From the NCBI GenBank assembly GCA_030147845.1, contig JASBUN010000046.1, forward strand, positions 64,430 to 128,429: a stretch of 64,000 nucleotides of DNA. Reading direction: 5' to 3'. The notes beneath the pieces were generated by a model. The model ran no database searches. It saw only the letters and a program-made list of their open reading frames with translations, and was not told the DNA's origin. The position numbers and the translations under genes are program-made. Below, piece by piece: positions 1 to 64,000 of this stretch. The stretch comes from Gammaproteobacteria bacterium. Lineage in GTDB: Bacteria > Pseudomonadota > Gammaproteobacteria > JASBUN01. Within the stretch, counting starts at the first letter, position 1. Each line of letters starts with the position of its first letter.

Positions 1-643
1 CCGCTGCATCAGGAACGCCACCGTGTTTACCCGAGCCGTGCAGTTGATCGAGCAAACGCTCGAACTCGTCGTCAGTAATGTCGTCGCTGGAACCTGGCTG
101 TGACGCGGCGTTGGTCGGCTGCTCCGACGTCGGCGAATCAGCGGCCTGGGCTGCATCCAGCAGCGCTTCAAATTCGTCGTCAGTAATGTCGCCCTCGGCA
201 TGATCCGGGTCCGGCGGCGAACCGGCCGCGGCGATATCCGGCCCATCGCCCTCATCCGCTTTGGCATAGCTTTCCAGCGTGCGCAAAAGCTGCGGCGTGG
301 CGGTCATGAGATCCTCGCCGCAGTTAATTTGCCTGAACTGTTCGTTGAGGATGTCGAGGACCTGTAGTACCGCATCCATGAGCGCCGCATCTACACGCCG
401 CTCACCCTGACGTAGCACATTAAATACGTCTTCCGCGCGGTGACACACTTCCACCATGGCGGTCAAATTGAGGAATCCGGCGCCGCCTTTGACGGTATGG
501 AATCCGCGAAACACCGTGTTCAGCAGCTCGCTGTCCTGTGGTCTTTGTTCAAGTTCGACCAGTTGCTCGCCGAGCTGTTCGAGAATCTCGCCCGCCTCAA
601 CCAGAAAATCCTGCAAAATATCGTCGTCGGCGTTTACGCTCAT
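1..643 (-). CDS. cheA: Chemotaxis histidine kinase CheA, N-terminal Hpt (P1) domain only; the 3' part of the gene lies beyond the left edge of the window.
   Basis: I translated the minus strand by hand from the ATG at 643-641, which has a GGAG ribosome-binding site. The product begins MSVNADDDILQDFLVEAGEILEQL...FRGFHTVKGGAGFL, the classic CheA Hpt motif. The reading frame stays open to position 1. It sits downstream of cheZ, as in pseudomonad che clusters. Confidence 0.8.
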   Translation of the reverse strand, partial: MSVNADDDILQDFLVEAGEILEQLGEQLVELEQRPQDSELLNTVFRGFHTVKGGAGFLNLTAMVEVCHRAEDVFNVLRQGERRVDAALMDAVLQVLDILNEQFRQINCGEDLMTATPQLLRTLESYAKADEGDGPDIAAAGSPPDPDHAEGDITDDEFEALLDAAQAADSPTSEQPTNAASQPGSSDDITDDEFERLLDQLHGSGKHGGVPDAA

Positions 644-655
644 TCACCGCGCTCC

Positions 656-1390
656 TCAAAAACCAAGACTGGACAACAAATCGTCCACTTGATCCTGGCT
701 CCGAACCACATCACGGTGGTCATCTACCCCCGGCACTTGGGGACCCTCTGCTTTGATGTTGCCAGCTGCGCCCGCCTTACCGCCGGTGTTCGTCCGCGCA
801 CCCTTTCCGGCGATGCGGATCAAGTCCACCAAACTTTCTTCGACATTGCGCACCAATTCGATCACCTTGCGAATGATCTGACCGGTGAGATCCTGAAAAT
901 CTTGCGCCAACAACACATCCGACAGATTGCTCTGAAGTATTTGCGTGCTTTCCGCCACTTGCGGGAAAAATACGTCTAACGCTCGACTGAGTTCACGAAA
1001 TTCGTCGGCATTTAGTTCGCGGTTACGAAACTGCAACCAGCGCGCACCTAACTCACCCGAGCGCTGCTGCAATTGCTCCGACACCGGTAATGCGTCTTCC
1101 ACCGCTGTCAGCGTTTTGTTGGCGGCCTGCTCGGTCATGGTCATGACATAATTCAGGCGTTCCTGAGCATCTGGGATATCCTTCTCCGCCAGATCGGCAA
1201 CACGCGGATCAATTCGAAAATTGTCCAGCGTGTCGTGCAACTCGCGCGTAAGCTTACCAAGCTCGCGAAACAGCTCTGCCTCGCGAATCTTAGTCAGTTC
1301 GTCGACCAGCTTTTTGGCCTCTGCTTCGTTACCCGCCTCCAGGTCCCGCACCAGTTGCCGTGCTTGGTCGAGCGTTGCTTCGTCAATCAT
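656..1390 (-). CDS. cheZ: CheY-P phosphatase CheZ
   Basis: A 244-aa ORF immediately downstream of cheY. It has the acidic and coiled-coil character of CheZ and the expected size. Confidence 0.8.
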   Translation of the reverse strand: MIDEATLDQARQLVRDLEAGNEAEAKKLVDELTKIREAELFRELGKLTRELHDTLDNFRIDPRVADLAEKDIPDAQERLNYVMTMTEQAANKTLTAVEDALPVSEQLQQRSGELGARWLQFRNRELNADEFRELSRALDVFFPQVAESTQILQSNLSDVLLAQDFQDLTGQIIRKVIELVRNVEESLVDLIRIAGKGARTNTGGKAGAAGNIKAEGPQVPGVDDHRDVVRSQDQVDDLLSSLGF

Positions 1391-1418
1391 TCGGTACCCC
1401 TTTCGCGCGGCCGCGGGC

Positions 1419-1814
1419 CTAAGCCGATGCCGCCTCTAAGCGCTCGAAAATTTTATCGATCTTTTCTTTTAACGTGGCCGCGGTGAACGGCTTCACAATA
1501 TAGCCATTCACTCCGGCCTGAGCCGCTTCGATTATTTGGTCGCGCTTAGATTCCGCCGTCACCATAAGCACCGGCAGAGAGACCAGTTTGGCGTCGGCAC
1601 GGACTGCCTTCAGCAGTTCGATGCCGCTCATACCCGGCATATTCCAGTCGGTGACGAGAAAATCAAAATTTCCCGCCTGCAGTACCGGTAGCGCGGTCTT
1701 GCCATCATCGGCCTCAGCGGTATTGTTGTAGCCGAGATCGCGCAGCAGATTCTTAATGATTCGCCGCATGGTGGAGAAATCGTCCACAACCAAAATCTTC
1801 ATGTTCTTGTCCAA
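1419..1814 (-). CDS. cheY: Chemotaxis response regulator CheY
   Basis: A 131-aa protein beginning [13 protein letters not shown] and containing [13 protein letters not shown] and VLMVTAE...[12 protein letters not shown]. This is near-identical in pattern to E. coli CheY. Confidence 0.92.
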
Positions 1815-1862
1815 AATCCCCTCCTTACCGCCGGACTCGCATTTGCATTAAGGGAGCTACGT

Positions 1863-2597
1863 TCATTCCGCCTCCGAAAACCATTCAACCATGCGTGCAC
1901 GGAGACGAATGAGCGCCTGACCGTGAATCTGGCACACGCGCGACTCGCTTACGCCCAACACTTCGCCGATCTCGCGCAGATTAAGTTCCTCATCATAGTA
2001 AAGTGACATCACGAGGCGCTCGCGCTCCGGTAGGCCAGCTATACCTTCGGCAAGGTTATCCTGGAAATCTTCGTGTTGAAGCATTTCCAAGGGGCCTTGC
2101 TGCGTCGACGGCAGCCGCGTCTCATAATCTTCACCCATGACCGACGGATCATCGAAACTAAACACCCGGCATCCGGCCGCATCTTTGAGTATCTGGTGGT
2201 ACTCCTCCAGCGACAGGTCAAGCGCTTCGGCCACTTCGTTATCGCGGGCATCACGACCTTTATCATTCTCAATCTCACGCACTACCTCGGCGACCATACG
2301 AACCTTGCGGTGCACCGAACGCGGCGTCCAATCCGAACGCCGGATCTCATCGAGCATCGAACCGCGTATGCGGATACCGGCGTAGGTCTCGAAACTGGCG
2401 CCCTGCGCGGCGTTATAATTCCTGGCCGCCTCGAGCAAACCAATCATCCCGGCCTGTATCAAGTCCTCGACTTGGACGCTCGGCGGCAATCGGCTAACCA
2501 AGTGGTAAGCAATGCGTTTAACCAACGACACATTGCGTGTCACCAAGTCGTCCTGACCGGACTGTTCAGGCGCTGCGTACATTGCGTATCCATTCAT
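1863..2597 (-). CDS. fliA: Flagellar sigma factor sigma-28 (FliA)
   Basis: A 244-aa protein with sigma70 region 2 and region 4 motifs (LIQAGMIGLLEAARNY; LREIGEVLGVSESRVCQIHGQAL). It follows fleN, as in the pseudomonad flhA-flhF-fleN-fliA arrangement. Confidence 0.9.
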   Translation of the reverse strand: MNGYAMYAAPEQSGQDDLVTRNVSLVKRIAYHLVSRLPPSVQVEDLIQAGMIGLLEAARNYNAAQGASFETYAGIRIRGSMLDEIRRSDWTPRSVHRKVRMVAEVVREIENDKGRDARDNEVAEALDLSLEEYHQILKDAAGCRVFSFDDPSVMGEDYETRLPSTQQGPLEMLQHEDFQDNLAEGIAGLPERERLVMSLYYDEELNLREIGEVLGVSESRVCQIHGQALIRLRARMVEWFSEAE

Positions 2598-3481
2598 GAG
2601 AGGGGCTCCGCTTCGCTGTACCTGGAGCGAATCAATCGCTCCACGAAAAATTCCAAATGCCCCGCAGCACTAACAGGTTTGGGCCACTTATCGGCCCGTT
2701 GAGCCAAATTCTTGAATGACATGGATGAACGACTGCGGGGGTAAGCTTCAAACACGGGACGTTGCTTTTTTACCGCTTTGACCAGGTAATCGTCATAAGG
2801 CACAGTGCCGAAATAGGTGAGCGTAGCGTCGAGGAATCGATCGGCGACATGGGCCAGCTTGGCGAACATGTCGCGACCCTCCTGGGCGCTGCGACTCATG
2901 TTCGAGAGCACATGAAAACGTTGGACGCCATGGTCTCGATTCAAAATCTTCATTAATGCATAGGCATCGGTCAGCGACGCTGGTTCGTCACATACGACGA
3001 CGATCACTTCTTGCGCCGCGCGCGAGAAGCTGATAACGCTGTCGGAAATCCCGGCAGCGGTATCGATGATCAAAGCATCGAGATCGAAGCTCAATTCGCT
3101 AAACGCGCGGATCACACCAGCATGTTCGGCCGCGCTGAGTTCCGACATGAGCTGGATGCCGGATGCCGCTGGAACAATTTTTAGACCGCCCGGCCCCTCA
3201 ACCAAAACTTCCTCTAACGTACGTTCGCCGCGTATGACGTGCGACAGGTTGTAAAGCGGCTTGAGGCCCAACGTGACGTCGACGTTGGCCAAGCCGAGGT
3301 CGGCATCCATAAGCATGACTTCCTTGCCCTGCGCGACCATGGCTAAGCTCAGATTAACGGAAACATTGGTCTTACCGACGCCGCCCTTGCCGCCAGTGAC
3401 CGCGACCACCTGCACCGGCTTGGGTTGGGCTATTTGTCGAAGACCGGCGGCCTGGTCGACGGTATTTTCAGACATTAGCAT
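2594..3481 (-). CDS. fleN: MinD/ParA-type ATPase that controls flagellar number (FleN/FlhG)
   Basis: It carries the deviant Walker A motif VTGGKGGVGKT, sits between flhF and fliA, and overlaps both neighbours by 4-14 nt. Confidence 0.85.
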   Translation of the reverse strand: MLMSENTVDQAAGLRQIAQPKPVQVVAVTGGKGGVGKTNVSVNLSLAMVAQGKEVMLMDADLGLANVDVTLGLKPLYNLSHVIRGERTLEEVLVEGPGGLKIVPAASGIQLMSELSAAEHAGVIRAFSELSFDLDALIIDTAAGISDSVISFSRAAQEVIVVVCDEPASLTDAYALMKILNRDHGVQRFHVLSNMSRSAQEGRDMFAKLAHVADRFLDATLTYFGTVPYDDYLVKAVKKQRPVFEAYPRSRSSMSFKNLAQRADKWPKPVSAAGHLEFFVERLIRSRYSEAEPLS

Positions 3482-4667
3482 TGGCCATATTCCCGTAACT
3501 GTATTCGGGCGAGGATGCGCCCGCGGACAACTCAGCCTGCTGCATCAACGCGACGGCGCGGCTCACCAGGCTATGGGCTCGCGCAGGGTGCATATCTTCC
3601 GGAACGCGCTGTCCGTCGCCGACATAAGCGATTGGCAACTGGTAACGAACCACCGCTGACAACGGTCCGCCGAGACTGGCGGTTTCGTCGAGTTTGGTCA
3701 GCATGCAGCCATGCAAGCGTGCACACCGGAACGCCTGTACAACTTCGTGTACGGTGGCGCTATGAATGTTTGACGACAGCACGAGATACGTCTGTATGCG
3801 ATCGCCGGCTCCCTCCAAGGTGGCGATCTGCTCGCTTAAGCGTAGATCGCGCTGGCTCATGCCCGCGGTATCGATCAGCACCAACTGTTTGTCACTGAGG
3901 TCTGTTAGTACCGCGCTGAGCGAGTTTCGATCGGCGGCGGAATATACCGGCACACCGAGCAACTGTCCGAACGTATGCAGTTGTTCGTGCGCACCGATGC
4001 GAAAGCTATCGGTGGAAACCAGCGCCACGTGCCGTTTGCCATGGCGCAGGGCGTAACGTGCCGCGAGCTTCGCGATCATGGTGGTTTTACCGACGCCGGT
4101 CGGTCCGACCAGGCTGATCACGCCACCGCGTGTGAGCACATCGTCATCGGTGGTACGGACTTGATGCGCAAGTACGGCCAGCGCTTGACGCCAGGCGTGC
4201 TCGAGATCATCGGCCTGATGAATCTCAGCCACGATCTGTTGCGCCAGATCGGCGCTCACACCCATTTGCGAGAAGCGCTGTAAAATGCCGGCCTGTTGCG
4301 GATTTCTACGCGCCAGATCGCCCCAGGCAAGATGAGATAGTTGATTCTCGAGGATGCCACGCAGCGTCTTGATTTCCTGGCGCATATCAATCAGCGTCGG
4401 ATCCTGAGACCATTCGATGCCCGAGCGTGGCGCGCTGGCGACGTCATTGTGCGTAGCGTCGGACGCCTGCGGCGCTTGACGCTCGGCACCCGAGGCTGCA
4501 CCGCTCATCTGTCCGAGCAAAGACTCGTCATAATCGAGCGCGGCAATGATTTCGATGCCGCCGTTGACGCGCCGATTACTCAAGATCACCGCGTCCGGGC
4601 CTTGCTCTTCGCGAACATTGCGGATCGCCTGGCGCATGTCCGGCGCGAAATACCGCTTAATCTTCAT
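3468..4667 (-). CDS. flhF: Flagellar biosynthesis SRP-type GTPase FlhF
   Basis: It has the LVGPTGVGKTTMIAKLAA P-loop, followed by DTAG and TKLDET motifs typical of the SRP-GTPase family. It lies downstream of flhA. The N-terminal start is uncertain. Confidence 0.85.
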   Translation of the reverse strand: MKIKRYFAPDMRQAIRNVREEQGPDAVILSNRRVNGGIEIIAALDYDESLLGQMSGAASGAERQAPQASDATHNDVASAPRSGIEWSQDPTLIDMRQEIKTLRGILENQLSHLAWGDLARRNPQQAGILQRFSQMGVSADLAQQIVAEIHQADDLEHAWRQALAVLAHQVRTTDDDVLTRGGVISLVGPTGVGKTTMIAKLAARYALRHGKRHVALVSTDSFRIGAHEQLHTFGQLLGVPVYSAADRNSLSAVLTDLSDKQLVLIDTAGMSQRDLRLSEQIATLEGAGDRIQTYLVLSSNIHSATVHEVVQAFRCARLHGCMLTKLDETASLGGPLSAVVRYQLPIAYVGDGQRVPEDMHPARAHSLVSRAVALMQQAELSAGASSPEYSYGNMANANV

Positions 4668-4742
4668 GCGCTAACCCCTCACTGGTTGACGTAGTGCGCC
4701 ATTGCGTAGCTGGGCGCCAATAATGTTTGTTGCGCGGCTCAT

Positions 4743-6848
4743 TCAGGCCGCGCCCTGGGCCTGCAACTGCTGACCGACGGTTGCCACTACCTTGATCTGT
4801 TTGTCGTCCGGTACTTCGTTGTAGGACAACACGTGCAAGCCGGGTATCGAGTGACGTACCAAACGCGCCAACCAGTTGCGCAAACTGTGCGGGACTAATA
4901 ACACCGCTGGCTGATTGGCCGCTTCCTGTTGCTGGGTGTTGTTAGCCAGCGCCTGATGTAATTGATCCGCCAATCCAGGCTCCAGACCGGCGCCGCCCTC
5001 GGCTGCGACTTGGATACTCTGAAGCAATAACTGTTCCAGCGTCGGATCAAGCGTAATGACCGCCAACTCCGGCGCCATGCCATTGATATGCTGAACAATT
5101 GATCGCCCGAGTGCGGCACGTGCGGCGGCCGTTAGAACGCCAGGGTCTTGACTCTTAGGCGCGTGCTCCGCCAACGTTTCGGCAATCGTGCGCATATCGC
5201 GAAGCGGAATGCGCTCTTCCAGCAGGTTTTGCAACACGCGAACGATAGCGCCCAAAGACAGCGCCTTCGGCACCAAGTCCTCGACCAGTTTCGGTGCGCT
5301 GCGCGCCAGCACGTCGAGCAACTTCTGTACTTCTTCGTGCCCGAGCAGCTCGTGTGCATGAGTGTGTAAAATCTGACTGAGCTGCGTGGCGATGACCGTG
5401 CTCGGATCGACTACGGTATAACCCATGGTCTGCGCCTGGTCGCGCTGTGCGTGTTCGATCCAAATCGCGTCCAGGCCAAAGGCCGGGTCTTTGGTGGCTA
5501 TGCCTTGCACGGAACCAAACACGCGCCCGGGATTGATGGCCAACTCGCGGTCGGCAAATACTTCGGCTTCGGCCACGGGCACGCCAAGCAAGGAGATACG
5601 ATAGGTGTTCGGCGGCAAATCGAGGTTGTCGCGAATATGTACCGGTTGAATCAAAAAGCCCAGTTCCTGTGACAGCTTCTTGCGCACGCCCTTGATCTTG
5701 GCCATCAGTTCGCCGCCCTGACCGCGATCAACCAGCGGAATCAGGCGATAACCGACCTCCAGACCGATGACGTCGACCGTATGAACGTCGTCCCAACTCA
5801 GCTCTTCGTTATCGCGCTCCGTTGGCACGGCAACCTCGGCCAGCTCGTCCTCGTCCTCTGTCTCGCCTTTTCGACCGAGAAAATACGCCAGCCCGCCAAC
5901 GACGCCGGCGAGAGCGAGGAATACCATATTGGGCATGCCCGGAATGACGCCCATCAGGCCGAGAATGCCGGCCGTAATCCACAGCGGGCGCGGATCGGAC
6001 AAAACCTGCGACATCAACTGCTGACCCATGTCCTCTTTGCTCGACGACACGCGTGTGACGATCAAAGCGGTGGCGGTCGAGATCACCAGCGACGGAATTT
6101 GTGCCACCAAGCCATCACCAATCGTGAGCAAGGTGTAGTTGCGCAAGGCATCGGATAACGCCATGTTGTGCTGCAACATGCCGATGGCCAGGCCGCCGAG
6201 AATATTAATGAACAGAATCATAATCCCGGCGATCGCATCGCCACGCACGAACTTACTGGCGCCATCCATGGAACCGTAAAAATCCGCTTCGTTTCGGACT
6301 TCCTCGCGCCGCTGGCTGGCGTCTTCCTGGGTCAACAAACCGGCATTGAGGTCGGCATCGATGGCCATCTGCTTGCCCGGCAAGGCGTCCAAGGTAAAGC
6401 GGGCGCTAACCTCAGCGACGCGGTTCGCACCCTTAGTGACCACCACGAAGTTGATGATGACGAGAATCGCAAACACGACCAAGCCGACGGCGTAGTTACC
6501 GCCGATGACAAACTCACCAAACGATTCGATAACCTTGCCGGCTGCATCGGCGCCGGTGTGACCATGTAGTAGAACCACGCGCGTGGAAGCAACGTTCAAC
6601 GCTAAGCGCAGCAGCGTAGTCAGCAGCAAAACCGATGGGAACATCGAGAAGTCGAGCGGACGTATGACGTAGACCGCGGCCAACAGCACCACCAACGACA
6701 AAGAAATATTGAATGTGAACAGCACGTCCAACGCCATCGGCGGTAAAGGCACCACCAACATGGCCAGCAGCATGAGCAGCAGCACGGGCGCGCCCAAGCC
6801 GTTGCGGAAGGCGATTTGCAGTTGATTGGCGAATCCGGTCTGTTGCAT
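4743..6848 (-). CDS. flhA: Flagellar export apparatus protein FlhA
   Basis: A 701-aa protein with about eight N-terminal transmembrane segments (for example FKFVRGDAIAGIMILFINILGG) and a large cytoplasmic C-terminal domain. Confidence 0.95.
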   Translation of the reverse strand: MQQTGFANQLQIAFRNGLGAPVLLLMLLAMLVVPLPPMALDVLFTFNISLSLVVLLAAVYVIRPLDFSMFPSVLLLTTLLRLALNVASTRVVLLHGHTGADAAGKVIESFGEFVIGGNYAVGLVVFAILVIINFVVVTKGANRVAEVSARFTLDALPGKQMAIDADLNAGLLTQEDASQRREEVRNEADFYGSMDGASKFVRGDAIAGIMILFINILGGLAIGMLQHNMALSDALRNYTLLTIGDGLVAQIPSLVISTATALIVTRVSSSKEDMGQQLMSQVLSDPRPLWITAGILGLMGVIPGMPNMVFLALAGVVGGLAYFLGRKGETEDEDELAEVAVPTERDNEELSWDDVHTVDVIGLEVGYRLIPLVDRGQGGELMAKIKGVRKKLSQELGFLIQPVHIRDNLDLPPNTYRISLLGVPVAEAEVFADRELAINPGRVFGSVQGIATKDPAFGLDAIWIEHAQRDQAQTMGYTVVDPSTVIATQLSQILHTHAHELLGHEEVQKLLDVLARSAPKLVEDLVPKALSLGAIVRVLQNLLEERIPLRDMRTIAETLAEHAPKSQDPGVLTAAARAALGRSIVQHINGMAPELAVITLDPTLEQLLLQSIQVAAEGGAGLEPGLADQLHQALANNTQQQEAANQPAVLLVPHSLRNWLARLVRHSIPGLHVLSYNEVPDDKQIKVVATVGQQLQAQGAA

Positions 6849-6974
6849 GGGCTGTGCGCGTCAATTTTGTGGCGTTTATTGGGCTACGCCGGTATATTGC
6901 AAGTTCTATACCCACTCGCACAGAATTGGCGTCAATTCATTTTTATGTTAACAATCAACTAGATATAACGATAC

Positions 6975-6992
6975 GACGATCCCCTGTCGGGG
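6975..6992. repeat. Perfect inverted repeat GATCCCC-TGTC-GGGGATC in the flhB-flhA intergenic region.
   Basis: A 7-bp stem with a 4-nt loop, visible directly in the sequence. There is no T-tract after it on the minus strand, so it is not a clear terminator. Confidence 0.3.
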
Positions 6993-7015
6993 ATCAAAGC
7001 AGACCGCGCGACAAG

Positions 7016-8152
7016 TCAGTGGCGCTGCAAAAATTCGTCGGGGATATCGAATTCATTGGGCGCCTTGGGGCGTTCGGCGTCGCCGTAGATGGAATGCTTG
7101 AGTTGATAGACGTAGGCGAGCACCTGGGCCACTGCCAAGTACAGCCCGGCGGGAATCTCGCTGCCGATTTCAGCGTTGTAATAGAGTGCGCGCGCCAATG
7201 GCGGCGCTTCAAATACCGGCACACGATTCTCGCGCGCGATGGTACGAATCTGCATGGCCACCAGGTCAGCGCCTTTGGCTACTACGCGCGGCGCACCCAT
7301 GGCTTCGTCGTCATAGCGCAGCGCGACGGCGAAGTGGGTCGGGTTGGTGACGATGACATCGGCCTTCGGCACATCCGCCATCATCCGACGCATCGAAATT
7401 TCCTGCTGTACGCGCCGGACGCGAGCTTTATTTTCCGGATTACCTTCGGTCTCCTTACCCTCTTCCTTGACTTCTTTCTTGGTCATACGCAACTGTCGAT
7501 TGTGATTCCAGAGCTGGAACGGCACATCGACAATGGCAATCAAAATCAATGTTGCACTCAATTTCAAAAAGATCCAGCCGAGTATACCGAATGACTGCAC
7601 GATGGCCGATCTCACATCGAGGTTACCGAGCGACATCAGCTCAGAAAAGGAATGCCAAATCATCAATGTTGCGAAACCGCCAATTAGCGAGGCCTTAATG
7701 ATGGACTTTACCAACTCCATCAAGCCCTGTGGCGAAGCCAGCTTTTTCATTCCTTTGAGCGGATCAATTTTTGAGATATCCGGTGCGAGGGCTTTCATCG
7801 ATACATTCCAGCCGCCCATCAATAGCGGCGTCGCCAGCGCAGCGAGCGTGGCGATAATCAATAGAGGTGCGATGATAATGAAGGCGTCCCACAGGGTGTC
7901 ACCGACGATGCTCAGCATGCGCGTGGTATCGAACGCACTCTGCCGATCCAGCGTCAGGCCGGTCTGCATCAAGTGAATCATCTGTGTCCCGGAGCTACTG
8001 CCGAACGCCAACAAGCCGCCCGCACTCGCTAACAGCATCACTGTGGTATTGAGTTCGCGCGAGCGCGGGACCTGACCACGTTCGCGCGCGTCGCGCTGTC
8101 GCTTGCCAGTCGCTCGTTCGGTTTTTTCTTGGCCGTCCTCGTTCTCCGCCAT
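7016..8152 (-). CDS. flhB: Flagellar export switch protein FlhB
   Basis: A 378-aa protein with four transmembrane segments and the NPTH autocleavage site (VIVTNPTHFAVAL). Confidence 0.95.
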   Translation of the reverse strand: MAENEDGQEKTERATGKRQRDARERGQVPRSRELNTTVMLLASAGGLLAFGSSSGTQMIHLMQTGLTLDRQSAFDTTRMLSIVGDTLWDAFIIIAPLLIIATLAALATPLLMGGWNVSMKALAPDISKIDPLKGMKKLASPQGLMELVKSIIKASLIGGFATLMIWHSFSELMSLGNLDVRSAIVQSFGILGWIFLKLSATLILIAIVDVPFQLWNHNRQLRMTKKEVKEEGKETEGNPENKARVRRVQQEISMRRMMADVPKADVIVTNPTHFAVALRYDDEAMGAPRVVAKGADLVAMQIRTIARENRVPVFEAPPLARALYYNAEIGSEIPAGLYLAVAQVLAYVYQLKHSIYGDAERPKAPNEFDIPDEFLQRH

Positions 8153-8161
8153 GAACGCCTC

Positions 8162-8938
8162 CTAGCCGGCGATCACTTGGCGCATGACGGCAAAACCGTT
8201 CATGAGCAACGCGGTAAAACGCGGCAGCAAATTCGGCATGGTGAACAACATCACGATAAATCCCGCTGCCATCGTAGTCGGAAAGCCAACCGCGAAAATA
8301 TTGAACTGCGGTGCGGCGCGCATCATGACGCCGAATGAAATGTTGATAAGGGTTATGGTAATGAGTGCAGGCAAAGCGATCAGCATCGCACCGACGAACA
8401 TTTGACTACCCCATACCGCTAACGCCATGAGGCTCTGTGTGGAAATCCCAACCGGCCCCACCGGCATAGTCTGAAAACTCGAAGCCAGCACCTGCAATGC
8501 GACCAGATGGCCGTTGATGGAGAGGAACAACAGCGTGCCGAGAATACTGTAGAAACTGCTCATTACAGGCACCGTTACGCCGTTGACGGGATCGATGAAC
8601 GAGCCGAAACCCAAACCCATGGTCATGGCGATGGTCTGACCGGCAATGATCAATGCGCTGAACACCAGTTGCAGCACGAATCCCATTACCACACCCAACA
8701 GAATCTGTTGCGCGGCAATCAACATGCCGGCAAAACTAACCGGATCGACGGCCGGCGCCGCCGACAACGTCGGCGCAATCGCCCACGTCATAGCAATCGC
8801 CAAACCAATGCGGACGCGCAACGGCACTATATTCTTGGCGCCGAACACGGGCGCCACCATCAGCATGGCGCCAATGCGCATGAACGGCCAATAATAGCTG
8901 CCGATCAATCCGGTGATTTGCTCGGCTGTCAGCGCCAT
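8162..8938 (-). CDS. fliR: Flagellar export apparatus protein FliR
   Basis: A 258-aa polytopic membrane protein located between fliQ and flhB. Confidence 0.9.
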   Translation of the reverse strand: MALTAEQITGLIGSYYWPFMRIGAMLMVAPVFGAKNIVPLRVRIGLAIAMTWAIAPTLSAAPAVDPVSFAGMLIAAQQILLGVVMGFVLQLVFSALIIAGQTIAMTMGLGFGSFIDPVNGVTVPVMSSFYSILGTLLFLSINGHLVALQVLASSFQTMPVGPVGISTQSLMALAVWGSQMFVGAMLIALPALITITLINISFGVMMRAAPQFNIFAVGFPTTMAAGFIVMLFTMPNLLPRFTALLMNGFAVMRQVIAG

Positions 8939-8944
8939 CGCGGA

Positions 8945-9217
8945 TTAGCCAATCAAGTCCGGGATAATGGTGAAAATATGTCGTGTGAAATCCATCAGGA
9001 GATTCAACATCCATGAACCGGCGAACATCAGTACCAGCGCCAGCACGATGAGTTTTGGGATAAAACTCAGTGTCATTTCCTGTATCGACGTCACCGCCTG
9101 AAACATGCCAACCAACAAGCCGACCACCAACACGGTAAGCAGCATCGGCGCCGACACCAAGGCGGTAACCTTGAGCGCCTGTTCACCCAGCGTGATGATG
9201 GTGTCCGGTGTCATCAT
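8945..9217 (-). CDS. fliQ: Flagellar export apparatus protein FliQ
   Basis: A 90-aa protein with two transmembrane segments and the typical FliQ sequence. Confidence 0.9.
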   Translation of the reverse strand: MMTPDTIITLGEQALKVTALVSAPMLLTVLVVGLLVGMFQAVTSIQEMTLSFIPKLIVLALVLMFAGSWMLNLLMDFTRHIFTIIPDLIG

Positions 9218-9253
9218 TGCGGCTTTCTCCTGGTTGTTGGCATCAATGGCCGC

Positions 9254-10000
9254 CTAGTGTACGGAGAAGCTTGCGGTGAGTGTGCTCAACACCATGGTCC
9301 AGCCGTCCACCAACACGAACAGCATCAACTTAAACGGCATGGAGATCATCATTGGTGACAACATCATCATACCCATCGACATCAGTACGCTTGCAACCAC
9401 CAAATCGATAACGACAAAAGGTATGAATATGAGGAATCCGATCTGAAACGCCGTCTTCAATTCGCTGGTGACGAACGCGGGCACGAGCACTGAGAACGGG
9501 ATATCGTCAGTCGACGCATAGCCTTCCTTGCCGGAAAGAGTGGTGAACAAACTTAGGTCACTTTCACGCGTCTGCGCCAACATAAATTTGTGGAACGGCG
9601 CCTGAGCCTTCTGTAAGGCGACTTCGCCAGAAATTTTTTCGTTCAGATATGGTTGCAGCGCATCGGTGTTGACGCGGTTGAATACCGGCGCCATAACAAA
9701 GAATGTCAGGAACAAACTTAAACCCACGATAATCTGTGTCGACGGTGTCTGCGGTGTACCGAGCGCTTGGCGAAGAATGGATAGCACGATTGCGATACGT
9801 GTGAACGAAGTCATCATCATGACGGCGGACGGCAATAGCGTCAGCGCCGTCATCAACATCAAAATCTGTATCGTTACCGAATACGACTGGCCACCGTCAG
9901 GTGTCGGTGCCGAACTGACGATAGTGATACCGGGTTGCGCGAAGGCCGTCGCAGCATGCGCGAACAGCCCGAACAAGACGAACCAACGTAACAATTTCAC
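9254..10000 (-). CDS. fliP: Flagellar export apparatus protein FliP
   Basis: A 248-aa protein with a signal peptide and conserved FliP membrane core ([19 protein letters not shown]). Confidence 0.92.
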
Positions 10001-10542
10001 TTCGCATCCCTCGAAGACATCGCTTGACGAAGACGCTCGGCGAATCCCGGCCCGCCGGCGGTGCGGCCGGGCTCTATGGCAATCGGCTTATCGAGCGTAA
10101 GAAGCGACTGCACGCGACCAGGCGCCACACCGACCAAAAGCTGCGTTTCACCCGCTTGTATCAGAATCACGCGCTCACGCGCACCCACCGACAAAGCGCC
10201 AAGTACGCGCAGGCCGCTGCCGCCGGCAAGCGCTCCGCGCCCGAAGCGGCGCATCACCCATGCCATCAAAAACACCAATGCCAACACCGCCAGCAATCCG
10301 GCGAACATCTGTAGCAAACTGGCTCCACTCATCGGATCAAGCGTCGCACCATGTATTGCAGGCTCGACCGCCCAGACCGCTTCCGGCAACATCACCGCTG
10401 GAAAAAAAATCGCTGCGGCTCGTGCCGGGCGCTTAAAGCCGATGTTTAGGACCTTAACTTTGCGGAATGACATTGGAATTACCTTTTGCTCGCATCGGGT
10501 CGACCACAGACCGTATCGACCGTTGCCCGGCGACATGCGCAC
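9997..10542 (-). CDS. fliO: Flagellar protein FliO. The start codon is uncertain and may be an internal ATG near 10473.
   Basis: It has a single transmembrane segment ([22 protein letters not shown]) and sits between fliN and fliP. Confidence 0.7.
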
Positions 10543-10554
10543 GGGCGCCGATCA

Positions 10555-11010
10555 TCACTTTAACTTCTTGACCCGCTCCGAGGGACTTATGACATCGGTA
10601 AGACGGATGCCAAACTTCTCGTTCACCACAACGACTTCGCCGTGCGCAATGAGTGTGCCGTTAACCAGAACGTCCATCGGTTCGCCGGCCAGCCGATCCA
10701 GCTCGACCACCGAGCCTTGGTTCAATTGCAATAAATTTCGGATAGGAATGCGGGTGCGCCCGATTTCCATCGACAGCGTTACCGGGATATCGAGAATTAC
10801 ATCAAGATTGATATCTTCATGTGTAGAAGCCGAATCATCTGCTTCTAAATCCTCGAAGTGCGCGGTTTCATACTTGGCTGTATCTGGCACGGCAGGCACC
10901 GCCGCCTTATCCGCTGTTTTTGCCTCAGCCTCGGTCTGTTCAGCAAGCGCGTCGCCCCAATCGTCCGATATCGCTTCTTCCTGGCCGGTCTCGGTTACGT
11001 CGTTCATCAT
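10555..11010 (-). CDS. fliN: Flagellar motor switch protein FliN
   Basis: The C-terminal SpoA domain is present (LDVILDIPVTLSMEIGRTRIPIRNLLQL...). I placed the start at the ATGATG at 11010-11005, which follows an AGGAGA ribosome-binding site and lies just past the fliM stop. The longer ORF in the supplied track runs back into fliM. Confidence 0.85.
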   Translation of the reverse strand: MMNDVTETGQEEAISDDWGDALAEQTEAEAKTADKAAVPAVPDTAKYETAHFEDLEADDSASTHEDINLDVILDIPVTLSMEIGRTRIPIRNLLQLNQGSVVELDRLAGEPMDVLVNGTLIAHGEVVVVNEKFGIRLTDVISPSERVKKLK

Positions 11011-11029
11011 GAATCTCCTGAGTACCCGG

Positions 11030-12025
11030 TCAACTCTTGACCACGGGCAGGTTAGTGTGAATCTTTTCTTTGATCTTGATCGCCGAAAGGCCTCGTGACA
11101 CGCCCACGCTGCCACGAAAAACAGGTATGTCTTCGATACGCACGGTGACTTTGTCAGGCACATCCACCGCGATAACATCGCCGGGCTGTAAATCCAGAAT
11201 TTGACGGAGACTCAACGATGTTTCCAACAGCGTGCTACTCAATTCGACATCGGCGCTCTTCATCTCCTCGCGCAGGCAAACCGTCCAGCGGTCGTCCTGA
11301 TCGGAGCGATCACTCTGCAAGCCGGTGTCGAGATGTTCACGGATCGGCTCGACCATCGAATACGGCATAGTCACATGCAGATCGCCACCGCCGCCTTCCA
11401 GCTCAATATGAAACGTGCTGACAACGATGACTTCGGTAGGACTCACAATATTGGCAAACTGCGGGTTCACTTCCGAGTTCAAATATTCAAAAGTGACCGG
11501 CATCACCGGCGCCCAGGCCTCGTGCAGATCGGAAAATGCCTGCTGCAACATCATTTGTATGACGCGTGTCTCGGTGGGCGTGAACTCGCGCCCCTCGATC
11601 TTGGTGTGATAGCGCCCGTCGCCGCCGAAAAAGTTGTCGACAACAGTAAACACCAGTTTCGGATCGATGACGAATAATGCGGTTCCGCGCAGCGGCTTGA
11701 CGCGCACCAAATTCAAACTCGTGGGCACAAACAGGCTGTGCACGTATTCGGCGAATTTGAGCATTTGAACGCCGCCAACGGAAATTTCGGCCGAACGGCG
11801 CAGCATATTGAACAAGCTAATACGGAAATGGCGGGCAAAACGCTCGTTGATCATCTCCAGGGTCGGCAGGCGTCCGCGAACGATACGGTCCTGACTGGCG
11901 AAATCGTACAACGAAGTCTGACCATCCGCCGGTCCCGTTCCCGCATCGGTCTCGACGTCACCGCTACCGACGCCGTGGAGTAGCGCATCGATCTCGTCCT
12001 GGGAAAGCAGGTCGTTTGCAGGCAT
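11030..12025 (-). CDS. fliM: Flagellar motor switch protein FliM
   Basis: A 331-aa protein whose N-terminus (LSQDEIDALL) is the CheY-P binding motif. Confidence 0.92.
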   Translation of the reverse strand: MPANDLLSQDEIDALLHGVGSGDVETDAGTGPADGQTSLYDFASQDRIVRGRLPTLEMINERFARHFRISLFNMLRRSAEISVGGVQMLKFAEYVHSLFVPTSLNLVRVKPLRGTALFVIDPKLVFTVVDNFFGGDGRYHTKIEGREFTPTETRVIQMMLQQAFSDLHEAWAPVMPVTFEYLNSEVNPQFANIVSPTEVIVVSTFHIELEGGGGDLHVTMPYSMVEPIREHLDTGLQSDRSDQDDRWTVCLREEMKSADVELSSTLLETSLSLRQILDLQPGDVIAVDVPDKVTVRIEDIPVFRGSVGVSRGLSAIKIKEKIHTNLPVVKS

Positions 12026-12029
12026 AACT

Positions 12030-12608
12030 CTATTGGCCCACGATACTGGGGAGGTAAAGCGCGTCCACCTGCGGTTCGCCGGTCGAGTCGACCAGCGCCT
12101 TGCGAACCGCCTTCAACGCCTCTTCCTGCAACTTGACCTTGCCTTCGCGCGTTTTGATGTCGGCAAATTTCTGGCTGCTGAACAGAAGCATCAGATAATT
12201 CCTGACGATCGGCAGATTCTCTTTTACCTTGTCCAACTTGCCCGCATCGTAAGCCATGACGGACACTGCCACCTGCAGAAAGCGCACGCCGCTGTTGTCA
12301 TTGAGATTCACCACAAACGGCGGATCGAGGTTGAGGTAATGCGGAGTGCGTTTTGCCTCGCCTTTTTTGGGCGCGGCCTTTTTCGCGGTTTTCGATTTTT
12401 TGGTGTTGGCGTGCTGTGCGGCGGTGCTCTCGGCCGTAGCAGCCGGGGCGCCGCGGTGCAGCAACCACACGGTCGCACCAACGCTGACTCCGACCAACAC
12501 CAACACGGCTACCGACAGCAGTACGATCTTCTTCCAACCGCCTGCGGATTTGACTGGCGCGGTTTCTACGTCCAGATCCAGGTCATCGTCTTTCTGTGCC
12601 ATCAGCAA
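12030..12608 (-). CDS. fliL: Flagellar basal body-associated protein FliL
   Basis: A 192-aa protein with one N-terminal transmembrane segment, placed before fliM. Confidence 0.85.
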   Translation of the reverse strand: MLMAQKDDDLDLDVETAPVKSAGGWKKIVLLSVAVLVLVGVSVGATVWLLHRGAPAATAESTAAQHANTKKSKTAKKAAPKKGEAKRTPHYLNLDPPFVVNLNDNSGVRFLQVAVSVMAYDAGKLDKVKENLPIVRNYLMLLFSSQKFADIKTREGKVKLQEEALKAVRKALVDSTGEPQVDALYLPSIVGQ

Positions 12609-12650
12609 ACCTTTCTGTATAAGTGTCTGAATTTCTTCACCAACGCTGAA

Positions 12651-12665
12651 GCAAGACCTATGCCA
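12651..12665 (-). promoter_or_regulatory. Sigma54 -24/-12 promoter TGGCAT-aggtc-TTGC upstream of fliL.
   Basis: The reverse complement of positions 12651-12665 reads TGGCATAGGTCTTGC. It lies about 45 nt upstream of the fliL start. Confidence 0.6.
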
Positions 12666-12825
12666 GCGTATGCAGAAATTTTGTATCCTTATTTATCAAT
12701 GAGTTAAAAAGGCCGTTTACGGAGTGCCGGGACATTGACTCAACCCGTTCACGAACAATGCCGGAAACTTGGCGACCATGACTTCGCAGCCAAGGGATAT
12801 CGAGTGGCCCATGTAGAACGGAATT

Positions 12826-13030
12826 GGTTGGAGCCGTTGTGTCACCCCATGCACTGCTGAAGCCGTGCCTACACAATCAGGTATTCGGATCGGTAACCTG
12901 GGCACGGATCGATCGGGGCCGTCGTGGCATCGCGTGCACGGCTGAAGCCGTGCCGACACAAACAGGGATTCGGATCGGTAACCTGGGCACGGATCGATCG
13001 GGGCCGTTGTGGTATCGCATGCACGGCGAG
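12826..13030. repeat. Tandem direct repeat of about 2.4 copies with an 85-bp period, in the fliK-fliL intergenic region. Each unit carries a GCACGGC-TGAA-GCCGTGC hairpin and three GATC sites.
   Basis: The units at 12851-12935 and 12936-13020 align with about 90% identity, and there are partial units on both sides. Confidence 0.85.
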
Positions 13031-13105
13031 GGACGCTGGCCGGCCATAGAAATACCGCTCAATCCGCGCCGGCCGACACCGGGATGACGCGTCGAAGCGG
13101 CGCTA

Positions 13106-14263
13106 TTACGCGAAATAATCCACCATACCAAGTGCAGCGGCGCCGATGGATGACGTCGCCGGCAAGGCATCGGTGTCGATGCTGGTATCAAACGGATTGG
13201 CGTGGGCGCCGGGCGCACTGAACGCTTGTTGTCCCTGACCCTGCTGTGCGCCGTGACCGCCGACATTGACATTGGTCTGTGCAAAACCTTGCTCCGCCAT
13301 CATTTCCCGCAAACGCGGAATGGCGGCTTCGATAGCATCGCGTGCATGCACATGATGGGCGATAAAGGAGACATTGGCAGCATCACTGCTTACTGAGAGC
13401 CGCACCTCTACCGGCCCCAGATGTGGCGGATTCACTCGCAGTTGTGCCGCCTGCACACCGTCTTTCGCCATCCAGACGACGCGATTACCCAGTTCTCTGT
13501 CCCAGCCCGGCTTTTGCATCGGCGTGTCAACCGGCACGCTGGGAACCGCAGCCGGTCGCGCACCGGCGTCGCCGGAAGCCGGTTGCGCCGGCTGGTGTAC
13601 TACAGCGGCGTGCAACGCCGCCACATCGCCGCGATCCATCGCCACCGCACCTTGAGTCGGAACGTTCGAAGCAGGCGCTTGCGCGGCCTCGAACTTCGCC
13701 AGCACGGCCTTAAGTACGTCGGCGGAGTTCGCGCCACCGTTTCCGGCGCTGAGTACATTCAGGATCGTGGCCAACGACGCATCGTCGGCACCGGCGTGCG
13801 ACTGCGGCGCGGCGCTTGCGTGTGGCGTCGCCGCCAACAGCAGCGGCGCTGCGATCGGCACCACAACCTGGCTAGCCGCCGCGTTGACATCGCCGGCGGC
13901 AGATTTCTTATCCTGCGTTTTTGCCGATTTTGCGTCCGCCGTGGTCGCCGCCACCGTGCCACCGGCAAGAATCGCCGCCAGCAGATCGGCAAGCGGCAAG
14001 CCCTTGCCGGTTTGCTCTGTCGGCGCGGATGGTGTCTGCACACCCGGGTTGGCCGACGTCTTGCTCTCGACCACGGCCGCCAGCGCCGTCTGCGCGCCGG
14101 GGGCGGCGTGCAACTGGCCGCTCAACAACAGTGTGAATAACGCTGATGGCGCATGCTGTGCGCCTTTTACCGGGCCCGGAGTTGGATTTTGCGCCGACTG
14201 TGCGGCGCCGGTGGTGGACGCACTGGTGTCGGTCGACGGTGGTGAAGATGGCAATACATTCAT
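13106..14263 (-). CDS. fliK: Flagellar hook-length control protein FliK
   Basis: A 385-aa protein with a Pro/Ala/Ser/Thr-rich N-terminus and a conserved C-terminal FliK domain (LRVNPPHLGPVEVRLSV...). Confidence 0.8.
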   Translation of the reverse strand: MNVLPSSPPSTDTSASTTGAAQSAQNPTPGPVKGAQHAPSALFTLLLSGQLHAAPGAQTALAAVVESKTSANPGVQTPSAPTEQTGKGLPLADLLAAILAGGTVAATTADAKSAKTQDKKSAAGDVNAAASQVVVPIAAPLLLAATPHASAAPQSHAGADDASLATILNVLSAGNGGANSADVLKAVLAKFEAAQAPASNVPTQGAVAMDRGDVAALHAAVVHQPAQPASGDAGARPAAVPSVPVDTPMQKPGWDRELGNRVVWMAKDGVQAAQLRVNPPHLGPVEVRLSVSSDAANVSFIAHHVHARDAIEAAIPRLREMMAEQGFAQTNVNVGGHGAQQGQGQQAFSAPGAHANPFDTSIDTDALPATSSIGAAALGMVDYFA

Positions 14264-14304
14264 GCTGGCTTATACCCGATACGTGGTGACATACGGGTAG
14301 GACA

Positions 14305-14319
14305 GCAAATTGCGTGCCA
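14305..14319 (-). promoter_or_regulatory. Sigma54 promoter TGGCAC-gcaat-TTGC upstream of fliK.
   Basis: A perfect -24/-12 consensus on the minus strand, about 42 nt upstream of the fliK ATG. Confidence 0.65.
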
Positions 14320-14376
14320 TAGACCAGCGCGGAAATGGCGGCGGGCTAGGTGACTCAAAGCACAGTCAAGCGACGC

Positions 14377-14814
14377 TCAGTCCACACCATGCCGACGCGC
14401 GGAATGTTCGTCCGCTTCCTTTTGTTCGCGGCGCTCCGCCTCGCGCTGCTCTTCGCGTCGATATCGGTCAACCACGTTACCTAACGCCTTAGCGTGCGTA
14501 CGCGACTGCAGCCAAGCTTGCCGGCTCGCCTCGCATTCCGCGCGCACCTGCTCAACCAGCCGTTGTTGCTGCGAGATCGCTGCATCGAGGCGGCCGAGAA
14601 AAGTGCGGTACTCGTTCAATTTCACCGCACCGATGCCGTTACTACACGATTCTTGAAAATTGCGGGCGTAGTCCGTTCGGTAACCCAGTAACTCCGCCAA
14701 TCGCTGCTCCTGGTGTTCCACTATCCGACGACACTCACCCAACAATCGCGCTGCGTCCATCTGCCTGTTTTCGGCCAAATCGACTACCGGACGAATACGC
14801 TTGGAGCGTGTCAT
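14377..14814 (-). CDS. fliJ: Flagellar export chaperone FliJ
   Basis: A 145-aa coiled-coil protein downstream of fliI. Confidence 0.75.
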   Translation of the reverse strand: MTRSKRIRPVVDLAENRQMDAARLLGECRRIVEHQEQRLAELLGYRTDYARNFQESCSNGIGAVKLNEYRTFLGRLDAAISQQQRLVEQVRAECEASRQAWLQSRTHAKALGNVVDRYRREEQREAERREQKEADEHSARRHGVD

Positions 14815-14876
14815 TCGCTATTACTCCCAATGTAAAAAGTGACATAACGACGGCGCCGAAGATGAGCGCGGCGCAC

Positions 14877-16229
14877 TTAAACCGCGAGTTCACCGAGTTC
14901 AGCCAAACTTTGATCCAGTGGTACGCATTCATGCATATCTTGTTGTAAAAAATCGAGTAAGCGTGGCTGCATATCAATGGCTTCGTCGATGCGTGGATCA
15001 CTGCCGTTTTGATAAGCGCCGACACTAATGAGATCGCGATTCTGCTGATAAGCCGAAAAAATTTTCTTGAAGCCCTGCGCCTCACGCAGATGTTCTTTAG
15101 TCGTTATTTCCGTCATCGCACGACTGATGGAGGCCTCGATATCGATGGCCGGATAGTGACCGGCTTCTGCGTAACGCCGCGAGAGTACGATGTGACCATC
15201 GAGAATGGCGCGCGCCGAGTCCGCTATCGGATCGTTTTGATCATCGCCCTCTACCAACACCGTATAAAATCCGGTGATAGAACCACCGCCGGTATCACCG
15301 TTGCCGGCACGCTCCACCAGCTGCGGAATTTTGGCAAACACCGATGGCGGATATCCTTTGGTAGCCGGCGGCTCTCCGATCGCCAAAGCGATCTCGCGTT
15401 GGGCTTGCGCGAAGCGCGTCAACGAGTCCATCAACAGCAACACATGTTTTCCCTGGTCGCGAAAATATTCCGCAATCGAGGTTGCCAGCATGGCTCCGTG
15501 CATGCGCATGAGCGGCGTATTGTCGGCCGGAGTGGCGACGACAACCGAACGTTTCAAACCCTCGTCACCGAGGATATTCTGCACAAATTCCTTCACCTCG
15601 CGGCCGCGTTCGCCGATCAGGCCGACCACGATCACATCGGCGTTGGTGTAACGGGTCATCATACCGAGCAACACGCTCTTGCCGACGCCGCTGCCTGCAA
15701 ACAACCCCATGCGCTGACCACGACCGACCGTCAGCAGTGCATTGATAGCACGCACGCCGACATCAAGTGGCTCCCGTATTGGACTACGCGTCAACGGATT
15801 GATACTACGCCCGGTCAAGGGCGCGCGCGCCTGGGCACGCAGCGGGCCGCGACCGTCGAGCGGATGGCCCGCCCCATCGACCACCCTACCCAGCAGTGCT
15901 TCGCCAACGGGGGCTAAATACACGCGGTTGGTCGGGATGACGCGGGCGTTCGGCACCAAGCCGTGCAGGTCCCCGATCGGCATCAGATAAAGCCTCTCGC
16001 CGGAGAAGCCCACCACCTCGGTTTCAATACTGGCGCCGTCCGGACCGGCGACCAGACAGCGTGAGCCGATAGCGGCCTGACTGCCAATCGCCTCTAGCGT
16101 CAAGCCAACCATACGCGTCAGACGTCCCTCTACCACCATGGGCGGTAAACCGTCCATACGCTGTTGGTACTCGCCCAGGCGCTTGGCCCAGATATGCCCA
16201 CGCCGGACTTCGGGAATGACCGCACTCAT
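14877..16229 (-). CDS. fliI: Flagellum-specific ATPase FliI
   Basis: It has the Walker A motif GSGVGKS and belongs to the F1/T3SS ATPase family. It is 450 aa long. Confidence 0.95.
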
Positions 16230-16251
16230 GCGTTAACCGCTGCCGTCAGCA

Positions 16252-16896
16252 TTAACTGTCGCCTTCACGTTGGCCGCCAAACACCTTGGCGATCAATTGC
16301 GCAACGCGGCTGTCGATGGTCGCATCGATCTGCGAATACTCCGTCGTCACGCGACAACCGCCGCGGCTCATGACCAAATCATCCACCACTTTCCAACTAC
16401 GATCCTCATCGGACAGTGACAGCGACTCCCGCACCAGCGCTGCGTCTTCGGGATGCAAGTGTACGCTGATATTACTCGACGCAATCGGCAACGCCGACAT
16501 CGCTTCGCGCACCACCGCGACCACCTGCCCGGGCTCACTTTTGATTTCACGGCGCACCAACTGACGCACCATGGCAATGACGAGGTTGACCAGTTGCTGC
16601 TCGACTTTATCGTCCAACTGCGCAAACGGCTCGGCCAGCGCCTGCAGTAGCGACACTAATTCCTGAGCACGCGCCTCGGTCTGCTGCTGTCCGGCTGCAC
16701 GCCCTTCCCGCAAGCCGACTTCGTACGCTTCTTCATAAGCCTGCTGCTGCAATCGTTCGAGCTGACTGGCTGTCAGCAAACTGGTATTTACCGGTGCGCC
16801 ACGTATCCCGCCCGTGCCGCTTCTCGGCGGCTCTACGGCCGGCGGCGCCCAGCTCTCGCAATTGTCAACATCATCGCGCGAGATAATTTTAGACAT
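16252..16896 (-). CDS. fliH: Flagellar assembly protein FliH
   Basis: A 214-aa protein with a charged coiled-coil middle region, located between fliG and fliI. Confidence 0.8.
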   Translation of the reverse strand: MSKIISRDDVDNCESWAPPAVEPPRSGTGGIRGAPVNTSLLTASQLERLQQQAYEEAYEVGLREGRAAGQQQTEARAQELVSLLQALAEPFAQLDDKVEQQLVNLVIAMVRQLVRREIKSEPGQVVAVVREAMSALPIASSNISVHLHPEDAALVRESLSLSDEDRSWKVVDDLVMSRGGCRVTTEYSQIDATIDSRVAQLIAKVFGGQREGDS

Positions 16897-17908
16897 ACTG
16901 CTCGCCGCCCTTGCCGCCGAGCGCTAGTTCACCGCTATCGGCCATTTTGCGCGCCACCGCCAGAATCTCCTTCTGCGCGGTCTCCACTTCGCTCAGCCGC
17001 ACGGGGCCCTTGGCTTCGAGGTCATCGCGCAGCATCTCGGACGCGCGTTTAGACATATTGGTGAAGATTTTTTCCTTGACCGCCTCGTCCGCACCCTTGA
17101 GCGCGATGATCAACACTTCCGACGACACCTCGCGTAGCAGCGCCTGGATACCGCGATTGTCGACTTCGGCCAGGTTGTCGAAGACGAACATGAGATCCTG
17201 GATCTTATCGCCCAACTGACCGTCGGTCTCTTTGATGCGCTCGATAATTTCGGACTCGACCGCGGTCTCCATGAAGTTGAGAATATTGGCCGCCGATTTC
17301 AAACCGCCGACGGACGATGACTTGACGTTGGCGTTACCGGAGAACTGTTTCTCCATAATCTCATCGAGTTCCTGCAACGCCTGCGGTTGAATGCCATCGA
17401 GCGATGCGATGCGCATGAGAATATCAGGGCGTACGCGCTCGGGCAGAAATTGCAACACTTCGGCGGCATGATCACTGTCGAGATAAGCCATAACGATGGC
17501 AATGATCTGCGGATGCTCCAGCCGTATAATCTCGGCCACTGCGCGCGGATCCATCCACTTTAGCGCGTCGAGTCCCTTTGAACTCCGACCCATCAGGATT
17601 CGGTCGATCAGACCACCGGCCTTATCTTCGCCGAGCGCCTTGATCATGACATTGCGAATATAGTCCTCGTTGCCTATACCGAGCGCGGTCTGTTCTTCGA
17701 CGGTACTGACGAAATCATCCAGCACTTCGCCAACCTGCTGTTTCGAGACATTAGCCAGCGAGGCCATTACGGAACCGACTTTCTGTACTTCCTTAGGGCC
17801 CAGTTGCTTGAGCACCTCGGACGCGTCCTGCTCACCGATGCTCATCAGCAGAATCGCTGCGCGCTCCGTGCCGTTGAGTTTCGCGTTGGTATCAGCCATC
17901 GTTGGCAA
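16889..17908 (-). CDS. fliG: Flagellar motor switch protein FliG
   Basis: A 339-aa protein with an armadillo-repeat FliG signature near its C-terminus. Confidence 0.9.
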   Translation of the reverse strand: MPTMADTNAKLNGTERAAILLMSIGEQDASEVLKQLGPKEVQKVGSVMASLANVSKQQVGEVLDDFVSTVEEQTALGIGNEDYIRNVMIKALGEDKAGGLIDRILMGRSSKGLDALKWMDPRAVAEIIRLEHPQIIAIVMAYLDSDHAAEVLQFLPERVRPDILMRIASLDGIQPQALQELDEIMEKQFSGNANVKSSSVGGLKSAANILNFMETAVESEIIERIKETDGQLGDKIQDLMFVFDNLAEVDNRGIQALLREVSSEVLIIALKGADEAVKEKIFTNMSKRASEMLRDDLEAKGPVRLSEVETAQKEILAVARKMADSGELALGGKGGEQYV

Positions 17909-19562
17909 CCCAATTCTTGACTACTTGTGCAACGCGCCGCGGGTCCTGCGATGCCATGCTGCGCGCCACTCCGAGCTTGTCGTCATAACCCCCAGGCCCC
18001 GGCAATTGACCAGCCGATCGCTGTCCGTCCAGTGTAACACGGTCCTGCGCCAGTTCCGCTCCGGCCAACTGCGCCGGTGGTGCGGCCAGACCCTTCTCGG
18101 CCAAGCCGCGTAAGACCGGACGCAAGACGCCGAAGACCAGCAACAATACTGCTAAACCGCCCAGCGCTTGCTTCATAATGTCCTTCGCCCATGGCTGCTG
18201 CCATACCGGCGGTTCGGGTAGCGCCTCCGGGGTCGGCGGCACCTCAAAGGCGCTATTGATGACATTTACACTATCGCCGCGGGCAGCATTAAATCCGACC
18301 GTATCCTTCACCAGCGCTGTGATTTGCGCCAGTTCCTTCGCATCCAGCGGCTTTCTCTCGACCTGGCCGGCGTCATTCACACTCTGGCGATCGTCAACCA
18401 ACACCGCCACCGACAGCTTACGTATGTTACCGGCAGGACTGCGCGTGTGGCTTATGGTTTTGTCGAGTTCAAAATTACGCACCACGCGCTTCGTGCTGCT
18501 ACCTTGCGGTGGGCTAGGTGTCGGCGCTGCCGGCGTCGCCGACGGCGCTTGATTTTTTCCACCCCGCTGTTTCGCCGCCGGCGTGGGAGCAGGCTGCGGT
18601 ACAGCGGTAGTCCCGGCGCCGGGGGGCTGATTGCTGAGCGCACCCGGCACGCCGCCGATGCCGGTGGGCGAACTGCTGTGTTCCTCTACCAGCTGTTCGC
18701 TGCGCAGCGATGGCCGCGTCGGATCATAAGTCTCGCTGGTCTTTTCCACGCTGGTAAAATCAACGTCAGCGACTACTTGCGCTCGCACCCGGCCCGGGCC
18801 AACGATCGGGGAGATCAAATTTTCGATCCGCCGTGCATACATATGTTCCATGCGGCGCGTGAAATCGAATTGGTTGGAAGTCAGCGCCATGCCGTGGTCG
18901 CTGGCGCCGTTAGTGAGGAGATCGCCCGCCTGATCAATGACGGTCACCTTATCAGGCATCAGATTGGGTACACTGGATGCAACCAGATGCACGATCGCGG
19001 CGACCTGGCCGCGCTCCAACTGCCGACCGGCATATAAATCCAGCACCACTGACGCCGATGGCTTGTCCTGTTTACGGATAAACACGGTGCGTTTCGGGAT
19101 GGCCAAATGTACGCGCGCGGTGCGTACGTTGTCGATGCTGCTGATAGAGCGCGCCAATTCAATTTCCAGCGCATGCTGATAACGTGCCTGCTCGACAAAC
19201 TGACTGGTACCTAAGGCCTGCTCTTTCTCCAGCAATTCGAAGCCGACGCCGACGCCCTTGGGTAAACCCTCACCGGCAAGCTTCAGGCGAGCCTCGTGCA
19301 CCTTGTCGATCGGCACCATGACGGCGCCGCTACCGGCATCGATCTGATATGGGATGTTGGATTGTTGCAGCGCCTGAACCACTTGCGACGAGTCCTTGGC
19401 GGAAAGACTGCCATAGAGCAATCCGTACGAAGGCTTCTGCGACCACAACACGACGGCCACTCCCAGCGCCACGCTGGCAGCTAACCCGATCATCAAGCCG
19501 ATTTGTCGCAACGCCGGTAGGCGAGCGAAGCCTTGCGCTGTTCCTGCCTTGATCAGTGCCAT
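17892..19562 (-). CDS. fliF: Flagellar MS-ring protein FliF
   Basis: A 556-aa protein with an N-terminal transmembrane segment and a conserved YscJ/FliF domain. Confidence 0.9.
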   Translation of the reverse strand: MALIKAGTAQGFARLPALRQIGLMIGLAASVALGVAVVLWSQKPSYGLLYGSLSAKDSSQVVQALQQSNIPYQIDAGSGAVMVPIDKVHEARLKLAGEGLPKGVGVGFELLEKEQALGTSQFVEQARYQHALEIELARSISSIDNVRTARVHLAIPKRTVFIRKQDKPSASVVLDLYAGRQLERGQVAAIVHLVASSVPNLMPDKVTVIDQAGDLLTNGASDHGMALTSNQFDFTRRMEHMYARRIENLISPIVGPGRVRAQVVADVDFTSVEKTSETYDPTRPSLRSEQLVEEHSSSPTGIGGVPGALSNQPPGAGTTAVPQPAPTPAAKQRGGKNQAPSATPAAPTPSPPQGSSTKRVVRNFELDKTISHTRSPAGNIRKLSVAVLVDDRQSVNDAGQVERKPLDAKELAQITALVKDTVGFNAARGDSVNVINSAFEVPPTPEALPEPPVWQQPWAKDIMKQALGGLAVLLLVFGVLRPVLRGLAEKGLAAPPAQLAGAELAQDRVTLDGQRSAGQLPGPGGYDDKLGVARSMASQDPRRVAQVVKNWVANDG

Positions 19563-19617
19563 AATCCAGCCACTCTCGTCTGCGGTAATCGCGGTTTAAA
19601 TTCGTAATGGCGTTGCA

Positions 19618-19944
19618 TCAGAACTGCATACGCATGATTTCGTTATAGGCATCGACCAGCTTATTACGCACTTGGGTCATGGCCTGAAAGGAGACATTGG
19701 CCTTTTGCAGCGCCACCATCACCTGTGTCAGATCGACATTCGGATTGCCGGCCTCGAACGCATCGGATAGTTTGCCGGCCTGTTGTTGAGTCTCGTTTAC
19801 CGCATTAATCGAACTCTTCAACAGTTGGCCAAAATCGGGCTTTTCAGCCCCATTTACCTGGCTTGGCTGCAGCGCCCCGTCCTGAGCGCGTGAAGCCATG
19901 ACACGCATTTGTGCCAACACCTGTGAAATATCGATATCGCTCAT
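19618..19944 (-). CDS. fliE: Flagellar hook-basal body protein FliE
   Basis: A 108-aa protein with a typical FliE C-terminus. Confidence 0.85.
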   Translation of the reverse strand: MSDIDISQVLAQMRVMASRAQDGALQPSQVNGAEKPDFGQLLKSSINAVNETQQQAGKLSDAFEAGNPNVDLTQVMVALQKANVSFQAMTQVRNKLVDAYNEIMRMQF

Positions 19945-19998
19945 CGTGTCGCTCTCCGATCAATCCAAAGGAGTCCGCCGTCAATGCGTAACTCCACG

Positions 19999-20013
19999 TA
20001 GTAATGACTCAAA
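19999..20013 (-). promoter_or_regulatory. Sigma54-like promoter TGGCCC-ggata-GTGC upstream of fliE.
   Basis: The conserved GG and GC dinucleotides are spaced correctly. It lies about 55 nt upstream of fliE. The -12 element is imperfect. Confidence 0.4.
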
Positions 20014-20041
20014 ATATGCACTATCCGGGCCAATACTGAGT

Positions 20042-21397
20042 TTAGGCGGGCACATCAATACCGGCTTCGCGCAGGCGCGCCAATTTGTAGCGCAGCGTAC
20101 GCGGGCTGATGCCGAGGCGTTCGGCAGCCGCCTTGCGGCTGCCGCGCGCGGCCCGCAGCGCGTCTAAAATGAGGCTCTGTTCACGGCTCTTGAGGTCTTC
20201 GCTAAGTTCGCCGGGCGCCTCATCCACGGCCAACGGCGGCGGCGCTGACCCCGCCTCGCCCGGCGCTTGCGTCTTTAACGTTTGCATACAAATGTCGGCG
20301 GCTTCGATCACACTACCGCGCTTTAGAATCAGTGCACGTTGGATAACGTTGTCCAACTCACGCACGTTACCCGGCCAGCAGTGCGCCACCAGCGCCTGTT
20401 CCGCCGCGGCAGACAAGCGCGTACCACTGTTGCTGTCGCCACGCCGCTCGATCATGTAACGCGCCAACGGCAAAATGTCGGCGCGACGTTCACGCAGGGG
20501 GGTTAAGTGCAGCGGAAACACACTCAATCGGTAGAACAGATCTTCGCGAAAACGTCCGGCCGCCACCTCCGCGTGCAGATCGCGATTTGATGTGGCCAGC
20601 ACGCGGACATCCAGCCGGATTGTCTTGCGGGCACCCAAACGCTCGACTTCACGCTCCTGTAACACCCGTAGCAATTTGGCTTGCAGGCCCAGATCCATTT
20701 CTGATATCTCGTCGAGTAACAGCGTACCGCCGTTGGCCTGCTCGAACTTGCCTGGGTTGGCTTGATAAGCGCCGGTAAATGCGCCCTTCTCGTAACCAAA
20801 CAGCACCGCCTCGAGCATATTCTCGGGAATCGCCGCACAGTTGATGGCAACGAAAGGATGCTCGACGCGCGGCGAGTTGCGATGGATATGGCGCGCGAAT
20901 ATTTCCTTGCCGGTACCGCTGTCGCCGGTGATAAGCACCGTCGCGTCGGTGGCGGCCACGCGCGCGGCCAACGCCGCCAGGGCGCGCGTGTGCGTATCCT
21001 CGGCAACCAAATCGGCATCACTGGTGGTCGGCGTCTCGGCGATCAGGCGGCTGACCATGTTGACCAGCACTTCGGCCTCAAACGGTTTAACCAAATAATC
21101 CACTGCGCCATCGCGCATCGCCTCAACGGCTTTTTGGATGGTGCCGTAGGCGGTCATTAACACAACCGGCAACTCCGGGTGCTGTGACTTGATGCGCTTG
21201 AGCAAATTATGTCCATCCATGGGTTGCATCTGCACATCGCTAACCACCATGCGGATATCGTCCCTTCGCAGCATGTCCATTGCAGCACGTCCATCGGTCG
21301 CCGATATCGCTGAATAACCAGCCAGTTCCAGCGTGTCGCAAAGCGCTTCCCGCAGTGACAGATCATCTTCGACTACCAGTACGGCACCTTGGTTCAT
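20042..21397 (-). CDS. fleR: Sigma54-dependent response regulator FleR (FlrC)
   Basis: A receiver domain (VVEDD...D54) followed by an AAA+ sigma54-activation domain with GDSGTGKE and GAFTGA motifs, and a C-terminal helix-turn-helix. Confidence 0.85.
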   Translation of the reverse strand: MNQGAVLVVEDDLSLREALCDTLELAGYSAISATDGRAAMDMLRRDDIRMVVSDVQMQPMDGHNLLKRIKSQHPELPVVLMTAYGTIQKAVEAMRDGAVDYLVKPFEAEVLVNMVSRLIAETPTTSDADLVAEDTHTRALAALAARVAATDATVLITGDSGTGKEIFARHIHRNSPRVEHPFVAINCAAIPENMLEAVLFGYEKGAFTGAYQANPGKFEQANGGTLLLDEISEMDLGLQAKLLRVLQEREVERLGARKTIRLDVRVLATSNRDLHAEVAAGRFREDLFYRLSVFPLHLTPLRERRADILPLARYMIERRGDSNSGTRLSAAAEQALVAHCWPGNVRELDNVIQRALILKRGSVIEAADICMQTLKTQAPGEAGSAPPPLAVDEAPGELSEDLKSREQSLILDALRAARGSRKAAAERLGISPRTLRYKLARLREAGIDVPA

Positions 21398-21409
21398 GAA
21401 TACTTCTCC

Positions 21410-22648
21410 TCAGGAATGATGCTTCGCGGAAGCGGCGGAAGTTAAATTCGATTCGTGCATGCGCGGCGCAAAATCGCCCGGCAATACATCGGCGTTACGC
21501 GCACAAGGGACGCGCACCGCGAACGTGCTGCCGTGCACGGAACTGGAGTGCAACCACACTTCGCCTTGATGGGCTAACGCAATGGCTCGAACCACCGCCA
21601 GTCCCAGACCGGTGCCATCGGCGCGTGTAGTGAAAAACGGCGCGAACAGGCGCTCGCGTATGTCCTCGGCGATACCCGGCCCGTTGTCTGACAACAAAAA
21701 CACGATCTGCTGATCGGCATTGGAGCGAACTTCAATGCGCAGTTTCGGCGCCACCGGGCACGCCTGTAAGGCATTGGTCGCAAGATTCAGTAACGCACTT
21801 TGCAAGGCCTCGCGGTTACCGCGCAATAAAGCCCCGGGAGCGCGATTAAATAACTCGAACTCACCACCAAGCGCTTCAAGTTGCGGGTCCAGCGTTTGTT
21901 GTAAATCGGCCACCAGCGCGTCTACCGGCACGTCGTCCATATCGAAACTGCCACCGCGCGCGAATTGCAGCATATCGCCGACTAAATGCTCTAAATGACG
22001 CAGGCGACCGACGACTTTGTCGGTAAACCGGCGACGGTCGGCATCGGCGAGATCATGCCGGCCGAGGTGAGATACGTATAACAGCGCCGACGCTAGCGGC
22101 GTGCGCACCTGATGCGCCAGGGCGGCCGCCATCTCACCCATGGCAGACAGCCGGCGATGACGATTGAGCGTAGTTTGGAGTGCATGTTGTTCGGTCACAT
22201 CCATAAGCAACATGATCTGGCCGGGTTCAGGTTCTAGCGAGCGGGCCGACAGGCTGACCTTACGTCCGCTTAGCAAGCCGACCTCACCGTCATCACCGAC
22301 TTGCGTCTGGAAGGCGCGTTCGACCACTTGTCGCCAGCCCATGCCCTCGAGCGGCGGCCCGAGCAGGTCCAATGCTGCGGGGTTGCAAGCGCTGATGGTG
22401 CCGTCGCCGTCGAGAACCAGCACTCCACCAGGCAACAAATCCAACAAACGTTCGAGACGGTTCACCAGGCGTTCTGTCTCGGCCAACTGCGTCAGGCGCT
22501 CGCTACGCGCAGCAGCAAGCTCCTCGCTGAGCTGCGCCACCCGAGCTTCGAGCACGCGGTAGGAATCCTCCAACTGCGACGACATTTGCGTGAACAGTTG
22601 AAAAGCGTCTTCGAGTTGTTGTGCGCGACCGTCGGTGTGCGGCTGCAT
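21410..22648 (-). CDS. fleS: Cytoplasmic sensor histidine kinase FleS (FlrB)
   Basis: A PAS domain plus a HisKA H-box (AHQVRTPLA) and a HATPase domain. It has no transmembrane segments. It is paired with fleR. Confidence 0.8.
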   Translation of the reverse strand: MQPHTDGRAQQLEDAFQLFTQMSSQLEDSYRVLEARVAQLSEELAAARSERLTQLAETERLVNRLERLLDLLPGGVLVLDGDGTISACNPAALDLLGPPLEGMGWRQVVERAFQTQVGDDGEVGLLSGRKVSLSARSLEPEPGQIMLLMDVTEQHALQTTLNRHRRLSAMGEMAAALAHQVRTPLASALLYVSHLGRHDLADADRRRFTDKVVGRLRHLEHLVGDMLQFARGGSFDMDDVPVDALVADLQQTLDPQLEALGGEFELFNRAPGALLRGNREALQSALLNLATNALQACPVAPKLRIEVRSNADQQIVFLLSDNGPGIAEDIRERLFAPFFTTRADGTGLGLAVVRAIALAHQGEVWLHSSSVHGSTFAVRVPCARNADVLPGDFAPRMHESNLTSAASAKHHS

Positions 22649-22701
22649 GTCCTGCCCCCAAGGCGAAAATCCGGCGCGGGAAATCCCGGCATTCGCTTTA
22701 G

Positions 22702-22716
22702 AGCAAGATCTGTGCC
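22702..22716 (-). promoter_or_regulatory. Sigma54-like promoter AGGCAC-agatc-TTGC upstream of fleS.
   Basis: It lies about 54 nt upstream of fleS, with the GG and GC dinucleotides conserved. Confidence 0.5.
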
Positions 22717-22770
22717 TGAAATCGGTTTTCTTTTAAATCAGAGGGTTAAAGAGGGGAGGAAGGTGTGACG

Positions 22771-24222
22771 TCAATTACTTGTCGCGTCCAGGCCGCGGTG
22801 CAGGCCGTATTTACGCAATTTCTCGACCAGCGTCGTGCGGCGCATATCGAGTAGTTTGGCGGCGTGCGCCACCACGCCGTCGGCCTCGCTCAAGGCCTGG
22901 CGGATAAGGCTGACTTCGAGATTGCTAAGATGTTCCTTCAGATTCAAGCCGTCGCGCGGCAGGCGCGCATCCAGCGGGTCGGCCGGTATCTGCAGTGACG
23001 CCTCTGCGACATCGGCGTAGATGGCCGAGGCGCCGGAATCATCCGGACGAAACTTCTCCGGCAATTCCTTGATGTCGACCACACCGAACGGAAACAGAAT
23101 ACCCAAGCGTTCGATGAGGTTGGCAAGCTCGCGGACATTGCCAGGCCACCGATACTGACACAACGCCATGGTGGCGGCTGGATTCAGGCGTACCGAGCCG
23201 CGTTTTTCGTGCTCGATGCGCGCGATCAGTTCGTTGATCAGCAGCGGGATGTCCTCGACCCGTTCGCGCAACGGCGGCATGTCGATCGGAAATACGTTCA
23301 AACGGTAATACAGATCCTCGCGGAACTTGCCCTCCGCGATCAAATCCTCCAGCGTGCGATGGGTAGCCGCGACTATACGAACGTCGGTGGTAATACTCTT
23401 GTTACTGCCGACGCGCTCAAACGTGCGCTCCTGCAACACGCGTAATAGTTTTACTTGCATGGACAGCGGCATATCGCCGATCTCGTCCAAAAACAAGGTG
23501 CCGCCCTCGGCCATTTCGAAACGCCCCTGACGGGCGCTGATGGCGCCGGTAAATGCGCCCTTTTCATGGCCGAACAATTCGCTTTCCAGCAGATCGGGCG
23601 GGATCGCGCCACAGTTGATCGGCACGAATGGGTTGTCGCGTCGGTTGGAATAGTAGTGGATATTACGCGCCACCACTTCCTTGCCGGTACCTGATTCGCC
23701 CAGCACCAGCACGGTCGCGTCCGACGCCGCGACCTGCTCGATCAGGCGCCTGATTTGTTTCACCTTGCGGCTACTCCCGACCAAGCTGCGGAACAATTCC
23801 ACCGGCCGCCGACTGGTGCCCGCGGCGTCACGGCTGGACCGGAACACTTGCGCTTTATGCAACAAATTGCTGATATTGCTATAGCGTAGCGGCAAATCAA
23901 CGAAACCTAAAATCTGTTTACCGGTTTCCGGTAAACCCGCCGACTCGTCATCGCTCTTAAGCACCATTACCGGCGCATCCGGATCGTGTTTGGCCAATTC
24001 CTCGACCATGCGTACGGTATCGCAACGCCCCAACACGACCGCATCAATACGCATATCCTTAGCGATCGCCTGGCGCCATGCCGCGGGTTCGGCGACGATC
24101 ACCGGCTCGAAATCAATGAATTCCAACACTGTGCGAAGCTGCTCGGCGCGCTCGACATCCTGATCGATAATCAGAATCTTGCCGTCCGGCGCTTGTTTGG
24201 CGTGTGTGCCTTGATGGTTCAT
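22771..24222 (-). CDS. fleQ: Master flagellar regulator FleQ (FlrA), a sigma54 enhancer-binding protein.
   Basis: An N-terminal FleQ-type receiver-like domain, an AAA+ domain (GESGTGKE, GAFTGA) and a helix-turn-helix. It sits upstream of fleSR. Confidence 0.85.
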   Translation of the reverse strand: MNHQGTHAKQAPDGKILIIDQDVERAEQLRTVLEFIDFEPVIVAEPAAWRQAIAKDMRIDAVVLGRCDTVRMVEELAKHDPDAPVMVLKSDDESAGLPETGKQILGFVDLPLRYSNISNLLHKAQVFRSSRDAAGTSRRPVELFRSLVGSSRKVKQIRRLIEQVAASDATVLVLGESGTGKEVVARNIHYYSNRRDNPFVPINCGAIPPDLLESELFGHEKGAFTGAISARQGRFEMAEGGTLFLDEIGDMPLSMQVKLLRVLQERTFERVGSNKSITTDVRIVAATHRTLEDLIAEGKFREDLYYRLNVFPIDMPPLRERVEDIPLLINELIARIEHEKRGSVRLNPAATMALCQYRWPGNVRELANLIERLGILFPFGVVDIKELPEKFRPDDSGASAIYADVAEASLQIPADPLDARLPRDGLNLKEHLSNLEVSLIRQALSEADGVVAHAAKLLDMRRTTLVEKLRKYGLHRGLDATSN

Positions 24223-24530
24223 TGCGATAGCCCGTAACGTGTCAGTGTGCGAATTCTCTGGTGTCGCCCGTCATTGCACTCACTAAGACCCGGCACGATG
24301 CTGCTGCGACACCATCCGAGGCGCTACTAACGCATGAATCGTTGGCGACATTCGGAGGCAGGTGCTTGTGGCGCATGGACAGAGACGATCCGAAACCGTC
24401 CAAATTTTGTTTTTCTGCCGTCTAGTTAAGCACTCACCCACGCCTATGTCAAAATATTGTCGTGGGCAACAGTGCGGCAACGCCACGAATTTAATTCGTC
24501 ACGGAATTTAACCTTTTGTATTTTAAGGTA

Positions 24531-25115
24531 TTAAGGGTGGGGGCCGCGAGGGGGCCGATGTTGCGCGATGCTGCGTCGATGGTGGCGAAAAATCATCTTT
24601 TCCAACAGATCCTGAACAGGCTCTGTAAGTTCCTGAAATTCCACGTGCACCCGCCCCCCCGATGGCGTTGCAACGGATTCGCGCACGATGCCGTGCAGTT
24701 GTAATGGGCGCGGCAAGTTATCATTTAAATAGACCGCGATTAACAGGTGCTGATCAACCGCCGGCGCCGAGTCCGTAGCATAAGTTTCCCAGAGCATACC
24801 GTGGGCGTTGAGTTTGAGCGCGCGCGCGCCCGGCAACGCCTGCTGACCGCGCACCAGTTGGCCGACCAATTCCAAAACCAGATTGAGCTTGAACTCCAGG
24901 CGCGCCAGATCATGAGTCTGCGATCCATGATCATCGGTCACGTCGGGGGTAAACTCTTCCAGCGCCGACACCAGCCGCAGAACGTTCTCGTTGGCGGCGC
25001 TCCAATGTGCCGATTCACCAGCACTGGGGGGCGCGTTCAAAACCTGCCAACCGCAAGGCAGCACATCTTCGTAGAGGATGCCTTCTCCCAGCGAACCCGG
25101 CAAGTTAGTGTTCAT
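24531..25115 (-). CDS. Hypothetical 194-aa protein located between fliT and fleQ.
   Basis: A clean ORF with appropriate codon bias. I found no motif I can name. It contains a weak DxSxxG-like segment (PSGG), but not a convincing PilZ signature. Confidence 0.5.
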   Translation of the reverse strand: MNTNLPGSLGEGILYEDVLPCGWQVLNAPPSAGESAHWSAANENVLRLVSALEEFTPDVTDDHGSQTHDLARLEFKLNLVLELVGQLVRGQQALPGARALKLNAHGMLWETYATDSAPAVDQHLLIAVYLNDNLPRPLQLHGIVRESVATPSGGRVHVEFQELTEPVQDLLEKMIFRHHRRSIAQHRPPRGPHP

Positions 25116-25238
25116 CGACAGTAACCGCGTATCCTATGAAATTGATTCAGTCATGACGCCGGTACTACTTGCGTGACATTGAAACTACCTAAAGTCGATT
25201 GTCGCGGCAAGCGCGTAAAAGTCATCGGACTTCGGTGT

Positions 25239-25592
25239 TCAGCGCATGTTCTGTGCGTACGCGGCAGTGGCTTTACACCCTTTGCGCCAACCGATCAGCC
25301 CAACCGACAACTCCGCCATGCGCTGACGCCCCAGTGCAATGAGCTCCTTGTCCAAAGCGAGAATCTCGCGGATTCCGGCCGCGATACCGGCGGCCCGTTC
25401 GACCGCCGGCGGCTGCGCGAACGCATCCCGAATCAATCGTTGGCGTTGGCTCTCCATGCCGAATACGTCATCCCATTCCCCCGCTCGGGCTTTGGATAAC
25501 ATCGCGCGCGAGAGTTGAATCAGCGCGTCAAATTGGCCCAGTCGATCGAGTTCATTCGGTTGCGCAATATCACCGACCAAGGCAGCGGACAT
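25239..25592 (-). CDS. fliT: Probable flagellar export chaperone FliT (FleP-like)
   Basis: A roughly 117-aa alpha-helical protein directly after fliS. I placed the start at the ATG at 25592, which has a GGAG ribosome-binding site and lies 5 nt past the fliS stop. Confidence 0.55.
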   Translation of the reverse strand: MSAALVGDIAQPNELDRLGQFDALIQLSRAMLSKARAGEWDDVFGMESQRQRLIRDAFAQPPAVERAAGIAAGIREILALDKELIALGRQRMAELSVGLIGWRKGCKATAAYAQNMR

Positions 25593-25596
25593 GTCA

Positions 25597-26037
25597 TCAG
25601 ACTCCATTACCGACGCGCACTGACTCCCCGGCATGCGCGTTCTTGACCGATTCGGGAATGGCGTCCCAGCCGCTCTTCACTTCCAACATCAGGCGCGACA
25701 CTTCATCGATGATCTCGTCGCGGTTCTGCATATTGGCTTCGAGCAAGCGACGATTCATGTAGTCGTAGAGCGCCTCGAGATTTTCCGCCATCGCGCCGCC
25801 GGCCTCCATGTCGAGACTGGCGCGTAAGCCATCGATGATGGAAATCGCGCCACCGATATACTTGCCCTTGGCGGCGACCTCACCGCGTTGCATACAGCCC
25901 TTGGCGGTATGCAAGCGCTCCAACGCGCCCTCCATGAGCATTTGAATCAGGCGATGGGGACTGGCATCCATAATCGAACCCTGCACACCGACTTTGCGGT
26001 ACTGGCTCAACGCGCCTTGAATATTTCCGTAGCTCAT
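25597..26037 (-). CDS. fliS: Flagellin-specific chaperone FliS
   Basis: A 146-aa protein with a typical FliS four-helix sequence (GAISIIDGLRASLDME). Confidence 0.9.
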   Translation of the reverse strand: MSYGNIQGALSQYRKVGVQGSIMDASPHRLIQMLMEGALERLHTAKGCMQRGEVAAKGKYIGGAISIIDGLRASLDMEAGGAMAENLEALYDYMNRRLLEANMQNRDEIIDEVSRLMLEVKSGWDAIPESVKNAHAGESVRVGNGV

Positions 26038-26195
26038 TCGTGTTCCTCGCGATACGTTTGTGCTTGGTTTGCTATATCCAGTAGTACTTCGATATTAACT
26101 AGGTTAGCGACTCGTTCGGCGGTGGCTAAAGGCGTAGTCCTTGGAATTTTTCAGCCTACCGGGACTGTTTAATCTTGTTCACGCTCCGCGCCTGC

Positions 26196-27542
26196 TCAGC
26201 CTTTTATGGTCGGTAGTGACGCCAATTGCTGCGTCAGATAATTACCCTGGGTTTGCAGATTGGCAACCAATTGATCGAGTGCAGTGTACTGAGCTTGGTA
26301 GCGCTGTTGTATGCCCTGCAAGCGCAGCGTCATAGAATCAATTTGCGTCTGCACACTACTAATTTGCGTGTTGATCCCTTTTTGATGGGTGTCAACCAAA
26401 CCGCCGGTTTGCAGCAATTGATCCGCCATGCTCTTCAAGCGGAAGCCGTAGCCTTGATTATTGTTACCGAACAAATCCGCCACGCCGTTGGGATCGGTGT
26501 TCAGGGCAGCGGCAAATGCGGTCGGATCCAACGCCATGGTGCCATCCTTCTGGATGGACAGGCCGACTTCGGCCAAGTACGAATATTGGCTCGAGATACC
26601 ACTCGGCGGCGTGTTGAGGGTATCGCGCACCTGGTTCTGGATACTACGTAGCGTGTTATCGGCCTGCAAAGTAGTACTGCCCAGATCGGACATGGTCTTT
26701 TGTAGCGAATTGTAGGCATCGACGAAGGCCTGCGCCTTGGCGGTGATGCCTTTGGTATCGCGACTCAAGGTCAAGGTCGACGTGCCGGCGGCGGTAAGAT
26801 TCAAGGTCACGCCGGTAAGCATATCGGTGACCGTATTACTGCTACTGCTGATGGTATAGGTGCCGTCGAGCACCACCTGGGCATTCAAATCGGCCGAGGT
26901 AAAGACGCCATCGCCGTTGCGGTCTTTGTTCAACGACGTCAGCGCGAACGGATCGGTACCGCTATAGCTTACCGATGTATACCCAACGCTGCCGGTGTCG
27001 TTGGCCGACAGCAGTAAACGATAGCCTGAGGTGTCGTGAACGATGCTGGCGGTAACGCCGACATTGCCCGAGTTCGAATTGATGCTGTCGCGTATCTGGC
27101 TCAGCGTTTGGCCGCCATAACTCACGGTAAACGGCGTGTTACTGCCAACGGTGATGGTCATGGAATCGCCGGCGGTACCGATGGTGGTGGTACCGGTATC
27201 GGCATAGACGGTCGAGGCGCCGAGTTTGTGTTGCTCGGCAATGCGATTCACAGCGACGTTATAGGTGCCGCCGCCGGCGGTCGAATCGGCGCTGGCGGTA
27301 AAAACCGTGGTATCGGACGAGGCCGCGGAAAATAGCTTGAAATCGGACGGTGTGTTGAGGCCGCCCATGGCCGTTTGGAAAGCCGACAGCGCGCCGCTAA
27401 GTTTTCCATAGGCGCTCAGTTCGTCTTGGTAGGTCTGTTTGGTGGTATTGAGCTTGTTGAGTGGTATGCTCTCGACCGCCATCAGCTTCGAGACGATCGT
27501 ATTTACGTCAAGCCCTGAACCGACACCAGGTGAACTAATCAT
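26196..27542 (-). CDS. fliD: Flagellar filament cap protein FliD
   Basis: A 448-aa protein with conserved N- and C-terminal FliD coiled-coil regions. Confidence 0.9.
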   Translation of the reverse strand: MISSPGVGSGLDVNTIVSKLMAVESIPLNKLNTTKQTYQDELSAYGKLSGALSAFQTAMGGLNTPSDFKLFSAASSDTTVFTASADSTAGGGTYNVAVNRIAEQHKLGASTVYADTGTTTIGTAGDSMTITVGSNTPFTVSYGGQTLSQIRDSINSNSGNVGVTASIVHDTSGYRLLLSANDTGSVGYTSVSYSGTDPFALTSLNKDRNGDGVFTSADLNAQVVLDGTYTISSSSNTVTDMLTGVTLNLTAAGTSTLTLSRDTKGITAKAQAFVDAYNSLQKTMSDLGSTTLQADNTLRSIQNQVRDTLNTPPSGISSQYSYLAEVGLSIQKDGTMALDPTAFAAALNTDPNGVADLFGNNNQGYGFRLKSMADQLLQTGGLVDTHQKGINTQISSVQTQIDSMTLRLQGIQQRYQAQYTALDQLVANLQTQGNYLTQQLASLPTIKG

Positions 27543-27576
27543 GTGGCCTCCTGAAATGACCTCCGCAATGTAAAGT

Positions 27577-27591
27577 GCAAGTTCGGTGCCA
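27577..27591 (-). promoter_or_regulatory. Sigma54 promoter TGGCAC-cgaac-TTGC upstream of fliD.
   Basis: A perfect consensus in the flaG-fliD spacer, about 35 nt upstream of the fliD ATG. Confidence 0.65.
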
Positions 27592-27594
27592 GCG

Positions 27595-27957
27595 TCAGGC
27601 CTTGACCCTTAAAATGGTACCGTCCTGCAGTTGCTTAAGCGTACTGGCCAGTTGCAGAATTTCTTTGGGGGGGATTTGGCGCAGCACTTCTTTGCTACGC
27701 GAATCAACGACTTTTATCACAGTGCGGCCGCTATCGGAATCGATAGTAAACTCCAAATCGCGCTGGATGTTCTGTACATGGTCATTCAGTTCGCTTACGG
27801 CATCGGCTAACGACGCCGGCTTAGTCCCACTCCTTGCGCCAGCGGGCGGCAACGTGTTGCCGCTGCTTGTGCCGTTGGTGGCCGACGACGACCGCGGCGC
27901 CAACGTGCGTGCAGCGATCGACGATCCGGCGACTTGGGAAAGCGGTTGTGAAGACAT
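27595..27957 (-). CDS. flaG: Flagellar protein FlaG
   Basis: A 120-aa protein with a conserved FlaG C-terminus (IDSDSGRTVIKVVD...EVLRQIPP). Confidence 0.8.
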   Translation of the reverse strand: MSSQPLSQVAGSSIAARTLAPRSSSATNGTSSGNTLPPAGARSGTKPASLADAVSELNDHVQNIQRDLEFTIDSDSGRTVIKVVDSRSKEVLRQIPPKEILQLASTLKQLQDGTILRVKA

Positions 27958-27980
27958 GGCTCACACTCCCTAGACGTGCC

Positions 27981-28017
27981 TTAAAATAGCCGTTCGGGAC
28001 CTCCTGTCCCGAACGGC
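27981..28017 (-). terminator. Rho-independent terminator immediately downstream of fliC.
   Basis: A 12-bp perfect stem GCCGTTCGGGAC/GTCCCGAACGGC with a 5-nt loop, followed on the minus strand by TATTTTAA. Confidence 0.7.
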
Positions 28018-28043
28018 CAGCCATTGGTGACGTTGAGCCGCGT

Positions 28044-28886
28044 TTAACGCAACAGTGCCAGCGCCGACTGCGGCAGCGCATTGGCCTGCGTGACCATGGC
28101 CACACCCGCCTGCTGTAGCACCTGGGCACGGGTCAACTTGGCGGTCTCCGCAGCGAAGTCTGCGTCCTGGATTCGACTGCGGGCAGCCGTCAGGTTCTCC
28201 GCGTAGACGCTCAAGTTGGAAATAACGGCGTCGAAACGGTTCTGCACCGCACCCATGTTGGTCTGCGCCGTAGCGACGGTTTTGATGGCGCTGTCCATAT
28301 TGGTGATGGCTGCCGAAGCCGTAGCCGCCGAACTGACGTCCACCGTGTTGGTTGCGGTAACCGAAGAGCTATAGCCGCTGATACCGGTCAAGCTGGACAG
28401 CGTGACACTCACCTGGTTGTTGGCCGTACCATTCTGACCAACCTGGAAGCTCAAGGAAGTGGTCGAACCGTCCAACAATTGCGTGCCGTTGAACGAGGAG
28501 GTGGCGACAATGCGCGAAATTTCCTGGGTCAGCTGATCGACCTCAGCCTGAATACCACTGCGGGCATCGTTGGAGGTCGCGCCGTTGGCAGACTGCACCG
28601 CCAATTCACGAATACGTTGCAAGTTTTTCTGTACTTCGGCCATACCACCTTCGGCGGTCTGCGCGAACGAAATACCGTCCGCCGCGTTGCGCGAGGCCTG
28701 ATTGACACCCGTAATAGCCGCAGTCTGCAACGAAATGTTGTACAGGCCGGCAGCGTCGTCCTTGGCGCTATTGACGCGTAGACCAGAGGACAAGCGCTGG
28801 ATTGCTGTTTGCAGATCCATGCTGTTCCTGGACAAATTGCGCTGCGCATTCAGCGAAGCCAGGTTGGTATTGATTGTAAGAGCCAT
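28044..28886 (-). CDS. fliC: Flagellin FliC, a short 280-aa form with a Ser/Thr-rich central region.
   Basis: It has the conserved D0/D1 termini (MALTINTNLASLNAQRNL...; LQQAGVAMVTQANALPQSALALLR). Confidence 0.95.
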   Translation of the reverse strand: MALTINTNLASLNAQRNLSRNSMDLQTAIQRLSSGLRVNSAKDDAAGLYNISLQTAAITGVNQASRNAADGISFAQTAEGGMAEVQKNLQRIRELAVQSANGATSNDARSGIQAEVDQLTQEISRIVATSSFNGTQLLDGSTTSLSFQVGQNGTANNQVSVTLSSLTGISGYSSSVTATNTVDVSSAATASAAITNMDSAIKTVATAQTNMGAVQNRFDAVISNLSVYAENLTAARSRIQDADFAAETAKLTRAQVLQQAGVAMVTQANALPQSALALLR

Positions 28887-28998
28887 GTTCGTTCTCCTGT
28901 TGGCAGCCGCCGCCCCAGGGCATCGCAGCTAACCGATCGGTTTGTTCATAGCGGATATACGGTCGCCAATAGGACTGTATTCACCGCCTCCGACTTCA

Positions 28999-29026
28999 TG
29001 TAACGGCCACGGGCGCGCCAAACTTT
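28999..29026 (-). promoter_or_regulatory. Sigma28 (FliA)-type promoter TAAAGTTT-N12-GCCGTTAC upstream of fliC.
   Basis: The -35 element is a perfect consensus. The -10 element matches GCCGATAA at 6 of 8 positions. It lies about 110 nt upstream of the fliC start, and an AT-rich tract lies further upstream. Confidence 0.45.
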
Positions 29027-29107
29027 AGGCTCTCCACAACAAAAATTTGACGTCCTTATTTTATTTCGCGATTTATATTTATCCAATTGTTTTTATTAAC
29101 TTTTATT

Positions 29108-31048
29108 TTATACCGGCGTATCCAACGCCAAAGACCCATGAGGCGACGGGTGACCGACGTCGGTCACCCGTAACGGTCGCGGCGCCAGCCCGGACAGCCG
29201 AACCTGCCACATCATTTGGTAGGCCGACTCAAGCGCGCGCACGAAGCGCTGGGGATCGAACAGCGGGCCGTGCTCACGTTCGATCACCAGCCGCTGACGC
29301 AGACTGGCCAAAACCTCGGGCTGGCGCGCCAGACGTAACGCCTGGGCGGCATAAGCGGCGCGGTCTTCGCTGATCAACTCGGTCAGTCCAAGGCAGCGCA
29401 ATAAACTGGCCGACACCCGCGAGGCAAATGTCGAGCCGGGACAGGTCAACACCGGAACGCCCGCGCGCAGGGAATCGCTGGCTGTGGTGTGCGCGTTGTA
29501 GTACCAGGTATCGAGAAACAGATCGGCCAAGCGATGACGAGCCAGATGCGCCGGCCGCATAACCCGTTCGGCAAATATCAGCCGCTCGGCGGCAACACCG
29601 TGGCGCACCGCTTGGCGTCGAAGATTGCGCTCGGCCTCCGGCGACGTACGCAGCAGCCAAAGCACACTACCCGGCACCTGACCGAGAATGCGCATCCAGA
29701 CCGCGAATAATTCCGGATCGATTTTGTACGTATTGTTGAAACAGCAGAATACAAAGCTGGACTCCGGCAGTCCCACCTGGGCGCGTGTCGGCGTTTGCGT
29801 GGCCGAAAAGTGCAGGTAATCGTTGACCTGGTAACTGTGTGGCAAATAGACCGGCTGTTCGGTGTACGCAGCCGCCAGTTCCGCCGGCAGTACGCACTCA
29901 TCGACGACGATGTAATCCATAAAATCTGCGCCCAACGTCCCAGGATAACCCAGATAGCTGACTTGAACCGGTGCCGGACGGCGGGCAAACACACCGGCGC
30001 GCATATTCCAGGTGTATCCCTTCAGATCGACCAGAATGTCGATGCCGTCGCTGGCCATACGCTCGGCAATGGCGTCTTCGGTCCAGCCGTCAACGTCGCA
30101 GAACTGATCGCAGTCCTGTTCGATCCGACGACGGTAGTCGCTGCCGTCGTCGCCTCCCCAGCTGTAGATGGAAACCTGGAAGCGGCTGCGATCGTGCAGC
30201 GCAAACAGACTCAGCATGAGCTGAGCGGTCGGGTGATCACGAAAGTCCGCCGAGGCGTAGCCAATGCGCAATCGTTGCCGGGCACCCGGCCGCGGATGCA
30301 CCGGCGCGCCACTCAGCGGTCTGCAGTGCGCAAGCGCATGGCGGGTATAATTTTCCGCGATACGCCGTTGCATTGCTGTATCGATCGGCAATGACAACGA
30401 CATGAACGGCGACATCGGCGTGAGGCGATCCTCGTCGAGCGCCGTTCGCGTTACTCGCAGCAGTTGCTGCAGTCGTGCCGGCCACTCATCCCACGCGCAC
30501 ACCGCCTGATCGAGCAAAACCAGATTCGAGAGTATATAGGGATCGTTTGGGTCGAGCTGACAGGCGCGTTCCAACCAGTGCCGCGCCTCGTCCAGCCGGT
30601 CGAGTTGTCGACAAACCAAACCGAGATCATTACAGCTCGCCGCCGATCCAGGATTCAGCTCGACGGCGCGCAGCAACGCTTCACGTGCATCGGGCAATTC
30701 CCCAGATTCGCATAGCGCATTACCGAGTTTATGGTATGCGTCATGCAGCGTTCCATCGAGCCGAATAGCCTCGCGAAGCAGCGCCGCCGCGGCGCGGTGA
30801 TTTCCCAAACGGAGGTGTTCGGTGGCATCCGCGAGGCGCGATTCCGCATCGCTACACACCATCGTCTGAGCAGCGCGCTGCTCGAAAAGGATCGCCAGCA
30901 GCTGGCGGGCATGCGATTGCAGCGGATCGACAAGAAGTATTTGTTCGTAGATGGCCTGCGCGGTCTCCAGATCGCCGTCACGATGCCTGGCGATGGCGCT
31001 GCGCAACATCACTTCCACCTGACGCCGCTGAATCCGTTCACTGACCAT
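29108..31048 (-). CDS. TPR-repeat protein with a C-terminal OGT-like (GT41) glycosyltransferase domain; a candidate flagellin O-glycosyltransferase.
   Basis: A 646-aa protein with N-terminal TPR repeats. Its C-terminal half (RIGYASADFRDHPTAQLM...LRPAPVQVSYLGYPGTLGADFMDYIVVD) closely parallels the catalytic region of eukaryotic O-GlcNAc transferase. Confidence 0.8.
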   Translation of the reverse strand: MVSERIQRRQVEVMLRSAIARHRDGDLETAQAIYEQILLVDPLQSHARQLLAILFEQRAAQTMVCSDAESRLADATEHLRLGNHRAAAALLREAIRLDGTLHDAYHKLGNALCESGELPDAREALLRAVELNPGSAASCNDLGLVCRQLDRLDEARHWLERACQLDPNDPYILSNLVLLDQAVCAWDEWPARLQQLLRVTRTALDEDRLTPMSPFMSLSLPIDTAMQRRIAENYTRHALAHCRPLSGAPVHPRPGARQRLRIGYASADFRDHPTAQLMLSLFALHDRSRFQVSIYSWGGDDGSDYRRRIEQDCDQFCDVDGWTEDAIAERMASDGIDILVDLKGYTWNMRAGVFARRPAPVQVSYLGYPGTLGADFMDYIVVDECVLPAELAAAYTEQPVYLPHSYQVNDYLHFSATQTPTRAQVGLPESSFVFCCFNNTYKIDPELFAVWMRILGQVPGSVLWLLRTSPEAERNLRRQAVRHGVAAERLIFAERVMRPAHLARHRLADLFLDTWYYNAHTTASDSLRAGVPVLTCPGSTFASRVSASLLRCLGLTELISEDRAAYAAQALRLARQPEVLASLRQRLVIEREHGPLFDPQRFVRALESAYQMMWQVRLSGLAPRPLRVTDVGHPSPHGSLALDTPV

Positions 31049-31061
31049 CGGCCCAATCCGT

Positions 31062-34000
31062 CTACTCGGGAATCACGATATGGGAAGCGGGCTTGCCCGC
31101 TTCCCAGAGCGCCCACATGCGCCGGTAGGCCGACTCCAGGTAACCCACGTAACGCGGTGTATCGAATAGAGGTTGTGTCATTCGGTTTTGCTGCAGGCGT
31201 TGACTCAACTGCAACAACCGCGCTTTGTCACTGGCAAGCGTCACCGCCAGATCTTCATACTGTTGCAGGCTGGCGGTGACCAGCTCCGGTAAACCGACCG
31301 CGTGCAGTAGACTGGCCGCTACGCGCGCGGCGAACGTTTGGCCAGGACAGGTAATCAACGGCAAGCCCGCCCATAGCGCGTCGCTGGCGGTAGTGTGCGC
31401 GTTGCAGTAGAGCGTGTCGAGCAACAGGTCAGCATGCGCGTGACGGGCCAAATGTTCCGGTTTAGGCAGGCGCGGCGCGAACACCAGCCGTTGTGGATCA
31501 ATACCCCGCCGTTCGGCTTCACGCGACAAGTTGAATTGAGCTTCTTCCGATGCTTTGAGCAGCCAAAGAACACTTCCGGGCACGCGCGCGAGGATTCGCA
31601 TCCAAGCGTCAAATATCGTCGGTTCGATTTTGTAGTTGTTGTTGAAGCAACAGAAAACAAACCCCGTTTCCGGCAATCCGCACGCCTGGCGGCTTGGCAC
31701 TGTCTGCGCAATGGCTTGCCTGTGGTCGTTAACCTGATACGAATGCGGCATATAGACCAATTGTTCACGGAAAAACTGCCTCGACTCCGGCGGCGTGACG
31801 TTGGCGTCGCTGATCATATAGTCCATGTATTCAGCGCCCAGCGAGCCGGGATAGCCAAGATAGTTGACCTGTATCGGGGCCGGGCGTAAGGCGAAGATCT
31901 CGGGACGTATGTCGCGCGTATAGCCCTTCAGGTCCACCAGTATATTGATACCGTCATCGGCCACTCGTTGCGCAGTGCGCGCGTAATGTTCATCACTAAT
32001 GTCAATAAAGTGTTCGGTATCCCGCTCGATACGTGTGCGATACTCGCTGCCATCGTCAGATCCGAAAGAATATGCAAAAATTTCGAATTCGTCACGGTCA
32101 TGCAGCCCGAACAAACTCAGCATGAGCTGCGCGGTGGCGTGCGTATAGAAATCCGATGATACGTAACCGATGCGTAAGCGGCCGCTACGCCGCGCACCCG
32201 CGGTAATTTTTATCGCCGGCTCGGTGATCGTCGGCCGAATCACGGTCTGTACATAATTCGCCGCGATGTCGCGCTGCAGGCTCGGCGAAATCGATAATGT
32301 TACCGCATAGAACGGCGTAATTGGGCTGCGCTGTTTTTGTTCGATGAATCGGGCCGTCCACTGCGCCAACTTATCCAGCAGTTGTTCATGCCCATCCCAA
32401 AAACAAATGTCCTGGTAGACTTGAATCAAATTGGCCAGCGCCTGTACGAAATCAGGCTTGACATTAAGCGCTTTGCGATACCAATTGACTGCCTCGCCGT
32501 AGCTGCCGAAATCACGGCATAGCGCACCGAGATTGCTATATACTTCGGCCCGCTCCGGCTGTAGTTCTATTGCTTTGAAATAGCACTCGGCGGCTTCGCG
32601 CGGGCGTGCCTGCGCCTTGCGCACGTTGCCCAGGTTGTTCCAGGCTTCCGCCAATTCGGGTCGCTTCGACAGGACGCGGTTATAACACTCGGCGGCCGCA
32701 TCCAGTCGATGGCGTGTCAAGTGGATATCACCCTGCTTTAAATCCGCCTCGACGTTGTTCGGATCGTAGCCGGATGAAATTTGGTAATGCTCCAGCGCGC
32801 GCTCGAGATCACCTGAGATCTGCAACAAGTGGCTCAAGCGACAATGCATGCGCGACTGCTGCGGTTCGAGTTGCACCGCACGTTCCAAGCAACGGGCTGC
32901 AGCTTCAATCTTACCCTGCTGTTCATAGATCAGACCCAAGTTGTAAAAGCTGTCGGCGTGATCTTGGCACAGCTTTTGGTGACTCTCATAATAACTCGCG
33001 GCGGCATCCAGCTCACCGCGGGCATGCAAATTAGCAGCCAGTAATACGTGCGCATCCGCGAAACAAGGATCGCAATCTATGGCCTGCTTGAAGCACACCG
33101 CCGCTGCCTGCACATCGCCCCGCTGCTGATAGACGCTACCCAATGATGAATGCAGTAGCGCAACGTTCGGTTTCAGCTCAATGGCGCGCTCGATGAGTTC
33201 GGCTGCACGCGCCAAGCGGCCGCCGCTATGTTCGATTACGCCTAACAGGTGCAACGCATCGACGTTGTCGGGCGTCAGATCAAGTACATCCGTATAAACT
33301 TTTTTAGCTAAATCCAACTCACCGGACGAATGCGCCGCTACCGCCTTCTGCAACAACTGCGGGATCCGATCCGGCGACGCGATCGTTTCGGACGTGATGG
33401 TCATTGTTTTTCTGTGCAGCGGCTGTGCTGCCCGCTGTCGCAATGCCGCGTCCACCTGCGCCAGCGTGCCGTCCCAATCACCTGAACTGATCTGGCGAAA
33501 TAAACGCGCCGATGCATACCACGGGCTGTCGTCGCGCCCCGCCAACCAGCGCCAGTCGGCGGCGGCATCGAGCAGCAGCCAGACCTCGCGCCCGAGTGTG
33601 CCGGCCAAATGCGCCACCGCCGTGTCGACAGTGACAATCAAGTCCAGGTTAAGCATCGCCGCCGCGGTATCGGCAAAGTCGTATAGCTGCGCATCAAGCG
33701 CCGTCACGCGCCCGGCACCAGCGGCGTGCGCCAGCTCCCGCGCCGGCGGCCCTTTCTGCAAACTATAAAACGCAGTACCCGGGATCTCGGCCAGCCGCAG
33801 CAGCAAGTGCAACGGGCAAGCGCGTCTGCGATTGTTCGGTTGCTCCGTGTTGCCCGACCAAACAATACCGATGCGTAAGCGCTCTTGATTGCCAATACGA
33901 TCGCGCCATTGCTGCACCAACTCGGCGGCGATCACGGGCGCTTGCGGCGCAGGAATCTGCTCAATGGCGCGACTGTAGAGCGCCGGTAGACTTAAAAGTG

Positions 34001-34988
34001 GAATATGCACGTCGAATTCTATTTTTCCGTCGTCGACATCCTCGCGCGCAACGATTTCGTCAGCGAACCCAGACCTTTGATACAAACGTGAAAGCGCCGC
34101 CGGGCATTCGAACAGTACCCGCCCGCCCGCTTGCAGCACGCGCGGCAAATAGCGCGCGAATTGCAGCGTGTCGCCGAAGCCCTGTTCGGACCAGACCAGG
34201 ATGCGGCGCCCGTTCAGCGCCGCACCGTCCCAGCGCGGAACAGAAAAACTGCGCTGCACGCGCTCGCCACACGCAAAGCCCCACTCATACTCCGGCCAGC
34301 CGCGTGCAAAATCGCCTAATTGCAGCCACAACAGTGAACGGTTCCAGTGCGCCTGCGGCAGTTGTGGCGACAAGCCCAAGGCGCGTTCATAGAATTCAAG
34401 CGCACCGTCAAATTGACCAAGCGCCTGCAACGCGTTGCCGACGTTGCTGTAGGTCGCCGCATGTCCCGGCCGTATCTCCAGCGCCTGCCGGTAGCAATCG
34501 ATGGCTCGACCCGGCTCACCGCGCTGTTTGACCACGTTACCTAAATTGACCAGAGCATCAAAGTAGCGCGGACGCAGACTGATCGCGCGCAACAGGTGGC
34601 TCTCGGCGTCCTCCAAGTGGCCGAGAGCACGTAGCGCAACGGCGTAGTTATTGTGCAACTCGGCGTTGCCCGACTGCATAGGCAACGCCATGCTATACAC
34701 CTCGGCCGCTGCACCCGCCTCGCCGTTGGCGAAGAAGGCGCTGCCGAGCAGTTGATACAAAGCGACCAAGCTCGGGTTTTGCTCCAAGCCGCGCTGGCAA
34801 TGCACGATCAGTTCCGGATAACGGTGCTGCGCGAGGAGCAGCTCACCGAGACGTATCAGTGTATCGGCATGGGCCGGTTGCGCTAGCAACAACGCGCGAT
34901 AGCGATGCTCGCTCTCTACCTCACCGCCCTCGCTCGCCCGGGCATGCGCGTTCAGCGGCAACACTCTCATTTTCCGCCCGCGGCGCAC
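31062..34988 (-). CDS. A 1308-aa multidomain protein: TPR, a GT9 (heptosyltransferase-like) domain, TPR, and an OGT-like GT41 domain.
   Basis: It carries the GT9 signature (DLIVTVDTAVAHLAGTLGREVWLL...W). Its C-terminal module is paralogous to the preceding gene (RIGYVSSDFYTHATAQLM...LRPAPIQVNYLGYPGSLGAEYMDYMISD). Confidence 0.8.
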   Translation of the reverse strand: MRRGRKMRVLPLNAHARASEGGEVESEHRYRALLLAQPAHADTLIRLGELLLAQHRYPELIVHCQRGLEQNPSLVALYQLLGSAFFANGEAGAAAEVYSMALPMQSGNAELHNNYAVALRALGHLEDAESHLLRAISLRPRYFDALVNLGNVVKQRGEPGRAIDCYRQALEIRPGHAATYSNVGNALQALGQFDGALEFYERALGLSPQLPQAHWNRSLLWLQLGDFARGWPEYEWGFACGERVQRSFSVPRWDGAALNGRRILVWSEQGFGDTLQFARYLPRVLQAGGRVLFECPAALSRLYQRSGFADEIVAREDVDDGKIEFDVHIPLLSLPALYSRAIEQIPAPQAPVIAAELVQQWRDRIGNQERLRIGIVWSGNTEQPNNRRRACPLHLLLRLAEIPGTAFYSLQKGPPARELAHAAGAGRVTALDAQLYDFADTAAAMLNLDLIVTVDTAVAHLAGTLGREVWLLLDAAADWRWLAGRDDSPWYASARLFRQISSGDWDGTLAQVDAALRQRAAQPLHRKTMTITSETIASPDRIPQLLQKAVAAHSSGELDLAKKVYTDVLDLTPDNVDALHLLGVIEHSGGRLARAAELIERAIELKPNVALLHSSLGSVYQQRGDVQAAAVCFKQAIDCDPCFADAHVLLAANLHARGELDAAASYYESHQKLCQDHADSFYNLGLIYEQQGKIEAAARCLERAVQLEPQQSRMHCRLSHLLQISGDLERALEHYQISSGYDPNNVEADLKQGDIHLTRHRLDAAAECYNRVLSKRPELAEAWNNLGNVRKAQARPREAAECYFKAIELQPERAEVYSNLGALCRDFGSYGEAVNWYRKALNVKPDFVQALANLIQVYQDICFWDGHEQLLDKLAQWTARFIEQKQRSPITPFYAVTLSISPSLQRDIAANYVQTVIRPTITEPAIKITAGARRSGRLRIGYVSSDFYTHATAQLMLSLFGLHDRDEFEIFAYSFGSDDGSEYRTRIERDTEHFIDISDEHYARTAQRVADDGINILVDLKGYTRDIRPEIFALRPAPIQVNYLGYPGSLGAEYMDYMISDANVTPPESRQFFREQLVYMPHSYQVNDHRQAIAQTVPSRQACGLPETGFVFCCFNNNYKIEPTIFDAWMRILARVPGSVLWLLKASEEAQFNLSREAERRGIDPQRLVFAPRLPKPEHLARHAHADLLLDTLYCNAHTTASDALWAGLPLITCPGQTFAARVAASLLHAVGLPELVTASLQQYEDLAVTLASDKARLLQLSQRLQQNRMTQPLFDTPRYVGYLESAYRRMWALWEAGKPASHIVIPE

Positions 34989-37900
34989 GCGCCGGCAGCC
35001 GCGCCTTCCGTGCCGAGACCCTGCAACCAGTCATCAAAATGATCGTCAAGCATCCAATGCTCATGTGTCCATGCGCGTAGTGCATCACCTTCCCGGCGAC
35101 TGGCGTCAAGATCATTGACGCGTTCCCGTATGGCTTTAATCCACGCCGCCGACGTGTTCGCGACCCGCGTGACCGGCGCATCGCGGTAAGGCTCAATATC
35201 CGTGCAAACTACCGGCCAGCCGAGCGCGCCGTACTCAAGCAGTTTAAGGTTACTTTTGCACTGATTGAAACGATTGTGCGCCAGCGGCGCAACGGCAAGA
35301 TCCAGATCGAGCGCCGCCAAGGTGTTCGGATATTGCTCAAACACAACCGGGTTGTGCACCTCCACACCCAGCGAAAGCCACTCTTCGAAACACAGGCCGA
35401 AAAATACCCACTGGACTTCACTGGCCGTTTTCTTCACGACCTCGTGAATGATGTCTAAATCACCGCTGTGCTGCTGCGCGCCGGCCCAACCGACCCGCGG
35501 CTTGTCGCCGCGACCGCGACGCGATTTCAGCGCCTTCCAGATCGAGCCGTCCAGGTAGTTCGGCACAACCACAATATCATCGCTCCACCCGCGGTACGCC
35601 TGCGCAAGTGCCTCAGTGCTAACAAGCAGCCGGTGACAGGCGCTCATGGCACGGCGCAGACGCTTCTTTACGTCTGGATACACACTCGTGCTGAAACTGT
35701 TATAGCTCGGCAAATGATCGATCAAGTCGTCCTGACCAAACACCAGAAACACGTCTTTGTTGAACCGCCGGTAACGATCCAATGCTTCCAACTGCACGTC
35801 GTGCAATGTGTTGTGGGCCAGCAGAATGTCCGGTGCTTCGCGCGCCAGTTCGGACACACTCGGCACTCGTACACGCTCGATGCATTCCGGAAGCAGATGG
35901 GTCGTCGCCCGCCGCGCGCGCCGTAGCGCTTGCATGGGAATATCCAATCGATGCTGACGCGAGCCCGATGACCCAAGGCTCATGCCTAAGATGCGTGGAC
36001 CATCCGCGCCGTCGTCCCACTGTGCGCACATTTCACTATCCACCGAGTAATCGGTACGTATTAGATTGAGATTGCGGTTGTAGGCCGGATCGCGCGCCAA
36101 TTTCGGCAACCAGCGCTCAAGCATGACTGCAACTTCATTTTTCGCCTGCTGCCATTTTTTCGCATCCTGGTAGTGCCCGTCTTTAAGGCTTGCCGAGCCA
36201 TGATGCACAGCGGTGGAATACGGTGTCCAGACGACGCGAAACCCGTGTTCGCGCACCTTCAAGCACAGATCGACGTCGTTATACATCACCGCCAGCTGGT
36301 CCTCGTCCATACCGCCGACTTGTTCGTAAATCGATTTACGGATCAAAAGACAAGCGCCGGTCAGCGCCGATACGTCGCGCGGACTCTGCGCGATGTTCAT
36401 GGGACCAGCGATTGACATCGGAGCGCCAAAAAACGGATGTTCGGCAACCCCATTTTGGCCCATGCCTAAAACTACGCCGGCATGCTGAATACGCTGATCT
36501 GGAAATACCAACCGCGGGCCAACGGCGCCGACATCCGGTCGCTGCGCCTGACTCATTAAACGGTCCAACCAATTCGGCTGGACAATCACGGTATCGTTAT
36601 TAAGTAATAACAGGTAGTCACCGCATGCTTGCGACGCGGCGACATTGTTGATTGCCGAATAATTGAAAGGATGATCGTAGCGAACCACCGACACCCGTTT
36701 GTGGCGCTGAGCAACCTCGTCCAGATAGCGCAAAGTCCGTTGGTCATCCGTCTGATTGTCGACGACAATCACTTCAAAGTTCTTATAGCCGGTTTTATGC
36801 AGCAGACTCTCCAGACACGGCTCGAGCACGTCCCGGCGGTTGCGCGTCGGCACGATGATCGACACCAACGGTTGAGCGCTGTGCTGATAGTCGATCAGAA
36901 AGCTGCCCGTAGCCAAACCCGGTTCGACCTTGGCGTCGACGCCGGCGCGCGTCAAATGCCCTTCCACGAGGCTCATACCCTGTTCTGACGTCACTTCGCG
37001 TCGTCGCGCGTTAACCTCTAACTGATGTACAAGGACGTCGGCAATATGACCTACGGCTTCGCCGCCAAAAGTCTCGACGACACGCAAACACAAATCGTGA
37101 TTGACCAGCGACCCGAGGCTGACGACACCACCGATGGCAGCTAAAACGGTGCCTTTGACCAGGCAGAAACTGCCTACATAGGCGCAACTTCGCAGCAGTT
37201 CAAGATTGAGGTCCGGCTTGAAACGGGGGTGTGAGCGCGCGCCATCGACGTCGACCGTGTCTTCGTCGGTGTAGACAAATCCAATCGAGGGATTACGTTC
37301 AGCGAATTTCGCGCAGGCGAGCAATGCGCCGGCATCGAGTTGATCGCCGGGTTCCAACAGTGTCACCCAATCCGCGGCGGTTGTCGCGACTGCGGCATCG
37401 ATCGCCGCCGCGATTTCCCGCTCAGCGTGTATCCATTCAAGCATGTCGAGTTCTTCGAACATGGGATCAGGACAGGCCATGGCGGAAACCACCGTCAGGC
37501 CCCAGCCGCCGTAAAGCTGCGCAGACATGCTGTCAATCGTCTTCGCAAGATGCTCAATCGAATCCTCATCGACCACAATGATCACGTGTATGGTTGGCTT
37601 GTGCACCAAACCATCGATCGTTTCCTGTGCGTGTGCTCGCTCGGCGTCGGCACGATGACCACGATGGCGTATCCACTCTGAGTAGGGTTCGACTGTCACC
37701 TTATCAGACGACTCATGCTCGACCTCAACTTCATCTGCATGCGGTATCGGTGCCGGGCGCACGGCGCGTTGCGCGGCGATTGCAGCCAGCTCTGACAAAA
37801 AATCGGCACGTTTTGCGTCGCTCTGATATTTCGCGGCGGCCTGGCAAGCCGCTTCGCCAATTGACGCGCGCAGGGCGGGGTCGGACGCCAAGCGATACAT

Positions 37901-40900
37901 CCACTTCGCCGCTTGCTCAATATCGGCATCAGCCCATACCGCGTCGGCGCCGACGCGCTCACGGCTATAAGCGTTAATTGATGCCTGCACAGGAACTAAG
38001 CGATAATTGACCAGACAGGCGTTGGTGTGGTCCATGAAGCTCATGTTGCCGGACCAGCCGGTCGCGATCACCGGCTTGCCTAACGCCATCGCCTCCATCA
38101 TCCCCAAACCGAAGCCCTCGGCCCGGTGCAGCGACACGAACACATCGCAGCTGGCGTACAACGACAAAACGTCGCTGTAGCTCAACGTATCCGTGATTAA
38201 ATGGACGTTGGCACGGACGCCGCAATAGTCGCGCAAATCCTTAACCCATGCACGCCGTTCGCCGGCGCCGGATGCGCCATTCAGCTTAATGACCAAATGC
38301 GCCGACTGATCGTCGGCGAAAGCGTGCTGGAAAGCCGCCAGCGTCGCGGCCGGGTTTTTGCGTTCCGGATCGCTGTTAAGATCAAAGCTGGAAATGAAAA
38401 TCGTCGCCTTGTCCGGCAATCCGAAGCGATCTCGCTGTGGAGACGACGTGCCCTGCTCGGGCAGCGGGTGTTTAGCGCTCAACACCGGTACGCCGGACAC
38501 CGAAAACGCTAATGCATGACGGATGAAGTCCGATTGCGCAATGAGCACATCCATCGACTGTAGTGCATCCGACCAGCCTCGCGGCAACACGGCCAATTCC
38601 CAAACGCACCAGCAGGCATTAAAACGTGCCGGATTTTGGATAATTTCCGGATATTTGCTAATGAAGCCGGACAAATCCGCGAGTGGAAATACGAATAGAT
38701 TAATTGCATGAGGAAGATCTGTGACCGCATCGACACAGAACCTCTCGAAGCACCGGTCGAACTTTCCGCGCCCCGCACCAGGATCGACGTCATATACCGC
38801 AACCGAACAGCCTTGATCCAAGAGCACCTGCACCACGCTACGCGCCGTAACGCCGACGCCGAGATTACCACTGACGTAGCCAATGACATTGACACCGATG
38901 TTGAGTTTTTGCTTACGCGGGACATCCATATCCGTGACCGTTACCACGGCATCATCGACTTGCATCGGTGCGCGTTGGATCGCCGGTTTAACGTCGGCGC
39001 AGCGCAAACGAACGCGATCCCCGGCCGCGAACATCTGTTCGGCCCGACTACGCTCGCCGATCTGATTCAACGCTTCGCCCAATAGCCAGTATAGGTCCTC
39101 ACAATCCGGATGTAGCTCAACTGCCTTTTCAAGATAAGCGGCGCCATCCTGGGCCGCGTTGGCGTCAATGGTCGCGAGTGCCAAGCCGAGCGTTGCCGGG
39201 CAGCTGTCAGGCATGCGCAGTGACTCGCCGCCATAGAGATGGTCGTTCACCAATCGGTGGACGTAGTAATCCTTCCAAAAATGTGTTTGCTGGACGCCGG
39301 AAAGCTCAGCGACAGCCGGCAAACAGGCGGCCAGCCAGTCTTGGTCCTTGCGCGCGTACGGCGTAACCGATTTTCCGTCTGCGCGCAGCAGACGCATCTT
39401 TGCGAACGTCCGATCGACGTTACAAAACCGGTAGCCCGCGAGCGCTGCCCGCACCCAAAAATCCAAATCGACCGCATACGGCAAATCCTCACGAAACCGC
39501 CCCACCGCGCGTATCAGTTCGGCCGTGAAAAACATCGCGGGCTGAAAAATGTGCAACGGGCGATGCCAACGCAACAGGCGCTGCAGGTCCATTGTCGGCG
39601 GAGGCACGCGAATGCCGATAGGATGGTCGTTCTCCCCAAGAAGGACCACATTGCCGTAGATGAGGTGTACTCCGGCGCCAGGATCAAGCGCTTCCGCGGC
39701 TGTCACAAGTGCGCCTTCGAGGTAAAAGTCATCGGCATTCAACCAACCGATGATGTCACCCGACGCCATCTCCAGCGCTTTATTCAGGGCATCCGGCTCG
39801 CCCCGGTCAGGCTCTGAAATCCAATGTACATGCGGATAATCCCGCAAAATATCCAGCGTCTGATCGTCTGAACCGCCGTCGACGACGATATGCTCGAAGT
39901 TGTCGTAACCTTGCGCGAGTACGCTGTCAATGCATTGTCGAATATAGGCCGCGCAATTCAGCGCCGGCGTAATGATCGATATTTTTGCGCCGCACCCCTG
40001 CACGCCACGTCTACGGGTTGATTCTACCGCCTCACGCATATTCACTCCGTCCGTCTGCCTCGGTGCTGAGCGAGCGTCATGCGACTGCACCCCGATTTTC
40101 CTCGTGCTAGCACCATCGGCGCCAAGGCATTCAACATTCGTATGTTGCCGTGCCGAGCGCACACCCCGGCGCGTTTGCACAGCGTCGAGCATCTGCTGCC
40201 ATCTGCCGGCCTGCACATCAGCGCAAAAATTCTGTCGTATGGTCTCACGCGCTGCTGAGCCCAGCGTCTTGCAGCGCTCGGGATCGCGCCACAGTTCAAC
40301 CACGAAGCGCGCAAACTCTTGCGCGTTGCGCGCGATTAGACCGTTTTTGCCGTGTTCGATCGGCGATTGATCGGCAACGTTCCGCAGTGCAATCACCGGT
40401 ACGCCGTAGGCCATGGATTCGAGAATTTTCACCTGCATTCCGGTACCGCCGATCACCGGACATATGGCGAAGCGGCTTCTCGTATACACGTCACTCAGTT
40501 CGGCTACGTAGCCCGCCAGCTCGACACCGGCCACCGGCACAATCTTGTTGCATGCGCCACCGATCACTTTCAAAACAAACTCCGGGCAGGCCGACCGTAC
40601 GGTCGGCAGCACATTCGCGGCAAAATAGGCGTAGCCTTGAATATTCAAACAGTAATCGGACACCACCAACACAGGCGCACTGTCGTAGCTATTGTCGACG
40701 TTCACAATCTCATAGGTAATCGGGATTTCTTCGACCAATGTTTGCGATGTATGATTTTGAATCAGTTTCGCGTCCAACGATGAAAAGGCCACCGTCACGT
40801 CGTAGTTGTCATAAATCGCATATTCTTCCGCGCCCGCTAACAACGTGCTTAAGTCGATACCCGAATAGAAGTTTTCGGAAAGCGCCGCGGGATTGACTGC

Positions 40901-41395
40901 AGCCGGCTCCACCGGCACCTTGAGATACGGCGCGATACGCGCCTGCATGTGCTCGTTTAATGTCAGTGAGTCGTGACTAACGATGACGCGAATGGCGCTC
41001 TTGTACTCGTCCCCGAGCGCCAATCTTCCCCACCACGCATAATGCACGACAACCAGGTCCGGTTGGATTTTCTGGAACAGGTCACGAAAAGCGTCAAGAA
41101 GCCATGGCGGATTGAAGCGGCTCCAACTGTTTGGCGCCTTACCCCCTTGCCGCGCCGTGTAGAGCGCATCTAACCAGTCACCACCGTAGTAATATACCTG
41201 TGCGCCGAATTCGGTGTTCAGATAATCAACCGCTTCTTTGCTCCACGGAATATCGGTCGAAACAGAAGTCCCGAAAACATGCAGCTCATAGCCGATACTC
41301 GCCAACGCCCGAAGTATCGCCAGTTCACTTCGATGTGTGCCGGTTTGTGGCGGATACGGACAGTAGGGATCAAATACCAGCGCTTTCAATTTCAT
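34967..41395 (-). CDS. A 2142-aa cytoplasmic protein made of about six glycosyltransferase modules (GT4, GT2, GT4, GT2-like, GT2, GT4-like).
   Basis: Repeated GT-A signatures are present (ISIITPALNCAAYI...VVDGGSDD...NADD; VSIIVPTRNRRDVL...VVDNQTDD...NNDT). GT-B C-terminal signatures are also present (HRAEGFGLGMMEAMALGKPVIAT). There are no transmembrane segments. Confidence 0.8.
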   Translation of the reverse strand: MKLKALVFDPYCPYPPQTGTHRSELAILRALASIGYELHVFGTSVSTDIPWSKEAVDYLNTEFGAQVYYYGGDWLDALYTARQGGKAPNSWSRFNPPWLLDAFRDLFQKIQPDLVVVHYAWWGRLALGDEYKSAIRVIVSHDSLTLNEHMQARIAPYLKVPVEPAAVNPAALSENFYSGIDLSTLLAGAEEYAIYDNYDVTVAFSSLDAKLIQNHTSQTLVEEIPITYEIVNVDNSYDSAPVLVVSDYCLNIQGYAYFAANVLPTVRSACPEFVLKVIGGACNKIVPVAGVELAGYVAELSDVYTRSRFAICPVIGGTGMQVKILESMAYGVPVIALRNVADQSPIEHGKNGLIARNAQEFARFVVELWRDPERCKTLGSAARETIRQNFCADVQAGRWQQMLDAVQTRRGVRSARQHTNVECLGADGASTRKIGVQSHDARSAPRQTDGVNMREAVESTRRRGVQGCGAKISIITPALNCAAYIRQCIDSVLAQGYDNFEHIVVDGGSDDQTLDILRDYPHVHWISEPDRGEPDALNKALEMASGDIIGWLNADDFYLEGALVTAAEALDPGAGVHLIYGNVVLLGENDHPIGIRVPPPTMDLQRLLRWHRPLHIFQPAMFFTAELIRAVGRFREDLPYAVDLDFWVRAALAGYRFCNVDRTFAKMRLLRADGKSVTPYARKDQDWLAACLPAVAELSGVQQTHFWKDYYVHRLVNDHLYGGESLRMPDSCPATLGLALATIDANAAQDGAAYLEKAVELHPDCEDLYWLLGEALNQIGERSRAEQMFAAGDRVRLRCADVKPAIQRAPMQVDDAVVTVTDMDVPRKQKLNIGVNVIGYVSGNLGVGVTARSVVQVLLDQGCSVAVYDVDPGAGRGKFDRCFERFCVDAVTDLPHAINLFVFPLADLSGFISKYPEIIQNPARFNACWCVWELAVLPRGWSDALQSMDVLIAQSDFIRHALAFSVSGVPVLSAKHPLPEQGTSSPQRDRFGLPDKATIFISSFDLNSDPERKNPAATLAAFQHAFADDQSAHLVIKLNGASGAGERRAWVKDLRDYCGVRANVHLITDTLSYSDVLSLYASCDVFVSLHRAEGFGLGMMEAMALGKPVIATGWSGNMSFMDHTNACLVNYRLVPVQASINAYSRERVGADAVWADADIEQAAKWMYRLASDPALRASIGEAACQAAAKYQSDAKRADFLSELAAIAAQRAVRPAPIPHADEVEVEHESSDKVTVEPYSEWIRHRGHRADAERAHAQETIDGLVHKPTIHVIIVVDEDSIEHLAKTIDSMSAQLYGGWGLTVVSAMACPDPMFEELDMLEWIHAEREIAAAIDAAVATTAADWVTLLEPGDQLDAGALLACAKFAERNPSIGFVYTDEDTVDVDGARSHPRFKPDLNLELLRSCAYVGSFCLVKGTVLAAIGGVVSLGSLVNHDLCLRVVETFGGEAVGHIADVLVHQLEVNARRREVTSEQGMSLVEGHLTRAGVDAKVEPGLATGSFLIDYQHSAQPLVSIIVPTRNRRDVLEPCLESLLHKTGYKNFEVIVVDNQTDDQRTLRYLDEVAQRHKRVSVVRYDHPFNYSAINNVAASQACGDYLLLLNNDTVIVQPNWLDRLMSQAQRPDVGAVGPRLVFPDQRIQHAGVVLGMGQNGVAEHPFFGAPMSIAGPMNIAQSPRDVSALTGACLLIRKSIYEQVGGMDEDQLAVMYNDVDLCLKVREHGFRVVWTPYSTAVHHGSASLKDGHYQDAKKWQQAKNEVAVMLERWLPKLARDPAYNRNLNLIRTDYSVDSEMCAQWDDGADGPRILGMSLGSSGSRQHRLDIPMQALRRARRATTHLLPECIERVRVPSVSELAREAPDILLAHNTLHDVQLEALDRYRRFNKDVFLVFGQDDLIDHLPSYNSFSTSVYPDVKKRLRRAMSACHRLLVSTEALAQAYRGWSDDIVVVPNYLDGSIWKALKSRRGRGDKPRVGWAGAQQHSGDLDIIHEVVKKTASEVQWVFFGLCFEEWLSLGVEVHNPVVFEQYPNTLAALDLDLAVAPLAHNRFNQCKSNLKLLEYGALGWPVVCTDIEPYRDAPVTRVANTSAAWIKAIRERVNDLDASRREGDALRAWTHEHWMLDDHFDDWLQGLGTEGAAAGACAAGGK

Positions 41396-41437
41396 TTATC
41401 CGTCCGGTGGTCGACGTTACGTTTTCACACGTCTGCA

Positions 41438-44017
41438 TTAGCGGCCAATGATCTTGCGCGAAGCATTACCGAAACGGTCGTTCGCCCAGGCGTCATTCGA
41501 CTCAAGTCCCAAGGCCCATTCAAAGGCCTTGGCCGATTCCAACTGACGCGCGTCCATGCGCAAATGTTCGCCGAGCACACCCATGACGTTGGCGCAGTCG
41601 GGCATATCGTTACCCAATACCGGGTCAATGATCCCGCCTCGGACTAAACCCAATTCCTTTGCCGCCAGCATAAATCCGGTCATCGCTCGGGGATCGACAC
41701 CGACTTCCACGGCCGCATCGGCGTAGTAGGCAGGACTGCCGAAGTTGCGGAACCGAAACTCGTAGTAATCTTTCCAGAAGTGAATTTGTTCGCCGTCGCT
41801 CAGCGCCTCGAGATGAGGGCTACAGATTTGCAGCCACTCTTGGGCCTTCACCGCGTACGGCGTCTCGGTCTTACCACCCTCGCGATAAATCATCGCCTTG
41901 GCGAACACGCGGTCCAGGTAGTGAAACGCGTAGCCTTTGGCGGCAATACGGAACCAATAGTCATAGTCAACGCCATAATTCAAATCTTCCCGGAAGGGAC
42001 CAACATCGCGCATCAGTTCGGTCGAAAAGAAAATTGATGGCTGGAATAGATTGAGACGAAACCAACGGGTCAGGGTGACCACATTCAGGGGTGCGTACGG
42101 GATGACCCAGTTGGTCGGCACTTCGCTGTCGTCGATAAACAATGCTTTGCCATAAAACAGATGCGCATCGGGATTGTCCGCCGCAGCGTTCGAAATCGCG
42201 TCGAACGCGCCTTTGATGTATCGGTCGTCAGCGTTCAACCAACCAATGATGTCCCCCGAGACCATACGCAACGCCTTGTTGAGGGCTTGCGCTTCACCGT
42301 CATCGGGCTCAGAAACCCAGTTTACGTGTGGATAACGGCGAAGGACTTCCGCGGTGCCGTCAGTAGATGCGCCATCGACAACGATATGTTCGAAATTCTC
42401 ATAGCCTTGCGCCATTACACTCTCGATGCACTTGCTGAGTAATGCGGCGCAATTGAACGTAGGCGTGACAATGCTAATTTTCGGCTTTGCAGCGCGTCCC
42501 GATCGATGAACTGCGCGCAGGCTCGGCGTCGCCGCCCCACGGGCCCGCACGGTGGCTTGCAAATGCTGATATGCGTCCTCATCTTCAGCCCTCAGCCGCA
42601 CGGCTTCTTCCAGATCGCACTCGGACTGCTGCAGATATCCCAGTTCTCGCATCAGGATGCCACGATGGAGAAATACGCTTCCGGCGTCGTAACCGAATCG
42701 CATTGCAAGATCAAACAGTTGCCGCGCTTTAATTTTCTCGCCTCGAGCGGCCAAAGCCCGGGCATGTAGAAAATGCCATTCGCCATCTTCAACCAGATGT
42801 TCACCGCAATCGCCCAACAAATCCGCCGCGCGCTGCCATTGCTGCGCCGCTACAGCGCGCTGCGCCAACGCCTTCACGCAGTTCTGCCACCATTGACGCA
42901 CTTCGGTCGAGTCGCGGCGACGCTCCAAAGCGCGCTTCAGATCCACCTGCGCAGCGTCCAAATGCCCGGCCTGCAATAGTCGCTTACCGCGATTGAAGCT
43001 CACCAGGAACTCGTCCATTCCCTCGATCGTGCCATCTTCAAGCAGTTGTTTCACGTGCTCGCGCAAGCGCGCCAGACGATCATCATCCGGGCTCTGATCG
43101 GCTTGCATGTCCAGCGCCGCAACACAGTCCTCGACACGTCCGAGATGCAGCAACACCCAGGCCCGCCAATAGTTCAATTGGTCGTGCGGCTGACCGGATC
43201 GCACGGCTGACTCGAGCAACGTCAGCGCATATTCGAGCGTCAGGTTATTGGACTGGCTCGCATCGGCGGCCTGCTCGACGGCCATGGCCACTACCTCAAG
43301 TACGTCGTCTACGCTGTAAGCCGGCAACTTCGGCACACGCGGGGCCTGTTCGCCGGCTCGCGTCAGCACTAGATGAAAACTCTCCGACAGCTGTAGCGGG
43401 CCACGCACCCAATCGATGTCAAAATAGTCGGCAAGCTTTTGATGGTGCCGGAATCCGTGCGCGGCGAACAACTCGAGCCACCATTCCTTTCCATGTACCG
43501 TCTGATGGTAAATAACGCCGCCGACGGCATCTTCGAAATCCGCCACGCTCATGATCCAGATGCCGCCTGGCTTTAGGTGTCGACGCACATTACTGCACAC
43601 GGCCTCCAGCTGCGGCTCAGCCACGTGTTCCATTAGCTCCCACGAGGTGACTGCGTCGAACCGCAAGAGGCTGTCGGCCGACGATTTGCCATGCGCGGGC
43701 ACAAGTGAAAATTCTTGCGTCACATCGCAGGTGAATAGATGCTCCGGTATCGCAGGCCACGCCCCGCGCGCGCTGCGCTGGCAGTAATCGCTGCCTTCCA
43801 AACCGATCGCCAAGTGGCCATCGTCCAGACAATCTTTGACGAAAGCTCCGCCCGAGCAGCCCAGGTCCAGAACGCTAGCGCGCGCCGCGTTGAGGAGTTT
43901 GTATAGCTTCTTGTTAAACAGGGGATTGCGGCTGTTATCCTGTTTCGCGCCGTGCGGTGCGATATGATCCGGAGAGTCGGTAGCGACGGGCTTATTGGTC
44001 TGACAGACAATTTTCAT
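41438..44017 (-). CDS. An 859-aa fusion of a SAM-dependent methyltransferase, a TPR/helical linker and a GT2 glycosyltransferase.
   Basis: The N-terminus has methyltransferase motif I (VLDLGCSGGAFV) and a post-I acidic region. A GT2 module (KISIVTPTFNCAALL...VVDGASTDG...NADDRY) is paralogous to the one in the 2142-aa gene. Confidence 0.75.
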   Translation of the reverse strand: MKIVCQTNKPVATDSPDHIAPHGAKQDNSRNPLFNKKLYKLLNAARASVLDLGCSGGAFVKDCLDDGHLAIGLEGSDYCQRSARGAWPAIPEHLFTCDVTQEFSLVPAHGKSSADSLLRFDAVTSWELMEHVAEPQLEAVCSNVRRHLKPGGIWIMSVADFEDAVGGVIYHQTVHGKEWWLELFAAHGFRHHQKLADYFDIDWVRGPLQLSESFHLVLTRAGEQAPRVPKLPAYSVDDVLEVVAMAVEQAADASQSNNLTLEYALTLLESAVRSGQPHDQLNYWRAWVLLHLGRVEDCVAALDMQADQSPDDDRLARLREHVKQLLEDGTIEGMDEFLVSFNRGKRLLQAGHLDAAQVDLKRALERRRDSTEVRQWWQNCVKALAQRAVAAQQWQRAADLLGDCGEHLVEDGEWHFLHARALAARGEKIKARQLFDLAMRFGYDAGSVFLHRGILMRELGYLQQSECDLEEAVRLRAEDEDAYQHLQATVRARGAATPSLRAVHRSGRAAKPKISIVTPTFNCAALLSKCIESVMAQGYENFEHIVVDGASTDGTAEVLRRYPHVNWVSEPDDGEAQALNKALRMVSGDIIGWLNADDRYIKGAFDAISNAAADNPDAHLFYGKALFIDDSEVPTNWVIPYAPLNVVTLTRWFRLNLFQPSIFFSTELMRDVGPFREDLNYGVDYDYWFRIAAKGYAFHYLDRVFAKAMIYREGGKTETPYAVKAQEWLQICSPHLEALSDGEQIHFWKDYYEFRFRNFGSPAYYADAAVEVGVDPRAMTGFMLAAKELGLVRGGIIDPVLGNDMPDCANVMGVLGEHLRMDARQLESAKAFEWALGLESNDAWANDRFGNASRKIIGR

Positions 44018-44227
44018 CGGTTTGGTATCCCCGGCCGCTATGGCCGCTAGAAGAATCGACGTGCATCTTGGCCTGTTGGGTACAACGCCTCACTCATATC
44101 GCAACGCGCATTCTGACAGTAAAGAACGCCCCGTCTGCAGCACAGTACAGACGGAACTTGAGTGCACTCATCCATCCGGACGCATGTTGAAACGCCGCCC
44201 TCGATCGGCCACGCCTTTACCGTCGAT

Positions 44228-44242
44228 GCAATTCATGTGCCA
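44228..44242 (-). promoter_or_regulatory. Sigma54 promoter TGGCAC-atgaa-TTGCA upstream of the four-gene glycosyltransferase operon.
   Basis: A perfect -24/-12 consensus about 210 nt upstream of the ATG at 44017. An AT-rich tract with an IHF-like TATCATaatgTTA lies just upstream, at about 44255-44285. Confidence 0.6.
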
Positions 44243-44520
44243 CGGCGAAAACTTATAACATTATGATAATTAATATTTTTTTATTTCTATGAGGTGTCGG
44301 GAAATTGTCACTAAACACGGTTGATCGCCGATGTGGCGCGCGCGGAGACGATATCGTGGCGCCGTATTAGCGCCATGACTAGCACACGCACAGCGCGGCG
44401 ACCCGCAAACGTGCCGCATGCAGCACGCCCTCGCGCCACGCCAAGGCGGCCGGAAAGCCGCGCTCTAATAGCCGCGTCGTGCTCAGGTGGGTAAAAGGAC
44501 GATCGATACTGAATTGGCCA

Positions 44521-46026
44521 TTAGGCCGATTGTTGCAGACGCTCGACGCGATCCAGCGCTTGGCGCACGGTCGCCACGGTGTCGGCCTGTCCGTCCATGG
44601 TTTCCAGCACCGCAATCACGTTGCGTAGCGTTGCCGGATGTTCGGCGTTCACCTCCATGCTACGCTGTAGATATCCCAGTGCAGCCGCCGGATCACCACG
44701 TGTCCAGGCGACCGTACCGAGATTATTCAAAGCTTCCGCATGTCCAGACTCGATATTCAACACCTGCTGAAACGCGTTGGTGGCGCCATCAATATCGCCG
44801 CGCTGAAATAGCAGTTCACCTTCGGCGTTAAGCGCATCCGCCGACGACGAATCAGCGCCGACACTAGGGGCCGGACGCGCGGGCGTGAACGTGTCGCGTA
44901 AATCCGACAAGCGCTCGCGGATCTCTTGGTCGTCGGGGAAATCGGCGAGGTAGCTGGTGTACAAAGTCTCGGCATCAGCATGGCGATCACTGGACAGCAA
45001 TACCTGACCCGCATTCAGAACCAGATTGCGGTTGTCCGGCGCATGCTCCATGCCGCGGGCGAAACATTGCAAGGCTTCACCTCCCTTACCAAGCGCCCAG
45101 AGGCATACACCCAGGTTGTCAAGCGTCTGTGGGTCGGTCGGGGCCAGTTGCAACGCTTGTTGAAAGCTGCGCAGCGCGGCAACCAAATCGCCCGCATTAT
45201 AAAGCTGTTCTCCGACCGCGTTGAGTTGCGTCAGTTCCGTCGTGTCGTCGTAGGCAGTCGTCCTTTGGCCGCTTTGCGCGCGCCATTCGGGGTACAGGCG
45301 ATCCATCAACGGTGAGCACCAGCGCTCGAAGGCGGCCCACTCCGGCTCGCCCCACGACACCGCAATATCGGCCTGGCCGGCGGCAGGCTCATCAAGATCA
45401 AACATCACTTGCGGTCCGTGCTTGAGACCGAGCCAGTCCATCAGCGCGCCGATATCCCGGCCGAGATCCTCCAGCCGTACAAGGCGAAATTGCGCATTGC
45501 GGGCATGTGTTCGTAGATCCGATTCGATCAACTGATTGATGTAGCCCCAATACCAGCACCGCTTTTCAAAGGCGGTCATGTTTGCCCACGCCTGTGCATC
45601 GACATCACCGCAAAAATCGCCGCGTACTTGACCTTGTATCCAGCGCTGTTCAACCGCCGACATACATCCATCAGCCCGCTCATGGTTGCCGTACCAACCT
45701 TTTAGCGATGCGGAGTTCACGAAATCGATAGCGTTGCGAACCAACCAAAGGTAGTGCGCCTCGGGGAACGCGCGCGACACCGCAGGAATAACCCACGATA
45801 AGGCGCGACTGGATTCGCCATACGGCTTATGATTTTGCGTGGCTGAGCGGGTGAGTCGCAGCATTCTTTCGATCTGTTCTGCGCTCGCGTTACCGTATCG
45901 AAATGCCGACGCCTCCTCGATCAGCATCGGTTCGGGTTCATGCAAGCACACGCAACGGCTCTGCTCGAGCAAGACATTCGCGACCGATAACATGCCGCAT
46001 TGCCCGGTACCGAAAATAAAAAACAT
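44521..46026 (-). CDS. A 501-aa protein with an N-terminal P-loop sulfotransferase-like domain (degenerate PAPS-binding motifs) and C-terminal TPR repeats.
   Basis: It has a MFFIFGTGQCGML 5'-PSB-like loop and a YLWLVRNAIDFVNS 3'-PB-like motif. The C-terminal 200 aa are TPR-like (ALNNLGTVAW, LDNLGVCLWALG). Confidence 0.5.
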   Translation of the reverse strand: MFFIFGTGQCGMLSVANVLLEQSRCVCLHEPEPMLIEEASAFRYGNASAEQIERMLRLTRSATQNHKPYGESSRALSWVIPAVSRAFPEAHYLWLVRNAIDFVNSASLKGWYGNHERADGCMSAVEQRWIQGQVRGDFCGDVDAQAWANMTAFEKRCWYWGYINQLIESDLRTHARNAQFRLVRLEDLGRDIGALMDWLGLKHGPQVMFDLDEPAAGQADIAVSWGEPEWAAFERWCSPLMDRLYPEWRAQSGQRTTAYDDTTELTQLNAVGEQLYNAGDLVAALRSFQQALQLAPTDPQTLDNLGVCLWALGKGGEALQCFARGMEHAPDNRNLVLNAGQVLLSSDRHADAETLYTSYLADFPDDQEIRERLSDLRDTFTPARPAPSVGADSSSADALNAEGELLFQRGDIDGATNAFQQVLNIESGHAEALNNLGTVAWTRGDPAAALGYLQRSMEVNAEHPATLRNVIAVLETMDGQADTVATVRQALDRVERLQQSA

Positions 46027-46070
46027 AACTTATTCGCCTTGTATCGTTTCCCGACGACCGCAACCGGCCA

Positions 46071-46967
46071 TCAGCGTAGATAGTTGAACAACGAAAGTCC
46101 CTGCACCTTAACGTAGGTCTGCTGCGCGGCGTTCAATCCAGTCATTTGCTGATTGAGGCTGGTCACTGCCGAGGCGTAATCCAAATCTTCGATTTGGCTT
46201 TTGGTTTGTTGAATCTGCAGGATATTGGTGTCGTTCACACTTTTTTGCAGGTCGATGGCATTGAGCCGTGCGCCTACGCTCGCCTGAATCGTTAATATGT
46301 TTTTCATCGCCGCGTCGATTTCGGTAATCGTCGAAGGACTCGGAGTATTGGCATTCAGATCAGTCACCATTTTTTTCAAAATACCGAAGGTATTGCTCGT
46401 CGTTCCCGGAATATTCATGAACACGCTCGCGCCGGAATCGCCGGTGGTAATATAGCGCGTAGGTCCGATCTGCAGCGAGCGCTGACCCTGGTCACCAGCG
46501 TAGGTAAACGTGCCGTTACCGGTTTCCGAAAATGGTGTCTGTTTCGATTGATATCCAGCGAAAATATACTCGCCATTGGCATCCTGCGTGTTCGCCAGAT
46601 TTTTCATACTGTCGAGCAGCTGGTTGACTTCAGTCGCAATGGCCTTGCGGCTGTCGGCGCTTTCAGTGCCGTTGTTGCCCTGAACCGCCAGTTCGCGCGC
46701 GCGTTGTAATAAACTTACCGCGTTGGTGAGCGTGCCGTCCTCAACATTCAGGCGCGCTTGGGCTGCATTCGAATTACTTTGAAACTGCTGATTCAATTGC
46801 AACGATTGACTCAGCCCAAGCACGCTGGCGGCACCGGATGGATCATCGGCCGGACTGACAATGCGCTTGCCGGTGGACAACTGCAACTGCGTCTTGCTGA
46901 TCTGGGCCTGCCGATCCAGCATCGCATTAACGCTGAGCGTCTGCATCTGTTGTGTCGAGATTCTCAT
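46071..46967 (-). CDS. flgL: Hook-filament junction protein FlgL (HAP3)
   Basis: A 298-aa protein with a flagellin-like N-terminus (MRISTQQMQ...RIVSPADDPSGAA). Confidence 0.9.
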   Translation of the reverse strand: MRISTQQMQTLSVNAMLDRQAQISKTQLQLSTGKRIVSPADDPSGAASVLGLSQSLQLNQQFQSNSNAAQARLNVEDGTLTNAVSLLQRARELAVQGNNGTESADSRKAIATEVNQLLDSMKNLANTQDANGEYIFAGYQSKQTPFSETGNGTFTYAGDQGQRSLQIGPTRYITTGDSGASVFMNIPGTTSNTFGILKKMVTDLNANTPSPSTITEIDAAMKNILTIQASVGARLNAIDLQKSVNDTNILQIQQTKSQIEDLDYASAVTSLNQQMTGLNAAQQTYVKVQGLSLFNYLR

Positions 46968-46973
46968 ATCCGA

Positions 46974-48893
46974 TTACCCCATCGCACTTAGGACGGCGTT
47001 AAACAAGGTATTGGCGACCGTAATAACCCGCGCCGAAGCCTGATAGGCTTGCTGGAAACGCACCAGGTTGGCCGCCTCTTCGTCCAAATTGACGCCCGAT
47101 ACCGAGTCTCGAGTCGAGGTCGACTGCTGTAGCAACGCGGTTTGCGCGCTAGTGGTCAATTCCGCCTGCTTGGTTTGGGTACCGACGTTAGCGACCACGC
47201 TGCCATAGACGTCGACGACGCTACTGGCGCCCTGGTCCATTACCGTTTTGGATTGCACGCCGGCCAATAGTAGCGAGTTGCGATTGTCGCCCGCGCCGCT
47301 GGTATTGCTCTGCACGGTAAACGTATCGCCGGCTGCCGGCGTACCACTGATTTGCAGCGTCCAGCCGTTGTAGCTGATGTCGCCACCGCTGGTGTAGGCG
47401 ACGCTGGCTGGACCACCGGTGCCGGTACCGCTGACGCTGAACGTTGTCGGCGGACTATTGAACGTGATCGTCACCGGCTGCTGCAAATTGACGTTTGTGG
47501 GTGGCGGCCCGTTCACCGTTCCCGTACTGATAGTAGTGTCACCCGTGTTGGTGGAAGCCGCCGATGTGCGGATCGGCGCCGCGGCTGCGATCGCATTCGT
47601 CTGCGTAATCTTCACGCCGATATCGCGTGCACCGTTGTAAGTCGGACGGATCAGGAATTTGTCGCCGCTGGCAATAGCGCCCGAGCCGAGCGACAACGAG
47701 ACGCCGTCGACGGTGACCGCCGAGCCGGGAAATCCCATCGCGCCGATGTCGGTAACGGTGCCGTCCGACTGGCGGGTCAAAGTATAACTGCTGCCGTTGC
47801 GCTGCAGCGTGTAGTTGCTATTGGTAAGATCGGCAATATTTGAAATCGAGGCGTTCACCGTCGCCGTACCGGAATTGCCGCTATTGGGCGTAACCTGCGG
47901 CGCGCCGACACTAAAGAAGTCACCGCCGAGTTTGCCGTTCAAATCCTGGCCGAGCTTGTGCTGGTCATTGAATGACTGCGCCAAGCCGATAGCTACACGG
48001 CCGAGACCGCTAATGGCTGGATCCAAAATATTGTCACGAAAATCAACCAACCCGGCGATCTTGCCGCCGCTCAACTGGCGCGTAACGTCAACGCTACCGC
48101 CACTCGAATCGACATAAGCCACCTGCAAGCGAGTCGGATCATAGGGGTCTTTAACCGTGGACAGTTGCTGCGCCTTGGTACCGACCACCATGCTTTGGCC
48201 GCTACCAATGAATACATTGAGCGTTCCGTCGGATTGCGGCGCCGTGCGCACAGACGTGTACTGAGACAACTCATTGACGAGTTGATCACGCTGGTCCAAT
48301 AAATCGCTCGGCAATTGATTACCAGAGCCCTTGGGCGAGTTAAGAATGTTCTTATTGACCTGAGCGATGCTGGTCGCCAGCGAGTTGACTTGTTGCACCA
48401 CGTCAGAGAGCTGGGTGTTCACCCCGGCACGCATGCCGTCCAGGCGCGAATATAGGTCTTGGAAGCGTGCCGCCACCGTTTGCGCCTGCGATAACACCAC
48501 TTGGCGCGCCGGTGTCGACGTTGGATCTGATGACAAGTCCTGAACTGCGCCGAAGAAGTTTTGTATCGTAGGCGCTACACCACTTTTCGCGTCGGCCAAC
48601 ATATTGTCGACTTGTACTGCTAGATCATGCGTTGTTTGGCTCTGATTCATGGCCGAACTGGCGCTACGTACCTGATCGGTGAGAAACTGATCGAAGACGC
48701 GGCTGACATTGGCCACCTGCACACCGCTGCCGATGTACGTGCCGCCGGTAAACTGCGGTTGATTGGTGGTCAACTCGGTTCGTTGGCGACTATAGCCGGG
48801 CGTGTTGACGTTGGAGATATTGTTGCTGGTGGTCGCCAACGCACGTTGATAGGCCATCAGACCTGATACGCCGGTACCCAGTAAATCAGCCAT
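46974..48893 (-). CDS. flgK: Hook-associated protein FlgK (HAP1)
   Basis: The protein begins MADLLGTGVSGLMAYQRAL...NISNVNTPGYSRQ. I placed the start at the ATG at 48893, which is preceded by AGGAGG. Confidence 0.9.
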   Translation of the reverse strand: MADLLGTGVSGLMAYQRALATTSNNISNVNTPGYSRQRTELTTNQPQFTGGTYIGSGVQVANVSRVFDQFLTDQVRSASSAMNQSQTTHDLAVQVDNMLADAKSGVAPTIQNFFGAVQDLSSDPTSTPARQVVLSQAQTVAARFQDLYSRLDGMRAGVNTQLSDVVQQVNSLATSIAQVNKNILNSPKGSGNQLPSDLLDQRDQLVNELSQYTSVRTAPQSDGTLNVFIGSGQSMVVGTKAQQLSTVKDPYDPTRLQVAYVDSSGGSVDVTRQLSGGKIAGLVDFRDNILDPAISGLGRVAIGLAQSFNDQHKLGQDLNGKLGGDFFSVGAPQVTPNSGNSGTATVNASISNIADLTNSNYTLQRNGSSYTLTRQSDGTVTDIGAMGFPGSAVTVDGVSLSLGSGAIASGDKFLIRPTYNGARDIGVKITQTNAIAAAAPIRTSAASTNTGDTTISTGTVNGPPPTNVNLQQPVTITFNSPPTTFSVSGTGTGGPASVAYTSGGDISYNGWTLQISGTPAAGDTFTVQSNTSGAGDNRNSLLLAGVQSKTVMDQGASSVVDVYGSVVANVGTQTKQAELTTSAQTALLQQSTSTRDSVSGVNLDEEAANLVRFQQAYQASARVITVANTLFNAVLSAMG

Positions 48894-48998
48894 GATGCCC
48901 CTCCTTCGCACCCTCGGCGCTTGCCGCGCACAGGCACGAGCCGGCGCCGTATGCGCCCATTCGCGCGCCGACGCCTCTCAGCTTAGCGGCCGTCCGGT

Positions 48999-49961
48999 TC
49001 ATAAATTGAGCTCACCGAGTGCTTGCTTGAATGTGGGACTGTTTAATATTTTATTGATTTTATTACCATATTCTGGATCAGTAGCATAACCGGCGTGCTG
49101 CAGCGCGGCGCCTAGCTGGTGCGCGTTATCGACCGAACCGAGCGCCGCTCGATAACGTGGCGAACTTTTCAGCAGGCGAACATAGTCGTTAACACTCGCG
49201 GCGATGGAATCGTAGGCGCGGAACGTGTCGCGCTGCCGCTGCATCACGCCATTGTCAAATTCGAGTGTATCGGCTGCGACGCGCTTACCATCCCAATTGG
49301 TGCCGGCCTTGATACCGAACAGATTGAAACTGCTGCTACCATCGCTGTGGCGCAAAACGTGTTGCCCCCAGCCCGTTTCGAGCGCCGCCTGCGCGACGAT
49401 AGCCTGCGGTGCCAAACCGAGTTGACGCGCCGCCGATACGGCGTGCGTCCACAATGCGCGCACGAACTGCGTCGGGCTTGAAAACGGGGTATTACCCGGC
49501 GGCGCGTTAACGCCGGCGGCCGACGTCACCGCGCTATCCTTAGCCTTGGCCGCGGAGGCAATATTGGCGGAGGTGGCGGCCGCTACCGCCTGCGCACGAT
49601 AGGTCTGCAATTGATTTGCCGCGGGCGCCACAGGCGACGCTTCAGTCGACACCTGCCCGTTGTCACGGCGAAGTTGTCTGGCGATCACATCCGCTAAACC
49701 AATGCCTCCGCGTTGCGCCATGGTCAACGATATTTGTTGATCAAACATATCTCGATAGAATCGACTCTGATCGCTGCCGAATATCGGATCTTTAGTCGTC
49801 GCCGAACGCATGCTTTTGAGCATCATATTGACGAAAATAGCCTCAAACTGCTGCGCAGCAGCCCGAATTGCGGCCGGCGAATCCTTCTTCGCCTGACCAC
49901 GTAGCGCGTTGAGCTCGGAGAAATCGGTGTAAACCGCCGATGCAAATGTATCTACGCCCAT
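48999..49961 (-). CDS. flgJ: Flagellar rod assembly protein and peptidoglycan hydrolase FlgJ
   Basis: An N-terminal FlgJ domain plus a C-terminal glucosaminidase domain (AQAALETGWG...NLFGIKA). Confidence 0.85.
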   Translation of the reverse strand: MGVDTFASAVYTDFSELNALRGQAKKDSPAAIRAAAQQFEAIFVNMMLKSMRSATTKDPIFGSDQSRFYRDMFDQQISLTMAQRGGIGLADVIARQLRRDNGQVSTEASPVAPAANQLQTYRAQAVAAATSANIASAAKAKDSAVTSAAGVNAPPGNTPFSSPTQFVRALWTHAVSAARQLGLAPQAIVAQAALETGWGQHVLRHSDGSSSFNLFGIKAGTNWDGKRVAADTLEFDNGVMQRQRDTFRAYDSIAASVNDYVRLLKSSPRYRAALGSVDNAHQLGAALQHAGYATDPEYGNKINKILNSPTFKQALGELNL

Positions 49962-50098
49962 GGCCGCGCGCCTCGCACCCTACGATCCTGCAATGCGCAG
50001 ACCAGACTCGAACATGACAGCCTATGCACAGGCAAACCAGCCGTCGGCCCGGGCTTCTGGTTTGTTGTGCTGTGATGCGAATAAATCAAAGACGCCAC

Positions 50099-51226
50099 CT
50101 AAATCACAATCAATTCGGCACGCAAGGCGCCGGCCTGTTTGAGCGCCTCGAGTATTGCGACAATATCGCTCGGTGCGGCGCCAACCTGGTTGACCGCACG
50201 CACGATCGCATCGAGTTCGACCCCGGGGTTGAACAGGAACATGCGATTAGCTTCCTGTTTTACTTGTATCGTCGACGACGGAACGACCGTCGTGGTACCG
50301 TTCGACAACGGACCGGGCTGACTGACAATTGGGTTTTCGGTGATCGTCACCGTCAGATTACCGTGCGCAACCGCCGCCGCCATTACCCGCACATGACTAC
50401 CGATTACCACGGTGCCGGTGCGAGCATTGATGATAATGCGCGCCGGCGCTTCGCCGGGCCTGACGTTGATATTCTCCAGCAAAGACACAAAGGCGACGCG
50501 CTGAGCGGGATTGACGGGCGCGCTGACGCGAACCGACGCAGCGTCGACCGGGCTGGCTGTGCCCATACCAACAGCGTTGTTGATGGCGGTCGCGATGCGA
50601 TTGGCGGTGGTAAAATCAGCCGAATGCAAATCCAGCACGATCGAATTGCCGGTGTCGAATGACGTTGGCACGCCGCGTTCGATCACAGCGCCGTCCGGGA
50701 TGCGCCCGACAGTGGGAACATTTACTGTAACGCTCGAACCGCCGCGCCCTCCAGCACTGAAACCACCAACAATTAGACTGCCCTGCGCAATGGCGTACAC
50801 ACGTCCATCCGCACCCTTGAGTGGTGACATCAACAGGCTTCCGCCACGCAGGCTCTTAGCATTGCCAAGCGACGATACGGTGACATCAATGGTTTGACCA
50901 GGTTTGGCAAACGCAGGCAATTCCGCGTGAATGGAAACGGCAGCAACGTTTTTCAGCTGCGGCCGAATGTTGGGAGGAAGAGCAATGCCATAGCGCAGCA
51001 GCATGTTGTTTAAGCTCTGTATCGTAAATGGTGTCTGACTAGTCAAATCGCCAGTACGATCTAGACCAACCACCAAGCCGTAGCCAATCAATTGGTTACT
51101 ACGTACACCGGCGATGGAAGCCAGGTCCTTTACACGATCGGCCGAAGACGGCGCCGGCAGCAGTACCATCAGTACCACGGCCGCCGACAACCCACCCCGC
51201 ACAATTATTCGCCACATGCGCAACAC
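50099..51226 (-). CDS. flgI: Flagellar P-ring protein FlgI
   Basis: A 375-aa protein with a signal peptide and conserved FlgI sequence ([25 protein letters not shown]). Confidence 0.95.
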
Positions 51227-51238
51227 AGTAGTTATTCC

Positions 51239-51952
51239 TTAAAAGGGCCAAATTTTGCTGACAAAAAAGCGTGTCAACCAACCCATGGCATTGGAGTCAG
51301 CAACCGCTCCGCGCCCGGCATAGTTGATTTGCGCGTCGGCCACCAGCGTCGACGGCAAAGTGTTGCTGGACGAGATATCCGCCGGGCGAACGATGCCCGA
51401 TAGCTGCACATATTCTTCGCCCTGATTGAGCTTCAGGCGTTTCTGACCGCGCACCTCCAAGTTGCCGTTGGGTAGCACCTTGGTAACGGTGACACTGAGC
51501 GTGCCGGTCAATGTATTGCTTTGCGAACTGTCGCCGGCGCCACTGAAATCCGAACCCGTACTGATCGAGTTGTTGAGTATGTTCTTGCCGCCGTAGGTCA
51601 CACCCGCACCAAGCAAAGTCGGAATACCGGTATCCAGCGACGTCGATTTCTTGGTGGTGGTGCTCGCCTTCTTGCTGGCATTCGTACTTTCCACCAGCAC
51701 AATAGTCAGAATGTCGCCAACATGGCGCGCGCGGAGATCTTCGAATAACGGTTGCGCAGTATTATCGTGGTAGATCGCGCCGTTGTTGGTCGCAATTTGC
51801 TGGGGGTAAGCGGGCATGGCGGGCGCATACGATTGCGTCGGTTTTTGCTCCAGAGTGACGCAACCGGACAACAACGCCAGGCACGCGAGCATCAACGTCG
51901 AACCTGTGATCTTGTACCTGTCGGTCTTCATATGCCCGATCCCATGCGTCAA
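51239..51952 (-). CDS. flgH: Flagellar L-ring lipoprotein FlgH
   Basis: A 237-aa protein with a lipobox (LLSGC). Confidence 0.9.
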   Translation of the reverse strand: MTHGIGHMKTDRYKITGSTLMLACLALLSGCVTLEQKPTQSYAPAMPAYPQQIATNNGAIYHDNTAQPLFEDLRARHVGDILTIVLVESTNASKKASTTTKKSTSLDTGIPTLLGAGVTYGGKNILNNSISTGSDFSGAGDSSQSNTLTGTLSVTVTKVLPNGNLEVRGQKRLKLNQGEEYVQLSGIVRPADISSSNTLPSTLVADAQINYAGRGAVADSNAMGWLTRFFVSKIWPF

Positions 51953-51994
51953 TAAACCAGCGTTAGTGCAGAGTAATGCCAGAAACGTGCCAGA

Positions 51995-52780
51995 CTACAG
52001 ACGCTGCGACACGTACTGCAGCATACTGTCGGCTGTCGATATGGCCTTGGAGTTCATTTCGTAGGCGCGCTGCGTTTCAATCATGTCAACCAATTCCTGC
52101 ACCACGTTGACATTAGAGCTTTCCAAAAAACCCTGGCTCAGGGTACCGAGACCATTCAGCCCCGGGGTGCCGGCCTGCGGCGAGCCACTGGCGGCAGATT
52201 CGGTGTATAAGTTCTGCCCGATCGGCTGCAAGCCGGCCGGGTTGACGAAATCCGCCAACTGGATGTTACCGACCTGCGTCGGCGCGGTCGTACCCGGCGT
52301 CGTCACGCTGACGACGCCATCGCTGCCGATGGTGACAGACTGGGCATTGGTCGGAATGCTGATCGTCGGTTGCATGGTATAGCCGGCCGCGGTTACCAAT
52401 TGTCCCTGATTGTCCAACTTGAAAGAACCATCGCGCGTATAGGCCAAGGTACCATCAGGCATCAACACTTGCAGAAAACCACGCCCCTGAATCGCCACAT
52501 CAAGATTGTTGTCAGTCTTGGTCAACCCCCCCTGGGTAAACAACTTCTCGGTCGATACGCTCTGCACGCCCGTGCCTAAGGACAGACCCGATGGCAACTG
52601 CGTAACCTGGGAAGACTGCGCGCCGACTTGACGCACGTTCTGATACAGCAGGTCCTGGAATACCGCTCGCGCACGCTTGAACCCGGTGGTATTGGCATTG
52701 GCGAGATTATTGGTAATCACCGACAAGCGTGTCTGCTGCGCGTCGACACCGGTTTTCGCAATCCATAATGCTGAATCCAT
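51995..52780 (-). CDS. flgG: Distal rod protein FlgG
   Basis: A 261-aa protein with conserved FlgG termini. Confidence 0.95.
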
Positions 52781-52844
52781 GTCCGTTCTCCTCTACCTGT
52801 CTTTCTTTGACCGCTAACGCCGGATTAAGCGCAGCATTTAGCCG

Positions 52845-53582
52845 TTAAGGCGCTATGATCGCCGCAGCAACGGCATCGTTGTCTTTAGACGTGCGCATGA
52901 CGTTGACCTGCATTTCGTACTGACGTGAAAGCTCGATCATGCGCACCATGGAACCAATCGCGCTGACGTTACTCGACTCCAACTTACCACTGATCAGGCG
53001 CACCGATGCGTCGGCGGCGACACGCGTCGGATTTTTCATACGCAATAGCCCTTGTTCATTTTTCATTAACTGATCCGCAGGCGGATTGACCAGCTTGATG
53101 CGGTCGACCACGGCCAGGGTCGAAGCCGCTTGTCCAACCGGTAGTACCGAGATGGTGCCGTCCTCGCCAATGTCGATCTTCTGTGATGGCGGAACGGCGA
53201 TGGGGCCGGAATTACCGAGCACCGGATCGCCTTCCGCCGTCTGCAGTTGCCCCGAATCCGTCAATTTAAGATTTCCCGCCCGCGTGTAAGCCTCTGTACC
53301 GTTTTTGGCTTGCACCGCAATAAAGCCTTTGCCGGCAATCGCGACATCCAGGGAACGACCGGTTGAAATTGTTTCACCCTCGCCGAGCTTTACACCGGCG
53401 CCATCATCTTGCGCATAGACGCGGCTCGGATAACCCGGCCCATACACCGGCAACGCGCGTATCGATTCCATATCCGCGCGAAATCCGGCCGTGTTCAGGT
53501 TGGCCAGATTATTGTTATTGACCGTCTGCGCCCTCATGAGCTGACTGGCGCCGGACATGGCGATGTAGATCAAGCGGTCCAT
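52845..53582 (-). CDS. flgF: Proximal rod protein FlgF
   Basis: A 245-aa protein in the flg rod family. Confidence 0.9.
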   Translation of the reverse strand: MDRLIYIAMSGASQLMRAQTVNNNNLANLNTAGFRADMESIRALPVYGPGYPSRVYAQDDGAGVKLGEGETISTGRSLDVAIAGKGFIAVQAKNGTEAYTRAGNLKLTDSGQLQTAEGDPVLGNSGPIAVPPSQKIDIGEDGTISVLPVGQAASTLAVVDRIKLVNPPADQLMKNEQGLLRMKNPTRVAADASVRLISGKLESSNVSAIGSMVRMIELSRQYEMQVNVMRTSKDNDAVAAAIIAP

Positions 53583-53620
53583 TCAGTGATATCCCCTAGG
53601 TGTCACGTCTACGCGTCCAT

Positions 53621-54859
53621 TTAGCGTATCTGGATGATGGTCTGGGTTACGGCGTCGGAAGTTCTGATGACTTGCGCATTGGCCTGGAAGTTGCGCTGCG
53701 CCGTGATCATGCTGACCAGTTGTCCGGTCAAATCAACGTTGGAACCTTCCAATGCGCCGGACTGAACCTGACCCAAACTACCGGTGTTCGGTGCGCCGAC
53801 CAAAGCGGAACCAGAGTCATACGTTTCCGCCCAAGCCGTATCGCCGAGCTGACGCAGACCCTGGGGATTGGCGAAATTGGCCAGCGCCACCTGCGCCAGC
53901 GTTTTCGACTGACCGTTGGTGTAACGCGCCGTGACCACGCCCTCGTTGTTGATATCCACACCGCTCAGGCGACCGGTACCGTAGCCGTTCTGGGTTGATG
54001 TGTTGACCGCGAAATTGCTGCCATACTGCGACATGCCGCCAAGATCCATGGCGATAGAGTAAGGAGCGGAACCGGCTGAACCTGGAATCGTGCCGGTACT
54101 GACGACACCCGTTGAAGTCAACTTGCCAGCACTGTCGAACGTCAACAGCCGGTCGCCATTGGTACCCAGATCCGGTGCGCCGGCGGCCGCGTTTACCTTG
54201 GTGCCATCGACGGTCATGAACATACTCCAGGCCGAAGGGCCGGTATGCACGAAATACTGACTGGTCAGGCGCGGGTTGCCGAGGCTGTCGTAAGACGTAA
54301 ATGTGGTCGAGTTGTTGTACGTACTGGGGTCGGTCGGGTTGAACGCGGCCGCGGACAAAGTGGATGCGCGCGAATCCAGATTGGCTTGCAATGTGCTCTT
54401 ACTCGTCACCTGCGGCGCCAGGTCAGCGGTACTGAGTTGGAGGTCGCTCAGCGCGCCGGTGATGGTGCCGTTGGTGTCGGCCGCATAGGCGGTCAAACGC
54501 TGACTTTTGCTGTTAACCACATAACCGTTGCGATCCACGCCAAAAGCGCCCGAACGGCTGTAAACATTCACACCGTTGTCGTTGAGCCGGAAAAAACCGC
54601 CGCCGCTAATGGCCAGATCCAAGTTGTTGTTGGTAAAACTGACATTGCCTTGGTTGAATTCCTGACTGACTGCGGCCACTTTTACGCCGCTACCGATGGC
54701 ATTCGCAGTAATACCTAGATTGCTTGCCGCATAGATGTCGGCGAACTGCGCGCGCGACTGTTTGAAACCTGTGGTGCTGGCATTGGCGATATTGTTGCCG
54801 ATGACGCGCAGTTCCGACGACGCCGCGTTAAGACCACTCAATGCGATACGAAATGTCAT
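53621..54859 (-). CDS. flgE: Flagellar hook protein FlgE
   Basis: A 412-aa protein with conserved hook termini. Confidence 0.9.
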   Translation of the reverse strand: MTFRIALSGLNAASSELRVIGNNIANASTTGFKQSRAQFADIYAASNLGITANAIGSGVKVAAVSQEFNQGNVSFTNNNLDLAISGGGFFRLNDNGVNVYSRSGAFGVDRNGYVVNSKSQRLTAYAADTNGTITGALSDLQLSTADLAPQVTSKSTLQANLDSRASTLSAAAFNPTDPSTYNNSTTFTSYDSLGNPRLTSQYFVHTGPSAWSMFMTVDGTKVNAAAGAPDLGTNGDRLLTFDSAGKLTSTGVVSTGTIPGSAGSAPYSIAMDLGGMSQYGSNFAVNTSTQNGYGTGRLSGVDINNEGVVTARYTNGQSKTLAQVALANFANPQGLRQLGDTAWAETYDSGSALVGAPNTGSLGQVQSGALEGSNVDLTGQLVSMITAQRNFQANAQVIRTSDAVTQTIIQIR

Positions 54860-54883
54860 GATGGATCCCTCTTAAAGATTTAA

Positions 54884-55549
54884 CTAGCGGATTTCACTCA
54901 GCTGAGAGAACGCCGTTGCGCCGAGCCCGGCGAGGTTGACTTGAATATCCTGTCCGGTTTTGGAGAACTGCACGCTGTCGACACGTGTCTGCGACAAGTT
55001 CGCCGCTTGTACGCTGCTGCCGCCGGACGAAGCCTCAATCTTGATTTGATACAAACCCGGGGGTGCCGACGCACCGCTGCTGGTCAAGCCATCCCAGTGA
55101 TAGTTGACTTGTCCGGCCGCCTGGCTACCGAGCGGCAGTTGGCGAACCAGCGCACCACTGGCATCGTATATATCGACATTCACCGCGGCAGCGCCGGTGG
55201 ACAGCGTGGCCGCCCCATCCATGCCATTGCTGCCCAACACGCCGACGTTCGAGGGCACCAAAACGTTGCGCCCAACCAATCCGGTGGCCTGCATCGTGTT
55301 ATTGGATGTCAACGAAGTCGCCAACGACGCGAACGATTTCTGCAAATCCTGAATACCCTGCACGGTACCGAACTGCGCGATCTGAGTCATGAACTCGCCG
55401 CTCTGCATGGGCTGCGTCGGGTCCTGGTTTTGCATCTGCGCGGTCATCAGCTTGAGAAAATCACTCTGGCCCAATTGATTGCTGGGCTGGCTGGCCTGCG
55501 GCGCGCTCAAACCGAGGCTTTGTAGCGCCGTCGTGTCGATAGTGCTCAT
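54884..55549 (-). CDS. flgD: Hook capping protein FlgD
   Basis: A 221-aa protein located between flgC and flgE. Confidence 0.85.
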   Translation of the reverse strand: MSTIDTTALQSLGLSAPQASQPSNQLGQSDFLKLMTAQMQNQDPTQPMQSGEFMTQIAQFGTVQGIQDLQKSFASLATSLTSNNTMQATGLVGRNVLVPSNVGVLGSNGMDGAATLSTGAAAVNVDIYDASGALVRQLPLGSQAAGQVNYHWDGLTSSGASAPPGLYQIKIEASSGGSSVQAANLSQTRVDSVQFSKTGQDIQVNLAGLGATAFSQLSEIR

Positions 55550-55577
55550 GATGTTGCCCTCTTATCGTATTGCATCG

Positions 55578-55991
55578 TTACTTGCCCAAATTCAACGTGG
55601 CCAACAATAGTTGCTTGGTCGTTTTCAGTACATTGACGTTGTTCTGGAAACTGCGAGAGGCGGAAATCATATTCGCCATCTCTTCGATCGGATTAACATT
55701 CGACCGATAGACATAGCCTTGTTTGTTCGCCAAAGGATTACCGGGATCGTAACTGCGCACCGGCGCGGTCTGCTTTTCGACAATGCCGGCAACTTGTACA
55801 CCCACCGCCGACGGATCACCGCGTACGCCTGACATCACGGCCGCGAACACCGGGTCACGCGCTTTGTAGACTTGATTAGGATCACCGCTGACACTGTTAG
55901 CGTTGGCCAGATTACTGGCGACCGTGTTCAAGCGCAGACTCTGGGCCGACATGCCCGATCCGGCAATATTGAAAACATTGAATAAGGACAT
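55578..55991 (-). CDS. flgC: Rod protein FlgC
   Basis: A 137-aa protein containing SGMSAQSLRLNTVASNLANANS. Confidence 0.95.
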   Translation of the reverse strand: MSLFNVFNIAGSGMSAQSLRLNTVASNLANANSVSGDPNQVYKARDPVFAAVMSGVRGDPSAVGVQVAGIVEKQTAPVRSYDPGNPLANKQGYVYRSNVNPIEEMANMISASRSFQNNVNVLKTTKQLLLATLNLGK

Positions 55992-55994
55992 GGT

Positions 55995-56390
55995 TTAAGT
56001 ACCCCGGAACGCGCTGATCAATGATTTGAAACGTCCGCCAAGTATTTCCAGCGTGGCCTGATAACGCACCGCGTTGTCGGCGAATTTGGCCTGTTCCACT
56101 TGTACGTCGACGGTGTTGCCGTCCAACGATGGCTGCGATGGCACGCGATACAACAAACCGCCGTCGACCGATGACAGATCAGCCGGCTGAATATGGTCGG
56201 GTTGTGTCGTCGCGAGCTTCTCCGTCGTGCCCATGGCCTGCCCCAGTGCGCTTTTGAAATCCAGATCGCGCGCTTTATAGTTCGGCGTATCGGCGTTGGC
56301 GAGGTTGGCCGCCAAAATCTCGGATCGGCGCGCGCGCAGCATCAACGCGGCTTCATGATTTCCAAGGACAGAGTTGAAACTGATCGGCAT
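55995..56390 (-). CDS. flgB: Rod protein FlgB
   Basis: A 131-aa protein and the first gene of the flgB operon. Confidence 0.9.
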   Translation of the reverse strand: MPISFNSVLGNHEAALMLRARRSEILAANLANADTPNYKARDLDFKSALGQAMGTTEKLATTQPDHIQPADLSSVDGGLLYRVPSQPSLDGNTVDVQVEQAKFADNAVRYQATLEILGGRFKSLISAFRGT

Positions 56391-56427
56391 GACTGACTCC
56401 GGCTATACGGTTCTTGACAGAACTAAA

Positions 56428-56442
56428 GCAATTGCCGTGCCA
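56428..56442 (-). promoter_or_regulatory. Sigma54 promoter TGGCAC-ggcaa-TTGC upstream of flgB.
   Basis: A perfect consensus about 40 nt upstream of flgB. Confidence 0.65.
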
Positions 56443-56565
56443 GAGTAGAATATTGTTCTAATTCATATTGTTATAATTGAAGAAAAGCGAGTGATAGGGA
56501 CCACCGGCAAGCGCGCGCCTACTAGGCGGCAATAATTGCAGCCTACGGCAAAGCGCCTGAAGCAA

Positions 56566-57399
56566 TCAGCTCTTGAGCTGATAAATGACGCCGCCGGGGT
56601 GTCGAATCATATCGAAGGCTTCGCTGAAACCGCTGACCGACTCCGAGCCGCCGAGAAAAAGATAGCCACCGGTGTTGAGCGACTTGGCCATCCGTCCGGC
56701 GATATCGCGCTTGGAGTCCGAAGAAAAGTAGATCAACACGTTACGACAGAAGATGACATCGAAGCGTCCCAGTAAAGCAAAACTCTGCAGCAAATTGAGA
56801 TCACGAAACTGTACCCGGGAGCGGATAGCAGGAATCACTTCCCAGGCGCCATCGCGTTCTTGAAAATAGCGCTTCTTGCGCTCCGGCGACAGACCACGCG
56901 CCATTGCCAACGCATCGTAACGGCCGGTGCGGGCAGCCCGCAACATGGCCGGCGAAATATCGGTGGCGACGATCTGCACATCGGCCGTCAGTGCTCCAGG
57001 ATTAGCCATCTGGTACTCGTGCGCGGTCATGGCGAGGGAATACGGTTCTTGCCCCGACGAGCAGGCAGCCGACCAAAGCCGAATCGTGCTTTGTCGACGC
57101 TTGGCCATTTCTGGAAGTACGCGTTCGCGTAGAACCTGGTATGGGTGGGAGTCGCGGAACCACGAAGTTTCGTTTGTGGTCATGGCCTCGACGATGCGGT
57201 CACGTAATTCCGGCGAGCGTCGATGCTTAAGCGCAGTAATCAAGCTGCCAAGCGAATCGAGCTCGTATTCACTGAGAATACGACTCAACCGGCTGGATAC
57301 AAGATATTGTTTATTGTCACCCAGCACGATGCCGCACGCCTTCTCGAGGAAGTCGCGGAAATCGAGATACTCTTCTTGCGTAATGGAATGAGGGGCCAC
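56566..57399 (-). CDS. cheR: Chemotaxis methyltransferase CheR
   Basis: A 277-aa protein with a CheR N-domain and a SAM-binding fold. Confidence 0.9.
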   Translation of the reverse strand: MAPHSITQEEYLDFRDFLEKACGIVLGDNKQYLVSSRLSRILSEYELDSLGSLITALKHRRSPELRDRIVEAMTTNETSWFRDSHPYQVLRERVLPEMAKRRQSTIRLWSAACSSGQEPYSLAMTAHEYQMANPGALTADVQIVATDISPAMLRAARTGRYDALAMARGLSPERKKRYFQERDGAWEVIPAIRSRVQFRDLNLLQSFALLGRFDVIFCRNVLIYFSSDSKRDIAGRMAKSLNTGGYLFLGGSESVSGFSEAFDMIRHPGGVIYQLKS

Positions 57400-57535
57400 C
57401 GATAATTACTCGACTTGCAAATATCTCATGCGCAACGCCACCGCATTTGCGGCCGCGCCTGATGTTTACGACGACCGCCGGCGGACGCCGAGCACAGGTT
57501 AACAGGAAGCGCCGACCGCGACGCGCTACGAAGCC

Positions 57536-58459
57536 TCAGCGTGTGCCAATCTCGTTAAGAGCCGACATAACGCCAGTTGCCAATTCGTCGGCATTGAACT
57601 TGGCAATAAATTGATCCGCGCCAACTTTGTCGACCATGGCATTATTAAACACGCCGCTCAATGATGTATGGAGGAGGATATACAAACCCTGCAGCCGCGG
57701 GTCGCCCCGCACGGCCTTGGTCAAAGTGTAGCCATCCATCTCCGGCATTTCGATATCAGAAATAACCATGGCAATGCGCTCGTGCACCGCGCCTTCGTCC
57801 GCCCATTGGCTCAAAATATCGAACGCCTCACGGCCATTCTTGGCCAATGTGCTCTGCATGCCAATTTGATCGAGTGTGCGTTTAACCTGGTTGCGCGCAA
57901 CGCTGGAATCGTCGACCACAAGGATATGTTTCGGCAAGGAACTGTCGGTCGTACTTACTAAGCCTTCAGAAATATGGTCGATTTGCCCCACCACTTCGGC
58001 CAATACTTTTTCGACGTCGATAATTTCAACCAGCTTTTCGTCGATCCGGGTGACTGCGGTCAGGTAGCTGGCGGTACCCGAGCCTTTCGGCGGCGGCAGG
58101 ATCTCTTCCCAGTTCATATTAATGATGCGATCGACGCCCTCGACCAAAAAGCCCTGGGTCTTGCGATTGTATTCGGTGATGATGACATAGCAGCGAGTCA
58201 AATCATCGACGCCACGCAGGCCTACGGCCATGCCTAAATCGATTACCGGAATAGTCTTGCCGCGCATACTGGCGATGCCACGCACAACGCGGTGAGATTT
58301 TGGCACCTTGGTCAGCGCCGGGCATTGAATCACTTCCTGGACTTTAAACACATTAATACCAAACACCTGTTTGGTGCCCAGGCGAAACAGCAATAATTCC
58401 AGGCGGTTGTGCCCGGCCAAGCGTGTGCGTTGATCAACACTGTCCAGCACCCCAACCAT
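57536..58459 (-). CDS. cheV: CheW-like and receiver-domain coupling protein CheV
   Basis: An N-terminal CheW domain plus a C-terminal receiver domain (ILVVDDSSVAR...ISDIEMPEMDG). Confidence 0.85.
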   Translation of the reverse strand: MVGVLDSVDQRTRLAGHNRLELLLFRLGTKQVFGINVFKVQEVIQCPALTKVPKSHRVVRGIASMRGKTIPVIDLGMAVGLRGVDDLTRCYVIITEYNRKTQGFLVEGVDRIINMNWEEILPPPKGSGTASYLTAVTRIDEKLVEIIDVEKVLAEVVGQIDHISEGLVSTTDSSLPKHILVVDDSSVARNQVKRTLDQIGMQSTLAKNGREAFDILSQWADEGAVHERIAMVISDIEMPEMDGYTLTKAVRGDPRLQGLYILLHTSLSGVFNNAMVDKVGADQFIAKFNADELATGVMSALNEIGTR

Positions 58460-58639
58460 GTATCGTCTCCCCGAAGTGAATTAGGCTTGCCAACATATCG
58501 GCACTGCCCCGACGGTTCTGAAGCTCCAAGCGGGCGGCACGAGATTTGCAGTAACTCCTGCGAAGACGGTGTTCGGCGGTAAATTCGCCGGAAAATTGAC
58601 GAAATACCGGGCGCGGGCCACTACGTTGCTGACAACTCA

Positions 58640-59398
58640 TTGAATACAATTGAAATGTGTAAGCACTACCAACTTAGATTGATTGCGCGAGCCGCCCAGC
58701 ACCTCGGTCACGTGGTGCTATTCGGACTTATCATTGCGCTGACGCTGGGCTCCGCCCGCGCTGACAGCGGGCGGCAGAGCGCCGCCAGCATCCGCGCCGC
58801 CGTACACGCCTATCTGGTCACGCAACTGCGCAAGGATCACGACAAATTCACGGTGACGGTCGGTGACCTCGATCCGCGCCTGCAATTACCGCGCTGCCAA
58901 ACTGCGTTGTCGGCGTTCGCCACCGGCACCCAGCGCCTAATCGGCGCGACCACGGTGGGAATACGTTGCAATGGCGCAAAACCATGGACGCTGTATGTAT
59001 CTGCGCGTACCAGCGTATTCGAGAAAGTCCTGGTCACGGCCTATAGCCTGCGGCGGAATCATGTGCTTACTGCGGCCGATATACGTCTCGAGCGGCGCGA
59101 TTTGGCAACGCTGCCGCGAGCGGTACTGGAACAGCCGAAGCAGGCCATCGGCCAGGTCCTGCGACGCTCGCTGGACGGCGGTCAGACGCTGAGTTTCGAT
59201 TTCTTGAGTCCGCCGCGCTTGGTGCGGCGCGGACAACGAGTTACACTAATGGCAATGGCTGGCGGCGTGGAAGTACGCATGGGCGGAAAAGCGCTCAATG
59301 ACGGCGCCAAGGGCGACGTCATCCGCGTGCGCAACACCAGTTCGAAGCGCATCGTGCAAGGCACGGTGGTAGCCGCCGGCAGAGTTCAGGTACGCTGA
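58640..59398 (+). CDS. flgA: P-ring assembly chaperone FlgA
   Basis: A signal peptide and a SAF/FlgA domain. It is divergent from cheV. Confidence 0.8.
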   Translation: MNTIEMCKHYQLRLIARAAQHLGHVVLFGLIIALTLGSARADSGRQSAASIRAAVHAYLVTQLRKDHDKFTVTVGDLDPRLQLPRCQTALSAFATGTQRLIGATTVGIRCNGAKPWTLYVSARTSVFEKVLVTAYSLRRNHVLTAADIRLERRDLATLPRAVLEQPKQAIGQVLRRSLDGGQTLSFDFLSPPRLVRRGQRVTLMAMAGGVEVRMGGKALNDGAKGDVIRVRNTSSKRIVQGTVVAAGRVQVR

Positions 59399-59432
59399 TC
59401 CCCCACACAGCGTGAGTTCGGTGCAGTAGCCC

Positions 59433-59459
59433 TAAAGCTTAGCGGGCCGCGGCCGATAT
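59433..59459 (+). promoter_or_regulatory. Sigma28 promoter TAAAGCTT-N11-GCCGATAT upstream of flgMN.
   Basis: Each element matches the TAAAGTTT-N11-GCCGATAA consensus at 7 of 8 positions, with the correct spacing. It lies about 45 nt upstream of flgM. Confidence 0.65.
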
Positions 59460-59502
59460 AGGAGTGTGCAAGACTCTACTTACGAGTCAGGAGACATCAG
59501 CA

Positions 59503-59826
59503 ATGTCTATAGAAATCAATAAGTCAGGTGACCAAATCGCAGCCAGCGCGAGTCGCGCCAGCCAAACGACGCCGACTCAAACCGAAGCCGCGAAAACCAC
59601 CGAGCAGAGCCAGCAGACGCGCGCAAACGATACCGTCAGTCTGACCGGGACGGCGAAGCAGTTGCACAAACTCGAAAGCCTGCTGAAGGATATCCCGGTG
59701 GTCGATACGCAGCGCGTCGAGCAGACGCGCACCGCGGTCAACAACGGCTCCTACGTCGTGCATGCCGGCAACGTGGCCAAGAAGCTCACCCAATTCGAAG
59801 CCTACCTGCCCAGCGCCAACCAATGA
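59503..59826 (+). CDS. flgM: Anti-sigma-28 factor FlgM
   Basis: The protein begins MSIEINK and has a conserved C-terminal sigma28-binding helix. A GGAGA ribosome-binding site precedes it. The ORF in the supplied track starts further upstream. Confidence 0.8.
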   Translation: MSIEINKSGDQIAASASRASQTTPTQTEAAKTTEQSQQTRANDTVSLTGTAKQLHKLESLLKDIPVVDTQRVEQTRTAVNNGSYVVHAGNVAKKLTQFEAYLPSANQ

Positions 59827-60302
59827 ACCTAACGCAACAGCAGCTCGCGATGCGCGCACTGGTGGCCCGGGAACTGGAGCATGCCGAACACCTGCTCGAA
59901 CTGCTCGCTAAGGAGCGCACGACGCTTGGCACCGACGGTGATGCCATCGAAGCGCTGGCGAACGCCAAAGCCGAGCGCATAGAACAGCTCGAACAGTTGC
60001 ATGCTCAGCGTGTACAACTTTTGCAACAAGCCGGCTGCGACGGCAGTCGCGACGGCATGGATCTGTTTCTGCGGCGATCGCGATCCGGCGCAGAGTTGCG
60101 CAGCGCGTGGCAGCAACTGTTGGAAACCATCTCCGCCTGCCGCGATCAAAACCAGATCAACGGCATCATCGTCGAATCAACGCGCCGTAGTCTACGCGAT
60201 ACGTTGAGCATACTGCAGGGGCAACAACCGGACGACGCCACCTACGGCGAAAACGGTTATCAAACGTCGTCAAATTTGAGCCGCAGCTGGGCTAAAGCCT
60301 AG
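59823..60302 (+). CDS. flgN: FlgK/FlgL export chaperone FlgN
   Basis: A 159-aa helical protein whose start overlaps the flgM stop (ATGA). Confidence 0.75.
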   Translation: MNLTQQQLAMRALVARELEHAEHLLELLAKERTTLGTDGDAIEALANAKAERIEQLEQLHAQRVQLLQQAGCDGSRDGMDLFLRRSRSGAELRSAWQQLLETISACRDQNQINGIIVESTRRSLRDTLSILQGQQPDDATYGENGYQTSSNLSRSWAKA

Positions 60303-60563
60303 TCCTTCTTGGATTTACCCGATCAACGTAATGGTGCAAAGTGGACAGCGCCGAACAAGCGCAGTTCACGCGCGGCAACGAGCATGCTGCGCCGCTTTCC
60401 CACGCAATCGACGCTTCTTTGCGGATAAGTCCAAACGCCCTAAGCACCGATAGACCGGCATGTGCCGCGTCAAGGCTTCGTCCCACTTCTCGTTCGCGGT
60501 CGCTCGACGACGCCGCGTACCGCATACACTTCGACCTTTACGACCGACCGAAAATGACAAGCT

Positions 60564-61280
60564 ATGACCCGTTTGGATGGTGAACGAATTACTGACGCCG
60601 CTCGAGTCTCGTCACTGTTAAAACAGCTTCACGAACAGCGCGCCATACTGGCTGTAACGCTGCCTGACTCGACCGACAAATTTAATAGCGCCATTTTAGC
60701 CATCGACGAACCTGCGAAGCGAATGATGCTCGACGAGCTCACTCCGCGCATCGGCCACGAGCGTCTACTGACAAACGGCAAGCTGCACGTATTCGCACTA
60801 TTGCACGGCATCGGCATAAGCTTCGCCGCCACCTTACGCCAGGTAGGCCGCGAGTGCGGCATTTGCTACTATCGCATTCGCATACCCGAACAACTCAACT
60901 ATCTGCAGCAACGCGCCAATTTTCGTATTCGCGTCGGCATAACCAGCGGCATCACGGTCGTGCTACGCTGCGACCAACAGCAGCAGTTCCGCGGCCGGGT
61001 AATCGATATGTCCGAATCCGGCCTAGGTATCATGGTTCGGCGCGCCCTGCCACTCGAATGCGGCGAACGGCTGCCCTGTACACTGACGCTAGCCGATGGA
61101 CACGAAATCGAGTGTGAACTGGAGGTGCGCTACGTTAATCATGTAAGCCGCCCACACGAAGACACACACTTCGGTGGCCGTTTCCTCGATCTCGCGCCAC
61201 GCCTACATGAGCGCTTAGCACGGGCAATCATAAATTTGCAGCGTGAGTTAATGCGCAAACGGCCCAAAAATGCGCGCTAA
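60564..61280 (+). CDS. flgZ: PilZ-domain c-di-GMP receptor and flagellar brake protein (YcgR/FlgZ family)
   Basis: A PilZN domain plus a PilZ domain with an RxxxR motif (RANFRIRV) and a DxSxxG motif (DMSESGLG). It follows flgMN, as flgZ does in Pseudomonas. Confidence 0.75.
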   Translation: MTRLDGERITDAARVSSLLKQLHEQRAILAVTLPDSTDKFNSAILAIDEPAKRMMLDELTPRIGHERLLTNGKLHVFALLHGIGISFAATLRQVGRECGICYYRIRIPEQLNYLQQRANFRIRVGITSGITVVLRCDQQQQFRGRVIDMSESGLGIMVRRALPLECGERLPCTLTLADGHEIECELEVRYVNHVSRPHEDTHFGGRFLDLAPRLHERLARAIINLQRELMRKRPKNAR

Positions 61281-61972
61281 CGCCGTCGTTTGGACCTGCG
61301 CATAGTCATGGGTGCGCCGAACAGGCGCAATCCAGAGCCGCGCAAATCCTGTGGTCGATCAATATCGGTCAAGCGTTCCAACTCGGACCAGCGCCAGTGT
61401 AGACGATCAAACCGCGCGCGGGTGCGCCGAGCGACGTCGGATTGCCCCCAGTGCAGCCGACGAAAAACCGTCGCATGTGCGTGACGTAAGCCGATCAGCA
61501 CATAACCGCCGTCGAGCGTCGGTCCCAGTACCGCGTCGTCGCCGCGCTGCAAGCGGGCCAACGCCTCAGCGCAATGTGCCGCGGTTAGCCGCGGGCAGTC
61601 GGCGCCGATCAACACCGCGCCTTCGATATTGCCGCCCGACGCGGCGCGGAATCCGCACAGCATACGCTCGCCCAAATCGACTCCGTATTGACGGTGCAGG
61701 CTCACACCGAACGCCCGTCGACAGGCGGAAAAAAATGGGTGTTTGGGTGTCGGACTACACCAGAGCTGAAGCGGACAAAGACGCTCATCGGCCAAACGCC
61801 GCAGCAAAGACCACAACATGGCGCGATACACGATGGCGGCGCCACGATTACCGAGCGCGGGCGCCAAGCGCGTTTTTACCTTGCCGGGCAGCGGCGCTTT
61901 GGCGAACACCAGTATCCTGGCATCAGGGAATTGGTAATGCGCGCGCTGCCGCAGCGTAGTGGGCTTAATCAC
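61277..61972 (-). CDS. DUF2064-family protein (TIGR04282-like), the partner of the adjacent GT2 gene.
   Basis: A 231-aa protein that overlaps the upstream GT2 gene. My identification of the family comes from recognising the sequence pattern (ILVFAKAPLPGKVKTRL). Confidence 0.55.
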   Translation of the reverse strand: MIKPTTLRQRAHYQFPDARILVFAKAPLPGKVKTRLAPALGNRGAAIVYRAMLWSLLRRLADERLCPLQLWCSPTPKHPFFSACRRAFGVSLHRQYGVDLGERMLCGFRAASGGNIEGAVLIGADCPRLTAAHCAEALARLQRGDDAVLGPTLDGGYVLIGLRHAHATVFRRLHWGQSDVARRTRARFDRLHWRWSELERLTDIDRPQDLRGSGLRLFGAPMTMRRSKRRR

Positions 61973-62663
61973 AACGGCTACGTTTGTAATACCGGCGCGC
62001 CAAGCGCGCCGGGTCCGCGCCCAGGGCGAAACTCAGCCGCAGGTACCACATCAATAAAATAGTACGCACAACGCCCTCACGTTCCCAACGACGACTCGAC
62101 GTCAAAACGGGCGCTTTCACACGCAGTGGTCGACGTCTGCGTTTGAGCGCCCGGCTGAGCGCGATGTCTTCCATCAGCGCGATAGCCGGAAAGCCACCGA
62201 CATCTTCAAACAACGATCGGGACACAAACACGGCTTGGTCACCGGTGGCAATTCCGCTCCAGCGCGAGCGCCACTCCATCAGCGCCTCCACCACTCGCAG
62301 CGGCCAGGCCGGTGCGGATAAGCGGGCCATACAACGACCCCAGCACCGTCGTCGCCCGAGCGCTGCCAGCTCCATTAGCGCGGCGATGGCCTCGGCCGAG
62401 GGCAGCGTATCGGCATGGACGAACCAAAACAGATCGCCCTTGGCCACGGCTGCGCCGGCGTTCATCTGCGGCGCGCGGCCGCACTCGGCTGTGATCAAAC
62501 GGTCGGCATGCCTCTCGACCTTGCCCGGCGTGCCGTCGGTGCTACCGCCGTCGACAACGATGATTTCGTGCCCCGCCTGCCGTAGGCCCTGCAGCGCACG
62601 CATAAGCGCATCAATGCGTTGCGCTTCATTGAGGGTGGGAACGATAACCGAGATCAACGACAT
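61965..62663 (-). CDS. Family-2 glycosyltransferase (TIGR04283-like)
   Basis: It begins ISVIVPTLNEA and contains VVDGGSTDGT and a DxD-type GT-A fold. Confidence 0.7.
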   Translation of the reverse strand: MSLISVIVPTLNEAQRIDALMRALQGLRQAGHEIIVVDGGSTDGTPGKVERHADRLITAECGRAPQMNAGAAVAKGDLFWFVHADTLPSAEAIAALMELAALGRRRCWGRCMARLSAPAWPLRVVEALMEWRSRWSGIATGDQAVFVSRSLFEDVGGFPAIALMEDIALSRALKRRRRPLRVKAPVLTSSRRWEREGVVRTILLMWYLRLSFALGADPARLARRYYKRSRCD

Positions 62664-62747
62664 AGGACGTTTCCGTGCAGCTAGCAGACCAGGTTACAGC
62701 AGTGCTAGAATGTGGCGCTTCTACACCCAGGATACCCTGGCAGTAGC

Positions 62748-62823
<76 letters not shown>

Positions 62824-62836
62824 ATAAATTCATGAT

Positions 62837-62867
62837 CGGACCGCACCCTGCGCGGTCCGCACCTTTT
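62837..62867 (+). terminator. GC-rich hairpin (8-bp stem CGGACCGC/GCGGTCCG) followed by a TTTT run, between the two tRNAs.
   Basis: Seen directly in the sequence. It could be a terminator or a tRNA processing element. Confidence 0.3.
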
Positions 62868-62873
62868 CACTCC

Positions 62874-62950
62874 GCCTCGGTAGCTCAGTTGGATAGAGCA
62901 ACCCCCTCCTAAGGGGTAGGTCGCAGGTTCGACTCCTGCTCGGGGCGCCA
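62874..62950 (+). tRNA. tRNA-Arg (anticodon CCT)
   Basis: The cloverleaf folds by hand. It has the anticodon loop CTCCTAA, the T-loop GGTTCGACTCC and an encoded CCA 3' end. Confidence 0.85.
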
Positions 62951-62992
62951 ATGGGCATGGCAACGGCGATTAGCGGACGCAGCACGCGGCGC

Positions 62993-64000
62993 TCAACTCA
63001 ATCGGCGCGCTTCTACGACATTGGACAATTGACCGATTTTATCCAGCACGCGGCTCAACTGTCGAACATCAGTAATCTCCAAAGTCACGCGCATATGGGC
63101 AACGTGGTCCTGACGGTCGGTTACCGTGTTGAGCCCAATGACATTTACATTCTCGTTGGAAAACACCACAGTCACATCACGCAGCAGACCCTGGCGGTCG
63201 TACGCCAGTATCTGTACGTCGACCGTATAGGTCGAGGCGGTATGGCCGCCCCACGACACCTCAATCAACCGCTCGCGGCTACCTTGCTGCACGCGCAGCA
63301 CGTTGGCGCAATCGCGGCGGTGAACAGTCACACCGCGCCCGCGCGTAATATAGCCAATGATCTCATCGTTGGGCACCGGCTTGCAGCAACGTGCGATGTT
63401 GGTCAAAAGGTTGCCAACCCCTTCGACGCGCACGTCACCTGAGGCGACGCCGGCACTACGGCGGCGCGGTTGGACCACCGGCGCGAGATCGGTACGCGCC
63501 GGCGCGGCCAGTTCCTGTACCGCACCGGCAATCTGCGCCGAGGTCACTTCGCCGCGCCCCAGCGCGGCCAAAAAATCGTCGGGCTTCTGAAATTGGAATC
63601 GTCGCGTCAATCCGTCCAGACCAATCTCGGACACCCCTAGCCGATGCAACTCACGCTCAAGTGCCGAGCGTCCGGCGCTGACATTTTTTTCGTGATCCTG
63701 TTGCTTATACCATGAGCGTACCTTGGCGCGCGCACGCGCCGTCCTGAGATAACCGAGGTGTGGGTTCAGCCAATCGCGACTGGGAGTACCGTTACGGGTA
63801 GTCAGAATCTCGACCAGATCGCCGGATTTCAACTCGTAGGCCAGCGGCACGATACTGCCGTTTATTTTCGCTCCTCGACAACGGTGACCGACATCGGTAT
63901 GAATATGATAGGCGAAATCAAGCGGCGTCGCCCCAGCCGGCAAATCGACTACCTTGCCCGCCGGCGTCAGCACGTAGACCCGATCCTCGAATACTTCGGC
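62993..64000 (-). CDS. (p)ppGpp synthetase/hydrolase of the RelA/SpoT family; C-terminal TGS and ACT region only. The 5' part of the gene is beyond the window.
   Basis: The translated sequence includes VVDLPAGATPLDFAYHIHTDVGHRCRGAKINGSIVPL...GDLVEILT and a C-terminal ACT domain. Confidence 0.8.
   Translation of the reverse strand, partial: AEVFEDRVYVLTPAGKVVDLPAGATPLDFAYHIHTDVGHRCRGAKINGSIVPLAYELKSGDLVEILTTRNGTPSRDWLNPHLGYLRTARARAKVRSWYKQQDHEKNVSAGRSALERELHRLGVSEIGLDGLTRRFQFQKPDDFLAALGRGEVTSAQIAGAVQELAAPARTDLAPVVQPRRRSAGVASGDVRVEGVGNLLTNIARCCKPVPNDEIIGYITRGRGVTVHRRDCANVLRVQQGSRERLIEVSWGGHTASTYTVDVQILAYDRQGLLRDVTVVFSNENVNVIGLNTVTDRQDHVAHMRVTLEITDVRQLSRVLDKIGQLSNVVEARRLS

Follow-up and report, generated by a model that had tools for sequence, protein, structure and literature searches.

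A predicted sigma-54 promoter ahead of a flagellar glycosylation operon in an uncultured gammaproteobacterium

A perfect sigma-54-type motif at 44227-44242 on the minus strand most probably acts as a working RpoN promoter for a four-gene glycosylation operon of about 15 kb (44017 to 29108), which lies between flgL and fliC in a flagellar gene cluster. All positions refer to the window, the whole stretch of 64,000 nucleotides that was analysed. The assignment to sigma-54 is supported by sequence statistics, a promoter architecture shared with other operons of the cluster, comparative recurrence and precedent, and we infer that transcription does start from this promoter.

The cluster, whose genes were assigned by Pfam and NCBIfam scans, is of the Pseudomonas/Vibrio polar type. 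On the minus strand its order begins with cheV/cheR-like genes, flgBCDE, flgFGHIJ, flgK (46974-48911) and flgL (46071-46967), continues with the gene of a 501-aa sulfotransferase-like/TPR protein, a gap of 503 nt, four glycosyltransferase (GT) genes, fliC and fliD, and closes with the FleQ-like, FleS-like and FleR-like genes, fliE-R, flhBA, flhF, fleN, fliA and cheZ. The GT genes are inserted between flgL and fliC, the mark of a flagellar glycosylation island. They follow one another closely (junctions of +42, -22 and +13 nt), and the fourth is the last gene before fliC. Homologues of the first gene are found in sugar and flagellar glycosylation clusters, and we infer that flagellin is the substrate of the enzymes. 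No identical record of the 859-aa product of this gene was found; after the copy in L001, a genome of the same species, the next homologues are 46% identical. The organism itself is an uncultured gammaproteobacterium, and the FlgL proteins of its nearest species representatives are only 57% identical. The features discussed here are collected in Table 1.

Table 1. Promoter elements, candidate regulatory sites and genes in and around the glycosylation operon (GT, glycosyltransferase; positions in the window).
Feature	Position	Strand	Remarks
Sigma-54 promoter core TGGCAC-atgaa-TTGCA	44227-44242	-	Perfect match in TGGCAC-N5-TTGCW search; intergenic, sense to operon; before gene 41438-44017
Perfect sigma-54 site before fliK	14304-14319	-	TGGCAC-N5-TTGCW search
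Perfect sigma-54 site before fliD	27576-27591	-	TGGCAC-N5-TTGCW search
Perfect sigma-54 site before flgB	56427-56442	-	TGGCAC-N5-TTGCW search
One-mismatch site (TGGCAT) before fliL	12650-12665		GG-N10-GC kept
One-mismatch sigma-54 site before fleS-like kinase	22702		GG-N10-GC kept
One-mismatch sigma-54 site before flgA	58535	+	GG-N10-GC kept
One-mismatch sigma-54 site in flgG-flgH junction	51977		GG-N10-GC kept
FleQ-like activator	22771-24222		GAFTGA present
FleR-like activator	20042-21397		GAFTGA present
AT-rich block directly upstream of -24 box	44243-44308	-	A7 tract and IHF-like core inside
Weak candidate activator site GTGACAATTTCCCGACAC	44294-44311	-	8/14 against Pseudomonas FleQ box
Inverted repeat TCATGGCGC-N7-GCGCCACGA	44354-44378		Candidate enhancer dyad, putative function; about -138 to -162
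Palindrome CGTGCTGCATGCGGCACG	44410-44427		Candidate second enhancer site, putative function; about -195 to -211
Untranslated leader, about 199 nt	44018-44216	-	From predicted start to verified ATG
Leader hairpin, 12 bp	44128-44157	-	-18.7 kcal/mol, then GTTCTTTACT; terminator-like
Gene 1, methyltransferase-TPR-GT2, 859 aa	41438-44017	-	Pfam
Gene 2, multi-domain GT (GT4-GT2-TPR-GT4-GT2), 2142 aa	34967-41395	-	Pfam
Gene 3, TPR-GT41 (OGT-like), 1308 aa	31062-34988	-	Pfam; 22-nt overlap with gene 2
Gene 4, TPR-GT41 (OGT-like), 646 aa	29108-31048	-	Pfam; 13 nt after gene 3
Sulfotransferase-like/TPR protein, 501 aa	44521-46026	-	Start 44 nt after flgL stop
Sigma-28-type promoter TAAAGTTT-N12-GCCGTTAC	29000-29027	-	Ahead of fliC (28044-28886)

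The motif reads TGGCACatgaaTTGCA (= TGGCACATGAATTGCA), in the minus-strand context ...catagaaataaaaaaatattaattatcataatgttataagttttcgccgTGGCACatgaaTTGCAtcgacgg..., and contains all 11 specified bases of TGGCAC-N5-TTGCW at the exact -24/-12 spacing, with the GG at 44240-44241 and the GC at 44228-44229. The initial annotation had placed it at 44228-44242, one base short at the 3' end. It lies inside the 503-nt gap, with 209 nt between its 3' end and the ATG at 44017; we estimate at roughly 1e-4 to 1e-3 the probability that a perfect site would fall by chance in this gap and in sense orientation. Across the window there are four perfect sites against 0.16 expected by chance, a level taken from shuffles of the window, none of which (0/100) gave four. 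Each of the four occupies intergenic DNA immediately ahead of an operon, on the minus strand that codes for the flagellar genes. The same annotation had listed promoters of this type before fliK, fliD, flgB and fliL, and the list matched, the first three being perfect and that of fliL having one mismatch. The rpoN gene itself lies outside the window. The presence of sigma-54 in the organism is deduced from eight further sigma-54 motifs in the window.

Relatives were drawn from FlgL-anchored scans of genome and metagenome collections, which returned few close ones. The only orthologous copy of the exact promoter is that of L001 (Logan), which is about 99% identical throughout, with an identical promoter and six substitutions in the gap; as the overall divergence is only about 1%, this conservation is uninformative. 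In L023 and L024, with a FlgL 65% identical, flgL is followed after a 43-nt gap by the sulfotransferase-like/TPR gene, and then by a methyltransferase gene, a divergent DegT/hexapeptide-transferase pair and a giant GT, which in L023 shares 49% identity with the 2142-aa protein across 924 aa. A perfect TGGCACAGAGCTTGCT stands 88 nt before the giant GT, in a divergent gap of 294 nt that also holds a one-mismatch TGGTACGGTAATTGCA facing the hexapeptide-transferase/DegT operon. In L006 (FlgL 57% identical), a perfect motif 40 nt past the flgL stop heads a sugar-nucleotide operon (RmlD/GMD/GHMP-kinase/SIS/nucleotidyltransferase), and there is a further divergent pair of perfect motifs, one of them heading a WbqC-methyltransferase-DegT operon. 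L025, a distant fliW-csrA organism, carries the methyltransferase-TPR/GT2/giant-GT module in an operon headed by TGGCATAAGATTTGCT. The homologues of the glycosylation genes are linked to flagellar genes in L023/L024 and in L025. L013 has only a two-mismatch sigma-54 candidate, and L017-L022 gave no sigma-54 motif when one mismatch was allowed. Local alignments of the gap with those of L023, L006 and L013 gave chance matches only, and no conserved non-coding block. On this comparison of sequences, the motifs before the islands of the relatives are recurrent solutions and not one conserved promoter, and such recurrence is good evidence for functional sigma-54 control of islands of this kind.

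The gene on the far side of the gap bears on how the operon might otherwise be transcribed. The N-terminal 259 residues of its 501-aa product match Sulfotransfer_3 at E = 0.0087, below the Pfam threshold; the same family is matched in four of five homologues, with E-values down to 6e-12, and the domain is sulfotransferase-like only through these homologues. The conserved PAPS-binding loop GRSGT reads GQCGM in this protein, so that the domain may be inactive. It had been proposed that the gene lacks a sigma-54 promoter of its own, abuts flgL and may be co-transcribed with the genes before it. The first two points were borne out, with no sigma-54 motif at up to one mismatch for gene 44521-46026 and a 44-nt gap to flgL; this spacing, and the similar 43-nt arrangement in L023, fit co-transcription with flgL, which is probable. 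The sigma-54 promoter could then be real but secondary, with the main source of operon mRNA being read-through from an flg(H)IJKL-sulfotransferase/TPR transcript that the promoter boosts or uncouples. All of the genes share one orientation, the upstream gene adjoins flgL, there is a conserved sigma-54-like motif before flgH, and since no convincing terminator separates the stop at 44521 from the promoter, read-through could contribute. As the principal source, however, it is rather unlikely: a 503-nt gap with full promoter architecture would be unusual for a mere continuation, and the divergent glycosylation operons of L023 and L006 need promoters of their own and do carry sigma-54 motifs.

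A second question concerns the leader. The ATG at 44017 is the most upstream possible start in frame, and it is taken as the true one because the N-terminus (MKIVCQTNKPVATDSPDH...NSRNPLFNKKLY) is conserved, aligning from residue 1-2 with the homologues P0003-P0006. Counting from the C of the -12 GC at 44228, transcription would start at about 44216, which gives a leader of about 199 nt and agrees with the length of about 200 nt first proposed. At fliD, flgB, fliK, fliL and fleS the distance from motif to start codon is 33-54 nt, so that this leader, longer by a factor of four to six than those of the window's other sigma-54 promoters, is exceptional within the cluster. In the relatives the leaders measure 60-115 nt and offer no conserved counterpart of the long one. 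Small open reading frames in the gap (e.g. one of 42 aa at 44047-44175) were set aside as being without supporting evidence, L001 being too close to test them.

The length of the leader, its 12-bp hairpin followed by a T-containing tail, and the existence of RpoN-dependent flagellar small RNAs in Campylobacter jejuni (PMC11187230) together are the grounds for another reading, in which the chief product of the promoter is a leader RNA of about 90 nt with its 3' end at the hairpin, either an attenuator or a small RNA dependent on sigma-54, and the GT genes are reached only by regulated read-through. This we consider improbable. The T-run is weak, terminator-like hits occur in the DNA of the window at chance frequency, the fold of the whole leader is no more stable than that of shuffles (z = -0.10), an Rfam scan found no RNA family in the gap or leader (the whole window gives only two tRNAs, at 62748-62947), and the relatives have no counterpart. 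The hairpin taken by itself has z = -1.8, and 10 of 200 shuffles fold as well. The broader notion that the leader is a regulatory device, be it a hairpin-terminated RpoN-dependent small RNA or attenuator of about 90 nt or a downstream enhancer for the activator, with an activator other than FleQ or FleR perhaps using the upstream dyads, is likewise improbable; if it were true, glycosylation would have a checkpoint distinct from that of the structural genes.

Returning to the sigma-54 promoter, the DNA upstream of its -24 box is markedly AT-rich, as the initial annotation had described. The 69-nt block at 44240-44308 that adjoins the box has 29% GC, against 57.5% for the window. Within it an A7 tract at 44276-44282 is followed, after 7 nt, by an IHF-like core TATCATAATGTTA at 44256-44268 (A7-N7-TATCATaatgTTA), which is a 12/13 match to the IHF consensus WATCAANNNNTTR. 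Cores with a single mismatch are frequent in the window (62 against 28 expected), so that IHF binding here is a resemblance only. Stretches of 40 nt with a GC content of at most 25% form only seven blocks in the window, at 24-29% GC once merged; all but one fall in intergenic regions that bear promoters, the exception being the AT-rich 3' end of the flgJ coding sequence. Three of the seven adjoin the -24 box of a sigma-54 promoter, namely those of fliL, the glycosylation operon and flgB. The blocks of the latter two share a 14/16 match, TCATAaTGTTATAA, in opposite orientation, and this is the best similarity of the glycosylation-operon promoter region to any other in the window.

The order of A-tract and core resembles the layout of the lambda H' IHF site (A6-N8-TATCAAtttgTTG, also TATCAATTTGTTG). 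Enhancer, bend and promoter in succession form the classic layout of IHF-assisted sigma-54 promoters (e.g. nifH, Pu, pspA), in which an A-tract and a WATCAANNNNTTR-like core lie between the upstream dyads and the -24 box, as they do here relative to the putative dyads. The present promoter differs from these in that its core has one mismatch and a centre no more than about 46 bp away from the start site. Judging from these letters, IHF binding at the block is a reasonable idea, and an intrinsic A-tract bend could do the same job.

The AT-rich block could alternatively harbour a sigma-70 promoter (TAGAAA-18-CATAAT, 44289-44260) that drives the operon, the sigma-54 motif being silent or a roadblock. 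Its 9/12 match, and the frequency with which AT-rich intergenic DNA holds sigma-70 promoters, lend it some appeal, but one such hit against 1.9 expected in shuffles is not above chance and the -35 match is poor, while the perfect sigma-54 site and its recurrence in relatives would be left unexplained; we regard it as very unlikely.

A sigma-54 promoter calls for an activator, and the cluster itself encodes two enhancer-binding proteins with a GAFTGA loop, one FleQ-like and one FleR-like, together with a FleS-like kinase, FliA, FlhF and FleN. A scan with the Pseudomonas-type FleQ box GTCAATAAATTGAC at up to three mismatches found 15 boxes in the window against 3.6 expected, among them sites upstream of the fleS promoter, fleQ and flhA. 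There is no such box in 44018-44520, where the best local match is GACAATTTCCCGAC (8/14). The weak candidate site at 44294-44311, with its box GTGACAATTTCCCGAC, is like GAGTCAATGTCCCGGCAC, which is similarly placed ahead of the fliL promoter; by itself the site is not statistically significant and serves as a lead only. Repeated TTGCCG/CGGCAA motifs occur upstream of the flgB promoters of five taxa, and we read them as a FleR site; in the window, TTGCCG clusters are confined to flgB, the interior of fliK and a single unrelated locus, with none at the glycosylation-operon promoter. The two candidate dyads are centred at about -150 and -203 relative to the predicted start, 52 bp from each other. 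No perfect TGGCGC-N7-GCGCCA occurs in the window besides the inner one, at 44354-44378, looser matches being at chance level, and neither recurs at other promoters of the window. Pairwise comparison of 16-mers with all other sigma-54 promoter regions gave no significant activator site at this promoter.

By analogy with P. putida, where FleQ activates all flagellar sigma-54 promoters from sites on either side of the promoter (bioRxiv 10.1101/2021.08.29.457346), the FleQ-like protein is the default candidate activator of the operon and the FleR-like protein the alternative. Placement of the operon in a FleQ/FleR-RpoN tier, as first suggested, thus holds for its RpoN part, given the sigma-54 features, the location and the relatives; for the part that names the activators, neither a FleQ box nor TTGCCG repeats were found. 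That the motif is a chance or non-functional look-alike, for which the missing activator site could be cited, is extremely unlikely, with 0.16 perfect sites expected per window and the same solution found in L023, L006 and L025.

If the motif is indeed an RpoN promoter, RNA polymerase with sigma-54 would be bound at the -24 GG and -12 GC as a closed complex, which an AAA+ enhancer-binding protein of the flagellar cascade would remodel after contact by DNA looping, presumably assisted by the AT-rich, A-tract, IHF-like block upstream of the -24 box. Transcription would then run from about 44216, through the 199-nt leader, into the GT genes.

The timing of this expression can be set against that of flagellin. 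The operon had been proposed to be timed with filament assembly, a view that needs refining: fliC has a sigma-28-type promoter (Table 1), which would put the enzymes one tier earlier. Similar sigma-28-type elements precede fliA and the flgM region, and a search of the 44018-44520 gap for a site of this kind gave none. The glycosylation genes thus probably share a tier with the hook, hook-associated and cap genes, their enzymes being made ahead of the flagellin that they would modify.

Comparable regulation has been described in several bacteria. In Xanthomonas oryzae pv. oryzae, RpoN2 and FleQ regulate the flagellin glycosylation island gigX1-10 as class II genes (review PMC8657755, citing Yu et al. 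2018), and fliC is under FliA (review PMC8657755). The likeness lies in a glycosylation island inside the flagellar cluster and in RpoN control, predicted only in our case. The present island differs in its four giant multi-domain GTs, including two of the GT41/OGT-like type and one methyltransferase-TPR-GT2 fusion, and in its host, an uncultured gammaproteobacterium that also encodes FleS/FleR and whose regulation is predicted, not measured. In Helicobacter pylori and C. jejuni, the RpoN-dependent middle flagellar genes include flagellin glycosylation enzymes (PMC3930126, PMC5368276), and there too the enzymes are timed before or with the filament subunits. Those species use FlgSR systems, pseudaminic or legionaminic acid pathways and Maf-type transferases, and their glycosylation genes are scattered, whereas here they form one flgL-fliC island.

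The closest parallel in gene organisation is with Pseudomonas, which shares the fleQ-fleSR and flhF-fleN-fliA arrangement and TGGCAC-N5-TTGC promoters at flgB, fliK, fliD, fliL and fleS. The flgL-fliC junction is in Pseudomonas the preferred insertion point for modification genes (bioRxiv 10.1101/2021.08.29.457346). It differs in that no Pseudomonas-type FleQ box (up to three mismatches) is present at the glycosylation-operon promoter, and the P. putida paper (bioRxiv 10.1101/2021.08.29.457346) describes no dedicated promoter for glycosylation genes.

As RpoN control of flagellin glycosylation genes is documented in Xanthomonas and in epsilonproteobacteria, the present case is a new example of a known arrangement and leaves current understanding unchanged; what is new is the poorly sampled lineage and the unusual enzyme set. 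It would place the very large and unusual flagellar GT set of an uncultured gammaproteobacterium in the sigma-54 tier, and it predicts that the glycosylation enzymes accumulate before flagellin is made. Sigma-54 motifs before differently composed islands in several lineages suggest a general rule, which could help in the annotation of such islands and in predicting their expression.

The short flgG-flgH junction holds a sigma-54-like motif, TGGCACG(T/G)(T/A)TCTGGCA, that is kept in four taxa, the window and three of the compared loci (L006, L013 and L023). This conservation extends across taxa whose FlgL proteins are only 57-65% identical and suggests an internal promoter upstream of flgH; transcription from it could also cover flgK, flgL and the sulfotransferase-like gene (44521-46026 (-)). 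The product of the latter is a sulfotransferase-like domain fused to TPR repeats, and the PAPS-binding loop within its residues 1-15 is degenerate (GQCGM vs GRSGT in homologues); judging by these residues, the domain may be catalytically inactive.

Repeats of the hexamer TTGCCG/CGGCAA precede the flgB sigma-54 promoters in five taxa (the window, L006, L007, L008 and L013). These repeats may be an enhancer for the FleR-like activator. The cluster in fliK, lying within coding sequence 300-380 nt 3' of the fliK promoter, is possibly a downstream enhancer. Pseudomonas-type FleQ boxes (consensus GTCAATAAATTGAC, ≤3 mismatches) are enriched in the window, with 15 observed against 3.6 expected, and are found upstream of the fleS promoter, fleQ itself and flhA. 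In the glycosylation island of L023, two sigma-54 motifs that point away from each other flank a FleQ-box-like sequence. Promoters of the sigma-28 type, of a TAAAG-N14-15-GCCGATAA-like form in the window, stand ahead of fliA, fliC and the region after flgA (the flgM side), and mark out the cascade's late tier. A tRNA pair adjoins an arsenosugar-type glycosyltransferase-like gene and, at the window edge, a relA/spoT fragment.

One further set of sites on the opposite strand, in L013 and L008, was rejected as promoters. L008 has two tandem flagellin genes with a copy inside the 3' end of each, where the reverse complement encodes ANQVP. The L013 copy, found between flgL and the TPR gene, may be the remnant of a flagellin gene.

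Feature coordinates in the window and compared loci
Feature	Locus	Position (strand)	Detail
Sigma-28-type promoter	window	2688-2715 (-)	before fliA
Sigma-28-type promoter	window	29000-29027 (-)	before fliC
Sigma-28-type promoter	window	59433-59459 (+)	after flgA (flgM side)
FleQ boxes (examples)	window	6860-6873; 22770-22783; 24448-24461	
FleQ-box-like sequence	L023	11200-11225	TTGACGAAATATTGAC, 10/14 to consensus
TTGCCG/CGGCAA cluster	window	13921-14009	inside fliK
TTGCCG/CGGCAA cluster	window	56505-56551	upstream of flgB
Perfect stem-loop	window	29145-29172 (-)	ACGGGTGACCGACGTCGGTCACCCGT, within last 20 codons of final GT41 gene
Sigma-54-like motif	window	51977-51992 (-)	flgG-flgH junction
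Sigma-54-like motif	L006; L013; L023	4768-4783; 4543-4558; 1312-1327	flgG-flgH
Rejected site	L013	11005-11020 (-)	CGGCAC(A/T)TGGTTTGCT
Rejected sites	L008	11841-11856; 12596-12611 (-)	CGGCAC(A/T)TGGTTTGCT
Arsenosugar-type glycosyltransferase-like gene	window	61965-62663	
Two tRNA genes	window	62748-62947 (+)	

No clear terminator was found between the glycosyltransferase operon and fliC; a perfect stem-loop lies in the end of the operon's last gene. Distant lineages (L002, L003 and L025) carry the genes for MT-TPR-GT2 and the giant multi-GT together as one module, neighboured in L025 by a flagellar rod gene, fliW and csrA, and in L002 and L003 by heptose-type sugar-nucleotide genes. In the window (29108-44017 (-)) the module is supplemented by two OGT-like TPR-GT41 proteins adjoining fliC, and together they appear to constitute a so far uncharacterised flagellar glycosylation system.
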